From: Utricularia gibba
Lineage: Eukaryota > Plantae > Magnoliophyta
NCBI GenBank assembly: GCA_002189035.1
Contig: NEEC01000002.1
Span: 6,014,001 to 6,078,000, forward strand
Direction: 5' to 3'
Length of the DNA: 64,000 nt
Each line of letters begins with the position of its first letter. The stretch's first letter is position 1. Under the pieces are notes generated by a model. The model was not told where the DNA came from. It saw only the letters and a list, made by a program, of their open reading frames with translations, and searched no databases. This document shows, piece after piece, positions 1 through 64,000 of the stretch. A program made the translations under genes and the position numbers.

Positions 1-823
1 ATATATAATTTAAATAACCTGATATACTGAATGCCTATAATTATATGTTTTAAATATATTTAAAACATTTTAATAAAGATATGTGAATTACCTAAGAAGT
101 GTTAAATAGGACTAGAAATGTTTTATTTATGTAAAAATAAAATTATATTTTTGCTATCTTTTAATGTAAATGAAAAAAGTGAACTATAAAAATATTAAAT
201 AAGCGCTGAGATATAAAATTAATCTATAAATATTTACAATCAGCGTTAATCTATAATTTTGTTATTTTAATACAGAAGTTTAAAAATTAAATAGAATCTT
301 TTCAATAAACTTTGTAAATATAACATGCTCTAGATTTACGTATCTTTAAATTAATAAATATCGATTTTATCTAGTTTAATAAACATATGATTTTAATACC
401 TTATTAATATAATTTTTTTAATACTATCTACAAAACACATTAAATTGTAAACATGATAATATTTATTTTAATAGTACTATGTTTCAATGGAAAAACACAG
501 CTTGGGGTGGTGTCATGTAGGAAGCTAACTAAACATGTATTCATCTCCCACATTGAAGCTCAATTTTCTTTGATCATGTTTCTCATAAGTTGTTTTGTGG
601 AATTTAGAACAAAATTTCCACATATATTAGTAATAAAATTATTTTAATTATTTTTTAAAATATATATTAAAATAGAACCCAAATTAGACTGCGGGCAAGC
701 TTAAGGTATGATACAACAAAATTGTATGTCCTAGGTGTTAATGCTTATAAACAAGTTTTAATGTAGATGAATTAGAAGTTTGGTCATGTATCAAACATTA
801 TGTGAAAAAATTGTCACCATATA

Positions 824-840
824 ATATATATATATATATA
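824..840. repeat. (AT)n microsatellite
   Basis: Uninterrupted AT dinucleotide run read directly. Confidence 0.9.
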
Positions 841-1329
841 CCTAATGTGTAAAAGATAATACAAAAGTGATTACTTTTCTAAATGACTCATTCTAAAGTA
901 GTACAACATGCTTTTCAAAATCTTGTCAATGTGGGAGGTTATCCTTTGAAATTAAAGCTTCAAAGGGATCATAAAAGTTGGAAGATTTAATTCAACTATG
1001 TAATAAGCTTTGAAATTAATGCAATTTATCATATACTTGATATAAAGGTAGAAAACATAACATGAATCACAAACAATGTCCTAAATAATTATTTAATGTT
1101 TGGGTGATGATTTACAGGTAGTTTTGAGGAGTGATGAATGTTAGAATAAGTTGCTAAATGTCGCGGTCTAACACATTTAACGTATCAAAACAAATTTATA
1201 AACGTAGCTATTTTACTACACAAATAATATGAATTAATATAATGTGGCAAGCAAGGGTAGAATTCACATGCAATGTTTGTAATTTCCTGAAGTTTATCAC
1301 ATTTACTGAAAATAGGAGGTTTCTTGGGG

Positions 1330-2245
1330 GTTTAGTTCCAACGCGGATAAGACTTAAAATAACAATAACTGAAATAAATTGGTTTTAATGATGAAAAAGG
1401 ATTGAAATTAACGTGAATGGATAGGAAACATAAAATAAAAGTGATTATGCTGGGTTTTACACTAGGGTCTAATTCTTGTGTCACTCAAGAGAGCCCATAG
1501 GCTTAAACCCAACTTGAAAATGCTTAAAAATAGAGTAAGAGTTTGCAGGAATAGAGGAAGGGTTCGTAGTAACAGTAAATCGCATATTAAATTTAAAGGC
1601 AAACACAAAAGGCTCAAGCAAGAACATGTTCATAAGCTTAAATAAGGTTTCCAGGCAATTTCTCGTTCACAACAAGGTACTAAAAATGTAGTAGAAAGCA
1701 TAGAAACGAAGACAGTAACAGTAGCTAGTTTGTCGACACAAACGGAATGTAGAAAATGGAAAATAAAGTGTTTAGTGGTTGCTCTCGATTGTAGATCTAT
1801 TGGAAATCGAAGTTCTGGCCGGAAATGTGGTGTAGAAATGCAGATCTGAAGGTCGTTGGAGATGTTCGTTGGAGAAACATAGTTCTCCTCACTCCCGCTC
1901 TCGCTCCTGTTCCCTCTGTGCACTTTGCGTGCACAATGTACGTTCCTTTTTCTCTCCCTTCCTTTTCCCTTTTACAGCTCAAAAGTAAAGTTAGTTTCAT
2001 CTTTTCCTCAGTCTTCTATAAGAGAGATATCTGCTCTAAATCTTATACTCTCAGAAGGGCGGCTACTTTCGGCGGAAAGTGATTTTTGCATTGCTTTTTG
2101 TCCCCTTTAACTTGTCAACGTAGAAAATACGTTGCTACAGTATTAACTCTTACCTTAGTAAGACTTAAAACAAAAACTAGACGAAATATTAGACTTTTCA
2201 ATGCAATTATTGTCAATTGAGACTGTTTTCACAATAAACACATTT
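1330..2245. mobile_element. Possible degenerate LTR-retrotransposon (LTR-like) remnant
   Basis: Non-coding, more GC-balanced block inside AT-rich spacer. GGGTTTTACA at 1452-1461 (reverse complement TGTAAAACCC) resembles Gypsy LTR termini. No partner LTR, TSD or coding domain seen, so boundaries are approximate. Confidence 0.3.
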
Positions 2246-2804
2246 TAACATACTAAATACACAAAAGAATATAATTTAACACACTAAATAACATTTATCT
2301 CTATAAAACATAATTAAAAACATATATAAAAACATAATAAAAATAGTGTTATCAAGTAGTGTTTTATTTAAAATGAATGTTTTATAAGAAATTTTATTTT
2401 AAACCTCTTTATGAAAAAATAAGGGGAATAGTACTTTGTTTTAAATTTATCATGTATATGTAGCTAAGTTTAAATAATTTAAAGCTAAAATTCAAATATT
2501 TTTTAAATTAAATTTATTTATTTCAAATATTTCGTTTTTAAATCCAAAAAAATAGAAAATAATGAGTTTAAAATGATTTTAATATCTTCGGTGTCTGCCA
2601 TAATAATACTTTATATCACCTTCTCGATGGTTTGTGTGGTTCGCCTTTCCCACTTTTCCGTTGCTGGGTTCCACCAACGCAAACTGGCAACCAAGTTGCA
2701 CCGGAGAAAGTTCTTTTTCTGAGTGGTACATTTACCTAACTTGTGGAGATGGTATACCTCGTGTATCTAATCATTTTTCATACCCAAAAGAAGCGACTTT
2801 TCCC

Positions 2805-5800
2805 ATGGAGGCGGCTCCCCGGAGCTCGTGGCTGCCGCTGCTGCGGTTTTCGGTTATCTTCATAGTTGGTGGAATGCTTGCGGATCCTGCTGGAGCTCAA
2901 AGTGGTGGTTCCGCGGCCACCACTGACCCCTCTGAAGGTCCTCATCGTTTTCCGTGCTCATTCTTTTGTTCGAGTTAAATGCATTTGGAACACGTAGCAC
3001 ATGAAGTGGATTCATGGGGGCATCTTTCTTTTTTCTTATTAGCAAGGTTATTGAACATTATGTTTGAGAGATGGGGAATTAGTGCAACAAATCAATGGAA
3101 TGCGAGCGGGGAACTGTGCAGTGGTGCTGCAATCGATTCCACCCCAATTAGGAATATAAATCCAGGAATCAAATGTGACTGCACAGCTAACAATGGTTCA
3201 ACTTGCCATATTACTGCCCTGTAAGCATAAACATATGCGTATGTGTTTTTACTGCGACATGGGATTTACATATAATGCTCAGAAGTAGAAGGGAATTCGA
3301 AATGGATGGATTGTTTACGCTGTTTACATTGGTATGCAGGAGAGTCTATGCCCTGGATGTGTCTGGCCCTCTTCCAAATGAGCTATGGAATTTAACCTTT
3401 TTGACTGATGTGTATGGTGAAAATGCGCTATTTACATTCTGTAATATGAATCTTGGAGTGCTATTGAGAGTGTCTTTACTCTTTCTTGCAGAAATTTGGA
3501 CCAAAACTATCTCAGTGGTCCTGTTTCTCCTGCCATTGGCAATCTCAATCGTATGCAGTCCTTGTATGTATAGTTTTGTTGTCTCTCGTGCTGTGCTATT
3601 TTCATGATTTGATTCGTTCCTTGGAACAGCATGTTGGTTTGACTTGTTTATGAAAAGTGTGCTTTTGCAATCTCAGGAGCCTTGGCATAAATACATTATC
3701 AGGTTCACTTCCTTCGGAACTGGGACGACTTACAAATTTAAGATTGCTGTAAGTCTAACGAATTGGAAAATGAGATTATGAATATAAGTTTTTTGTTTGC
3801 TGGAATTTATTGATATAACTCCAAAATATACTTTTTTTTCTCTTACTTGATTACGAACAAGTCTCTGCAAGTATAAACTATGTATTCTAAATCTGCCATG
3901 ATTTTTCTTTTCCAGTTTAGACACTTGAGCCGTCTGAGTTTTCTCATGTGCAGAGCCTTTGGCACAAATAACTTCTCTGGTCCTTTCCCATCTGAGCTCG
4001 GTAACCTGACAAGGCTTACGGAAATGTAAACCCTGCTGAAAACACTTCTTTGACAGAAACATCCAGAACGGTTATGGAATGTGTTTCAACATTAAACAGT
4101 TTCCTTTACTATTTTGTTAGATACTTCGACAGTTCTGGAGTGAGTGGTGCACTACCAGAGACCTTTTCACGTCTTCAGAACATGCGAATAGTGTAAAAAA
4201 CTATGGCCCAATCTCGCTTGATGAAACTGTCCAACTGAAAATATTTTTGCATGTAAAATTCTATTAATCACTTGCTTGTTTCTGGATTTCAGATGGGGAT
4301 CTGATAATGCTCTTACAGGCACGATACCAGCTTTTATTGGAAATTGGCCTAGTCTTGAAGTATTGTAAGATTTAACTCTCCAAAAAACTTGTTATTGTGA
4401 ATCATGTGCTTTGGTTTTTTGTAAGCTTCCTTGGTGACAGCTTTTGAGGAGGAAATCTTTCGCAGGAGGTTACAGGGCAATATGTTTCAGGGTCCTATTC
4501 CTTCTTCATTTTCCAGCTTAACCTCTTTGAGCGATTTGTAAGCCTTTCATATATTGTTTTCTTCTACTGATTTCTAAGGATAACTAACTTTTTCATGGGT
4601 AGTGCAGAAGAATTAGTGATGTTTTGAATATGACTTCTTCATTTGGCTTTCTTGAGAACATGACGTCTCTATCTACCATGTAAGAAGCTCAGCAAAAAGT
4701 TTTAGTGTATGGAGATGGGTTGCTTCATTCTAAAGATCAACCAATACTTCTTGACAGAATTTTACGGAACAATCATATTTCGGATTCAATACCTACATTC
4801 TTCAACAATTTCCAAAGCTTGCTTAGGCTGTGAGTCTTGTTCGACCTTATCGTGAACTAGACCTTATTTTACTAGTTTGGAAGCGATGAACATCAGAATG
4901 CAATCATTTAATATTTTCAGGGATTTGAGCTTCAACAATTTGACAGGAAGTATTCCCGACAACATTTTCAATCACGGACGTCTCACTAACTTGTAATGAA
5001 TCATTTTTCCATACCTATGTGGTGGAAGCAAAAAGGTTGATTAACTGCACAAGGCTCTTGCATCATTTGCTGTTTTATTCTCAATTTCAGGTACCTTGGA
5101 AACAACAGTTTAACTGGCGTGCTTCCTTCTCAGAAGAGTCCCAGCCTTTTAAACATGTCTGTGCTTGATTCTCTTTGATCTCTTATATAATCTATTTACT
5201 CCATTCTCTAAAATGCTCCATTCCTTGTTCTAGAGATGTCTCATGCAATGAATTGTCAGGAAACTTTCCATCATGGATCAATCAGCAGGGTTTGAGTCTG
5301 TATGAGCGAAAAAATGTTCTTTTTTTTATGTCAGTCTAAAATGTATATGCACTAATTGTTATTTATCACTTCTTGCAGCAATGTTGTGGCAAACAACTTT
5401 ACTCTCGATAGCTCTAGTAACAGGTAGATTTCTGAAATCAAATTTCATCTGTTTGAAGTTCTACTGTATTTCTCATACCTGTTGTCAATCATTTTACAGA
5501 GTTTTGCCTAGTGGTTTGGAATGCCTGCAAAGAGGCTTTCCTTGTAACCGTAGACCACCTAGATGTAAGGATAATTATTATTCTGTACCCTTTTCCTTCT
5601 TAAACTCATTGATGCTGAAATGATTGACCACTTTTTTTTCAATTTTACACTTTCAGATTCACAATTTGCAATCAAATGTGGTGGCCCTCAGATTACTTCA
5701 TCCAGCGAAATTGTTTATGAAAGAGAGAATGAAGCTCTTGGCCCTGCAAACTACTACATAGTCCCAACAAGACGATGGGGGGTTAGCAATGTTGGTTTGC

Positions 5801-7930
5801 CTAACGAAAACAACAACCCGCAGTATCGAACCGTTTCATCTTCGCAGTTCACAAATACTCTAGATTCTGAGCTTTTTCAGACTGCTAGAGTTTCAGCAGG
5901 GTCATTGAGATACTATGGTTTAGGTCTTGAAAATGGTAACTATACAGTGACACTGCAGTTTGCAGAGGCTACAATAGTGGGTACAGGGACATGGAGGAGT
6001 GTTGGAAGGCGTGTTTTTGATGTATATCTTCAGGTAACCATACCATGGTATTCCATGTCTAAATGGAGCTTTTCTCCTGGAATATATTATAAGAGAATGT
6101 ATATGGTTCAGGGGGATTTGCTGTTGAGAGATTTCAACATACAAAGAGAGGCTGACGGTGTTTCTAACCGAGCTGTGGTGAGGTCATTCAACGTTTCCGT
6201 AGTGAATAACTACGTTGAAATCCATCTGTTTTGGGCTGGCAAAGGGACATGTTGTGTCCCGGCTCAAGGCACATATGGACCAGCTATTTCAGCTATAAGT
6301 GCAACACCAAGTAAGCAAAAATCCCACCCACAGAATCATTTGTTGGAAAACTTTCTGTTGGTATACTTAACCAGAAACTCTTTCTTAAACAGATTTTGTT
6401 CCAACGGTTTCGAACAATCCTCCCGGTGGGAGACGAAATCATACAGGTCTCATCGTTGGGATTGTTGTTGGAGTTCTTACTGCAAGCTTGCTTGTCCTAC
6501 TTGCAGTTTTTCTTGTCCGCCGAAAGCGGCAACGAGATCTAGAGTATCAAGGTGACTGTGAACCTGCAACTCTCAATCCATGTTTATTTTGTCTGTGCAA
6601 TGACATTTGCTGGTTTCTGTTGTTATGAACATCTAGAACTGTCCGGCATTGATGCTCGGCCTTACACATTCAGCTACTCTGAGCTCAAAACTGCTACCAA
6701 TGACTTCAACGCTGCAAATAAGCTTGGGGAGGGAGGATTCGGCTCTGTCTTCAAGGTAGCTGTCCTTCAGTTCTTCCTAGCTGAAGAAGCATCTGCAACT
6801 GATCCCATATTCTGCAGGGTACACTTGGAGATGGAAGAGTCGTCGCCGTTAAGCAGCTCTCAAAGGCCTCAAATCAGGGCAAGGCCCAGTTTGTTGCAGA
6901 GATCCAGATCATCTCCAGTGTGCAACACCGTAACCTGGTCAAGCTTTACGGCTGCTGTATCGAAGGAGACAAGCGTCTTCTTGTCTACGAGTTCCTTGAG
7001 AACAAGAGTCTTGATAAGATACTGTTCGGAGATGGCAGCACCGGCGTACACCTCAACTGGGCAACACGATACGGCATCTGCTTGGGGATCGCCAGAGGCT
7101 TAACATATCTCCATGAGGAAGCTCGCGTGAGGATTGTTCACAGAGATGTAAAGGCGAGCAACATTCTTCTGGACTCCAATCTGATGCCCAAGATATCGGA
7201 TTTCGGGCTCGCTAAACTCTACGACGATGCCAAAACGCACATTAGCACGGGGGTCGCCGGTACAATGTAAGGCTAATGCTTCATCACTTTCCGATCGCAG
7301 AGCAAGGTTTCATCTGTTTCATTTGTTTGCGCAGCGGGTACGTGGCGCCGGAGTATGCAATGCGAGGACTTCTTACCGAGAAAGCAGATATCTTTAGCTT
7401 CGGGGTCGTGGCTATGGAGATTGTTAGCGGGAGATGCAACTCAGAAACACGCTTGGAACGCGATCGCGCTTGTCTTCTTGGATGGGTATGCTTTTCCCAA
7501 AATGATGTTTGATTCACCTGGGCAAGAGCTCATACTGTGTGTGCTGCTTCAGACTTGGGAGCTACACGGAAACGACATGGAATTGCAGCTTGTGGATCCA
7601 AAAGTGAAAGACTACGACATGGAGGAAGTCAAGAGGGTGATCGGCGTTGCTTTGTTATGCACACAATCTTCGCCGGCGCTACGGCCACCCATGTCCCGTG
7701 TGCTGGCCATGCTTTCCGGTGACATCGACGTCGCTCCGGTGACCTCCCGCCCTGGATACCTGACGGATTGGGAGGTCGCCGATTCGTCTTTCACCACAGA
7801 CGCGTATGCGTCCTCATCAAACACTACTGCTCCTGGGGGTACGAATCCGAGCACAGCCAGCACAACCCTCGCAAGCGAGTTAACGATGATGATCCCGATG
7901 GACTTGGAACAGGAAGATGATCCAGAATGA
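2805..7930 (+). CDS. LRR-malectin receptor-like Ser/Thr kinase, copy 1 (At1g56130/At1g56140/At1g56145-like, LRR-VIII-2); 23 exons
   Basis: Exons 2805-2937, 3043-3220, ten 72-nt LRR exons (3340-3411, 3492-3563, 3677-3748, 3954-4025, 4121-4192, 4293-4364, 4466-4537, 4608-4679, 4758-4829, 4921-4992), 5091-5156, 5234-5299, 5379-5423, 5500-5564, 5657-6033, 6112-6310, 6393-6551, 6637-6755, 6818-7266, 7335-7485, 7553-7930; all GT-AG and phase-consistent. Signal peptide, IKCGG...[12 protein letters not shown] malectin domain, TM helix, kinase motifs [24 protein letters not shown]. Confidence 0.95.
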
Positions 7931-8870
7931 ATCTTCTTTCAGCGTGGTGTTTTCCAATGACATTCAGACATATTATCCTGAATTTTATATGTTTAAATTT
8001 AAATAAAAAACTTTAATAATGTTGTGGAAAAATTTTTAAAAATTATTTCTACTTTTCATAATTAAAAATGGATTTGTTCTAGAATATTTGTAATTGTAAA
8101 ATTAATTTTATCAAAAATATTTTTAAAATTATAACTACAAAAGTTATTTTTAGAAAAATAATGATTAGTTACTTTTATTTTTTATTTCTATTTTTCAAAA
8201 TTATTTTTGAAAAGTAATAATAGATTTAAAAATTTTTCCAGAATACTGCTTTTAATTCATTCTCAATTTAAAATAGTTTCTGTTTTTGTAAAAATATTTC
8301 ATAAATAGTGATTTATTATCTAAAAAAAGTGATACATCTATTTTTGGAACAATTATTTAAGGTTTTTAAGGGGTTTGGTGATGGTATTACATTAGTTATG
8401 AAATGAGAAAAAAAATATATTAAGTAGAATGATAATGCTAATATTGTAAGAGTGTTTTTTCTTGAAAAGATAGAACTAAAATCATAATGAATAGGAAAAA
8501 CTAAATTTGGATAATAATGCAAGTGGATAATTGTATTTCACATTAATTGCGAGTAAAATAGGAAAAATGTTTAAATAAAGATATCATTCTAACTTTATAT
8601 GATAATTTTTTCTGGAAAATTATAACTTAAAATCATGATAATTGAATTTATTATACATACATATTTTGTCAACACGTATGGATGATGTTGTAATAAAATG
8701 TTAATATAAATACAATGTGATATCAGATTTGTCTTCGAGCCTTTTCGTCATCATGGCGCACACCAAACCAAAACCAGCACGTTGCCAGCTCCAACTCCAG
8801 GATGTCGCTTATAATCATTTAATTTTACGTCGGAGGTGCAACTAGTCAGCATACTTTCTACAGGGGGATA

Positions 8871-8913
8871 ATTCTCAGATTGCGGCGGCGCACATTCTCA
8901 GATGGCGGCGGCG
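8871..8913 (+). repeat. 20-bp direct duplication spanning the RLK copy 2 start codon
   Basis: ATTCTCAGATTGCGGCGGCG (8871-8890) vs ATTCTCAGATGGCGGCGGCG (8894-8913): 19/20 identical, 3-nt spacer. Confidence 0.85.
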
Positions 8914-11900
8914 GGCCGGTGCCGATGGTTTTGGTTTCTGTTACTCGTTTGGAAGCTGGCTTATTGTCCCGCCGGAGCTCAAAATACCAATCCCGCCGCC
9001 ACCACCGATCCTGATGAAGGTACTCTCTTCTTCTCTCTATCGCCTTTTACTGATAGCAGCAGCATGAAGTTCCATTCAATTCAATGTTTCTTGAATATCA
9101 CCTTCACACTCCCGAATCTGAACTTGGATTTTGCTTATTCTGTTGCGAATAGGGAATTTATAATACATTTGAGTTCTGTATTATTAAGTGGATATTGAGC
9201 AGAAGAATGTCATACGCTTAAGGTTTCCGATACAGTTATCTTACTGAATTAGCTGCAATTCTTTGCATGAAAACTCGGAAGGTTTCAGGTGGTTGAGATT
9301 TTTTTCTTTTGGTTTTGCGTATGACTAGCGAGGGCATTGAATGTGATGTTCGCGAGATGGGGGCTTAGAGCGGAAAATACTTGGAATATAAGTGGGGAAT
9401 TGTGCAGCGGTGTAGCATCCGATTCAACTCCATTTGCCGGTTTAAATCCAGGAATCAAATGTGACTGCTCGGCGAACAATAATTCCACTTGCCATATTAC
9501 TGAGCTGTAATAATACTACACATTTTTTGATAGAGAGAATCAGTAACTTGATGCAGGGGAAGGGAATTTCATAGTTGTCTTTTCATGGACTTGCAGGAGG
9601 ATCTATTCACAAGATGTGACAGGTCCTCTCCCAGATGAGCTGTGGAACTTTACACATTTGTGGAATCTGTATGATCATGTTTCTTGTCTAACTTTCTCTT
9701 CAGTGATTTTTTATATGGTATGAGGAGTTTCCTCTCCATTTTATAGGGATTTGCGCCAGAATTATTTCACAGGTGCCATTCCTCCTACCATCAGCAATCT
9801 CAACCGTTTGCAATACTTGTATGTTACAATACTTTATAATCCGCTGCTATATTTCTATTATTTAATTTATTTTGTTTTCTGTTTTTCATGAAAACATATT
9901 TACTTTTACACATCCCTGGGTTTTTTTATTGCTCCTCTCTTGTGATCTGACGTGCTTTTTTCTTTGTGTGCTTCTGCATTTTACTAGGAGCTTTGGTACA
10001 AATGCCTTGTCAGGTAGGATTCCTTCAGAAATTGGTCTTCTTACAGAGTTAAGATCATTGTAAGTAACAGGAAGTGCATAGCTTTCTCAATATACATAAT
10101 AATGCTTTCTTGAAGCCTACGACAAGCTATGTATGAGCATAGTTATTCTACATTGCAGTGAATGTTATACTCAAGTTTATTGCATTTACTCATGTGCAGA
10201 TCCTTTTCCACAAACAACTTCTCTGGTCCACTCCCTCCCGAGCTTGGGAACTTAACAAGTCTTACCCAGCTGTAAGATACAACAACATGGCTTCAATAGA
10301 AAGATGAAAGATTTAGGAATCCCATGTTACTACAATGTTTCTCTTGCATACCATGTTACTCCAGTGTCTCTCTTGCATTTCCATTAGGTACATTGATAGC
10401 TGCGGAGTAAGTGGTGTGATACCAGAAACTTTTGCCAATCTTCGAAGTTTGGTAACAGTGTAAGAACTTGAAGCCTAATCTCCATTACAAGTACACGTGA
10501 AAACATGCTTGACATAGAATTCGATCATATGGTAATGGTAAGATATCTGGGTTTCAGATCAGCATCTGATAATGATCTCGTTGGTGAGATACCAGCTTAC
10601 ATAGGAAACTGGACTAACCTTGCTGCATTGTAAGTCAATTTAGGTTCTCCATCCTGAAGATGGAAGTTATTAATACCCCATAAAGCTCATAACTTTTGAT
10701 GAGCAATACTTTACAGGCGATTGCAAGGTAATTTATTTCAAGGTGCTATACCTTCAACATTTTCCAACTTGACCATGTTGAATGATTTGTAAGTCCTTTA
10801 TGCTTTTTTCTTTTTTCCTTTCGAGTATGAATAATTCTATATCATTATGCAGGAGAATAAGCGATGTGTTGAATGTAACGTCTTCACTTGATTTTCTTCA
10901 GAACCTGATGTCTTTGTCTACTATGTAAGAAGATTCATAGCAGCATATCTTGCATTCTTTCAACAATATAAGTGATTTTATTTCTTGAATGAGGTTGTTT
11001 CTTTCAACAAGTGATTTTTATTTTTTGGGCAGAATTTTGCGCAACAATTACATTACTAGTTCAATACCTACTTTCTTCAACAATTTTCAGAACTTGCTCA
11101 TACTGTAAGTGTTCTTTAAATTTCACCAGTATACATCTCCAGGGTTGCATGAACCAGATTTTATTACTGAATCCACAAATGTGAATTTTGGTTGTTCAGG
11201 GATTTGAGCTTCAATAATTTGACTGGAAGTATTCCAACCAATATTTTCAATCATGGCTCTCTCACAAACTTGTAATGAATCGTCGTTCAGTGCCTTGCCT
11301 AATGGAAAGTTATTGATTTATTGTTAAAGGTCACTTGTCTTGTGATTTTCAGATATCTTGGAAATAATAGTTTAACTGGCATGCTTCCTTCGCAGAAGAG
11401 TCCCAACCTCATAAGCATGTTCGTGTTTATTTCTACTTGAAATACCAAATGCAGATATTACTGTTCTAAAATAATTCATTCCCTACTTTAGAGACTTGTC
11501 ATACAATGAGTTATCAGGTAGCTTTCCTTCGTGGATCAGTCAGCGAAACTTGAGCCTGTATGAATGAACAACTTCCATAGTTTTTTATAGATGGCGTTAA
11601 ATTAAGTTTGTACTGATTGAAGTGCACCATTTCTTGTAGTAATGTTGTGGCAAACAACTTCAATCTCGATAGTTCAAGTAGAAGGTAAAATTTCTCAAAT
11701 GAAATTTCTCATGTAACAAGCCTATTAATGCTTCTCATAGCTTTTGTGATACGTAATTTCAGTGATTTTCCTAGTGGTTTGAATTGTCTGCAAAGGAACT
11801 TCCCTTGTAACCGCAGACCCCCTATTTGTAAGAAATGTTATTTTATAGCATTAGTTGTCCTGAATTCCATGATGTCCAAGCATATTCACCGTTTCTCTTA

Positions 11901-14275
11901 CATGCAGATTCTCAATTTGCAATAAAATGTGGTGGCCCCCAGATCACATCATCGAGTGGAATTGTTTATGAAAGAGAAGATGAGGCTCTTGGTCCTGCAA
12001 ACTATTATACAGTCATGAGTAGACGATGGGCAGTTAGCAATGTTGGTTTGCCTGCCGAAAGCAACAGCCCACAGTACCGAACTGTTTCATCTTCACAGTT
12101 CACGAATACTCTAGATTCTAATCTTTTTCAGACCACTAGAATTTCAGCAGGGTCTTTGAGATATTATGGTTTAGGTCTTGAAAACGGTAACTACACAGTG
12201 AGGCTCCAGTTTGCTGAAACAAGAATTCCATCTGGTACAAGGACTTGGTGGAGTGTTGGACGACGTATTTTTAATGTATACATTCAGGTTTGTCTACTGA
12301 CCTAAGCTTTATGTACGTTGCACCATGCCCTAAACATCAAGTCATTCTACATTCAGTTATGCAGCATCGTTCCTCTGAAATTATTTGAAGAGTAATATAT
12401 GTTTCAGGGGAATTTGTTGCTGAGAGATTTTAATATACAAAGAGACGCTGGTGATATTTCGAACCGAGCAGTGGTGAGGCAGTTCAATGTTTCTGTGGTG
12501 AATAATTATATGGAAATCCATCTATTTTGGGCTGGGAAAGGGACGTGTTGTGTTCCAGCACAGGGTGATTATGGACCATCAATCTCAGCTATAAGTGCAA
12601 CCCCAAGTAAGTAAAATTTTCAAGCAAGAGTGTTCCTTGCTATTAAGGTCCATTTTTCAATTATATAGTCATCTATCTTTGTGGGTTGTTCTTGATCAGA
12701 TTTTGTTCCATCCGTTTCGAACATCCCTCCTGGTGGGCAGCAAAATCATACTGGTCTCATTGTTGGGGTTGTTGTTGGAGTTGCTACTGCAAGCTTGCTT
12801 GTCCTTCTTGCAATTCTGTTCGTGCACCAAAAGAGGAAAAGAGATCTAGAGGATCAAGGTAAGGGTGAAAGCCTTAACCTCTGCATCTGTATTTCTGTTG
12901 TTTTATGCCATGACAAGTTTCTGTTCACGTGAACATCCAGAACTACTGGGCATTGATTCCCGGCCTTACACATTTAGTTACTCTGAGCTCAAAAGTGCTA
13001 CAAATGACTTCAATATTGCAAATAAGCTTGGGGAAGGTGGATTCGGTCCAGTTTACAAGGTACTACCTTTTAGTTTTTTGTTTGAGATTAAGAAACATTT
13101 TCAACTGATTGCATATTCCCTAGGGAACTCTTGGAGATGGGAGAAACGTTGCTGTTAAGCAGCTTTCAGTGGCTTCACGTCAGGGAAAGAGCCAGTTTGT
13201 AGCAGAGATAGCCTCTATATCTGCTGTGCAACACCGTAACCTTGTGAAGTTACATGGCTGCTGCATTGAAGGAAATAAACGTTTGCTTGTGTATGAGTTC
13301 CTTGAAAACAGGAGTCTTGATCAAATACTATTTGCAGATGGTAGTAAAGGCTTATACCTGGACTGGGCAGCACGATATGACATATGCTTGGGAATTGCAC
13401 GAGGTTTAACCTATCTCCATGAGGAATCCCGTGTCAGAATTGTTCATAGAGACGTGAAATCGAGCAATATCCTCTTGGACTCGGATCTCACGCCTAAGAT
13501 ATCAGATTTTGGGCTAGCTAGACTGTATGATGACAAGAAAACACACATAAGCACAAGGGTCGCTGGCACAATGTAAGCTTTCTGTTCATGGCATGTCATT
13601 CTTTAGCAAATTTTCATACTTTTTTGTTTGTATAGTGGGTACCTGGCGCCAGAGTATGCTATGCGGGGGCATCTTACTGAAAAAGTAGATGTATTCAGCT
13701 TCGGAGTCGTTGCTATGGAAATCGTCAGTGGGAGGCCTAATTCAGACACAAGCTTGGAAAATGATCGCATGTATCTTCTTGAATGGGTAAGATGCCATGA
13801 TTTTCACCAAAACTGGTGGTCCATTCACTTCTGCACTTCATACACTTAGTTCTTTCCCTGGGCTTCTATACTCCTTTAGGCTTGGAAACTGCATGAAAAC
13901 AATAAGGAATTGGAGCTAGTGGATCCAAGATTGCAAGAGTACAACTCAGAGGAAGTGAGAAGGGTCATTGGTGTGGCTCTGTTATGCACGCAAGCATCTT
14001 TGGCACTGCGTCCACCGATGTCCCGCGTGATGGGAATGCTCTCCTGTGATATTCAGGTGCCTCTGATCACTTCCCGCCCGGGGTATTTGACTGATTGGAA
14101 CCGGGATGATGCGTCTTTCGTCACAAATACAGATACCTCAACATCTAATGCTGGTACCCTGGTTACAAGTTCCAGCACAACTGGAATGAGCACTGTTGAA
14201 TATGATCAACCGATGTTGCCTCATGGCAAAACTGGAGGCGGAAATGATCCCGCATTGTACTCTCTTCCACGATAG
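8902..14275 (+). CDS. LRR-malectin receptor-like Ser/Thr kinase, copy 2 (tandem paralogue); 23 exons
   Basis: Exons 8902-9019, 9329-9506, 9597-9668, 9747-9818, 9988-10059, 10200-10271, 10388-10459, 10558-10629, 10717-10788, 10853-10924, 11033-11104, 11200-11271, 11353-11418, 11492-11557, 11640-11684, 11763-11827, 11908-12287, 12408-12606, 12700-12858, 12941-13059, 13124-13572, 13636-13786, 13880-14275. Same exon phases as copy 1; RD kinase ([14 protein letters not shown]). Confidence 0.95.
10322..10379. repeat. 29-bp imperfect tandem duplication in RLK copy 2 intron 6
   Basis: CCATGTTACTACAATGTTTCTCTTGCATA followed by CCATGTTACTCCAGTGTCTCTCTTGCATT. Confidence 0.8.
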
Positions 14276-15863
14276 TCTGTGAGTGTTCATTGTTACATTT
14301 ACACCCTGCAACATTGATGACAGCAGGCACCATTTGCACACTGAATGAAGCAATCATATATAGTCAAACTACTCAAAATCCCAACAGTATTCTCACTTGA
14401 ATATGTTGGAATTAAAGATCCAATAATTGTGTGATCACATTGAAATTCAAATATATAAAAAATATTAATCATATTAAAAAAATTAGATTCAATCAAATTA
14501 TATATTATCTTTTATACATTTAATTATTTTATTTTCATTTAATGATATGAGATTGTTTGTTCTAATATTTATCCTTAAGTCAAATTGGTTTTTGATGTTT
14601 ATGACTTGTTTTCTTTCTTTTTTTATATAATTTTAGTTAGTGTTTATATCACTGATTGATCTAGTTTTATCATCTAAATTTAATGCATTTTATTATTTTT
14701 TTAACCTTACTCAAGATCAATATAATAGGACCACTCAAGTCATATCGTAAGTCAAACAATCTTATACCATATTGAAATTAAAGATGTAATATGACATCCA
14801 TGAAATTGAGCAACTTCACATGTGCTAGTCAGATCCATTAAATTATTAATTTCAATATTGCATTAAAGTATTTATTGTTCGACACAACTTGTGTGGCCAA
14901 GATGTATTGGTTAAAAAAAAACAAGAAAATACATTGGATTTATAATGATAGATATTAGATTTATCAATGATCTTAACACTATCTACAATCATAAAAAAAT
15001 AAACTTTTATCGAATCAAATATCAACTCTACTTGAGGGTGAATATTATAACAACAATTTCAATTAGAAAATGAAAGTGAAATATTAAAGCACATAAAAGA
15101 AATTATAAATTATTAATAATTAATTGAATCTATTTTTTTAATATAATTTATATTTTTATGTAATTGAACTGCAATTGATCGACCTATATCTTTAATTTCA
15201 ATAGAATTCATTAACAATGTTTCAGGATACTCATTCTTCATTGAGATAATGCTTTTCCTCAAATCCCAAAGACAATAACACTCTAGGTTTGTCTCACATC
15301 AACTATACACAGTAAATGTGAATGACTTGTACCATGAATCTTTTAGAAATGAAAACTGTGGGTTGAATCGTGAGCTCTTTGAAACTCAAAAGGAATAGTA
15401 TTGACTCTAGAGTATAGTTTGAGCTTTTTGGAGACGTCCCATCTGTGATGGGGGTGCTGGATGATCTGTGGGTTTACTGAACTTGGGTTTGCATGAATGC
15501 AGCAGTTGGTGTTCATTTCATGTAGCACACGGATTTTGAGTAAGAAGCACATAACAATGGGAGCTTCAAGTGATCTTCTAAATGCAGTTTGTGCAGGTTG
15601 GAGGTACCTGACAGTGAGCGCCTCTTGTTAGAAAAAGCGGTTACTTGAGCATGTGATTTTGTTTCTTGTTTCTACTTTTTCTGTACCTGATGCCTCCTTT
15701 TGGAAGTTTTCTTATATTCCTACCCATTTTATACTCCATTCACGGAACCTTGATTCCCTCCTCATCAGGCTTTAGACGAACAACAAATATTCTTATGCAT
15801 GTTTCTTTTCATTAAAATCAAGGCAATGTAAGGCACAGGCACCCCTCATCATCTTCTTCACAG

Positions 15864-16878
15864 ATGAGAAAGAAATCCAAGATTTCCACAGCACTCGGAA
15901 TGCACTCCAGATTGGCTCCTCTCTTCATTCTCTTCCTCTTCCTTTCAGGTGAGTGGCTTGTTTGTTTCATAAGATGGGAGTCCTGTTGATGTTGACGCGT
16001 TCTGCATTCAGATGCAGAAAGGATGCTGCTGGAAGCAGTTCCAGAGGACAATTCACAACGCCAGGACTGGTTTCCAGGTAAAATGGTGAGCATCCAGAGG
16101 CAAACAGCGCCGGGAAATGTTCCGGTGGTGAATCCCACCATTCCCGGCACAACGCCGGCTGCAAATCCAAACACCCCATCTGGAAGAGCGTGGTGCATCG
16201 CCAGTTCTAATGCTTCTCCGACTGCACTGCAAGTAGCTCTGGACTATGCCTGCGGCTATGGAGGAGCAGACTGCTCTGCAATTCAACCAGCTGGCCCTTG
16301 CTATGATCCCAACACAGTTCGCGACCATGCTTCCTACGCCTTCAACAGCTATTACCAGAGGAACCCAGTCCCCACAAGCTGCGCATTTGGAGGAACAGCC
16401 CAGCTTTCCAACACTGATCCAAGTAACCATCTTTCTCATTCTGGTAGCAGCAGATTTTCGTCTGCTAATCATGTTTCACTGAATCCCACAGGTTATGGTA
16501 ACTGCAGATTTGCATCCCCTACAAACACCCTTCCCAATCCACCAGCAAACACAGTTCCAAATCCAAATCCAAATCCAAATCCAAATCCAAATCCAAATCC
16601 AGTAAACACAATGCCGACGATCCCAATGACACCCCAAGGTGAGTTTTGATGATGCAGTCAGAGTTCGTTCTTGGGGACACTCAATGAAAACTAGTGTTAT
16701 CTTCCATCACAGCACAACAACCATCCCTTACAGCCCCGGAGGATCCGGCTCGGAACCAGGAGGATATGACTACGGGAACGAACCGCCCAGCTCCGGGCAG
16801 TCCAGACCACACAGGGTGCTGCTCATCGCCATCAGCAGCCTCCTCGCATCAGCACTTATAGGAGCTCATCACTTCTAG
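15864..16878 (+). CDS. X8/CBM43 domain protein, PLASMODESMATA CALLOSE-BINDING-like, probably GPI-anchored
   Basis: Signal-peptide exon 15864 (or 15900)-15948; exon 16012-16422 with WCIA...ALDYACG...ADCSAIQ...CYDPNT...HASYAFNSYYQ...C...TDP; exon 16492-16638 (SYGNCRF plus PN repeat); last exon about 16713-16878 ending in hydrophobic VLLIAISSLLASALIG. The phase of the last junction is problematic (see findings). Confidence 0.85.
16557..16601 (+). repeat. Coding (CCAAAT)7 hexamer repeat encoding (Pro-Asn)7-Pro
   Basis: Seven exact CCAAAT units plus CCA in X8 exon 3. Confidence 0.95.
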
Positions 16879-17659
16879 AAACCTGGTGCCCAAATGCCTG
16901 TTCGCAGACGAGATAGCAACCACCTGCAAGCTATGGAAAACCGTGTGGCAGGAAGAATACTTCATGCAGCAACGCGCACTCGTGCAGGTGAAAAAGAAGG
17001 AGAGGAGATTGAGGGGAGTTACCGAAGCCTTGCTCAAGGAACTAACAGCTAGATTTTTTGAATTGAAGTAATACAGAAAATACTTGATGCCTCATTAGGC
17101 ATAAATTTTAATACTTGACTATAAACTTATATCATTTGATTTCTGCAGAAAAGATCATTACCATTATGTTCTAGAACTTGAAGAATGTAATAAATAGCTT
17201 TGTGTTTTTAAAATCATGGATTCGATTTAGAGTTGATTAGATTCAATCTAAATCTATAAATAAAACAAAAAAATGAATTTAACGTATTTAAATGATAGTT
17301 TTTTATTTTTTATTATTATTTTTTTCAATTCAATATAAAAAATAATTAAATAAAGTTTATAATTGAATCCAAAATAACTTGAATAAATTTTAAAACGCGA
17401 ACCCAAAATTCCATAAATGCTCTAATTTTTATTTTATTAAAAATATATTTTAAAATATTTTTCAAGAAATAGAATCAAAAGAGGCTTAATCCAAAATTAC
17501 GATTGTATTAAACTTGGGCCATTGTCCAATTTAATTACTAAAAGGTAATATTAAATATTATTTAGTCTCAATATAAATATAAAAATTATTTAAAGAAGCA
17601 TGAGAATGAAATTTAATGGGTGGCCCTTGGAAAAATATAAATTTATTTTGATGCCCTTG

Positions 17660-17668
17660 CTAGGGTTT
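17660..17668 (-). promoter_or_regulatory. Telo-box (AAACCCTAG) upstream of eEF2, with a site II motif TGGGCC at 17515-17520
   Basis: CTAGGGTTT on + strand. Telo-box plus site II is the established promoter module of plant translation-machinery genes. Confidence 0.6.
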
Positions 17669-18389
17669 GCTCGCTCCTCACGCTTTATATCCATTTGCAG
17701 GAGTGTTTACCTCAGACTGCTGCGCTGCCTCCAAGGTCGCCGCCGCTCTTCCGCTCTCTCAGTTTCTCTGCGATCGTGTTTTGCTTGCGATTTGTAGTAT
17801 TAGGGATATTGTCTTTGTGATTCCTATGTGTCTTAGGTGCCCTGCTGAAATCGTTTGATGTGGAATTAGAATTTCGTGTTATTCTGAATTATATTCCTTG
17901 AATGCTTTTCTACCTTCGGTCTATTCATCTGTTGGTCTTCTTCCGCGGTCATCGATCTTCATTTTTGAAATCTGATTGGAGTGCTTTCTTGGTTCAGCCT
18001 GATTCGGGAGCATGTTCGTCCTGTAGGTTTCCGAGCGATAAAGTGTCGAACTTGCCTCCGATATATATCCATTTTTATTCATTTAAGTACTGTGTTTTGT
18101 TTACCCATTTCATGTTATTCAGATAATGCAAAAGCAACAAACTTTGAGCCTTCGTTGAATACATGACATGATTTATGAAACTGGAGTTTCAGTTCGATGC
18201 TGTTAACTTATGTAGAGTTTCGATTTAAAAGGGTTTTTCGGAATCTGTTTTTTTTTCTGTTTTTGTTGTAAATGTTGGCGAATATACACAGAAGGCACAC
18301 TTATCGTCTTCATTGTTCTTGTGACAGGTTCATCTGAGAGAGCACCTTCATATAAAGCAGTGCCTAGCATTTGAAATAAATCTGAAAAG

Positions 18390-21082
18390 ATGGTTAGTAC
18401 AGAACATTGTTATTAGTGAGGAAACTAGCATGCTTATTTTTTCAGTGCTGATGATTATGCTTCATTATTACAGGTGAAGTTTACAGCAGATGAGCTCCGT
18501 AGAATTATGGACCTGAAGCATAACATCCGCAACATGTCTGTCATTGCCCATGTTGATCATGGTAGGAGGACGCAGTTTAAATGTAGTTTGATTTCATATG
18601 AATACCTGAGTTGTTTAATCAATTTTCTTTTCATCCACTTGCAGGGAAGTCAACGTTGACGGATTCTCTTGTTGCTGCTGCGGGTATTATTGCCCAAGAA
18701 GTTGCTGGTGATGTCAGAATGACAGATACCCGAGCTGATGAGGCTGAGCGTGGTATCACTATTAAGTCTACTGGTATCTCCCTGTATTATGAAATGTCTG
18801 ATGAATCTCTTAAGAACTACAAGGGGGAGCGACAAGGAAATGAGTACCTCATCAATCTCATTGATTCTCCTGGGCATGTGGACTTCTCATCTGAAGTGAC
18901 AGCTGCTCTTCGTATTACTGATGGTGCGCTTGTTGTTGTGGATTGTGTAGAGGGCGTGTGTGTTCAAACAGAAACTGTCCTGCGACAAGCTCTTGGAGAG
19001 AGGATTAGACCAGTTTTGACCGTCAATAAGATGGACAGATGTTTCCTCGAGCTGCAAGTTGAAGGAGAAGAGGCTTACCAAACATTTCAGAGGGTTATTG
19101 AGAATGCCAATGTCATCATGGCCACATACGAAGATCCTCTCCTTGGTGATGTTATGGTCTACCCGAAAAGGGCACTGTTGCCTTTTCTGCCGGTTTGCAT
19201 GGCTGGGCATTTACCCTGACAAACTTTGCCAAAATGTACGCTTCCAAATTTGGTGTGGATGAGGGGAAGATGATGGAGAGGCTGTGGGGAGAGAATTTCT
19301 TTGACCCAGCGACTAAGAAGTGGACTACGAAAAATTCTGGATCCCCTACATGCAAACGTGGTTTCGTGCAGTTCTGCTATGAGCCTATCAAGCAGATCAT
19401 TAATACATGCATGAATGACCAGAAAGAAAAATTGTGGCCCATGCTGCAGAAGCTTGGCGTGACAATGAAATCAGAAGAAAAGGAATTGATGGGAAAGCCC
19501 TGATGAAGCGTGTGATGCAGACCTGGCTTCCTGCTAGCAGTGCTCTGCTGGAAATGATGATATTCCATCTTCCTTCACCTGCAAAGGCCCAAAAGTATCG
19601 TGTGGAGAACTTGTACGAGGGACCCCTTGACGATATGTATGCAAATGCTATCAGGAATTGTGATCCTGAGGGGCCGCTCATGCTTTATGTCTCCAAGATG
19701 ATTCCAGCCTCTGACAAGGGTAGGTTCTATGCATTTGGGCGTGTATTTTCTGGAAAAGTCTCCACAGGTTTGAAGGTCAGAATCATGGGTCCCAATTATG
19801 TCCCGGAGAGAAGAAAGACTTGTATGTGAAGAGTGTGCAGCGAACTGTCATTTGGATGGGAAAGAAACAAGAAACCGTGGAGGATGTCCCCTGCGGAAAC
19901 ACTGTTGCCATGGTTGGCTTGGATCAATTCATCACAAAGAATGCTACACTCACCAATGAGAAGGAAGTGGACGCACATCCTATTCGAGCAATGAAGTTTT
20001 CTGTCTCACCAGTCGTGCGTGTGGCTGTGCAATGCAAAGTTGCCTCTGATCTACCAAAGCTTGTTGAAGGACTCAAGCGTTTGGCCAAATCTGATCCCAT
20101 GGTCGTCTGTAGTATTGAGGAGTCTGGTGAGCACATTATTGCTGGTGCTGGGGAACTTCACCTTGAGATCTGCCTCAAGGACTTGCAGGACGACTTCATG
20201 GGTGGTGCTGAGATTGTGAAATCTGATCCAGTGGTGTCCTTCCGTGAGACAGTACTCGAAAGATCATCTCGCACTGTCATGAGCAAATCTCCCAACAAGC
20301 ACAATCGTCTGTACATGGAAGCAAGACCACTGGAAGATGGACTCGCTGAAGCTATTGATGATGGGCGTATTGGCCCAAGGGATGACCCCAAGGTTCGTTC
20401 TAAAATCTTATCTGAAGAGTTCGGCTGGGACAAGGAGCTTGCCAAGAAAATTTGGTGCTTTGGTCCTGAAACAATCGGTCCCAACATGGTCGTCGATATG
20501 TGCAAGGGAGTTCAATATCTCAACGAAATCAAGGACTCTGTTGTTGCTGGTTTCCAGTGGGCTTCAAAGGAAGGGCCATTGGCTGAAGAAAACATGAGGG
20601 GCATCTGCTTTGAAGTCTGTGACGTTGTTCTCCATGCTGATGCCATTCACAGAGGCGGTGGCCAAGTCATTCCCACAGCAAGAAGAGTCGTCTATGCCTC
20701 TCATCTCACTGCAAAGCCTCGTCTCCTGGAACCCGTATACCTTGTTGAGATCCAGGCTCCGGAGCAGGCTCTTGGTGGTATTTACAGTGTGCTGAATCAG
20801 AAACGTGGCCATGTGTTCGAAGAAATGCAGAGGCCTGGTACCCCTCTCTACAACATCAAAGCCTACCTGCCTGTCATCGAGTCCTTTGGTTTCTCAAGCA
20901 CTCTGCGCGCTGCGACATCCGGACAAGCCTTCCCTCAGTGCGTGTTCGATCACTGGGACATGATGTCCTCCGACCCACTTGAGGCCGGCTCTCAGGCGTC
21001 TACTCTGGTGGCTGATATTCGTAAGAGGAAGGGCTTGAAGGAGCAAATGACACCACTCTCGGATTACGAAGACAAGCTGTGA
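18390..21082 (+). CDS. EF2: Eukaryotic elongation factor 2; three apparent -1 frameshifts (about 19165, 19497, 19805)
   Basis: ATG-only coding exon 18390-18392, exon 18474-18561 ([10 protein letters not shown]...AHVDHG), long exon 18645-21082 with [16 protein letters not shown], diphthamide motif [15 protein letters not shown] and C-terminal YEDKL. ORF track is split into four pieces at three single-G gaps. A 5'UTR intron is likely upstream. Confidence 0.95.
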
Positions 21083-21710
21083 GACATGAAATTGGTTTCT
21101 TTCTGGAATTTGAGTCCTGCGCCGTTTGTTAAGTTTTTAATGGCTTCAACACCTGAACCATCGTGTTATCCCTGTGCCCAACTCTTTCTATTCATCCGTT
21201 GTATTCCCTGTTGAGTGTAACGAAGGATAATCGCTTTTTGTTTGATCTCACTCCTGTTTCCCACATCGATACAAAAGGAGTGCTGAACAGCATGCAATGC
21301 ACATTAGCTGATTTCCAGCTTCTGGGGTGGCTTTATTTTGTTTCTTTGATCCCTCATCACTACAAGATTTGATCTTTCTAGGTTCATCTGCATCATAGTC
21401 ACTTGTCTGTCCAATGCAGTCGGTTTACCTCGTACTGCAGCACTGGAACAAATACCGGAGTTGAGAGAATGCGATTCGGGATTGACTGGTTGATGATCCC
21501 GTTACTTTCGTAGAGCTCAACGTGAATGGAGACTGAAAATGGCAGATTGGCCATGTTCTCAATGTCCCATTACATCTTAACAGTCCAGTTGCGAGTAACG
21601 CTCGGCGAATCAGTACAAAAATCTCGTATTGCTTTCGAGAATTTTTTTTTACTAGGACACAGACGATGAAATTGTACAAGTAGCTGCATTAACACAGCGG
21701 AGACTCTGTT

Positions 21711-21995
21711 CTATCCACCCAGTGCCCATCTACTTTGATCACCGGAGCCCTGTAACTTGTCTGCTTTTTCAGCGGCGGAGAAGAGGTGATCGGGCTGGGA
21801 TTCAGCTCCCCTGCCCTCTTTTTGTTGCTGCCCGCTGATTTTTCCCGCGGCGGAGAATAAATCCACCGTGCCGGACTCGGCGATCTTGCCACTCTCAAGA
21901 GGGTCGCCGCCTATATACGCCACTCTCAAGACTTCGTCCTCCGACAACTTCGCCTGAGCTGCACCGTACTTGATGTCATCTTTGCTCTTCGCCAT
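21711..21995 (-). CDS. SMP1: Seed maturation protein 1-like small LEA (At3g12960-like), 94 aa, intronless
   Basis: N-terminus MAKSKDDIKYGAAQAKLSEDEVLRVAY...PLESGKIAES...LFSAA matches the SMP1 family as recalled; ABRE/CE3 elements lie upstream. Confidence 0.85.
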   Translation of the reverse strand: MAKSKDDIKYGAAQAKLSEDEVLRVAYIGGDPLESGKIAESGTVDLFSAAGKISGQQQKEGRGAESQPDHLFSAAEKADKLQGSGDQSRWALGG

Positions 21996-22082
21996 TCTCC
22001 AAAGTTGCTGAACGCCTTTTGCCTCCCTCCCGCTCGCTTATAAGGATACGCCGGCGGCAACATTTTCACCCCCCAGAATGGG

Positions 22083-22111
22083 ACGCGTGTCCCTAATTCG
22101 CTGACACGTGG
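22083..22111 (-). promoter_or_regulatory. ABA-response complex: CE3-like ACGCGTGTCC (22083-22092) plus ABRE/G-box CCACGTGTC (22103-22111); TATA-like TTATAA at 22039-22044
   Basis: Motifs read directly, about 90-115 bp upstream of the SMP1 ATG. Confidence 0.7.
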
Positions 22112-22249
22112 AATGAAACGGCGAGGGACGGTTATTTTAAGATCGAAATAATATAAATATTATATACAAAATAATTTACTAAAATTAAATAAATTCATTT
22201 TCTAATTCATAAACAAATTCATTTCTTTTGTAAACGAGTCGTACTGCAG

Positions 22250-22316
22250 AGCCCAATAATAAAAAAGGCCTAGGGCGAATTAGCCCATCAGGTAGGCCCA
22301 TAACGGAAAGGGCCCA
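22250..22316. promoter_or_regulatory. Cluster of four site II (TGGGCY) motifs in the divergent promoter
   Basis: AGCCCA 22250 and 22282, GGCCCA 22295 and 22311. Confidence 0.6.
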
Positions 22317-22549
22317 TGACCCGATGGACCGAGCCTGAATTTACCCATTTGAATTTGCGGGGTCCAGTTGCCAACCCAAGAATGATGAACAGCTGCGACT
22401 CAGTGAGGACTACCGCACACGATTAATTCACAATGTTATTATAAGCATTCGTCACCCTGGAGCTTGCTTGGCGACGGACGCCGTTTTCCCTTCCCGTTGA
22501 TTGCACAGCAGCGCACGTATTTCTCAGATTGGTTTCTTGCTTGCCGGAA

Positions 22550-23661
22550 ATGGCATCGGTGTGCGTTAACAACGTTGGAATCGCGACGGGGGAGATTTTT
22601 TTGGATCGGCCGGCGGCTGGGAAGACTGCTCCCTGTGCCTGGATTAAACCTCCAATCGAGGAGTTGGAGGAATCGAGCGCAGCAGCGTCGTTGATTGTGA
22701 GGAAACCGCATCAAAAGGGCGCCGGAGATGCGGATTTGGAGAAGGTAGAAACTCCGGAGTCAGATATGGCGAGAAATGAGTTTGAATTCCGCCCTGAGCA
22801 TTCTGTCTCGTCTATACTCCCGGCAGACGAGCTTTTCTCTGACGGAAAGCTTGTTCCTCTGCAACAAACCTTGTTACGCCACTCGACGGCGGGGGTTTCC
22901 ACGGTTGCGGATCCGAGAAATGAGATTCCTCACGAGGCAGATCTTCTTTTCTTTCCCAAGGCGCCGACGTGCTCCGGCCGGTGGATAGAGATTCTCCGTT
23001 TGAGGAAAGTAAATCAGAGCAACGAAAATAACCCTTCCCATTCCAAAACGGCGCCGTCGAGAAGCCTTAAGATGGCGTTTCTTCAACGCGGACCGAAATC
23101 CCATCCAGATTCATCTTCGTCTCTTCCTTCTTTGCAGCGATTGGAGAAGCAACCGCCCGCGATTTCCCCACGAATCTCGCAAAAACCTCGCCCCTCCGTC
23201 GATTCCGATAGACCAGCATCGGCCTCGTGCAACGCTCCCAGAACAATCTCAGAGCGGCCAGACACAGAGCGAGTATGGGGCGGAGTACGGCCAACAGAGC
23301 AGCAGAATCCACGGTCGTTTCACTAGACAGTCCTCGAATGAATCCATCAGGTAAAATTGTTTACAATCGGCTGGAAAGAAGCTCCAGCAGTCCAGTCAGC
23401 TTGAACGGGGCCCCTGGCCACAAGCACCGAGGGATGGAGCGATCCTACTCCGGCGGCGTCAGAATCGCGCCGGTTCTCAATGTTCCGATCCGCATCACAT
23501 CCAAATCCAGCGTATTCGGGTTCCCCTTCGTCCCCTCCAAGCAGAAGAAGGATTTTAATCCCCAAGCTCATTCTCATGGCGGCAATGGAGGAACCACCAA
23601 AGGCGGTAATCAAGCACAGAACATTCCGAACAAGACGACGCAGATTTCCACTTCTAGGTAA
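22550..23661 (+). CDS. Conserved uncharacterised plant protein with LPADELFSDGKLVPL motif (MAKR/BKI1-related motif), intronless; one apparent -1 frameshift near 23277-23280
   Basis: MASVCVNN start; ADELFSDGKLVPLQ, FPKAPTCSGRW, then in the second frame SLDSPRMNPSGKIV, LERSSSSP, RGMERSYS, PVLNVP, all motifs I recall from this family. Adding one G to GGGG at 23277-23280 joins the two ORFs. Confidence 0.8.
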
Positions 23662-23839
23662 GTTTCTTCGTTTAACTTTCACCCGGTTCCGGCTAGAATT
23701 TACCGGCGTTCCCAAAAGGCTGTCGCTAGGACGAGGGTAGGCTCTGACGGTGGGGCAATTCTGTGTCATGTTTTTACTGATCTTCATTTGAACGTAGGGC
23801 CTTTTTTCCACGAGGTGGCCACTGCATTTTTCAGTTTTT

Positions 23840-24509
23840 TTTCATATTTATTTGAAAATAAAAAATATTTGTATTTTTCAAATGAAAATACCATAAAAAA
23901 CAAATTCAAATGAATATCTACTATCGTATAAATAAATTTAATTTTTTATTATACTTGAACGGTTATATATTTTTGTGTCTTTTACTTTTTATTATATTAA
24001 TTTTGATATTATAGAATTAAAAAAGAAGATATAATTGCATTTATCTAAAAATGAATTAATAAAAAATATTTCTTATCACACTTTAAATCTAGTATATATA
24101 TAAGTGTGGGTATATGGATTCATTAATTTATGAATTTGGGTGTGTAGATTCATAATTTAAAATATTATAAATAAGTTGAGATAATTTCAAATTGTAATAT
24201 TTAAATGATATTAAATTGTTTTTAAAAATATTAAAATAAAATATTTTTTAATCAAAAATTGAACATTAACAAAAAAAAAACAAATATAAATTAAAAATGA
24301 ACTATAACCATTAAACTTTGAATAATGGACAATAATAATAAACAATAGTCAAGGAATAAAAAACAAAAATATTAGAAAATCAAGTAAATTAATTAATATT
24401 TTAATTAGTTACTTAAATAAAATATAATTATTATTACAATTAATAATTAAAAATATTTTTTTAAAAAATCCAACTTACCGTGCATCTGCACGGGATTCGC
24501 CGCACCTAC
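23840..24509 (+). mobile_element. Non-autonomous Helitron-like element (3' end recognisable, 5' boundary approximate)
   Basis: Hairpin CCGTGCA-TC-TGCACGG at 24478-24493, then CTAC|T 12 nt later (Helitron consensus is hairpin plus CTRR|T). Preceded by about 600 bp of very AT-rich DNA. Confidence 0.55.
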
Positions 24510-24748
24510 TCATGGAATCATTGATTCCCAGCTTTAAATTCATCATATAAATGTAATTTTCAAACTATTTTATATATTTTCTATCCACATTTCCATATTA
24601 AAATAATATCAATTTCCCAAAAACATGTATATTCTTAGGGTTTTCACAAATGCAAATCATAATATGGAAGCATTAATTACGTGATAGCAACAATACAGGC
24701 TTGGTTTCCACATAAGCAACGGCCATATGGACAGACAGACAACAAGGT

Positions 24749-25669
24749 CTACTGCGCCAAGGCGCTGGTGTTGTAAACAAGAAGAGCACCTCCGGCCAAG
24801 ACTCCGGCCAACGTCACGGCCCAGATCAGCAGCCCCGTCGTACCTGCATCCCCGAATTCATTCATATACAGCACACAGAAGTTCATCCTACTGCAAATTT
24901 GCAGTAGACTTCCTAATGAAACTGAACAAAAGGGTGCTGCTTACCCCCGGCGTAGACATCTCCGGTGGGAGACCAGTCATTCTCATTGTAAATCGGGCTG
25001 CATCAATGAATATGTGTCAGGGTGGGAATACAGAGCTACCATTGAAATACTTCTTTTTTATCTATCTTATGGGCGAGTTTACCCACAGATTTAGATGCTG
25101 CTACTAGGGATGCAATCACCCAAATTAGGATCGTTTCATTAAGCCTAAACGATCTGGGTATTATCATCTCTTAAAATCCTATCAGGTTTTACAGTAAGCA
25201 TGACGGCATGAATCTCAAAGGTATACCTGTAGCCATCGACGTTAGCGCCGTACTTGTCGACGAACTGATAAACTCCTTTGCCCTGGAATCAAGGAAATCA
25301 TAGATTGAGCCACAGATCAACACTGGGATGCCTAATCAAAATCGCTCTTGAAATTAAGGGGAGGCCGTACCTTTCCCTTGCGGCCTTGGGCATCCAGGCC
25401 ATCTCTCAGGTTCATCCCTCCGTTGATGCCTAGCCAAAATCAACACAAATCCGGTTCAAATACGTTTCCTCAATAGTTATCAACCATCAAAGGGAGGCGT
25501 CAAAGAGCAAACCGAAGGGCTTGTCCGTCTTGAGCTTCTTGCCGCCGCTGGCTTGGACGGTGAAGCTTCCGGCTCTTCTGGTAAGGGCAGGCACCCCCTT
25601 GGGTTGTGGCTTCGACGCCGGCAACGCGGCGGGCTTCAAGGAAAGGGAGCTCATCACAGTGGAAGCCAT
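24749..25669 (-). CDS. PSBR: Photosystem II 10 kDa polypeptide PsbR, 139 aa, 5 exons
   Basis: Exons 25669-25513, 25429-25371, 25282-25227, 24997-24945, 24843-24749; [17 protein letters not shown]...[20 protein letters not shown]...[13 protein letters not shown]. Confidence 0.97.
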
Positions 25670-25785
25670 TTTTCCGATTCACTGGAACCTCAGATCTTCG
25701 GGAGGGATGATAATGGAATCGAGAGTGTGGTAGTCATAGTCTCTAGATAAAAAAACGCACCAACGGTATGTGATCGCCCTTACTA

Positions 25786-25793
25786 CACGTGGC
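25786..25793. promoter_or_regulatory. G-box CACGTGGC upstream of PsbR
   Basis: Motif about 120 bp upstream of the PsbR ATG; typical light-responsive element. Confidence 0.55.
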
Positions 25794-26185
25794 GCATCCT
25801 GAATGGCTGCCTTAGGGATATGGTTTATCCAAACGATCAACCGCGCGTTCCTCCTTTTTTTTCTTTTTTCCTTATTAAATTTATTCTGGAAATTGTTGAA
25901 TAAATAATTCAAATAATCTCATTATTTTCATAAAACAATTATTCAGGAAACATAAATACAATCTTATATTATACAAAATCATAGAAAAATGAAATCCCTT
26001 GTTTTCATTGCTATTTTTGATCAAATTCTGATTTCAAAAACAATTTTTTTTTATTTTTCATATCAAAATAGCAACTTTAATAAAAAGGGACAAAGGCATT
26101 TAGAAGTAGTAGAGCTAGTTCTTCTTTTTCTTTTTCTTTTTGTTGTGATCCTAAATTCAAATATAAAAAAAATAATAAAAATATC

Positions 26186-29100
26186 TCACTTCGCGGCCAT
26201 CAGGATCGAGTTGATCACGTGCATCATCAACCGGATGCTGGAAAGATCGGAGCCCGCCGTCGTCGGCAGGCTGCGGTGATGATTCAGTATCTGATAAACC
26301 TGCTCGAAGATGGGCCGTACATGCATCACGATGATCGGGTCGACCGGATTGACGGCGGACAGCACATCCCTCATCCACGTTAGTTTCCGAGGGGTGTCGT
26401 TGTTGATGTCGCAAGCCAGCTGCTGCACGAGTGAGAGCAGCACCCCTTGGCTGATCGGCGGCGGGCTCATCGACAGGATTCCAGCCAAATCCACCTGGTG
26501 AAAGATGCGGATACACGTTGAAGCGCATTAACCGAGGTGTTTATAGCTAAAAGAGGGGGAGAGCCACCTGAGAGCATAGCCAGGAGACGATGCTAACGTC
26601 ACTTCTGTGGAGAGCGGCTGTGAAAGCTTCCTCGTATTTCCGCTCGCTGATCAGTCTGAAAAGCTCTTTTGTAGGATCAACGGGCACCTCCAGCTTGTCG
26701 TGAATGGCGCCCAAAGGGCCAGTGTTGAGTTGAGCAACCAGACTGCTCGTCACTGACTTAGAAGTAGCACCTGAGGCTGCAAGAGCTAGCAATTTCCTTT
26801 GCCCATCAAGAATCTCACTGCCCAATGTTTGGGTCATGGATGATGCAGAATTTATGGCATCCTGAATGTGATAGTAAAGATTCAGAGGTATATGGGAATT
26901 GAATCACAAAAAAGGGAGTTGAAGCCATTTCATGACTGGAATCACTAATTTACCACCACAAGGTATCTGACTGCCATGAGTATGGAAAAAAAGAACAAAA
27001 TAATACCCGTAGAGCAGTAGCCAATGGTGAATGTGTTGCCTCCAGCTGTTGTTGCCCTGCAGTTGTGTGTTCCATGATTCCCTTCTGGACTGTAGAATCT
27101 AGTTGCTCAAACATTGTCCGACAGGACATCTCGAAAGCAGGGATCACTAAAGCTTCAAAACTTGATTTCATAGATTCCTGAATGCACACACATTAATCAA
27201 GTGTAGGTATGAATCTAATACAGCATAACCTATAAAAATAAGTTACCACAACAGGTTTACAAATAAGATTTTTTTTTTGTTACCCCCTAAAAATTGCTCG
27301 GGAACACAGATTGAAGGAATAAACCCACATACCCATCACACAATCTACCACTTAATTTCAGACAAACCGTCCCCCTCTGTCATTTTTAGAACTAAATTTT
27401 AACAGAGGCACACAAATTTGTTTAATTAGAAAAATGCTGAATAGGCCACACACTCTACCACTGAGGCTTGAACACCTAACCTCTCGTATAAAGAGCAGAG
27501 GCATATCCATACGCTAGTCATGCCCAAATAACAGAGGCAAATCTGCTTTATATGATATTAAGAAATTCATACGTCTCTCATTGTCTTGAAAGAAAAACGG
27601 ACAAGGTAAACCACATGATGAGAATAAATGAAGTTTTAAAATAATGCCATGCAATACGTTGGGAGGAAAAAAGAAAGGAACCCAGGCAACTTTGCTCCAG
27701 TCATACCTGAAGAGCTTGCTTTCCAGAATTTTGAAACTGAGTTTGGATATGCCTAGCGACAGTAGCTTCAAGTTTGGTGCTCACAGATTTCTCCAGCTGA
27801 TTTACAGCTTTATCACCCACCCCTTTCTGCTCGTATTCACAAAGGATTTCATAAACTCACTGCAAAGGATACGTTTTCCCATGAGAAAAAGCAAAAAGAT
27901 AATGAACCTGGAAATTCTCTACAATGGAAGAAGATATTGCTTTCTCGATGACAGGTGTAATTGTACGCGCCAAAGATTGGGCCAGAGAAGTTAGTTCTTT
28001 CTTGACAGTTTTATCAATAAGCGCAGGCAGTTCTTTGGTTAAACAAGTGCTGATCATGCTGGTCAACTGTTGGACACGATCTTTTAATTCCTTGTCCTGC
28101 CTTGCACTCTCATCATAGAAACGTGCCCATAGAGCATCAGTATGAGCCTTAAATGTGACTTCCAGATTTCTTCCAAGAGTGCCCTCCAGACGCTTTCCTT
28201 CTTTTGTAATGGGAGCAGCAATCATCGCACCCAACTGCTTCTGCATATCTTTCTGTAACGTCACAACCTACAAAATATAAATAATAGAAAGCCTGAGAAA
28301 TTTTGGAATCTCACACAGCTAGAAAAAAGTAAAAATGCATTTCAAATCATTCACCAAAAACAAATAATAGAAATCCACTGCATCCAGGCACACTGTTCTA
28401 AGATGTTCATTAGGAAATCACCTTATTCAGCATCTCCTGCATGGACAATAGTTGAGAAAATGCGGCTTCCATAGCAGTGCTAGATCCAAGATGCAGTTCG
28501 TTAGATGAATCTGTTGAACCAAAGATATTTGGCCCTTGTGAAGTTGACCCAGATGCCTGAGAATTCTTTCCTTTCTGTTTTTTCCTTTTATGAATTGATG
28601 TGGGTTGTGCCATTGAAGGATCTGGAGAATCAACAAATTCCCTAGAAACTCCCTCAGATGCACCATGGACTTGTTCTGCTGCAGATGGTTCATGAAATAC
28701 CTCAGCCTCACAAGCATCCTTGGCTTGCTGAGCTTCATGCACAACATACGTTTCTGGTAAAAGTTCACGACACTCTCGAGAAATCTCAACACCAAGATTA
28801 GATGCTTGAGAGGAAAAAGATTTTTCCTTATTATCCAAAACACAACTCCGGTTTTCATGTTGCATCCCAGCATCATCCACAACCTTTACCTCCACCTCAA
28901 CGCTCCTAGCATCATTGGTAATTCCTAAATCTTGAATATTCAGTTCCAGATCATTTCTTGGTTCATTAATTTTGCTGACTTCAGATGCAGAATTGGCCAT
29001 TAATATTTCAGAAGGAGTCACTAAATGCGTCGGATGTTTGAACTCAGCTTGCTGACCAAGGGTCATAGAGTCATCTTGAGGATGCCTGTTGTCATCACTC

Positions 29101-32100
29101 CTTGGTACACCGTCAACTGAAGCTAAATGAGAAGTATTTTTACAAATGACATCCACTTGCCTGTCTACAGAGTATTCCACAATTTTTGGCTCTGAAATGT
29201 TCTCACATGATGGGACTTCATTCCCTGTGATTCCTAGATTTGATAGAGCATTTTCTGGTATCTGAAGTCCATCTAGCATGTTGTTTTCCACAACTGATAA
29301 CTCCTGTGGTCCTGTCAAATTGGATGAGGAAGTGCCAGTAGAGAATTTGACTGCCGGTGAACTGTCTATGATGCTTTCACTTATGGATGACTTGGGAGAC
29401 AAGCTCGAAATGGAAATCTCAGGCGGCATACTAGAGAAAGCCTCCACGTCCACAAAAGCTCTAGGACTAGAAGCATCAAGGTTGGTACTGGAGTCCAACC
29501 TCTCATGCACATTTTCTGATGGAGGTGGCAAGCACTGTGACGAGTCCAATACATAGTACTGGATAGCATGGGTCTGGACACAATATAACCGAATTTCTTG
29601 TTCACCTTGGGGCAATAAATGACTGCATCCTGTGAAACTTAGAATTGGCATAGTAACAGTAAACTCTGCAATGTAATCCATGCGGGATTCTGCTGGGCAT
29701 GGACCATAGTTCAAGTGTACAGCATATATTGCATTCCTCTTTGCATTTACCAATAAAAGAAGGTTAGCTTGTGGCAAGGCCTTCACTTGATTGAAGAAAG
29801 CTTCTGCAAGAGCTTCTGATGTCTTGAGTTCCAATGTCTGTATACAGCGCCATGACTCTGCATCACTTGAAAGCAGCGAACCATCTTCACTTGCTGGAAC
29901 CCAGATTTTCAATTCACAATTCAATGGTCCCTGAAAAAAGTTGATTATTTAGTGGTGGCAAGCAATATAGTACTTGAAAGCGTGTGGACATGCACAAAAC
30001 CTCTAGTACAGGATCTTCGTGACATTCGCCATTACAAAGATATACTAAACATGATCAACTTCATGCATGCAGCCAAAATACAGTTTTTATCAACATCAAG
30101 TACCCCAGTAATGAGTATGATATGGTCTGGGCGAACAGGAGAAGCTAAAAATGTGACTGAATTAACAGGATGGCCATCATGCGGCCGAAGGACTGCAATT
30201 GGCTGAGGGTTTCGATCTTCCCATATCTTTATCTGCAACGATACAATCATAAATTGTAAATATCAATATATTTTTAAATCAGTATAAAATTAATATAGGT
30301 TCGGACATCTAAAAATAAATGCTTAATGGCATTATCATTTGCAGCCTAGGCTTCTACGAACGACAAAAATAAACTTACTTTTCAATTTCCAAGTAACATA
30401 TGTTAACTATTTTCAAAATTACTCGCGAGTTGGTAAAACAGCAAGATGATTAAACCATGGATAACAAGGCTTGATTTACAAACTTTTGATTTGCAATAAG
30501 TGGTTATTTAAGAAAAAATGAAGTTATGAATCTAAAGGATAGAAATGAAGATATAGAAAGCACCATAAATAGAACACAATCTAATGAGGAACATACTGTG
30601 CCATCCATAGAAGCAGATACCAAACGTGTGGTCATCCACTGACACATTGACAAACTAGTTACTTCTCCATCATGTGTGCCAACAATCTGAACTCCATTAA
30701 TTAATTTCTCAATGGGACATTTAAGCGGTTCCTCTGATGAAAACTTCTCACCCTTTCCAACTTTTGTAGTGTCGATCTTCAGAACATGTCTTCCAATGCC
30801 AACCACAAGAATTTCCTGTATCCAATTATACAACGAAAAATAAAGTCCAAATACATAAATGGTCAACAGAAAAAAAATCTATCCTTTTAAGCAATAAAAA
30901 AAATGTACATCATGACTAAAGTGATTTACTTGTTTATGACAGTGCCAGCAAACTCTGGGGTGAGCATTTTCAGCTTCTCCAGTAACTTGAATGGCAATAA
31001 CCGTCCTTTCAGAAATTGTAGGTTTATCTTCTTCATCTGGGCCTTCAGTAATCTTCCAGACATACACACGCCCATCTACACTGGCACTGGTATGAGAGCC
31101 TAGAGCGTTAGTGCAGTCAGGAAAAAACAAAAATACACTGGAGTACAAAAACAGAAGAAACTAACCTCGCCAAAATGTCAACATCTTCGGCAAAGAAAGC
31201 CATGTCTGTGACTCTCTGAAAAATATAAACAAAGCTGTAGGGTAAAAAAAGATAAAATGAAGATGTATAAAAAGGATTATGCAAGTACTTCCCATTTCCA
31301 AATCACCATTTCCTCACCAAAGCATACAAGTACTTCAGGGAAGAAGATGAATCAGAATTGAAAGTTCAAAGTGAAAAGGGATTCAAACCTTATTTAGGCC
31401 CTTGAGCAATGATCTCAAGGCCGTGGTGGTGTTCAGGACGCGAATAGCTCCTAATTTAAGGCCATAGCATATATAATTCTTGCTAATGGCAATCTGCCTG
31501 CCTAAAACAAGTTCTGGATCCGAACCATATTTAGTAATAGGAGTAACTTCGAGCTGAGGCTGCATCTCCCCTGGCAACCTAACATCAATATCATACACCA
31601 AGTGATCTCCCATTAAATGCCTGCCCTTAGGTATCTTATGGCTAGGCAGTCGCAGCGGAAGATTCTGATGTGAATCCACAAGCGCAGAAGGCATGCTCTC
31701 TACGCTTAGAGCTTGCGATGAATCTGGCACCGAAAACGAATTGGAGGGCATGGGCATCGCGAGCTGCTGTGGGATATCAAGAGCAGTAGGCGGTGCACTC
31801 AACAACGCCATCAATCGTGCCCCATGATTATCCGGATGAAGAGCCGGATTGTGAAAATTGGCGTGCAGTGGTAACACTGCGGTTTGCACTTGGGGCTGCA
31901 GCGTCGGAGTTGGATAAGACAAAGACCTCTGTGTTGGCGCGAATTCCGGGTGGTGCTGTGGCATCGGAGGATTAGAATACGGGGTATAAACCGGACGGTA
32001 ATTGAAGCCCGCAGGTTGAGGTGGGAAAGGATACACTGCACCACCACCGGCAGCTCCCGACGTCTGCGGATAAGACGCCGAAGGCGGCGGGAAATGAGCA

Positions 32101-32273
32101 GGTGCAAAATTTGTAGGGTTATTTACATTAACCATGAAATTCTGAGGACTCGGATTGGAGGAGGCAATGGACGTGAGTGGCTGGGGCAAAGGCGGCGTCG
32201 AAGGCTTGAACAAATTCTGCACATCGAAGGCGCCGCCTCCACCAAGTGCGTTAGGGTTCCCCGAAGTTGCCAT
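26186..32273 (-). CDS. VCS: VARICOSE / enhancer of mRNA decapping 4 (WD40 decapping scaffold), 11 exons
   Basis: Exons 32273-31389, 31215-31166, 31086-30930, 30815-30597, 30232-30104, 29930-28422, 28267-27908, 27826-27707, 27177-27007, 26861-26568, 26494-26186; motifs [43 protein letters not shown]-like end; phases consistent. Confidence 0.95.
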
Positions 32274-35006
32274 ATTCTTACACTAACTGAGCATCCGTCC
32301 AAGAGCCTGAGCAATATCGCCGCCGACTGAGACTCAGATATGATCCTGGTGCCGGTGGTGGTGCTGACGACTGTCGAGCGACTGCAAAATGGATTTGAGA
32401 ACTAAAAGGTGTGAAATGGAGAAGCATGAACAGAGGAAAGAGATGATTTTGGAGGCTATACTGCGTTAATTTCCCCCCTATTTTTGGAACAATTTAAATA
32501 TTAATATAATGCCCATGTTATTGAATCCTAAATTGATGTTTTTCCCTCAGTATTATTTATTATGATTACAATTAAAAATAATTTTAATAAAAATAAAAGT
32601 AATTTGATTTTATTTTACACCAAAATATTTAAATTAATTATTTAATTATCTTGTAAAAAAACTTGCCTATTCGGTCCGCACACCTAGATGACAAGTTGGG
32701 GGAGTCTGTCACGTGATAGCCTTTGGAAAACCCTGTTCCCGGCCCCCCATCCCATAAATTTCTACATAAGTATCATCTCAATGTAATTAAATGGTTAAAA
32801 GTACATTAATTAAGATTATTTTAATAAAATAGAAGTTAATCTTCATAATTTCTTATAAATAAAAAAACGTATCTGGGTTTACATTCTTTTCAAAATAGAA
32901 TTTATTCATGTTTGATAATATAATTGTTTTTTTAACGTTTTTAAAGGATCGGAAATAGTTCAAACAAATCAAATCCCAAACTTATTCCTAACTAAAAAAA
33001 CACGGACACAAATATCCATAATTATTTAAAAGAAAATTATTTTAAATAATTATTGGCATTACTACTACAAGTTAATTAGGTATTAATGTAATAGCCGAAT
33101 TAACAATAAAATATTACTTTTTATTGATAAAAATATGATATTTAAGTGGAAAACCTTTATTTCAAAGTACTTCATATCACTACTCACTTTATTTAAATAA
33201 TAAATTCTTTTTTAAATATTGTTTATTGCGTGTTGTTTTTTATAACAAATTTTAAATAAAAAAAATTAAAACATAAATAAACTATATATTTATATAACCG
33301 TAAATAAGTATAGTGTGAGTATTAATTACAGAGAATTAATATTTTGTGTAAAGGTGAATTTGTAATCTTGTATAATCTATCATAATTTTATATTTGAAAG
33401 TAAATAAAATAATAAATTATGGTAAAGATAATTCATTTCATTTTTTTTATCTCTCCTTACATCAAGTCTCATTATCTCTTCAAAATAATATATTATAGAA
33501 GAAAAAAACAATATACATTTATTACACTTTAGTATAATAGGTATGGAATCTATTTCATATGATTCTTCTTTGACCAAAGGAAAAGACAAGAGTACATAGC
33601 TTTCAATTACTTTTGAGATTGAATCTTGCACATGGATTTGAATGTTATCAATATGGAGATAGCACTCATAACCTTGTTGTACATTAAAATTTAAAAACAT
33701 TGGTCAATCACTCATAAATCCTGACTTAGAGTATAAAAAAGGGCATGATATAAAAATTTTAAAAAAATCAAATAAATAATGGAAAATTTATATTCAATAC
33801 ATGGGAAAAGTGTTTATCAATCCTAAAAACTAAATTGCTTAACCATGAATGGGCATGATAAAATCATAAACGAAAATGAAAATTTATTCTTTTTCCCCCA
33901 CATCAAAATGGAAAGAAAGAACAAAAATACAGATCAATTTAAGTTTAAAAGTTGTTTCAAATTCCCATTCTCCAATTTAAGTTCAAAAGTTGTTTCAAAT
34001 TTATCCTGTCTGTCTTTTTACTCTTTTCTTTCACCATGTATACCATTAAAATCAATTTTCTCATCATTACAAGTATAAATGTGATATCATAGGCTATGTT
34101 TCACTTGCCCATCCCATTGTTTTATCCCCCCTTTTTTTTTTTATCTTTTATGCTATATTTCAAATCCAACATTATTTTATTTTCGAGTAAAAATATATAA
34201 ATACTTAAATTAACTATGGGTAACAGGTGACTATATCTTAAATTAAATAATAAAAATAAATTATATATAGAATATATTGTTTAAATACTAAACCATGAAC
34301 TCTAAATTGATATTTAAAAGTATTTGTTAACATCGGTTTCGATCACTTTATTGAGGTACTTCAAATTGAAGATATTTATTTCATTGTTTCTAATTCGATA
34401 GTAAACTATATATTTTTAAATAATATAGTTTGATTAATTATATATTCGATTTATTTATATTTAAATACAAAATAATATGAATACAATTGAAAATGTGTGT
34501 TTAATAAATAAATTATTATGTTTGATAGATTTATTCAAGAGATATGAAAAAAAAATCAATTGATTAAAAAATTATGTAAATGAAAAATTTCAATAAATAT
34601 GATTGGAGTATTTTACAAACATAAACACATATCTGTAAACCATTCTACCAAACATAATTTTAGAAATTCAATATAAATGAAATTTTATTTATTATGTTTA
34701 TAATAATATCATATATTTTTATTTATTAGTTTTCATTTATTATATTTTCGAGTGATGAATATATTATTTATATTAATTTATTATACATATTATAAAGAAT
34801 AATTAAATAAAGAAAGAAAATACTCTAATGAAAGCTCATGTTAAGAAGTGGGCCATCGTTCCGTTGGTTAGTTGGGCTTCCATATTAGACATCGCGCACA
34901 AGTCCACACGAAAGAGGGGATTCAGATTGATTTCGGTCTTCGTCGTCTTCCTCCGTCGAGGAAGGCTTATCCGTCTCTGGTTCCATTTCTCGGAGCATGA
35001 ATTGGG

Positions 35007-36985
35007 ATGCAGATGAACCCAAGTGAAAGAAATACTCGAAGAAAGTTTCCGCTTTGTTTTATAAATAATCTTGATGATGGCTGCCTTATGATCATTTTCA
35101 ACTTCCTCTCCCCAATCCCAGGTTTGTATGTTTTATTCTGTTTTTTAGGATTTTATTGGTGATAGAATTTTGGTGATAATGAGAAAACTGAGCTTAACTT
35201 GGTCAATCTATGGAAAGTTGGATGCCTTCAGATCTTTTTTTTTTTTTTTTGCTTGTTATGATAATTCAGGATTCAGAATCAAACTTGGGGATTGTTGTTG
35301 TTTTATATTCATCCGTGTTTTTAGTTAGACTTTGATTGAGAAGGCGAAAAAAATTAAAAAAAAAAACTTGATTAGAACACAATATTTTAGGTTTTCTCTC
35401 TGGGCATTGTGATTTTAGTGCATTCAACTTTGATGCTATTCTTGTTATTTTAGCCAAGGATAAAGTTTTTGAGCTGTTACTGATACTGAACATTTTTTAT
35501 TGAATTTGCAGATCGTTATAACACTGCACTAGTTTGCCGCAGATGGCGTTTTTTGGCATGCCATCCACGGCTTTGGCTCCGGGTTGATCGATCTGTAAAA
35601 GATTTGTCTTTACCCGGAGTATACCCAAGCATTGAGGCTGCTGTGGTTGCAGCAAGGTCAGTCCAGTTGCATGTGCCACGGTTGATTTTGAAGTCGATTA
35701 GCTCTTCATGAAAAAGATTGCAGGCCTGGAGACACAATACTTATTTCAGCTGGAGGGGTTCATCATACAGCTGACATTCAGATTAAGAAGCCCCTCTGCC
35801 TGGTATTTGCACTGTCCTCTCTGGTGTTCAGTTTAATTTCACTATGATTACTCATATGCAAATTCCGTAGCTGCATGTCACTATTAGCAGACAAAATTTC
35901 GTACCTGCAATCTACTAGTTTTAGAAGAAAAGAATGGAACCAAACTAATATTTTGTGGTACATACAGTTTTTGGAGCAAGGTCTTCTCCCTAAATATCCG
36001 TCTCTTGTTTCTGACTCTTCTGACTCAACACATTGGGATTCAGTTTTTATCGTGCTAGTAATCGTTCTCTGAGTTATACAATTTTCCATGCATTGAGTCT
36101 CTAGATGCTTACCTACTTGAAGTCAGTTCTTGTGATACATGTATATTGCTTTTTAGGGGAATATACTTTATGTCGAAGATTTTTTCTCTTGGTTCTACAC
36201 GAACTTATGTAGATTCATTTTTCTTTCCACTTATTTATGCAATTTTTTGAGTAACTCTACCCGCTAAAACTGTGCTGCATTAATATGTAAGTGGTTGGTC
36301 TTTTTCTCCAGATTGGGAGTGGTGATGTGCCTGATGAAACAACATTGGTTTGTTCCCGCGGGTCTGAGAGGTTTGTTCCAACAGTCCATCTATCAGTATT
36401 TCAGGTCATTCGTGATTCTTTCATATGTGTATCTACATATGATGTTGCTACATAGGTTTATCTTCCAACATCTTGAGCCCAAATGCCCATGCAGCCTGAA
36501 CCATACGCCATTCACCTCCTCCAATTTGTTACCACTTGATTAACCCTCATCACCTGTTATCTGTTTATGCCGCAAGATATCATGTAAGCTCTAGGATAAT
36601 GACATCTTCACTGATCAAATCTTGCTTCATCAGCGCGCTGGAATTCATGTCAACCTGCAAACTCTCCAACTTGACAGTAAGAGCCGAGCTGGGATGCTGT
36701 TTACTTCACCGAAGCGGGCGGCTCACAGTTGATGGATGCATTCTTCAGTGCGAGGCGAATCCCCTGGATCACCTCTCACATGCCATCGTGACAACCGCCA
36801 CTACACAAGACAAGGCTCCACCACTTGTAAGAAAAGGTTCTGTGGATTGTGTCACGGTAACAAGAACCAGGATCGAAGGGGGTGCAAAGGCTGTCTTGAC
36901 AAGTGGGTCTCTCTCGCTGCAGCGTGTTCGTGTCATCTACGCTCGAACCTCCCTGTTCTTCTGGTTCAGTGTGGAGAGCAGTTGA
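35007..36985 (+). CDS. SKIP5: F-box protein SKIP5-like, 5 exons
   Basis: Exons 35007 (or 35013)-35121, 35512-35656, 35724-35802, 36312-36370, 36634-36985; INNLDDGCLM..IF.FLSPIPDRYNTALVCRRWRFLACHPRLWLRV, ELGCCLLHRSGRL, RTSLFFWF. Confidence 0.9.
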
Positions 36986-37104
36986 GTCTGTGTTGGCATC
37001 CATGCTCTAGGTAAAACTTCTTCATGCTGTTTATTGCATTCCCTGAATGTATCATATGATTTGCAGGCTGTTGTATTACAGTTGCTTTGCTTATTAGTCT
37101 TTTC

Positions 37105-37121
37105 TAAACCCTAAACCCTAA
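37105..37121 (+). repeat. Short telomere-like / telo-box tandem (TAAACCC)2TAA
   Basis: TAAACCCTAAACCCTAA read directly. Confidence 0.7.
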
Positions 37122-37202
37122 CTCATAAAATGTGATATTACGAATGAACGTTATAGCTTTGAAACACTTTTAAGTATGAAATATCAAAAAATTAATGTAA
37201 AA

Positions 37203-37204
<2 letters not shown>

Positions 37205-37233
<29 letters not shown>
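37205..37233. repeat. (AT)n microsatellite
   Basis: About 14 AT units read directly. Confidence 0.95.
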
Positions 37234-37235
<2 letters not shown>

Positions 37236-37547
37236 GTTAAATTTTATTTTTCTATTTTTCATTTTATATTCTAAATATTATTAACATTGTTAAATAATAT
37301 ATGTTTATTTTAAATTTTGATTAAATAAAAATTTAAATTTTCAATTAAAGTTATTTGAATTTATCATTAATTTATGTCGTTTTCAAACAACACACCGTGG
37401 GTATGATTTTACAACCTTTATTAAAGTTTTTTGTTAAACATTTTTACGAATGGGCCGGGTTGGTTCGGGTGGCGTGGTGGTTTGACCGGTTTGCTGTTAC
37501 CAAAGGAAAATTAACCGCGCGTGGCTGGGCCGCTACCCACGAGGCGG

Positions 37548-37938
37548 ATGGTGGCAGAACCCTCGTCCGCCATCCTCAACGGCCTGGTTGGCGATGAAGA
37601 CGATATTACCGATCATGAAGAGGACGATTCTCCCTCCGCCGCAGCTGCCGCACTCCGTCTCACAGGTAACAATTGCCGTCCCCGATCCCCATCTGCAGCA
37701 GCATATTCCCGAGTCTAAGAGGCCGGTACCGCCGGATGAGTCTCGGAAGCTCTTCCAGCGCCTCTGGACTGATGAAGATGAAATCGAGCTTCTGCAAGGC
37801 TTCATAGACTACACCACTCGCCGCGGCTCCTCGCAGCAGTATCCTGATACGGCGACGTTTTACGATCAAATCAAGACGAAATTGCAGTTCGATTTCAGCA
37901 AGAATCAATTGGTTCAATTACCATCTGCACTTCACTGA
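37548..37938 (+). pseudogene. GeBP/STOREKEEPER-like (DUF573) gene fragment, frameshifted near 37650 and truncated after KNQLV
   Basis: Acidic N-terminus in one frame, then RKLFQRLWTDEDEIELLQGF...DTATFYDQIK..LQFDF.KNQLV in another. The expected EKLRRLKKKY continuation is absent and a stop follows 8 codons later. Confidence 0.8.
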
Positions 37939-38038
37939 TGTGCAGTTTTGGAATGTATTACCAGTCGGTTAGCTCCTTATCTACATGTGATTCTCAGCTT
38001 CGGACATTAACTGATGAGAAGAAATGGTTTGTTGAACC

Positions 38039-40209
38039 TCAGAAGTAACTAGACTGCTGTAGCAAGAGATCAAGCACTGCTAAGAGCTTAGCCACCATTG
38101 GGGCAAGCAGGGGATTATCATTTTGCACAAGATCAATAAGCAGAGCTTGAGCTGTTTCGGCATAGGCTTCTCTGTGTGCCATGACTCTGAAAATCCTCTC
38201 CAGTATCCATAGAGCTTTCTCCTTGGCCTTCAAACTCCCACAGGAAAGAATTTTGATGATCCGGGGAACGATAGAGTTGTCGACGAGATATTTGCATCCA
38301 CTCTCCCAGATATCATCTTGTACCAGTGTTGAGAAGCACCTTAGAATGGACTCATCCGCACCCCTCTGGTTGCTGTCGAGAATCTGGACCAAATGTTGTG
38401 TAGCTCCAGCTTTGACTATACATAGTGTGTGCCTCGTGGAGCAGTTTGCGTTGTGAACTTGACAGAGGGAACTTGCAGGAGTAGGCATACAGAGCCATTG
38501 CAATTTCCGCGACTGGGAAAGCTTGGGAGTGTTTTGTGAGAGTTGGGCCAAGCAAAACGCAGCTTGGGATTTGGTGATCTCTGAAGTGCTTGAAAGCAGT
38601 TTGAGAAGAACTGGAAAGATGCCACTTTCAGAGGAGTATATCTGTAGTTTCCTGTCTGCAGGATTGGTGAAACGGAGCAATGTACTAGTGATGCTCTCCG
38701 TCAGATGATCCATTGTTTCTAGTGAACTGCTCTGGCGTGAATTGATCATGGAAAACAACAGAGGCAATAAGTTTGCTTTCCTTAGAATATCGGAGGTTTT
38801 CTTGTCATTCACTGGAAAGGTGCTGAGAATTCCAAGGACTGATACCTTTTCAGACTCTGAATTTGAGGATGAGAGTATCTTTACTAGAGCATGGACATGA
38901 AAATGATCTATCACCTCAAAGAGCTCTCCTTTGACATCCTTGCAAAGCATGTGAACCAATTTTAGTGCACCTGTCCTTAGTTGCAGATCCCCTCCGGTGA
39001 TAAAGGGTAGAAGGAGCTGAATCGCACCATTATCATTCATTCGTATCCTTAATTCAGTTGCAGTCTCATGAGAAGCCACGTTATTCAACGCTTCAATAAG
39101 ATGGCCTTGAATCAGCGGGCTGGATGAACTCAGAAGTGAGAGCATCTGTTGCATTATGTCTTGATTAACTAGAATGCTTTCTGATTTTGCCACCTTTGCC
39201 AGAATTTCTGCTGCTGGTTCCCGTAATGTCATCATCACCGAAGTCACTGAGAACAGCAGATTCAGAAAGGATGGTACAATGCCAGTATCGATCAACCGTG
39301 TTACGTTTTCGGTCAAGTCCAGTAGCATCTCTAAGGCCTTCAAGGAAGACAACTTAGCCTCTAGATTCCCCTTACGGAACATGCTTACAAGTGACTCTAT
39401 AACCCCGTTTTCTCCAAGGAACGCCTTGTGTTGATCAAGGTGTTTTAGTTTGGATAGCGCTGTTGCCATCAGAATCTTGCTCATATCTGATCCTGGAAAG
39501 ATGATGCAACATTTTTTAGCTACAAAGCAATAGAAATTTTCATGTCCATGAAAAAAGGAGAAGTCTTACCTCCTTTGAGGAATCTGATTATCGGTTTGAA
39601 GTAGCCAGCTTCAGCCATATGAATTGCGTGTTGAGGATTACTTGACATCGAGTTTAGCAGCGCCTCTGCATCATGCGAAGCCTCCTTATTATCCGAATTC
39701 GAGATGTAGATCAGCAGCAAGATGCATCCCCGTATTTGGCCGATGGTACGTATGACTCCAACATCATCGGAAAGACACCGCAGAAGGCCAACTGCCTCTC
39801 CCTGCTCATGAACATCGCGTGCCATTGACTTCACCAAAGCTGATAGAAACTCCAACTGTTTCATCTGTTCCTGTACACTTCGGAGCAAAGGGTTAAGAAA
39901 GGCTACCAGCTTGAGGTTTGATGTGAACACATTGTGCCTGCAATTACCTTGTGTTCATCGTTTTTCCGAGCAAGATACCGTAGCATTCTAATGATCATGA
40001 CTCTGTCACTCTGTTTACAGACAATCAGCAGACGGCATAGAGCAGCGACTATACCTTGTTCATCTATAGTTCGGTCCGAAATCATGCCATCCATCATCGT
40101 TCCATTCAATAAGGCAAGAGCATCCTCCAGATTTTCACTCTTACCACTCTTGATCTGTAAAATTGCGTCGTCAACTGTTGCTACTATCGCTTCTTCTTCT
40201 TCTTCTTCT

Positions 40210-40256
<47 letters not shown>

Positions 40257-40649
40257 TTCCGATTCCTCCTCGATTTCATCCACCGTCACGTTTTCGTACC
40301 ATTCCGAGCTACTGGAACTTAGATCCAGTTTCATCGCCAGCAGTTCCTTACACAACACCTCCATCGTTTCCTTGTTCACAATCGTCGCTTCTCTGCTCGA
40401 CAGAAGCACGAGCTCAAGCGATCTCCCAAGTTTCTGCAACAACTCCTCCTTCTGCTTGACCGGAGAAGACTGAGTTTCTATCAGGTGTTTCGCGTCGTCG
40501 TACTCCGCTTCCAGCACACCGAAAGCTTGCTTGAGTGCGGGGAAACTCGCCATCTCGATGCTCTCCATTTGTATCAGAACTTCACCTAGCTTTTCCATCA
40601 TCATCGATAGGGACGAGGAATCGAGCTCAGCCGCCGCAGACTCCTCCAT
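38039..40649 (-). CDS. ARM-repeat protein, PUB43/PUB44-like family without a U-box, about 818 aa, 3 exons
   Basis: Exons 40649-39948, 39870-39570, 39492-38039; HMAEAGYFKP, GSDMSKILMATA, LFSVTSVMMTLREPA, C-terminal LLQQSSYF. Confidence 0.9.
40191..40259 (-). repeat. Coding (GAA)n tract encoding 23 consecutive Glu
   Basis: 69 nt of TTC/CTC on + strand within exon 1 of the ARM gene. Confidence 0.95.
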
Positions 40650-42259
40650 TTTTTCCGGTCACCTGAAACCAGACTGAATCGCCGGCTGAAATCCGATTGA
40701 AAAACGTCGAAGATTAGGGTGAGTGGCGAAGAACAGTCTGTGCGAAGTACATGTAACGATTTCACATGGACCCACGGTTCAAGGATGAATGCTTGATCAC
40801 GAAAGGGTGGCTTGATTATTTTTTTAATATTTTAAAGTAAAAATAGTTAGAAATAACTAAATTTAAATATAAAATTTAATTGATATTAATCTCATAAAAT
40901 AATTTAAAATATTAAATAAATATGTAAATAATTTATTCGTATTAAAATCGAATAATTTGGGGAATGCATGATTTATAAGTAACAAATGATTATAAATGAG
41001 TTACATTAATATATATGATGATTTAAAGCTGAATTGTTTGATATTTCTTCGATTGTAGAAGTGAGAGTACGAAATATGAATCGATTTTTAGTCCCTTTGA
41101 AGTTTAGAATCATTTATTTATAAAAAAATATAGTCATATCTATATCTTATATTGATATAATTTGGTATCATAATATCTTTCCAAAGATTCCAATAAAGAT
41201 AATTAACTGTTATAATATTATTATTCTCACTAATCATACTTTAAAAAAGATGATTATGATTAACGACAATGATAAAGGTCGTCGACGACCAGACCAGGTC
41301 GTCCACTACCTGGCATCACTTTCTCAATAATGTTCGCTTTATTTGTTATGGCGGAGGTCCAGTCCGTACGCCGGAGAAGAACACGCGTTCCATCCATATT
41401 CCACGCAATCATGACGCTGGACGTAGGCCCGCTCTGTCGTGACCAGATCCTGACCCAGGAGGGGCCTCATGCGCATTCGTCGTAGTGAAGGCGCAAAAAA
41501 AAAATAAGCAGGCTGAGATCCAGTTCCCCGGTGAAGTCTACGTCTTCCGGCGGTGCCTAGAGATGGAACCCAAAAGACTGCTGCATTTCGGCCTCTCCCT
41601 GTTATGAGGCTGCTCCGGGTTAACTGCCAAGCAGCAAGTCAAAAGTCTTTCCACCGGGGGCAGCCCCGGTGCTGAGGAGACCTGCCAGAAGAATGAATGG
41701 GCCAGGGCAGGACAAAGATTGGCTAGTGCGGGTTCCCTTCTTAGTTAGAGCTCCAACCTAGCAACTAATCTCAACCTTCTCCCTGATTTCTACAAAGAAA
41801 AAGGATCCCAGTTGGGGAATATCCATACCCCATCATCACCATCATCTTGGAGAATTTGATCCTCAAATCCATTAACAACCACTTATGAATCCAGTTTCCT
41901 TGGTTTACATCCTTTCTCTCAAGTTTTAGATCGAGTTCATCTATCCTGTAGGAGGACTAACAGGGGTAACTGCTGGCTTTCCAATATGAGATTGCCATCC
42001 AGTCACTAAAAGATTTCCGGATAATAAACCATTGCATCTTGCTTTGGGTGTAATGATTTAGAGTTCGATGAAGAAGTTAACTTCTTGAACCAGAGCCTCT
42101 CTACATTCAAAAGTCATCTCTGATGATCCATTGCTAAAAGCATGAACGGGAAGAATCCGATGATTCTAACTAAACTAAACAAAGGGCAATCAATTCGTAA
42201 GTTTTCCTCTGTGCACATGAAGCAAGAGGGGTGCTTCTCCATATCATCATTGAAAAGCA

Positions 42260-42532
42260 TCACAACTTGATCATACCTGGGCTGAATTCTTCCACAGTCT
42301 TCGTCGCAAGTGTGAGAACATCAACAAAAGCGCTGTATGAAGCACGGAGAAATCTTGCTTCCACCGCCTCGAAGTGCACGGAAAGCTTCCCTCCTGGTGA
42401 TACAGACATCTTCCTAATCACCTTGTCGGGCTGCAACTCTTTATCAACAGCTAACGCATTGTACACAATCTGCGCGACCTCCTCCGAGCCGTAGTCCACC
42501 TCCAGACTGCAGCTGTAATCGAAATTCGTCAT
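42260..42532 (-). CDS. PCC1: KEOPS/EKC complex subunit PCC1 (LAGE3/CTAG family), 90 aa, single ORF
   Basis: LEVDYGSEE.A.IVYNALAVDKELQPDKV...HFEAVEARFLRASYSAFVDVLTLATKTVEEF matches the Pcc1 family. Telo-box at 42543-42551. Confidence 0.9.
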   Translation of the reverse strand: MTNFDYSCSLEVDYGSEEVAQIVYNALAVDKELQPDKVIRKMSVSPGGKLSVHFEAVEARFLRASYSAFVDVLTLATKTVEEFSPGMIKL

Positions 42533-42542
42533 CCCAAGCCGT

Positions 42543-42551
42543 CTAGGGTTT
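42543..42551 (-). promoter_or_regulatory. Telo-box AAACCCTAG just upstream of the PCC1 ATG
   Basis: CTAGGGTTT on + strand; site II-like TGGGCT near 42603. Confidence 0.6.
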
Positions 42552-43523
42552 AATGTTCAGATATCAGAGATAGAGCGAGCGTATTTATACGCGTAGCGAG
42601 ATTGGGCTATCGCAATGGAGCTCATGAAACCCGACCCGTTTTACCACAATCTGGGGAATGAATGAATGAATTCCTCGCTGCGTCTGAATCTCTCTTCTCC
42701 CGTGGATTCATATTTTCTATTGACTTGGGAGTTGATGCGGTTGATGTAAAGATTGCCGGAGGCACTTCCTCTTGTGAGTGAGTTCCTGGTGAAGCTCAAG
42801 AAAAGGTATGATCTTTTTGGGATGGTTCATCTGAGCGCCGTCAGATGATTTGTGTTTCCCGTTCTGGTTTTACTGTAATCGTAGGGAGGTCGAGGGTTCA
42901 AAGGCGACGGCGAGGTTGACTGCGGAACTACTCCCTTCGATTTTTTTTTTTTTCTGGAGATGTGCAGGGTGCTGTCTCTATAAACAGGGCAACGGGACTT
43001 TTGACAAGCAGCACAGAAGCATGGAGAACAATGGCAATGTCTTGGTGGTGGGGGATTTCGAAGCGGAGGTGGTGTTACTTAACCTGCAGCATGAACTATT
43101 GCTGTTTGTCTTGGTGATGCTGCTCCTGCATTTCTTCCCCATTGTTTGTCGCTTTGTTTCGATGCTCACATCCAGGAAATCCTTGCTGAAAATGGCGACT
43201 AGGCTGCGATATTTTTACGGACAGAAGCCGATGATGGGCGGCGATCTGTTGAATGCCGTTGATGGATGAAACCGAGGTGGCAACTCTTCGTCTACGTGGT
43301 TAGCTTCAGATTTAAATAAGAGAAGGAATGAACGGTGGTTGTGGTCCGTGGAATGGATTCCCAAAGAAGCGGAACACAACGGCGTGTTGATAATACGACG
43401 CCATTGGAATTGGGCGTCATCGTCGCCCGTCTCTCCTTCAGATTTTCTCCGGGAGGAAGACGGAAGCACCTGTTCTATGCAGCAGCTTCGTGATCGGTTC
43501 ATTTTCTATTTTCTGAATGCGCC

Positions 43524-44480
43524 ATGGAATGGTCCCCCAAATCAGCCGCCAATGCCTACGTCGATGCCCTCAAATTGGTACGTTCTCTCCATCCCCTCTT
43601 GATTGAACCCTGTTTCTTCCTCTTCATGCTTTGCCGATGTTGTTACTCAGAGAAGATGGCCGATGTTTTGGAATTCTCCATTCTATCAGGAGCTTATTTT
43701 CTGTGTAAAGATGAGATTTTTTTTGAATGTCAGTGACGAAGAAGCACATTCTTTCCTTGTCCTAATTTCCTTTGGCATCTGGTCATGTTTTGATGTTTTT
43801 ATGTACCAAAGCAGTGCCATAGATGCAAGAAAAGGTGCAATTCTTGTGATGCACAGATGCCTGCAAGCACCGAACTTTTATCAGCACTAGCAGCTGGTAT
43901 GAGCGCAAAGTTGATTGTGGAGGTGACACCCGAGGTTTCGCCATCAACGGTGGCGTTGGCAGCCGCCGCGAGGCAAACTGGAGGGAAACTGGTTTGCATT
44001 GTGCCAGAGCCGAAGCTCTGCAGAACACAGAAAGAAGTAGAAGAATCAGGCCTTAGTGACATAGTGGAATTCAGAACAGAGGATCCTGCTGAGGCATTAC
44101 TCAACTACGAGAACATTGACTTCTCCTTTGTGAACTGCAAAGCTGATGACTACGAGCGATTCATTGAAAATCTGGATGTGAATCCAGTAAAGTCGATGGT
44201 GGTGACGAGCAACTCCTTGCCAGGGGAAGAAAAGCTAGGAGAACACTTGAAAGATGTGGAGAAGAGAACTGAAGTAAGATCCATGAAGCATCTTATTGGG
44301 GAAGGCATGGAGATTGCAATGATTGGGAAGGGAAACGATCCTCGGACCCCTCGAAACCATGGAATCCCCTTCCAGAGAAAGATGGGTATTGTGAAGAAAA
44401 CAGAGAAAAGCAGATGGGTTTTCCGAGTTGATGAAATCAGTGGAGAAGAACACATCTTCAGGATTCCCAGATCAGCATGA
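43524..44480 (+). CDS. DUF1442 family protein (SAM-dependent methyltransferase-like fold), 2 exons
   Basis: Exons 43524-43577 (MEWSPKSAANAYVDALKL) and 43815-44480 (ELLSALAAGMSAKLIVE, STVALAAAARQTGGKLVCI, YENIDF). Confidence 0.85.
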
Positions 44481-44817
44481 GAGTGCTGATCAGTTTGCTG
44501 ACTTTCACAAACTGTATAATACCACATTATAGCTACAAGTTTGGAGAAGAGGAGAGCTGTGCACTCCCTCACCCTTGATGCGCACCTCATATTTCTGCGC
44601 AGGAGGTTCTAGTAAGTGTAGTTTCTCGAGTTTTGGATGCTTCTTCAAGATTATGAATGCTGTTGTAGAACACAGAAGGGTTCTTAGTCCATGGGAATGA
44701 TGGGGATGAAGCGGTTTGTGAGTGGAACGCCTTGATCTCTTCGCTGTTTAGACATCATCGTCTTCTCTCCGCTGCTCACCCCTTGCTCTGTTACCCTGCA
44801 GAGTGAACGCTGTGAAC

Positions 44818-44876
44818 CAGTGTTTCTGAACCCGGATCGGGTTCCGTAAACCCGGTTTGATTTATGTAAAAACCGG
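44818..44876. mobile_element. Possible hAT-MITE terminal remnant
   Basis: CAGTGTTTCTGAACCCGG start, GAACCCG-GAT-CGGGTTC hairpin (44828-44844) and AACCGG motifs. No second end or TSD seen. Confidence 0.3.
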
Positions 44877-46214
44877 TAATACATTAAATGCAAAATTAAC
44901 TTCACATTATTCTAATTTAAGTGAACATATTCATATAATGACTAATTATCCAATTTTTTTCCAAAATTCATATTATTTAAAAAATTAGTTTTGTTGCTAC
45001 CTGAAAAAATTCTTACCATACTTAGTAATATATGATAACTGTCATTTTATCTCACATACATTCAAGTAAAAATATTATGAAAAAAATTATGTCAATAGTC
45101 CATACTGTTTACCTAAATGACATAATTGATATTCCAAAATAATATTTTAATTTCTATTATTTCAAAATCATTTATAATTAGTCTCCATGGTTTCCAAATT
45201 GGACAAAAATAGTTCCCATTTTCCAAATTATTAAACAATAGGGATGAATTATATTTGGTTTTTAAATATTAAGAACTAATTATAAATTATATTTAAACAA
45301 TGAAGATAAAAAATAATTGAATTAAAAAATTTGAGAATTAATATGCCAGATATACAAATTTGGAAACTAAATGTCAATGGAAGATTATTTATGCTATTTT
45401 CATTAAATATTGGGGATTAATCATGTTAATTTTAAAAACTTTAAGGAATTATGCCGTCAAGTGCCCAATATATAATATATTTATTTTTTTCAGCGTAGTC
45501 ACTTTTATAATACACCCGGTAATATATTCATTATATATCATATTAAATAAGAGATATCTAAATTAATCATATTAATTTATAATTAAAATATTTTTATAAT
45601 ATTAATTAAAGTAAAATATTAGCAAACCCAATCGCCAATCCTCCATGTTGACCCCACATTCGTAAAACCTGGAATTTCCATACATTTGAGCCTGGCGCGA
45701 GGCTGCAGCGAAATCTTGGAGCCAAAGGATTTCAGTCAAAATCCGACCTCCCTTTGCAATTCGCAAATCTCTCTCGCCCTAATTCGCATCCTTATTGCCT
45801 TTTTTTGGGAAGCCATCAGTTTCGATACAGATCCCTTGTACATCATCGTACATTGCCCCTTCATGTGAGTCCCGTCTGCGTGTGCTGCTGTGGCTGTTGG
45901 GGCTCCATCAGGAATTGAATTTGATGCCCTTCTGTTGATTGTTTCAAACTATTTTTGGAAAACCTGCGTAATCTCTTGAGGGTCTATCTCAATCTGGTGA
46001 TTGCTCGGTATATTTTATCCAAGTATCTGGATTTTTTGATAGGGTTTTGTTTTCCTCTTTTTTGTTCGCGTTTCTGGGTCGGTTTCGGTTGTGGATTGTT
46101 TAAATTGGAGGATTTATGAAAATCGGGGAGGTGGGATTTGTATCTCATCGTGTTGTTTCGATTTGGGAGGGTGTTGGATCGTGATCAGCAGAAAAATTGT
46201 GTTTTTTCTGCGTG

Positions 46215-49200
46215 ATGCTTGGAAAACGGATTCTGGAAATAGGAATGCCTAAGGTGAAGCGTTGCTCAGTGGAGAAGGAAGAAATCGTCCAATGGGAGAC
46301 GCCCACTGCGGATTCTGTAAACTCGAAGAACACGCAGGGTCAATTTTTCAGCATTCCTGTTTTTCAATCCCAAAACGAAACCAGTAATTTCTCCAAAATT
46401 TGTTCTCCGACTACAGTATCAGTGTCCAATGGCGATTTGAATCCTGTTCGCCGGGCAGCAGCAAAGAATAAGCCACCGCTTTTAAAGTCTTCTCGTGGGC
46501 GTAGGCAAGCGTTGCCCACAAAGTTTAGTGATTCCGTTTTGCACACATGGAAGAAAGAAAAGGCGGATTCCCCTGATGAATACCAAAGTGACGAGGATGT
46601 AGCTCGGAAAAAGAATTTTGAACTAGAGGAACCGGATGAATATAATGACGTTTATTTGGTCAAGAAGCCACGGATTGAAAGGAACGTTGCATTTTGTTTG
46701 AAAAATATAATTTTAGAGCCTTATCCCAGTTCAAGAAATCCGTTGCCGTCGGCTCAGGAAGTATCACGTCGGGCTACTCCTTTGGTGGGAGACGCTGAAA
46801 GTCTGAGTGGATATGCGGGAGTTCAAAAACAATCGAAGGTTCGGGCTAATGAGAAGAAGGCAGATTTTTATGAACTTGATGAGTTTAAAGTGGGGGATGT
46901 AGTTTGGGCGAAATGTGGGAAGAACTTCCCTGCTTGGCCTGCTGTAGTTATTGATCCTCTTTATCAAGCCCCTGAAGCGGTACTGAGAGCATCTGTTCCT
47001 GGCACACTTTGTGTGATGTTCTACGGCTACGCAAAGAATGGGCGAAGGGTAATCTCCTCTAATAAAAAAATTGGAAAAAGTTTAGCAAAGAGGGTTTCAT
47101 GATCAGCAAATTATCTTCCTTGATTTGTTCCGCTGACACTGTGTTAGTGGGTAAGCTGAAAAAGAAAGTTTCTTAATGCCGCTTGTGTTGTTTTTTGCAG
47201 GATTATGCGTGGGTTAAAGCTGGAATGGTCTTTCCATTTCATGAGTACGCTGACAGGTGAAACTAAATTCAGCATCTTGCAGAAAATTCATGATCTAGAA
47301 TTCAAGTGAAATGGTGTGTGTTTATGATATTAGGTTTCAGGGGCAGACTAAGTTATATGGCAGTAAACCTAGTGATCTCCTTATGGCTATAGAGGAAGCG
47401 ATATTAGCTGAAAACGGCTTTGCAAATCCTACCGCAGATGCTGAGCAGGAAACAGTATCTCTTCGCAGCAATGGCAGTACTGGAGTGGTGACTGGATCTA
47501 ATCAGATCTTAGAATCCACTGCTCATCAGGCAAGCTTCAACTGAGATTTCTAGTGCAACTTTTTGGTGATTATGGCGCTAGTTAGTAGTTTTACACTGCG
47601 AATTGATTTTACTGGGATGGGCTGTGGAGACTTACCTGTAGTATCTGAAAAATTGAGTTGGTTTTTGTGACGCCTTGAATGATGCTAGATTTATTATTGT
47701 AAAAAAATAATAATAATAAAGAAAGTGATGTTCGATCACTATTGAACTCTCATCGTGTAGTGAATTTTTCCGATTATCATAGGCAGTAGATTTCATGCTT
47801 TCCCATTGAGTAAAAGTATGATGACCTTTTTTATGCAAGAAGTTTGATTGGTGTATCCTTAACTGTCTTTATGAAGGATACGGGTGATAATGTCAGAGGC
47901 ACACGAGAGTGTAACAGCTGTGGATTGATATATTCCAGCAAGATGGTGAAGAAGGAGAAAACAGATAAAGGCGTCTTCCTGTGCTGTCATTGTATTAAGG
48001 TTTGCTGATAGTTGTTTTTCTATCATTGCTGGAGTGATATACAAAATGATATGTATAGCTTCTGATCTTTAGAATGTTGAACTTGCAGTTGAGAAACTCT
48101 AAACAATTTTGTGGCATTTGCAAGAAAATTTGGCATCATTCTGATGGAGGTGGTTGGGTGAGAAATCCACCTTGAATTCTCTGTCTGTGGGGTTTTCTGA
48201 TTTATTTTACTTAATTAATTAAGTTTTTATGCTTCCTTGATTTAGGTCTGTTGCGATAGATGCAATGTCTGGATTCATGCAGAATGTGCCAACATTCCTA
48301 CTGATATTTTGAAGGTCTGCCTACAGATTCTTATGCATCGAGATGTATTTTATGCTTTCAGGGAGTTATTTTCATGCAAATTATTAAGTTTGTACTTTTG
48401 TCATGCGTGTGTTATATGTAGGACATAGAAAACAAGGATTTCATTTGTTCTGAATGCAAAACAAAATCCAGAGCTGAATTCATGCAATTGGAGAGGAAGC
48501 AGTTTTATACAAGGTTTGGATTTTAAAGGAGTTTTTTCTTCATCCATCTTCATTTTTTCTTCCCTTAATTGATCTTTCCATTCTGGTTTTTACAGGCCTG
48601 CTGAAAAGCGTGGAACTAAAGCCCCTCCTGAAAAGATCATTGTCATCTGTAATGGGATGGAAGCAATTTATTACCCAAGCCTTCACTTGTAAGTTTTCCT
48701 TTACTTGAGGTGTAACTGGATATGTGTGAACATAGCTTCGATGGTGTGTCTCATATCATGGAATATTCTGATTTTTTAATGAACTGACTAAATGTTTGTC
48801 TTACTGTTCTCAGGGTCCAGTGTACATGCGGTGCCTGTGGGACCAAGAAATATGGACTGAGTCAGTGGGAGAAGCACACTGGATGCCGAGCTAAGAAATG
48901 GAAGCATAGCGTAAAAATCAAGGGTTCCAATACAACACTTGAAAGATGGGTTGGTTTTACTACATGTTTGTGGCATGCTTTCTTAAATGATTTATGATAT
49001 TGGCACTCTTGCGCATTATAGAGTTCTCTTTCATTTTGGCTTAGTTATCCACCTTACCATGCTATGTATTTGTCGTTAAAAAAAATTCAAATGAGCTTCT
49101 TTTCTGTACCCATGCTTGTATGTCCATTTAAGTGAATTGTAACCTATAACTCATGTTTGTTGGTTTTATCTGATAATCTATCTATCCTGCAGTTATCAGA

Positions 49201-52118
49201 TTACAGTGCGTATGGTGTCAGTAATGTGAAATTGGATAAGCAGCAACTGTTTGCGTTTCTTAAAGGTGTTACTTTGCTTTTCGTTGTTCAAGATGGATAA
49301 TACATTACGCACTAGTGGGCTATTTCTTACCAAGTCAATTTCACAGAAAGCTACGAGCCTATTCTTGCAAAGTGGACGACTGAGAGATGTGCAATTTGTA
49401 GATGGGTTGAAGATTGGGATTATAATAAAATAATAATATGCAACAGGTATGTCTAGCTAAGATTAATGCTTCTCATTTAAACTAGGGAAAAGACGTTTTT
49501 TTCAATTGAAGCTAACTCTCTTTTAATTAAGGTGTCAAATTGCCGTACACCAAGAATGCTATGGTGCCAGAAAAGTTTCCGATTTTTCTTCTTGGGTCTG
49601 CCGAGCTTGTGAAACTCCAGAGATTGAGAGACAATGCTGCTTGTGTCCGGTCAAAGGTATGTCCTGCAACTTAGCTTGAACTTGTCTTTGTTGCTGTAGC
49701 AGTGGTTTAATTTCACTGATTCATTTCTAATCAGGGGGTGCTTTGAAGCCAACCGACATTGATGGTTTGTGGGTTCATGTCACATGTGCTTGGTTCCGTC
49801 CAGAAGTTTCAATTTTGGATGCTGAGAACATGGAACCAGCGACTGGGCTTCTTAGGATTCCGCCAACTGCATTCACAAAGGTTGGAATCCAAATATTGCA
49901 ATTGTTATTTTCCGTGGAACTGAATAGGAGTTCTTTTGCATGTGAAATGTCTTTCCTGTAGTAGCATTGAACTGGATAATTTGAGTTTTTTTTTTTCAAT
50001 TTAAACGAAAGTTTCCATCATTGTTTTCCTCTTCCTCATTTCTCAATTATCTGAATTATGCAGGCCTGCGTTATCTGCAAGCAGATTCATGGTTCTTGCA
50101 CACAGTGTTACAAATGCTCCACACATTTTCATGCTACATGTGCTTCGCAGGCTGGATTTTGCATGGAAGTAAGCTTTCTCAGTTTTCTCTTTTAATTGAC
50201 TTGATTCTCGTTCGTGTTTTCTATAGTTTTATATTCTCAATAAGGTGGCCAAATAATCAATTAAGGACGTAGATGGCTCAATTTCAGTCAAAGAAACTTG
50301 CTCTTTATTTCTTTTGTTTGATATAATGTTGTCGTCTTCAAAACCCAGTTACACTGCTCCGAGAAGAATGGGACACAGACAACGAAGTGGATATCCTATT
50401 GTCCTTTTCACAGGTATGACTGTCTGCCATGCTTTCTCTGTGTTCTGTTAGATTAGTAACCTGCTTACCTACTTTGGAGTTTCCCTTTCATCGCCATAGT
50501 TAGATTTCTGTATGAACCAGGCTTAGTTCACCAGCTTCTTGTCTTATATATATTCTTGCTCTCGTGCAGTCGTAAAATAAGTGATTAAGGAATCTAGTAA
50601 TCAATGTAATTTGTGACACTACTGTAATTGGGATGCAAAACTTTTCAGGACTCCAAGTTCTGAGAATGGATTGGTTATCCAGACGCCACATGGTATATTC
50701 TCTAATCGAAGTTTACTGCAAAACCAATATCAAAAACAGTGCTTGAGAGGTTCAAGGCTTATCTCACATCGGACCACTGAGGACAATGCGTCATCTCCTC
50801 CTACTTTGGTGGAATTTGATGAAATGTCTGCAGCAAGGTGTCGCATCTACAAAACATCAAGGCTCGAGGTAGCTTAATCCTTTCTTTGTAATGCCCTGAT
50901 GTTTTCACTGGATTTATGGCACTTGGATTTTTTTATTATTTATAATTTCAAATATGGTTAGTTTTATTGTTCTGTTTTCGTTCAATGCTACAGAAAACTG
51001 GAATAGATTCTGTTTTTCACCGGTTATCGGGACCTCGCCATCATTCATTCCATGAAATTGATTGTCTACGTTTGTGCGACAAAGTAAGAAATGCCCTTCA
51101 GGTGATTATTATGCATATCACTCCTGTCTAGTTTTTAACTCACTGTTGTTGCCCTTTTGCTTTTTTTCATCGTAAAGGATAATCAAGAAGCAAAAGCTTT
51201 TTCGACATTCATGGAACGACTTGAGCATTTAAAGGTAGCTTGTATGTTAAATATGCCAATCTTCATTTACGCTATGAGAAGATCTCATGGAAATTAACGG
51301 TCTTCCCATATTTGATTCTTCAGAGGACAGAGAAATTTTATGTTTGTTTTGGTAAATCAAGGATACATGGATGGGGCCTCTTTGCCAGGCGGGACATCCT
51401 TGAAGGGCAGATGGTAATATGTCTATCCCATATCTTCTCTTTGTGATTCACAAGCAATGCAGTTCTCATATGCCCTGCTTGCTGCTGCTCTTGAAATTGT
51501 TCAGGTTGTGGAGTACCGTGGCGAACAGGTTAGACGTAGCATAGCAGACCTCAGGGAAGCCCGGTATCGGCTCGAGGGCAAAGATTGCTATGTAAGTTCA
51601 TCAAGGGCCCTCCTCTTCATCATTCCCAAGCTCAATCAACTGCTACTCCCTTTGCTGATTTTTGGTTTCTGTTTGATTACTACTCAAGCTCTTCAAAATC
51701 AGCGAGGAAGTGGTGATCGATGCTACGAATCAGGGGAACATAGCCCGCCTCATCAACCATTCAGTACACTTCATTTTTCGAATCCTGTTTTCTCTGCATG
51801 CCGCTTCTCCTATTGCTTCTGAACATCAAGCATTGTGTGCAGTGCATGCCAAACTGTTATGCAAGGATTGTTGGCGTGGGGGACGACGAGAGCCGAATAG
51901 TTCTCATCGCAAAAACCAACGTCTCCGCCGGCGACGAGCTGACGTACGCTACCCCTCCCTCTCCCTTTCCCTTTTGGGGTGCTCCACTGTTTAGATCACT
52001 GTCTCATGATGCCATGCCCAATCTCAGGTACGACTACTTGTTCGATCCAGACGAGCACGAGGACGTCAAGGTCCCCTGCTTGTGCGGCGCTCCCAACTGC
52101 CGGAGGTTCTTGAACTAA
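46215..52118 (+). CDS. ATX3: Trithorax-like histone H3K4 methyltransferase (ATX3/4/5 clade; PWWP, PHD, SAND-like, SET, post-SET), 23 exons
   Basis: Exon 1 46215-47048 (PWWP: GDVVWAK...[10 protein letters not shown]), PHD exons ([45 protein letters not shown]), SET ([26 protein letters not shown]), last exon 52028-52118 (YDYLF...[13 protein letters not shown]). All junctions in phase; intron 3 (47530-47876) is GC-AG. The exact ATX3/4/5 orthologue is uncertain. Confidence 0.93.
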
Positions 52119-52223
52119 CACCTGAGTCAGTCCCATCACACAGCGCCATGAACATGATGAATATGAGAATATGGTGGATGCAGCAGAGCCTGCCTCCCCC
52201 CAACCCCCCTCACAAGAAATATT

Positions 52224-52305
52224 GGTTTGGTTTGGTTTGGTTTGATTTAGTGTAGCAACAGAATGATGCAATTTACATAGAGGAATGAATGAATGAATGA
52301 ATGAA
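52224..52305. repeat. (GGTTT)n and (GAAT)n microsatellites in the ATX 3' region
   Basis: About 4 GGTTT units near 52224-52243 and about 5 GAAT units near 52284-52305. Confidence 0.85.
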
Positions 52306-53046
52306 GCAGTCAGTATATGCCATGCATTTCTTGAGGCTCTTGCTGCACAATGGATGAAATATTTGAAAATTGGCCATTTTTAATACACTTTTTTTATCTG
52401 AATATATGAAATATAAAAAATCAGCTATTATACAACCCTGGTTCACAAATAATAGTTGATAAGTGACTTAAGTGATGGACACATCATTGTTTTGTGATAT
52501 AGGGATTTGAAAATTTTGTTAGATTTGGAGCTAATTTTATAATTTGAAATTGTGTTTCAAAAATATAGTCAATTTTGAAATTATATGAATAAAATTAAGT
52601 TAACATTAAAACTGTTTTGTGATATATTAAAAAGTTTAATAAAATAAAATATATAATATAAATTTAATACTATTAAATTATCATATAATTTAATAGTATG
52701 ATATAAATATATACAAATAACTTTATTTTCATATTATAATCATTGTCTATCAAAAATTAATATCATAAAAAAATAATTTATTTAAATTTAAATAAAAATA
52801 ATATTAAAAAATCATTTTTTAAAATATTATTTAGTTAAATATAATTATAATTAACATTAAATAAAATAAGGAATAAATGTGATTCTAAATAAATTATTTT
52901 ATATAAATTTATTAAAAAAATTCTCACAATCATGAACTTATTTAAACACATGAAATAAACACAATATAATTCATAATTTTACTTTTAAACCCAATTAAGA
53001 AAACAATATCTCACAATACATGTACACGTGCAAACCAAAAGAGGCA

Positions 53047-56000
53047 AAAATGTTTTCAATAATCTTTTTTTTAGTCAATTGCATTTATATCCATATTAAA
53101 AGTTTACCCTCTAACCTAAAATACAAAATAAATCATGCAAACTAATTTGACTTGAAAAAAATAAGGTTAGGCAACGTAGGGTGGGATAATATATATTTTT
53201 ATTATTATTATTGTTTCGATAATATCTGTGGAATTAAGCAAGGGGCATGAGGCGTAGTGTCTCCATAAAGGAACTTGGGTGTGGAGGGGGCGGGCCGTCA
53301 GGGAGAAGCTGAAAATGTTTCCAGCAAGCTGTGCCTTCTCTCTTCTTCCTCAGTCGACCATCTGGGCGTCTCCCAAGTTTTTCGTCTCCTCCTCTGCTCT
53401 CCAAGCTCGTTCCAGGTATCTCTTTGGTTTGGTAACTTGCGTTTTTCAGTGGTTGCTCTGGTTTAAAGGGGTCTCTGTTGCAGAGGAATCAAGGCTGTGA
53501 AGACGCAGCAGATCACACACTCTATGCCTCCTGAGAAGCTTGAGATCTTCAAGTCATTGGAAGAGTGGGCTTCTGAGAATGTTCTGGTTTATCTTAAGCC
53601 TGTTGAGAAGTGCTGGCAGCCTCAGGATTTTCTGCCGGATCCGTGCGGTGATGGGTTCTTTGATGAGATCAGGGAGCTGAGGAGGAGGACGGCGGAGGTC
53701 CCGGATGATTACCTGGTTGTTCTGGTGGGTGATATGATCACCGAAGAAGCGCTCCCTACGTATCAGACGGTTCTTAATACTTTTGATGGCGTGAGGGATG
53801 AGACAGCGTGTAGCTTGACTTCTTGGGCGAAGTGGATCAGACAATGGACAGCTGAGGAGAACAGGCATGGAGATCTTTTGAACAAGTATTTGTATCTCTC
53901 TGGAAGAGTCGACATGAAGCAGATTGAGAAGACGATTCAGTACCTGATTGGAGCGGGAATGGTAGTACCCTGCCTCTGCCTGCATACTTTTCTTTTCTTC
54001 CTCCTCTGACTCCTCTGTGTTTCAGGATCCAGGCTTTGAGAACAGCCCCTATCATGGATTCATCTACACCTCCTTCCAAGAGCGGGCAACCTTCATCTCC
54101 CACGGGAACACGGCCCGGCTCGCCCTTCACCACGGCGACGACACTCTGGCTCGAGTCTGCGGCACGATCGCCTCGGACGAGAAACGGCATGAGATGGCAT
54201 ACAGTAGAATCGTGGAGAAGCTATTCGAGGTGGATCCCGATGAGACGATACTGGCCTTCGCGAGAATGATGAAGAAGAAGATCATCATGCCGGCGCACTT
54301 CATGCAGGACGGGCGGGACACCAACCTCTTCAGCCATTTCTCCTCCGTCGCTCAACGGCTCGGCGTCTACACTGCAAGCGACTACGCAGACAATGTAGAG
54401 CACTTCGTTGATCGATGGAAGGTGAGGGATCTGGTTGGGCTGTCGCCGAAGGGGCAGGAAGCTCAGGAATATGTATGCGGGCTGGCGGCGAAGATCCGGA
54501 GACTGGAAGAGAGAGCTCAGAGCCGGATCAAGGAAGGCCGGAGGATCCGATTTAGCTGGATACACGACAAGGAAGTGCAGCTCTGAGACGAATGCTGCTG
54601 CTGCTGCTACTGCTGTCTTCCTACAATACTTGTGTACTGTTATGGATCGAAATAACATTGCCATCATCACCATCCTCTCCTTGTTCTATACATGATCATT
54701 AAACACAAAATGCAGTTGGCAATACCCTGATATCGGTTGCTGCTCCACCATCTAGTATTAAAATAAACGATATCATATTTAAAATTAAAACAATCAAATA
54801 TATAATAAATTATAAATAATTAGTAATTGATTGATTTCAATTTTTTTTTAATGTGATACACATTTTTTATATATTTAAGCTTTACATATGTTCGTTCGAT
54901 TCATTTGATTCTGATTTTCAATATTATTTGCACTACTCCTATGCACATAAACAAAGCCCCGAAGTGAAGAAGTTATCACTCAAGGTTAATACCTCTCTCA
55001 ACATTCATCATCTTCCAAGTTAATCAGAGCTGCCACGTCTTTCCAAATAAAATTCCAACATTCACGACTGGATGATATATAATAAATATTAATTATATTG
55101 AAAAATATTATATTTAAATAGTTATTAATAATTTATAATTTATTATATACTTTAACATTTTATTTATTTTCTGGAATTAATATAATATTAGACTAGAAAA
55201 TTGGGAGTATTTGGATGATCCAACACCAGCCGCAGTTTCTCGTGGTCAGAGCAGTTCCACTTGGCTTGTGTATCCTCACGGAAATACACTCGGACAAATT
55301 TACGTATGACACAATGTGCGTGCTTGTCAAATTATATTATTAAAAATGAGTATCTCGTTATTTATTTCAAATATTTTTAAAATAGCAATTATAAATGTGA
55401 GATTTTAAATAATTAATATTTTAAAAATAAAAGAAAAAGGAGTGATAGAATTTGAATATTTCACATAGCATTAAATAATATTATCTCTTAATTTTTGTTG
55501 AGTTTTTTATATTTCATTTCAATCATTTTCATTTTTAAATTTGAATTTTATTTTATGTTTCTAAGTTTGGTTTTTTTCTCTCTTTTTTTGAATTTCATTA
55601 GATTTGGCTTAAACGAATCTTACATCGGTTACATATAGAGAACAATATGTATTTAAATAGATGGATAATCATAATCTTATAAAAATATTTTTTTCTAAAA
55701 CAAAAAATATAAAACCGTGAAAATGGATATCCGAAAACAGATAATATCATATAAAAAAATATAATTTGTTATATTTGATATCAGAGCAAAATCTAAATCT
55801 GTAATTAATGGTAGGGCGATTCTCACGGAGGAGGATGAGTTTCTAAAGGGGGTGGAAGAGCCCAATTTTCTAAAATTTCATTGAGTATGGTGATCAAGTT
55901 ATATTCTATGAAGTATTTATAAAACATAAACTCATCTCAAATATTTAATATTATATTTTGCATTTAGTGTCGAAATTTTTTTATATATTTTATATTAAAA

Positions 56001-56090
56001 ATATATTATTTTAAAATATTTTACCGTATATTAATTTTCCGAAATGAAATATGCACCACAGGTATTTCTCCCTTACAAGCATGGAATAAT
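53047..56090. repeat. Copy A of an approximately 3-3.7 kb tandem duplication unit (desaturase plus flanks)
   Basis: Collinear blocks: 53047-54740 vs 57409-59280; 55193-55536 vs 60152-60498; 55887-56090 vs 60914-61136. Confidence 0.85.
53315..54586 (+). CDS. Plastid acyl-ACP desaturase (FAB2/SAD family), copy 1, intact, 3 exons
   Basis: Exons 53315-53415, 53484-53961, 54026-54586; transit peptide with SPKFF; [10 protein letters not shown]; di-iron ligands EEALPTY, EENRH, QERAT, DEKRH; ends [11 protein letters not shown]. Confidence 0.95.
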
Positions 56091-56150
56091 TTTAAAATAA
56101 AAAATTATTCAGTAAATAAGAGAGGAAGAGAAGGGCTCTCTTCGTGATAT

Positions 56151-56260
56151 ACCATTTTCCCAAAAACGAGTTTGCAAAACACCCCGATTTTGGATTGGAT
56201 TCGTAAAATACCACATTTTAGATGAGGTTTGTAAAATATCTTGTGTTGGTGTGATATTCG
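56151..56260. mobile_element. Possible Mutator-like MITE terminal remnant
   Basis: TTTTCCC...GTTTGCAAAACACCCC...CGTAAAATACCAC...TTTGTAAAATA pattern resembles MULE-MITE TIRs. Begins just after homology to the LEA promoter ends. Partner TIR not identified. Confidence 0.3.
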
Positions 56261-56705
56261 ATTATTATTGATTATTTTTATTAAACTGTCATTTTTTTAT
56301 TTTAAATTCAAAAAATTATCAGTGTTTTTATCAACAAATTCTTCTATTACAACAAACTCTCATTAAACCTACTGATTTTGCCATCATCTTTTTCCTCCTT
56401 TTTTTTTTCCTTCCATCAAACTAAGCTGAATCCTTGCTCCTTCCATATCTTATATTATCATATCATAGTCACTGCCTACCAGCAATTAATATCATAACAA
56501 AATATTCTGATTTATAATAGACCGCCGCCTACCTAAAAAAGTATCTTTCCGTGAGTCGTTCTTCAGGTTATTGAAAAATATTCCCTCCCAATTTTATCAA
56601 CCTAAAATAATATTTTCTCCTGTCTTTTTTTTTCTATATTTGTTGTGTATGCTAAATTCTTTAAAAAAATTTTAAATATATTTTAAAAAATTGAAATTAT
56701 ACTAA

Positions 56706-56956
56706 GTCCTTGTTTGATATGAGGGTATAAAATTGGTTTATGGTAAATTTAATAAAATTGTATTGTTTGGTATGTAAGTATAATTATACATTATATATGG
56801 GTATAATAATCATTTTATCTATATAATACCACCATATATGAATATATATATACCTAAGAAGGGATATGAGTATTTTTATACTCATATATTTGAATTTAGC
56901 TAAACCCAAATAATCTAAACCTACTAATACCTAAAACACATCAGTCAAACAAGACC
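56706..56956. mobile_element. Tourist (PIF/Harbinger) MITE, about 250 bp, with TAA target-site duplication
   Basis: TAA|GTCCTTGTTTGAT ... GTCAAACAAGACC|TAA; TIRs match at 10/13; TAA at 56703-56705 and 56957-56959. Confidence 0.75.
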
Positions 56957-56959
56957 TAA

Positions 56960-57060
56960 GGGTTTGTTTGGTTGGGGATTGATTTGAATTATAAAGTATA
57001 TGTTTTTCGTGGAATGAATACGTGTTTAATTGATAGATTTAGAATTGTGTTATTCATGTT
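56960..57060. mobile_element. Left end of a second Tourist-like MITE directly abutting the first
   Basis: TAA|GGGTTTGTTTGGTTG Tourist-type TIR sharing the TAA; right TIR not found and end coordinate approximate. Confidence 0.45.
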
Positions 57061-57535
57061 TTTCCTTAGAGAGGTATGATTATTATTTTTTTATTATGAC
57101 TTATGAAATGATGAAAATTCAGTTTTTATTTTTTGGTTCGTAGATGTTTGTTTTCAGTAGATTGATGTGTCTCTAGGATTTTGAAAGTCCAATTTCAACT
57201 CTTTCATTAAAATTGATTAATTGGACAATAGAAAAATGTATGCAATACTAAAGCGATGACTAAAAAAGATTATGATTTCTAGCAGAAGAAAAGAATCTAA
57301 GCTCTTCAAAAAAAAAAAAAAACGCGATGCAAGAGTAATCTTATAATGAAGATGAATTGGTTTTTTAGTTTGATTGTAGTAAGTGTTTGATTGATATGAA
57401 TAGAATAAAAAATGTTTTGAATAATCTTTTTTGTTTAGTCAATTGTATTTATATCCTTATTACAAGTTTACCCTCTAACCTAAAATACAAACTAATTTGA
57501 AAAAAAATGGTTAGGCAATGCTGGGTTGGATAATC

Positions 57536-57556
57536 ATATATATATATATATATATA
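57536..57556. repeat. (AT)n microsatellite in the promoter of desaturase copy 2
   Basis: About 10 AT units, versus only about 3 at the aligned site in copy 1 (near 53189-53196). Confidence 0.85.
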
Positions 57557-57664
57557 GTATTCTTATTTCGATAATATCTCTGTGATTAAGCTAAGGGCAT
57601 GAGGAGTGGTGTCTTTTTATAAAGGAACTTAGGTGTGGAGGGGGGCGGCAGGGAGAAGCTGAAA

Positions 57665-59134
57665 ATGTTTCCAGCATGCTCTGCCTTCTCTCTTGTTCCT
57701 CAGTCGGCCATCTGGGCGTCTCCCAAGTTCTTCATCTCCTCCTCTGCTCTCCAAGCTCGTTCCAGGTATCGCCTTGGTTTGGTAACTTGGGTTTCTCAGT
57801 GGGTGGTCTGGTTTAAAGGGGTCTCTGTTGCAGAGGAATCAAGGCGGTGAAGACGCAGCAGATCACACACTCTATGCCTCCTGAGAAGCTCGAGATCTTC
57901 AAGTCATTGGAAGAGTGGGCTTCTGAGAATGTTCTGGTTTATCTTAAGCCTGTTGAAAAGTGCTGGCAGACTCAGGATTTTAGGTAGGATGATTATTTGA
58001 TTGTTAAATATATTGTTTGATAATATTTAAATATAAAAAAATAATAATTATTACAAATGTTACTGTAAAACATCTATAATAATTCATATGAATGATTGGA
58101 AAACACCTATAAACAGTAACCGATCGGTTCCAGTTACGGTTCGATTCAAGGTTTCGTCCGTACTGTTCCAAACCGAAACCGGAATCGTGTATACAGTGAA
58201 TCGCGGTTTTTAAACCGATGGTTCGTTGGAACCGTTCGTTCTGAACCGAAACCGTTCGAAACCAAACCCACCCAACTCTAGGTGATATGATCACCGAAGA
58301 AGCGATCCCTACGTATCAGACGATTGTTAATACCTTGGATGGCGTGAGGGATGAGACAGCCTCTAGCTCGACTTCTTGGGCGAAGTGGATCAGACAATGG
58401 ACAGCTGAGGAGAACAGGCATGGAGATCTGTTGAACAAGTATTTGTATCTTTCTGGAAGAGTGGACATGAAGCAGATTGAGAAGACGATTCAGTACCTGA
58501 TTGGGTCGGGAATGGTAGTAGTCCTGCCTGAATGCTTTTCTTTTCTTCCTCCTCTGACTCCTCTGTGTTTCAGGATGGAGGCTGGGAGAACAAACCCTAT
58601 CATGGATTCATCTACACCTCCTTCCAGGAGAGGGCGACCTTCATCTCCCACGGGAACACGGCCCGGCTCGCGCTGCAGCACGGCGACGACTCTCTGGCTC
58701 GAGTCTGCGGCACGATCGCGTCAGACGAGAAACGGCATGAGATGGCGTACAGTAGAATAGTGGAGAAGCTATTCGAGGTGGATCCCGATGAGACGATGCT
58801 GGCCTTCGCGAGAATGATGAAGAAGAAGATCATCATGCCGGCGCAGTACATGCAGGACAGGCGAGACACCAACCTCTTCAGCTATTTCTCCTCCGTCGCT
58901 CAACGGCTCGGCGTCTACACTGCGAGCGACTACGCAGACAATGTAGAGCACTTCGTTGATCGATGGAAGGTGAGGGATCTGGTTGGACGGTCGCCCAAGG
59001 GGCAGGAAGCTCAGGAATATGTATGCGGGCTGGCGGCGAAGATCCGGAGACTGGAAGAGAGAGCTCAGAGCCGGATCAAGGAAGGCCGGAGGATCCGATT
59101 TAGCTGGATACATGACAGGGAAGTGCAGCTCTGA
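57665..59134 (+). pseudogene. Acyl-ACP desaturase copy 2, disrupted in exon 2 by a deletion and a transposon-like insertion
   Basis: Exon 1 57665-57765; exon 2a from 57834 reaches an in-frame TAG at 57985; homology resumes at 58281 (GDMITEE) to 58514; exon 3 58574-59134 is open with di-iron ligands retained. Confidence 0.85.
58006..58280 (-). mobile_element. hAT-type MITE fragment inside desaturase copy 2
   Basis: Dense AACCG/CGGTT subterminal motifs at about 58118-58262 and a terminus reading TAGAGTTGGG on the - strand. One end only, no 8-bp TSD. Confidence 0.6.
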
Positions 59135-59747
59135 GACGAATGCTGCTGCTGTCTTCCTGCAATACTTGTGTAGTGTTATGGATCGAATCAACATTGCCAT
59201 CATCACCATCCTCTCCCTGTTCTATATATGATCATTAAACACAAGATCCAGTCGGCAGTTTCCTGATATGCATTGCTGCTTTACTATGACAAAGAAGTAA
59301 TGAGAGCAGGTAGAGAAATGTTAGACACATAATTTGGGAGTTTGATAGAAGTACAAATAGCTGGTAACTTCAGGGAGCAGTCACCCTGCTCCTTGGAGGT
59401 GATGTGTCGGTTGTTCTTCTGTTTACAAGAGAAATACACAAAAGTTAGAAGGTTTTGAAAACTAAATTATAACATAAAGAGAAGTTTTTTATATATGAAG
59501 TCCCCATGTGTTGAATGTGTGGCCCCTTTTAGCATTTGATTGGCTGTCCCTTATTCATCTGACCCATGTGAAGGTGTTCTCTTTGTTTATCTTAGATGTG
59601 TGACAAGAATCCTTTTTATATTATTAAAACAAATAATTCCAATTTAAAATTAATATAATAAATTATATATCATAATTAATTGATTAAATTTAATTTTTAA
59701 ATTTTTTTTTTCAATTATTTATTCGAAAACGTAATATGTAAACAATG

Positions 59748-59807
59748 AATCTTGAATTATTCTTCATCATCACAATTAATCTTGAGTTATTCTTCATCAT
59801 CACATTG
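59748..59807. repeat. 30-bp imperfect tandem duplication
   Basis: AATCTTGAATTATTCTTCATCATCACAATT followed by AATCTTGAGTTATTCTTCATCATCACATTG. Confidence 0.85.
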
Positions 59808-61166
59808 AATCAATCCTTATCAATATAATTAATACGTTACTTGGTTTTGCGACTACATACTTCTCACTCACCATCCCTTGAACACATATGGTTGTTCAAG
59901 TATAAATTCTCATCAGCTCAAGTGGTGGATCTCTTCTGCAAGCACTCTCGAGGTTCGCTCGAGAGTTTGATATGCCTCTACCGAGAGTTGCACGTCATAT
60001 TCATTTCCGACTAATTCCTTGCATACAAACAGCCGAGTAGAGGGGTTCCTTATAACCTATCCACATTTATCCCCTTAACTCTGCAGGGCTGGTGATATCT
60101 CCAAATGCTCTTGTCATAGAACAATACACAGTTCTCAACTTCTTCCTATATCTAGAAAACTGGACGTTTTAAGGACCGGAGATCCTACACCAGGCGCAAC
60201 TTGTGAGTCTCTCGTGGTCACAGCAATTCCACTTCGCTTCTGTATCCCTCTCGGACGACTTTACGTATGACACAATGGGTTTGCTTATCAAATTTTATTA
60301 TTAATAAAATAATATCTTGTCATTTATTTCGAATATTTTAAAAATAGGAATTATAAATTTGAGATTTTAAATAATTAATATTTGAAAAATAAAAGAAGAG
60401 GAGTGATAGAATTTGAATATTTCACATAGCATTAAATAAATTTTATCTCTTAATTTTTGTTGATTTTTTTTAGATTTCATTTCAATCATTTTCATTTTTT
60501 TCATTCGATTCTTCCTTCCTTTTAATTTGTTCAAGTAAATTGATAGTGAATTTTATTTATGCTTCTAAAATTTATTTATTTTTTCTAAAATTTTATTATT
60601 TGATCACTAGTATAGAAATATCTTACTTCTATTTATAACAATCATGATATAAATAATATATTAAAATTTATTTTCAAAATTCCAATTGTACCTATATCAG
60701 TAGTAAATGCACATATTCGATACAATATTTGTTTTATTAATTTTTTAGTTAATAATTAATTTATTTTAGTATTTTTAAAATTAATTTAATATAATTTAAA
60801 TATTATAAATTGAAATTATCATGACACACTTATAATTTTTCAGATCAAGAATTCACGCACCCAAATGCATGAATCGATGAATCAACTCACCCGCATCTAC
60901 ATGTACTAGGAGGATGGTGATCAATTCATGTTCTATGAAGTATAATTATTTTTTTATAAAAAATAAACTCATCTCAAATATTTAATATTATATTTTCCAT
61001 TTATCATCCAAACATATTTTTTAAAATCTTTTTCTATTAAAATATATCTATTTTTTACTTATATATTCTTTTAAAATATTTTAGGCTATACCAAATACAC
61101 CCCATGGGTATTTCTCCCGTACAAGCATGGAGTAATGTTAACCTAAAAAAAGGAAAAGAATATGAA

Positions 61167-61294
61167 ACGTGTCTCCCTGTGAATAAAAGCAGGAACCACT
61201 AGCGACCATCATAGGACACGTGGCTATCCCAAAATGCCACCTCCTCTGTAATGACGCTGCGCCTCCACTCTCGCACCCTGCGCGTGTATATATA
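61167..61294 (+). promoter_or_regulatory. LEA promoter: ABREs ACGTGTC (61167-61173) and GACACGTGGC (61215-61224), CE3-like CGCGTG (61281), TATA (61287-61294)
   Basis: Motifs read directly, 55-180 bp upstream of the ATG at 61349. Confidence 0.75.
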
Positions 61295-61348
61295 TCTAGA
61301 TGTGCGAACGGACACGCAGCGGTAGCTCCATTTGATCCGAACCCATCA

Positions 61349-61993
61349 ATGGCTTCCGAGCAGCTGAGAAGGGAGAGCCTCTCCAACGTGGAGAAGGACC
61401 GCGTCCAGAAAATCACCTCCCAACTCGAGTCCCTCAACGACACCGCCAAGGCCCACCAGCACGCGCCGCCGTCGCTAGAGGAAACCCAGGCGCTGAGAGC
61501 CACGGCGCAGCAGATTTCCATCGACGCCATCGCCGCCGCCGAGAACCGGTACAACAAGGCCAAAGAAGAACCCGCCGCGCCGGGGGGAGGAAACAGTAAT
61601 AATAATACGTTGATGGGTCAGGCGGCGGCGGCTGGGTGGGGAGCGGCACAGTACACCATTGAGAAGGTGGCCGGAGCGACGAAAACGATCGCGGATGCGA
61701 CGTCGAATGCTGCCTTGTATACCAGCGAGAAGGCGGCCGCAGCAACGAAAACGATCGCGGATGCGACATCGAATGCTGTTTTGTATACAAGCGAGAAGGC
61801 GGCTGCAGCGAAGGATAGAGCCGTCACTGGGAATGCGGGTGAAGAAGGAGAGGGCGGCGGCGGAGTGTGGGAGGCGATCGGGGAGACGCTGTCGGAAATT
61901 GGACATACGACCAAGGACATGATTGCAGGGGCTGCACAAACGCAGTATCATTATCCAAAGGAAGACGAGTCAACGCAACAAGAAATCAAATAG
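61349..61993 (+). CDS. Group 3 LEA protein, SBP65/At2g42560-like, shortened (214 aa), intronless
   Basis: MASEQLRRE...VEKDRVQKITSQLESL and SLEE...RATAQQ.S.DAI.AAE.RYNKAKE match motifs I recall from SBP65-type LEAs; Ala/Thr/Lys-rich repeats; ABRE promoter. Confidence 0.8.
   Translation: MASEQLRRESLSNVEKDRVQKITSQLESLNDTAKAHQHAPPSLEETQALRATAQQISIDAIAAAENRYNKAKEEPAAPGGGNSNNNTLMGQAAAAGWGAAQYTIEKVAGATKTIADATSNAALYTSEKAAAATKTIADATSNAVLYTSEKAAAAKDRAVTGNAGEEGEGGGGVWEAIGETLSEIGHTTKDMIAGAAQTQYHYPKEDESTQQEIK
61676..61807 (+). repeat. Two tandem 66-bp (22-aa) coding repeats
   Basis: ATKTIADATSNAALYTSEKAAA and ATKTIADATSNAVLYTSEKAAA. Confidence 0.95.
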
Positions 61994-62281
61994 ACTGCTG
62001 TTAGATAATTTGGATGTCTTGGGGATTTTCGTGTTTTTGTTTTACAAAAAAAAATGTTTAATATGATCCTCAAAATATCCATATGATTAAAATTTATTTT
62101 TAATAATTATTACGTCATTTTAAAAATTTATATTTATTATTTACTGGAAATCACCGTTTCGTCTCCTTCGCCTTCCTCTCTTCTCTACGTATCTCCTCCA
62201 GTTCTTCCCTCCTGCGTAACGAGCCTCCTACCCTAAAAAATTGTGAGAAGGCTTGGCATTTCTGTGGGCAATCGACACAGA

Positions 62282-63425
62282 ATGTCGAGGCTGTGGAGGA
62301 AGTTGGTGGGAATTTGGAGCAATAGAACGCTCATGGGAGTAGACAAAGCAGGCAATCGCTATTTCGTGCGAACCGAAGAAATTGACGGTCGTGGTGTGTT
62401 TTCCTCCTGAATTCTTATCATGGTTCCGCTGAATTTTTCGTCTTTTCCTGCTCCACTCGTCTTTCTGTTCATTAATGGTTGTGTTTGCAGCCCTCCTAAA
62501 TTTCAGTCCAAAAATATGTAATTCGATTGTGTTTGGGATTGTTTTTTTTCCTAACCAGTTAAAGAGAAGAGGTGGGTAGTGTTTAAAGGAGAGCAGGATC
62601 CCACTTTTGTTCCAGGTATATTAAGTCTCTCTAGTTTGTGCTGTGACTGAAGATTGATTCACGTTGAGGATTTTTCCATTGTGTGTTTGAAACATGTTAA
62701 ACTTCACTTGCGATCTTGATTACGGGATTTATTGCCTTATTCATTCATCATTAGTTTTTCATAGTTGAATGGATATGTTGGTTGAACGGACAGCGCAGAA
62801 GAGCTCCAACACCCGAGGTCAATTCTCTTCATTTGTTAGAGCTTCTTATGTCTCCTGTAATGAGTGTTTCTTAGTCAAATTCATATGCTTGTTTACTGTT
62901 CCATTCTTTGTAGAGGATTTTTTCAGTCAAACTACCAACTTCTGCATATTGCCATGGCCTGATATCATTTGTCTTTAGTTGATGCTAAAAGGGTTTCTTG
63001 TTCTCTCGTGTCCGTGCAATGGAGTTTCATCATTCTGTAATGATCTAAAAAGTGGGTGTTATTCAAATTTTTATAGGAAATGGCGGAGCTTGAGGCGAGA
63101 AGGGAACAAATAAAAATGAATGTTGCCCGTAAGAAACTAATCTTCATGTCTCTTATATTATGAGTTTGTTGGGGTACTCGTTAAGTTTCCTTCAATCATT
63201 TATCTTTTGTTTTAAGTTCTCAAGAAGGAGGAAGATGAAAGAAAAGTGAAAGAAAACATAACAGGAGGCAAAACCACCACCATTCGTGAGATTTCCCATT
63301 CTGTGTTCTATTGCAAAAATTTTTATTGTGTAGGTAATGATTTTCTGCTTGATTTGTTAATTCAGGTAAAGCCACTGATCCTGATTTAAAAAGCTTTCTA
63401 CAACAATTTCCTAGTGATTCAAAAG
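62282..63425 (+). CDS. NADH:ubiquinone oxidoreductase NDUFA12/NDUFAF2-like (B17.2-like) protein, 3' end unresolved
   Basis: Exons 62282-62393, 62559-62615, 62765-62817, 63077-63128, 63217-63285, 63366-63425; GVDKAGNRYF...KEKRWV.FKGEQDPT.VPVEWICWLNGQRRRAPTPEEM. The final exon is either 63600-63643 (short, unconserved) or beyond the window. Confidence 0.85.
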
Positions 63426-64000
63426 GTAATATTTGGTGAATAGAAAACCTATAATGTGCTTGTGTGATCAGGTTTCGGACGCTATTTTATACCCTCATTG
63501 GGGAATGCAGGTTCCTTAGGATAACAGCTGGTGTGAAAACAAATGATATATGTAGTTTCAAAATGGGTTAACGTGTCACCCATTTTCTTGGGTTTTTAGA
63601 TAAAAACTGTTGCCTTTTCGGAATGACTACAACACCATCATAATTCATGGATGATAAAATTAGCACCTTTCTTGTTGGATCGTATCGCATTGTTTTTCTC
63701 CTCTTACTCTATTTTGTGTTTGTGATAGGGACTCTGACTCAGGATTCACCTGGTTTGAAAAAACCTGAAAGGTCAGCATTTGGCAGGCTTTCCCATTATT
63801 CGCTTAAGATTATGGTGCTACTATTTGCCACTGTTGGTGTTCTCTATACACCCTGATGGGACATGAAGACCCTTTCTTTTATATTTTCAATGGGCAGAAA
63901 ATGATTGACAGCTCAATGCATGCTCTATCACTGAATATTTTGATAGTTGCACAAATTAAAACTCTCCATATGAATACTTCCCACTTGGTTTCTAAGAAAC

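Follow-up and report, generated by a model that had tools for sequence, protein, structure and literature searches.

Within the window (the whole 64-kb stretch of Utricularia gibba DNA that was analyzed), two three-exon genes of soluble acyl-ACP desaturases (PF03405) are arranged in tandem on the forward strand, copy 1 at 53315–54586 and copy 2 at 57665–59134. Each lies in a duplication unit, and a self-BLAST comparison of the two units (53046–56104 vs. 57408–61150) yielded four collinear blocks with 77–92% identity. No third desaturase copy was found in the window, where a tblastn search with canonical stearoyl-ACP desaturase (SAD) matched only copies 1 and 2. A lipid gene cluster was ruled out, the neighbors being genes for a malectin-like protein, an EF-G-like protein and an ARM repeat protein and a PWWP/SET gene. 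The features of the locus are:

53046..56104 (+), duplication unit 1: promoter region, copy 1 gene and ~1.5 kb downstream (self-BLAST)
53315..53415 (+), copy 1 exon 1: 101 nt, ATG start, phase-2 donor AG/GT (sequence reading)
53484..53961 (+), copy 1 exon 2: castor ~19–177, with E105, E143, H146, V114, L115, T117 and F118 (1OQ4 alignment, PF03405, codon check)
53962..54025 (+), copy 1 intron 2: 64 nt, GT..AG, phase 0, between M177 and D178 (sequence reading)
54026..54586 (+), copy 1 exon 3: castor 178–363 and TGA, with P179, F181, H187 (54053), G188, F189, E196, E229, H232 and S280
57408..61150 (+), duplication unit 2 (self-BLAST)
57665..57765 (+), copy 2 exon 1, followed by a 68-nt intron
57834..57981 (+), copy 2 exon 2a, to castor F67
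57982..58280 (+), copy 2 filler: 299 nt, AT-rich (self-BLAST break points, junctions)
58281..58514 (+), copy 2 exon 2b, with I114, V115 and L118, followed by a 59-nt intron
58574..59134 (+), copy 2 exon 3, with G179, W181, K184, S280, R273 and R316

The gene model of copy 1, as read from the sequence, is intact (about 379 amino acids), with its reading frame, splice sites, all iron ligands and stop codon preserved. Its start codon is the first in-frame ATG downstream of a stop, and exon 1, equal in length in both copies (101 nt), encodes a Ser-rich presequence with zero acidic residues and an SPKF motif as in other SADs, which is a putative plastid transit peptide. The translations of exons 2 and 3 meet exactly at castor 177/178. 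A comparison of intron phases (intron 1, 68 nt, phase 2; intron 2, phase 0) revealed the three-exon layout of FAB2-type rather than AAD-like SAD genes, the combination of one phase-2 and one phase-0 intron being shared with castor SAD and Arabidopsis FAB2 (PMC11859870).

All searches were performed exon by exon. Matches to the PF03405 (FA_desaturase_2) profile (E-values from 1e-68 to 1e-78) cover its full length in copy 1 (exon 2, positions 1–143, 230 bits; exon 3, positions 144–325, 264 bits), while copy 2 lacks profile positions 34–66, its exon 1/2a part matching positions 1–33 only. The best structural match is the castor stearoyl-ACP delta-9 desaturase (1AFR, 1OQ4, 2XZ0). No gaps interrupt the alignment of copy 1 with 1OQ4 (exon 2, residues 27–177, E = 4.8e-85; exon 3, residues 178–363, E = 2.5e-85) and, therefore, castor numbering transfers directly. 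This alignment might have contradicted the castor positions assigned by an earlier sequence-only reading of the locus (114, 115, 118, 179, 181 and 280) and came out in their favor; the named residues are real, and each codon was confirmed at its coordinate. All six di-iron ligands (E105, E143, H146, E196, E229 and H232) are kept in both copies within EENRHG and DEKRHE motifs, as established by a codon check and by the 1OQ4 alignments, and T199 is also kept.

Chain-length specificity had been attributed to channel-lining residues, and the positions named (114, 115, 118, 179 and 181) are indeed among the eight pocket positions of the literature (castor 114, 115, 117, 118, 179, 181, 188 and 189), as given in Table 1 of PMC6554319 and in PMC11859870. 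In copy 1, these are V114 (GTT, 53770), L115, T117, F118 (TTT, 53782), P179 (CCA, 54029), F181 (TTT, 54035), G188 and F189, accompanied by S280 (AGC, 54332). In copy 2, the codons checked are I114 (ATT, 58323), V115 (GTT, 58326) and L118 (TTG, 58335) in exon 2b, as well as G179 (GGA, 58577), W181 (TGG, 58583) and S280 (AGC, 58880) in exon 3. Thus, unlike castor SAD and FAB2, copy 1 is changed at 3/8 pocket positions (114, 118 and 181) and copy 2 at 4/8 (114, 115, 179 and 181), with bulky side chains at F118 and F181 in the former and at W181 in the latter. Further differences of copy 1 from castor SAD and FAB2 are Ser in place of D280, His in place of L187 and an N-terminus ~17 residues shorter. 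Among 239 retrieved desaturases, T181 is found in 207/234 and L118 in 132/153, and the combination of Phe181 with an aromatic residue 118 occurs only in copy 1. An acidic residue (Asp or Glu) occupies position 280 in 211/239 and Ser in only 2 (<1%), and H187, R257, T276 and Q271 of copy 1 occur in none of the sampled enzymes. These four residues, together with S280, might affect how the protein folds, how it docks ACP or where it places the double bond.

Copy 2 has recently become a pseudogene. In its exon 2, 299 nt of filler take the place of 96 nt (32 codons, castor 68–99) and, when read through, bring an in-frame TAG at once. Interpretation of the filler as a new intron was ruled out, as GT..AG splicing is out of frame and gives a TGA, so that the gene is disabled either way; a transposon was likewise ruled out, since the filler lacks terminal inverted repeats, is not flanked by a target duplication and occurs only once in the window. 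Copy 2 also carries G273R and L316R, both at near-invariant sites. The locus thus consists of one gene and one pseudogene that misses part of the family profile, rather than of two working enzymes. It is common for tandem SAD arrays to include dead members. The damage had been touched on in the sequence-only reading only in the words "a repaired copy 2."

The copies had been described as near-identical yet different at channel positions, which holds: they differ at 20/313 aligned mature codons (93.6% identity), and five of these 20 lie at the eight pocket positions (Fisher p = 3e-5, counted site by site). Whether the paralogues "explored different pockets," as had been proposed, is a matter of suggestion only: the enrichment is significant site by site, but the pocket differences are grouped in two small clusters (codons 114–118 and 179–184), and the polarizable changes fall mostly on the branch of the dead copy 2, alongside its damaging G273R and L316R. 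The L118F change (TTG to TTT) arose on the branch leading to copy 1. The pairwise dN/dS between the copies is 0.31 (dS 0.114), only three residues are clearly derived in copy 1, and the terminal branches in the exon 3 tree are 0 for copy 1 and 0.078 for copy 2. Copy 1 is therefore constrained, as its few derived residues and its zero terminal branch show; it acquired about 3–10 derived residues since duplication vs. about 40 expected if neutral (dS/2 = 0.057), a pattern indicative of purifying selection.

The exon 3 tree puts both copies within a Lamiales clade (support 92/92), on a stem of 0.43; the exon 2 tree, limited by the high conservation of this exon, did not resolve their position and only confirmed the long stem. 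The earlier description of the locus as lineage-specific agrees with this long private branch inside Lamiales and with a best identity to any retrieved protein of 75% (exon 3) and 82% (exon 2), above which no close orthologues were found by the exon 3 word search or by the profile search in which exon pieces were aligned with P0004. Neither of these protein searches returned a protein identical or close to copy 1 and, hence, no transcript-derived copy was seen. At 29 positions of the alignment, five of which are N-terminal gaps, the state of the pair is found in <2% of the 239 desaturases; most of the 29 lie outside the pocket. In the exon 3 tree, the sample of which excludes AAD2 and AAD3 themselves, the F181-bearing proteins Craigia P0083 and P0041 group in a clade of their own (100/91). 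Because the pair sits apart from this clade, F181 of copy 1 probably arose independently, and we regard it as apparently convergent with F181 of AAD2/AAD3, membership of copy 1 in the AAD2/AAD3 orthologue group not being borne out. Our search for literature on bladderwort desaturases found none.

A comparison with characterized enzymes brings out two partial precedents. Arabidopsis AAD2/AAD3, the delta-9 palmitoyl-ACP desaturases of seed endosperm and aleurone, share with copy 1 the soluble di-iron type, Phe at castor T181, a non-Met residue 114 and tandem arrays. They have T114, S179 and L118 where copy 1 has V114, P179 and F118, the retained P179 counting against a palmitoyl-type specificity. 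Phe at castor T181 is described as key to AAD2/AAD3 specificity in PMC11859870, and bulky residues shorten the pocket of palmitoyl-ACP desaturases (PMC5790276). Cotton SAD6/8 also belong to the delta-9 palmitoyl-ACP group. The second precedent, Muc-PAD of cat's claw (Dolichandra/Macfadyena unguis-cati, Bignoniaceae, Lamiales), is a FAB2-type enzyme whose pocket is likewise shortened by an aromatic residue 118; Trp118 is its sole pocket change, whereas copy 1 combines Phe118, Phe181 and V114 and is far more divergent overall. Both natural variants (T114/S179/F181 in AAD2/AAD3, W118 in the cat's-claw enzyme) are tabulated with the eight pocket residues in Table 1 of PMC6554319. The claim that aromatic residues at 118 or 181 shift the enzyme toward 16:0 is supported by these two precedents. 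Within Lamiales, FAB2-type SAD paralogues of Orobanchaceae, Striga and Handroanthus (P0004, P0124, P0211, P0239 and P0180) carry an aromatic residue 118 with altered 179/181 (F118 + I179; W118/V179/M181; F118/I181), which points to repeated pocket remodeling in this order. None of them, however, has Phe or Trp181, none is closer than ~75% (exon 3), and none forms a supported clade with the pair.

Since T181F is the AAD2/AAD3 change and an aromatic 118 is the cat's-claw solution, copy 1 is probably an independently evolved delta-9 desaturase of palmitoyl-ACP (or shorter substrates) derived from Lamiales FAB2-type genes. What follows on its preferred chain length, its products, its targeting to the plastid and its expression is inference. 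Copy 1 would descend from a Lamiales FAB2-type stearoyl-ACP desaturase and encode a working plastid soluble acyl-ACP desaturase, in which Phe181 and Phe118 would fill the bottom of the substrate pocket. With the di-iron center unchanged, the delta-9 position should be retained, and the shortened pocket should make palmitoyl-ACP (16:0), and perhaps myristoyl-ACP (14:0), better substrates than stearoyl-ACP, yielding omega-7 (or omega-5) monoenes. Copy 2 is the tandem duplicate of copy 1; it would have gained pocket changes of its own (V115, G179 and W181) before the 96-nt deletion and the 299-nt filler inactivated it.

Pocket residues are imperfect predictors, because cotton GhA-SAD5 and GhA-SAD7 kept their 18:0 preference despite divergent pockets (PMC6554319), and it is conceivable, albeit unlikely, that copy 1 is an ordinary delta-9 stearoyl-ACP desaturase whose odd residues reflect fast lineage evolution with an unchanged substrate. 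The stem is long along the whole protein, most of the 29 rare-state positions being outside the pocket, and raised substitution rates have been reported in bladderworts (PMC4350169). What argues against this reading is that all tabulated 18:0-specific enzymes have identical residues at the eight positions (PMC6554319), the prevalence of T181 and L118 among retrieved desaturases pointing the same way, and that T181F by itself is the reported AAD2/AAD3 determinant, to which copy 1 adds F118. We consider it very improbable that both copies are decaying, with copy 1 an intact-looking relic, unexpressed or functionless. The twin is already dead, the family undergoes birth-and-death turnover in tandem arrays (PMC12807125), and a matching protein or transcript-derived product is absent from the public collections searched; yet a neighboring ORF is equally absent, these collections apparently being without this genome altogether, and the intact frame, splice sites, iron ligands and stop of copy 1, as well as its shortage of derived residues, speak for a maintained gene.

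The remaining alternatives concern the position of the double bond. Regioselectivity might have changed, or an unusual monoene (e.g., delta-4, delta-6 or 14-carbon) might be made, if the acidic residues lost around the ACP docking site (S280, R257 and T276) act together with the altered pocket; we deem this improbable. The way ACP binds depends on residue 280, D280K moving the castor enzyme from delta-9 to delta-4 (PMC8456182, citing Guy 2011), and the rarity of Ser280 and the absence of H187, R257, T276 and Q271 from the sampled enzymes would fit such a change. But copy 1 has Ser, not the ivy-type Lys, so that position 280 does not become positively charged, and delta-4/delta-6 variants need deeper rather than shallower pockets, according to the same paper. 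Moreover, castor SAD scores higher (287/288 bits for exons 2/3) than ivy delta-4 2UW1 (260/267) and Thunbergia delta-6 7T63 (236/240), copy 1 thus differing from the ivy, coriander and Thunbergia type of variants. More speculatively, F118, F181, H187 and the acidic loss at 257/276/280 would together let copy 1 act on chains no longer than 14 carbons, or insert the double bond at a shifted position, and so produce an unusual monoene for a lineage-specific use (e.g., surface or trap lipids), the pocket divergence between the copies being a trace of positive selection on specificity; this we hold to be improbable.

Omega-7-making palmitoyl-ACP desaturases arose several times via a blocked pocket bottom, and copy 1, if it is a palmitoyl-type enzyme, would be another independent case, i.e., a fresh example of a known route that opens no new kind of biology. 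It offers a natural double mutant for testing pocket shortening by two aromatic residues and might serve as an enzyme for producing omega-7 or shorter monoenes.

A tandem duplication in the window holds two collinear genes for plant soluble acyl-ACP desaturases, and the interpretation in the sequence-only reading is supported in part: the locus consists of a single constrained gene, whose pocket is of palmitoyl type, and a dead twin. The duplication units are matched by four collinear blocks of 77–92% identity (window compared with itself), and copy 1 gives a clean three-exon reading with a product of ~379 aa.

Desaturase features of the locus
53046-56104, duplication unit 1, contains copy 1
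53315-54586 (+), copy 1
53315-53415, copy 1 exon 1
53416-53483, copy 1 intron 1 (68 nt, phase 2)
53484-53961, copy 1 exon 2
53962-54025, copy 1 intron 2 (64 nt, phase 0)
54026-54586, copy 1 exon 3 (stop TGA)
57408-61150, duplication unit 2, contains copy 2
57665-59134 (+), copy 2
58515-58573, copy 2 intron between exons 2b and 3

All searches were run exon by exon, as separate pieces. Both large exons match Pfam PF03405 (exon 2 at profile positions 1–143, exon 3 at 144–325) and align to residues 27–177 and 178–363, respectively, of castor stearoyl-ACP desaturase (SAD; PDB 1OQ4) at E ~1e-85 each, without gaps, so that castor numbering can be read straight from the codons. This alignment and a codon check confirmed that the codons named in both copies by the sequence-only reading occupy the castor positions claimed for them. 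The iron ligands (E105, E143, H146, E196, E229, H232) are kept in both copies. All desaturase introns here span 59–68 nt, very short among plant SAD genes, which fits a compact genome.

Pocket and docking residues (castor numbering, window positions in brackets)
Copy 1: V114 (53770), L115, T117, F118 (53782), P179 (54029), F181 (54035), H187, G188, F189, S280 (54332)
Copy 2: I114 (58323), V115 (58326), T117, L118, G179 (58577), W181 (58583), H187, G188, F189, S280
Castor: M114, L115, T117, L118, P179, T181, L187, G188, F189, D280

The residues at the pocket bottom (M114, L115, T117, L118, P179, T181, G188, F189) are invariant across tabulated 18:0-specific enzymes, and Arabidopsis AAD2/AAD3 carry T114/S179/F181 (PMC6554319; PMC11859870), Phe181 being the reported key determinant of their palmitoyl-ACP preference (PMC11859870). 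Bulky residues shorten the pocket (PMC5790276), and the cat's-claw palmitoyl-ACP desaturase (PAD) departs from the castor pocket only by W118 (PMC6554319). Copy 1 shares Phe181 with AAD2/AAD3 and adds Phe118, whereas the cat's-claw enzyme has W118; with the catalytic core kept, this pair would yield a delta-9 desaturase shifted to 16:0-ACP, perhaps 14:0-ACP, which is our best reading of its predicted function. Palmitoyl-type pockets are already known from AAD2/AAD3 and cat's claw; copy 1 would be a further predicted case. Its Ser280 replaces an acidic residue at a position that governs ACP docking and where D280K converts the castor delta-9 enzyme to delta-4 (PMC8456182); a change of regioselectivity is possible but less likely, because Ser280 adds no positive charge.

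Only one of the two paralogues, copy 1, stands as a constrained gene with a pocket of palmitoyl type; copy 2 is a pseudogene. Its exon 2 lacks 96 nt (32 codons, castor 68–99; PF03405 positions 34–66), and the deletion site is occupied by 299 nt of AT-rich filler (57982-58280, between 57981 and 58281) with an in-frame TAG at its start; in addition, G273R and L316R fall at sites 99% conserved among 239 desaturases. The filler has intron-like boundaries (AG|GT at the start, AG|G at the end), but as an intron it is out of frame and its splicing yields an immediate TGA. It has no terminal inverted repeats or target duplication, no second copy was found within the window, and GGTTCG/AACCGAAACCG motifs abound in its right half.

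Over 346 shared codons the copies differ by dS 0.114 and dN 0.035 (dN/dS 0.31), non-coding divergence being close to dS (intron 1, 8.8%; 3' UTR, 11.4%). The observation in the sequence-only reading that several differences fall on channel-lining positions was borne out: five of the 20 differing codons in the mature part (313 codons) are at 114, 115, 118, 179 and 181 (Fisher p = 3e-5, with the eight pocket residues taken beforehand from the literature). Two-base codon differences occur only at 179, 181 and 184, and six differences lie within 18 nt (54029-54046 vs. 58577-58594; permutation p ~0.03), outside which the coding sequences are 95% identical. Selection could account for this cluster, as could a complex mutation or a short conversion tract; codons 114–118 form a second small cluster. 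The pocket enrichment is real by site-by-site count and not significant if each cluster is a single mutational or conversion event.

Polarised against the 239 other desaturases, copy 2 carries the derived state at 10 sites (L115V, P179G and S184K among them) and copy 1 at three (L118F, S175A, R359K); seven, including 114 and 181, are ambiguous. By parsimony, 181 was probably already aromatic or hydrophobic before duplication, and L118F (TTG to TTT) arose in copy 1 afterwards. Terminal branches in the exon 3 tree (0 for copy 1 vs. 0.078 for copy 2) argue that copy 1 has been tightly constrained since duplication; it has accumulated roughly 3–10 changes vs. ~40 expected under neutrality. The average dN/dS of copy 2, near 0.45, fits a functional period followed by decay.

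The closest retrieved proteins reach 75% (exon 3) and 82% (exon 2) identity. The exon 3 tree places both copies within a Lamiales clade (support 92/92) on a stem of 0.43 vs. a median end branch of 0.078; part of the stem's length may be explained by the raised lineage-wide substitution rate of bladderworts (PMC4350169). Among the 239 sampled desaturases, F181 occurs in two, Craigia P0083 and P0041, grouped in a clade of their own (100/91) apart from copies 1 and 2; F118 occurs in nine, several of them Orobanchaceae with I179; W181, G179 and H187 occur in none. That separation, and the absence of any F118/F181 pairing from the 239, point to an independent, convergent, PAD-like pocket in copy 1.

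Remodelled-pocket SAD paralogues are also seen in other Lamiales (P0004, P0124, P0211, P0239, P0180): F118 with I179 in Orobanchaceae (Phtheirospermum, Castilleja, Orobanche), W118/V179/M181 in Striga asiatica and L114/F118/I181 in Handroanthus. F118 with I179 was reportedly once engineered into the castor desaturase to favour 16:0. The retrieved Bienertia sinuspersici protein P0121 (C-terminal desaturase half, N-terminal half, second C-terminal half) looks like a mis-joined gene model, an arrangement that accounts for its inflated score.

Tandem arrays of SAD genes are common, in Lamiales as well as elsewhere (PMC12807125). None of the genes neighbouring the pair in the window is lipid-related, and the one directly upstream of copy 1 looks like a trithorax/ATX-type histone methyltransferase from its domains.

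Neighbouring genes
5620-6552, malectin-domain protein gene
19820-21079, EF-G/EF2-like GTPase gene
38042-39484 (-), armadillo-repeat protein gene
46197-52118, multi-exon gene directly upstream of copy 1 (PWWP domain at 46197-47099; SET-type C-terminal end, ORF end 52118)
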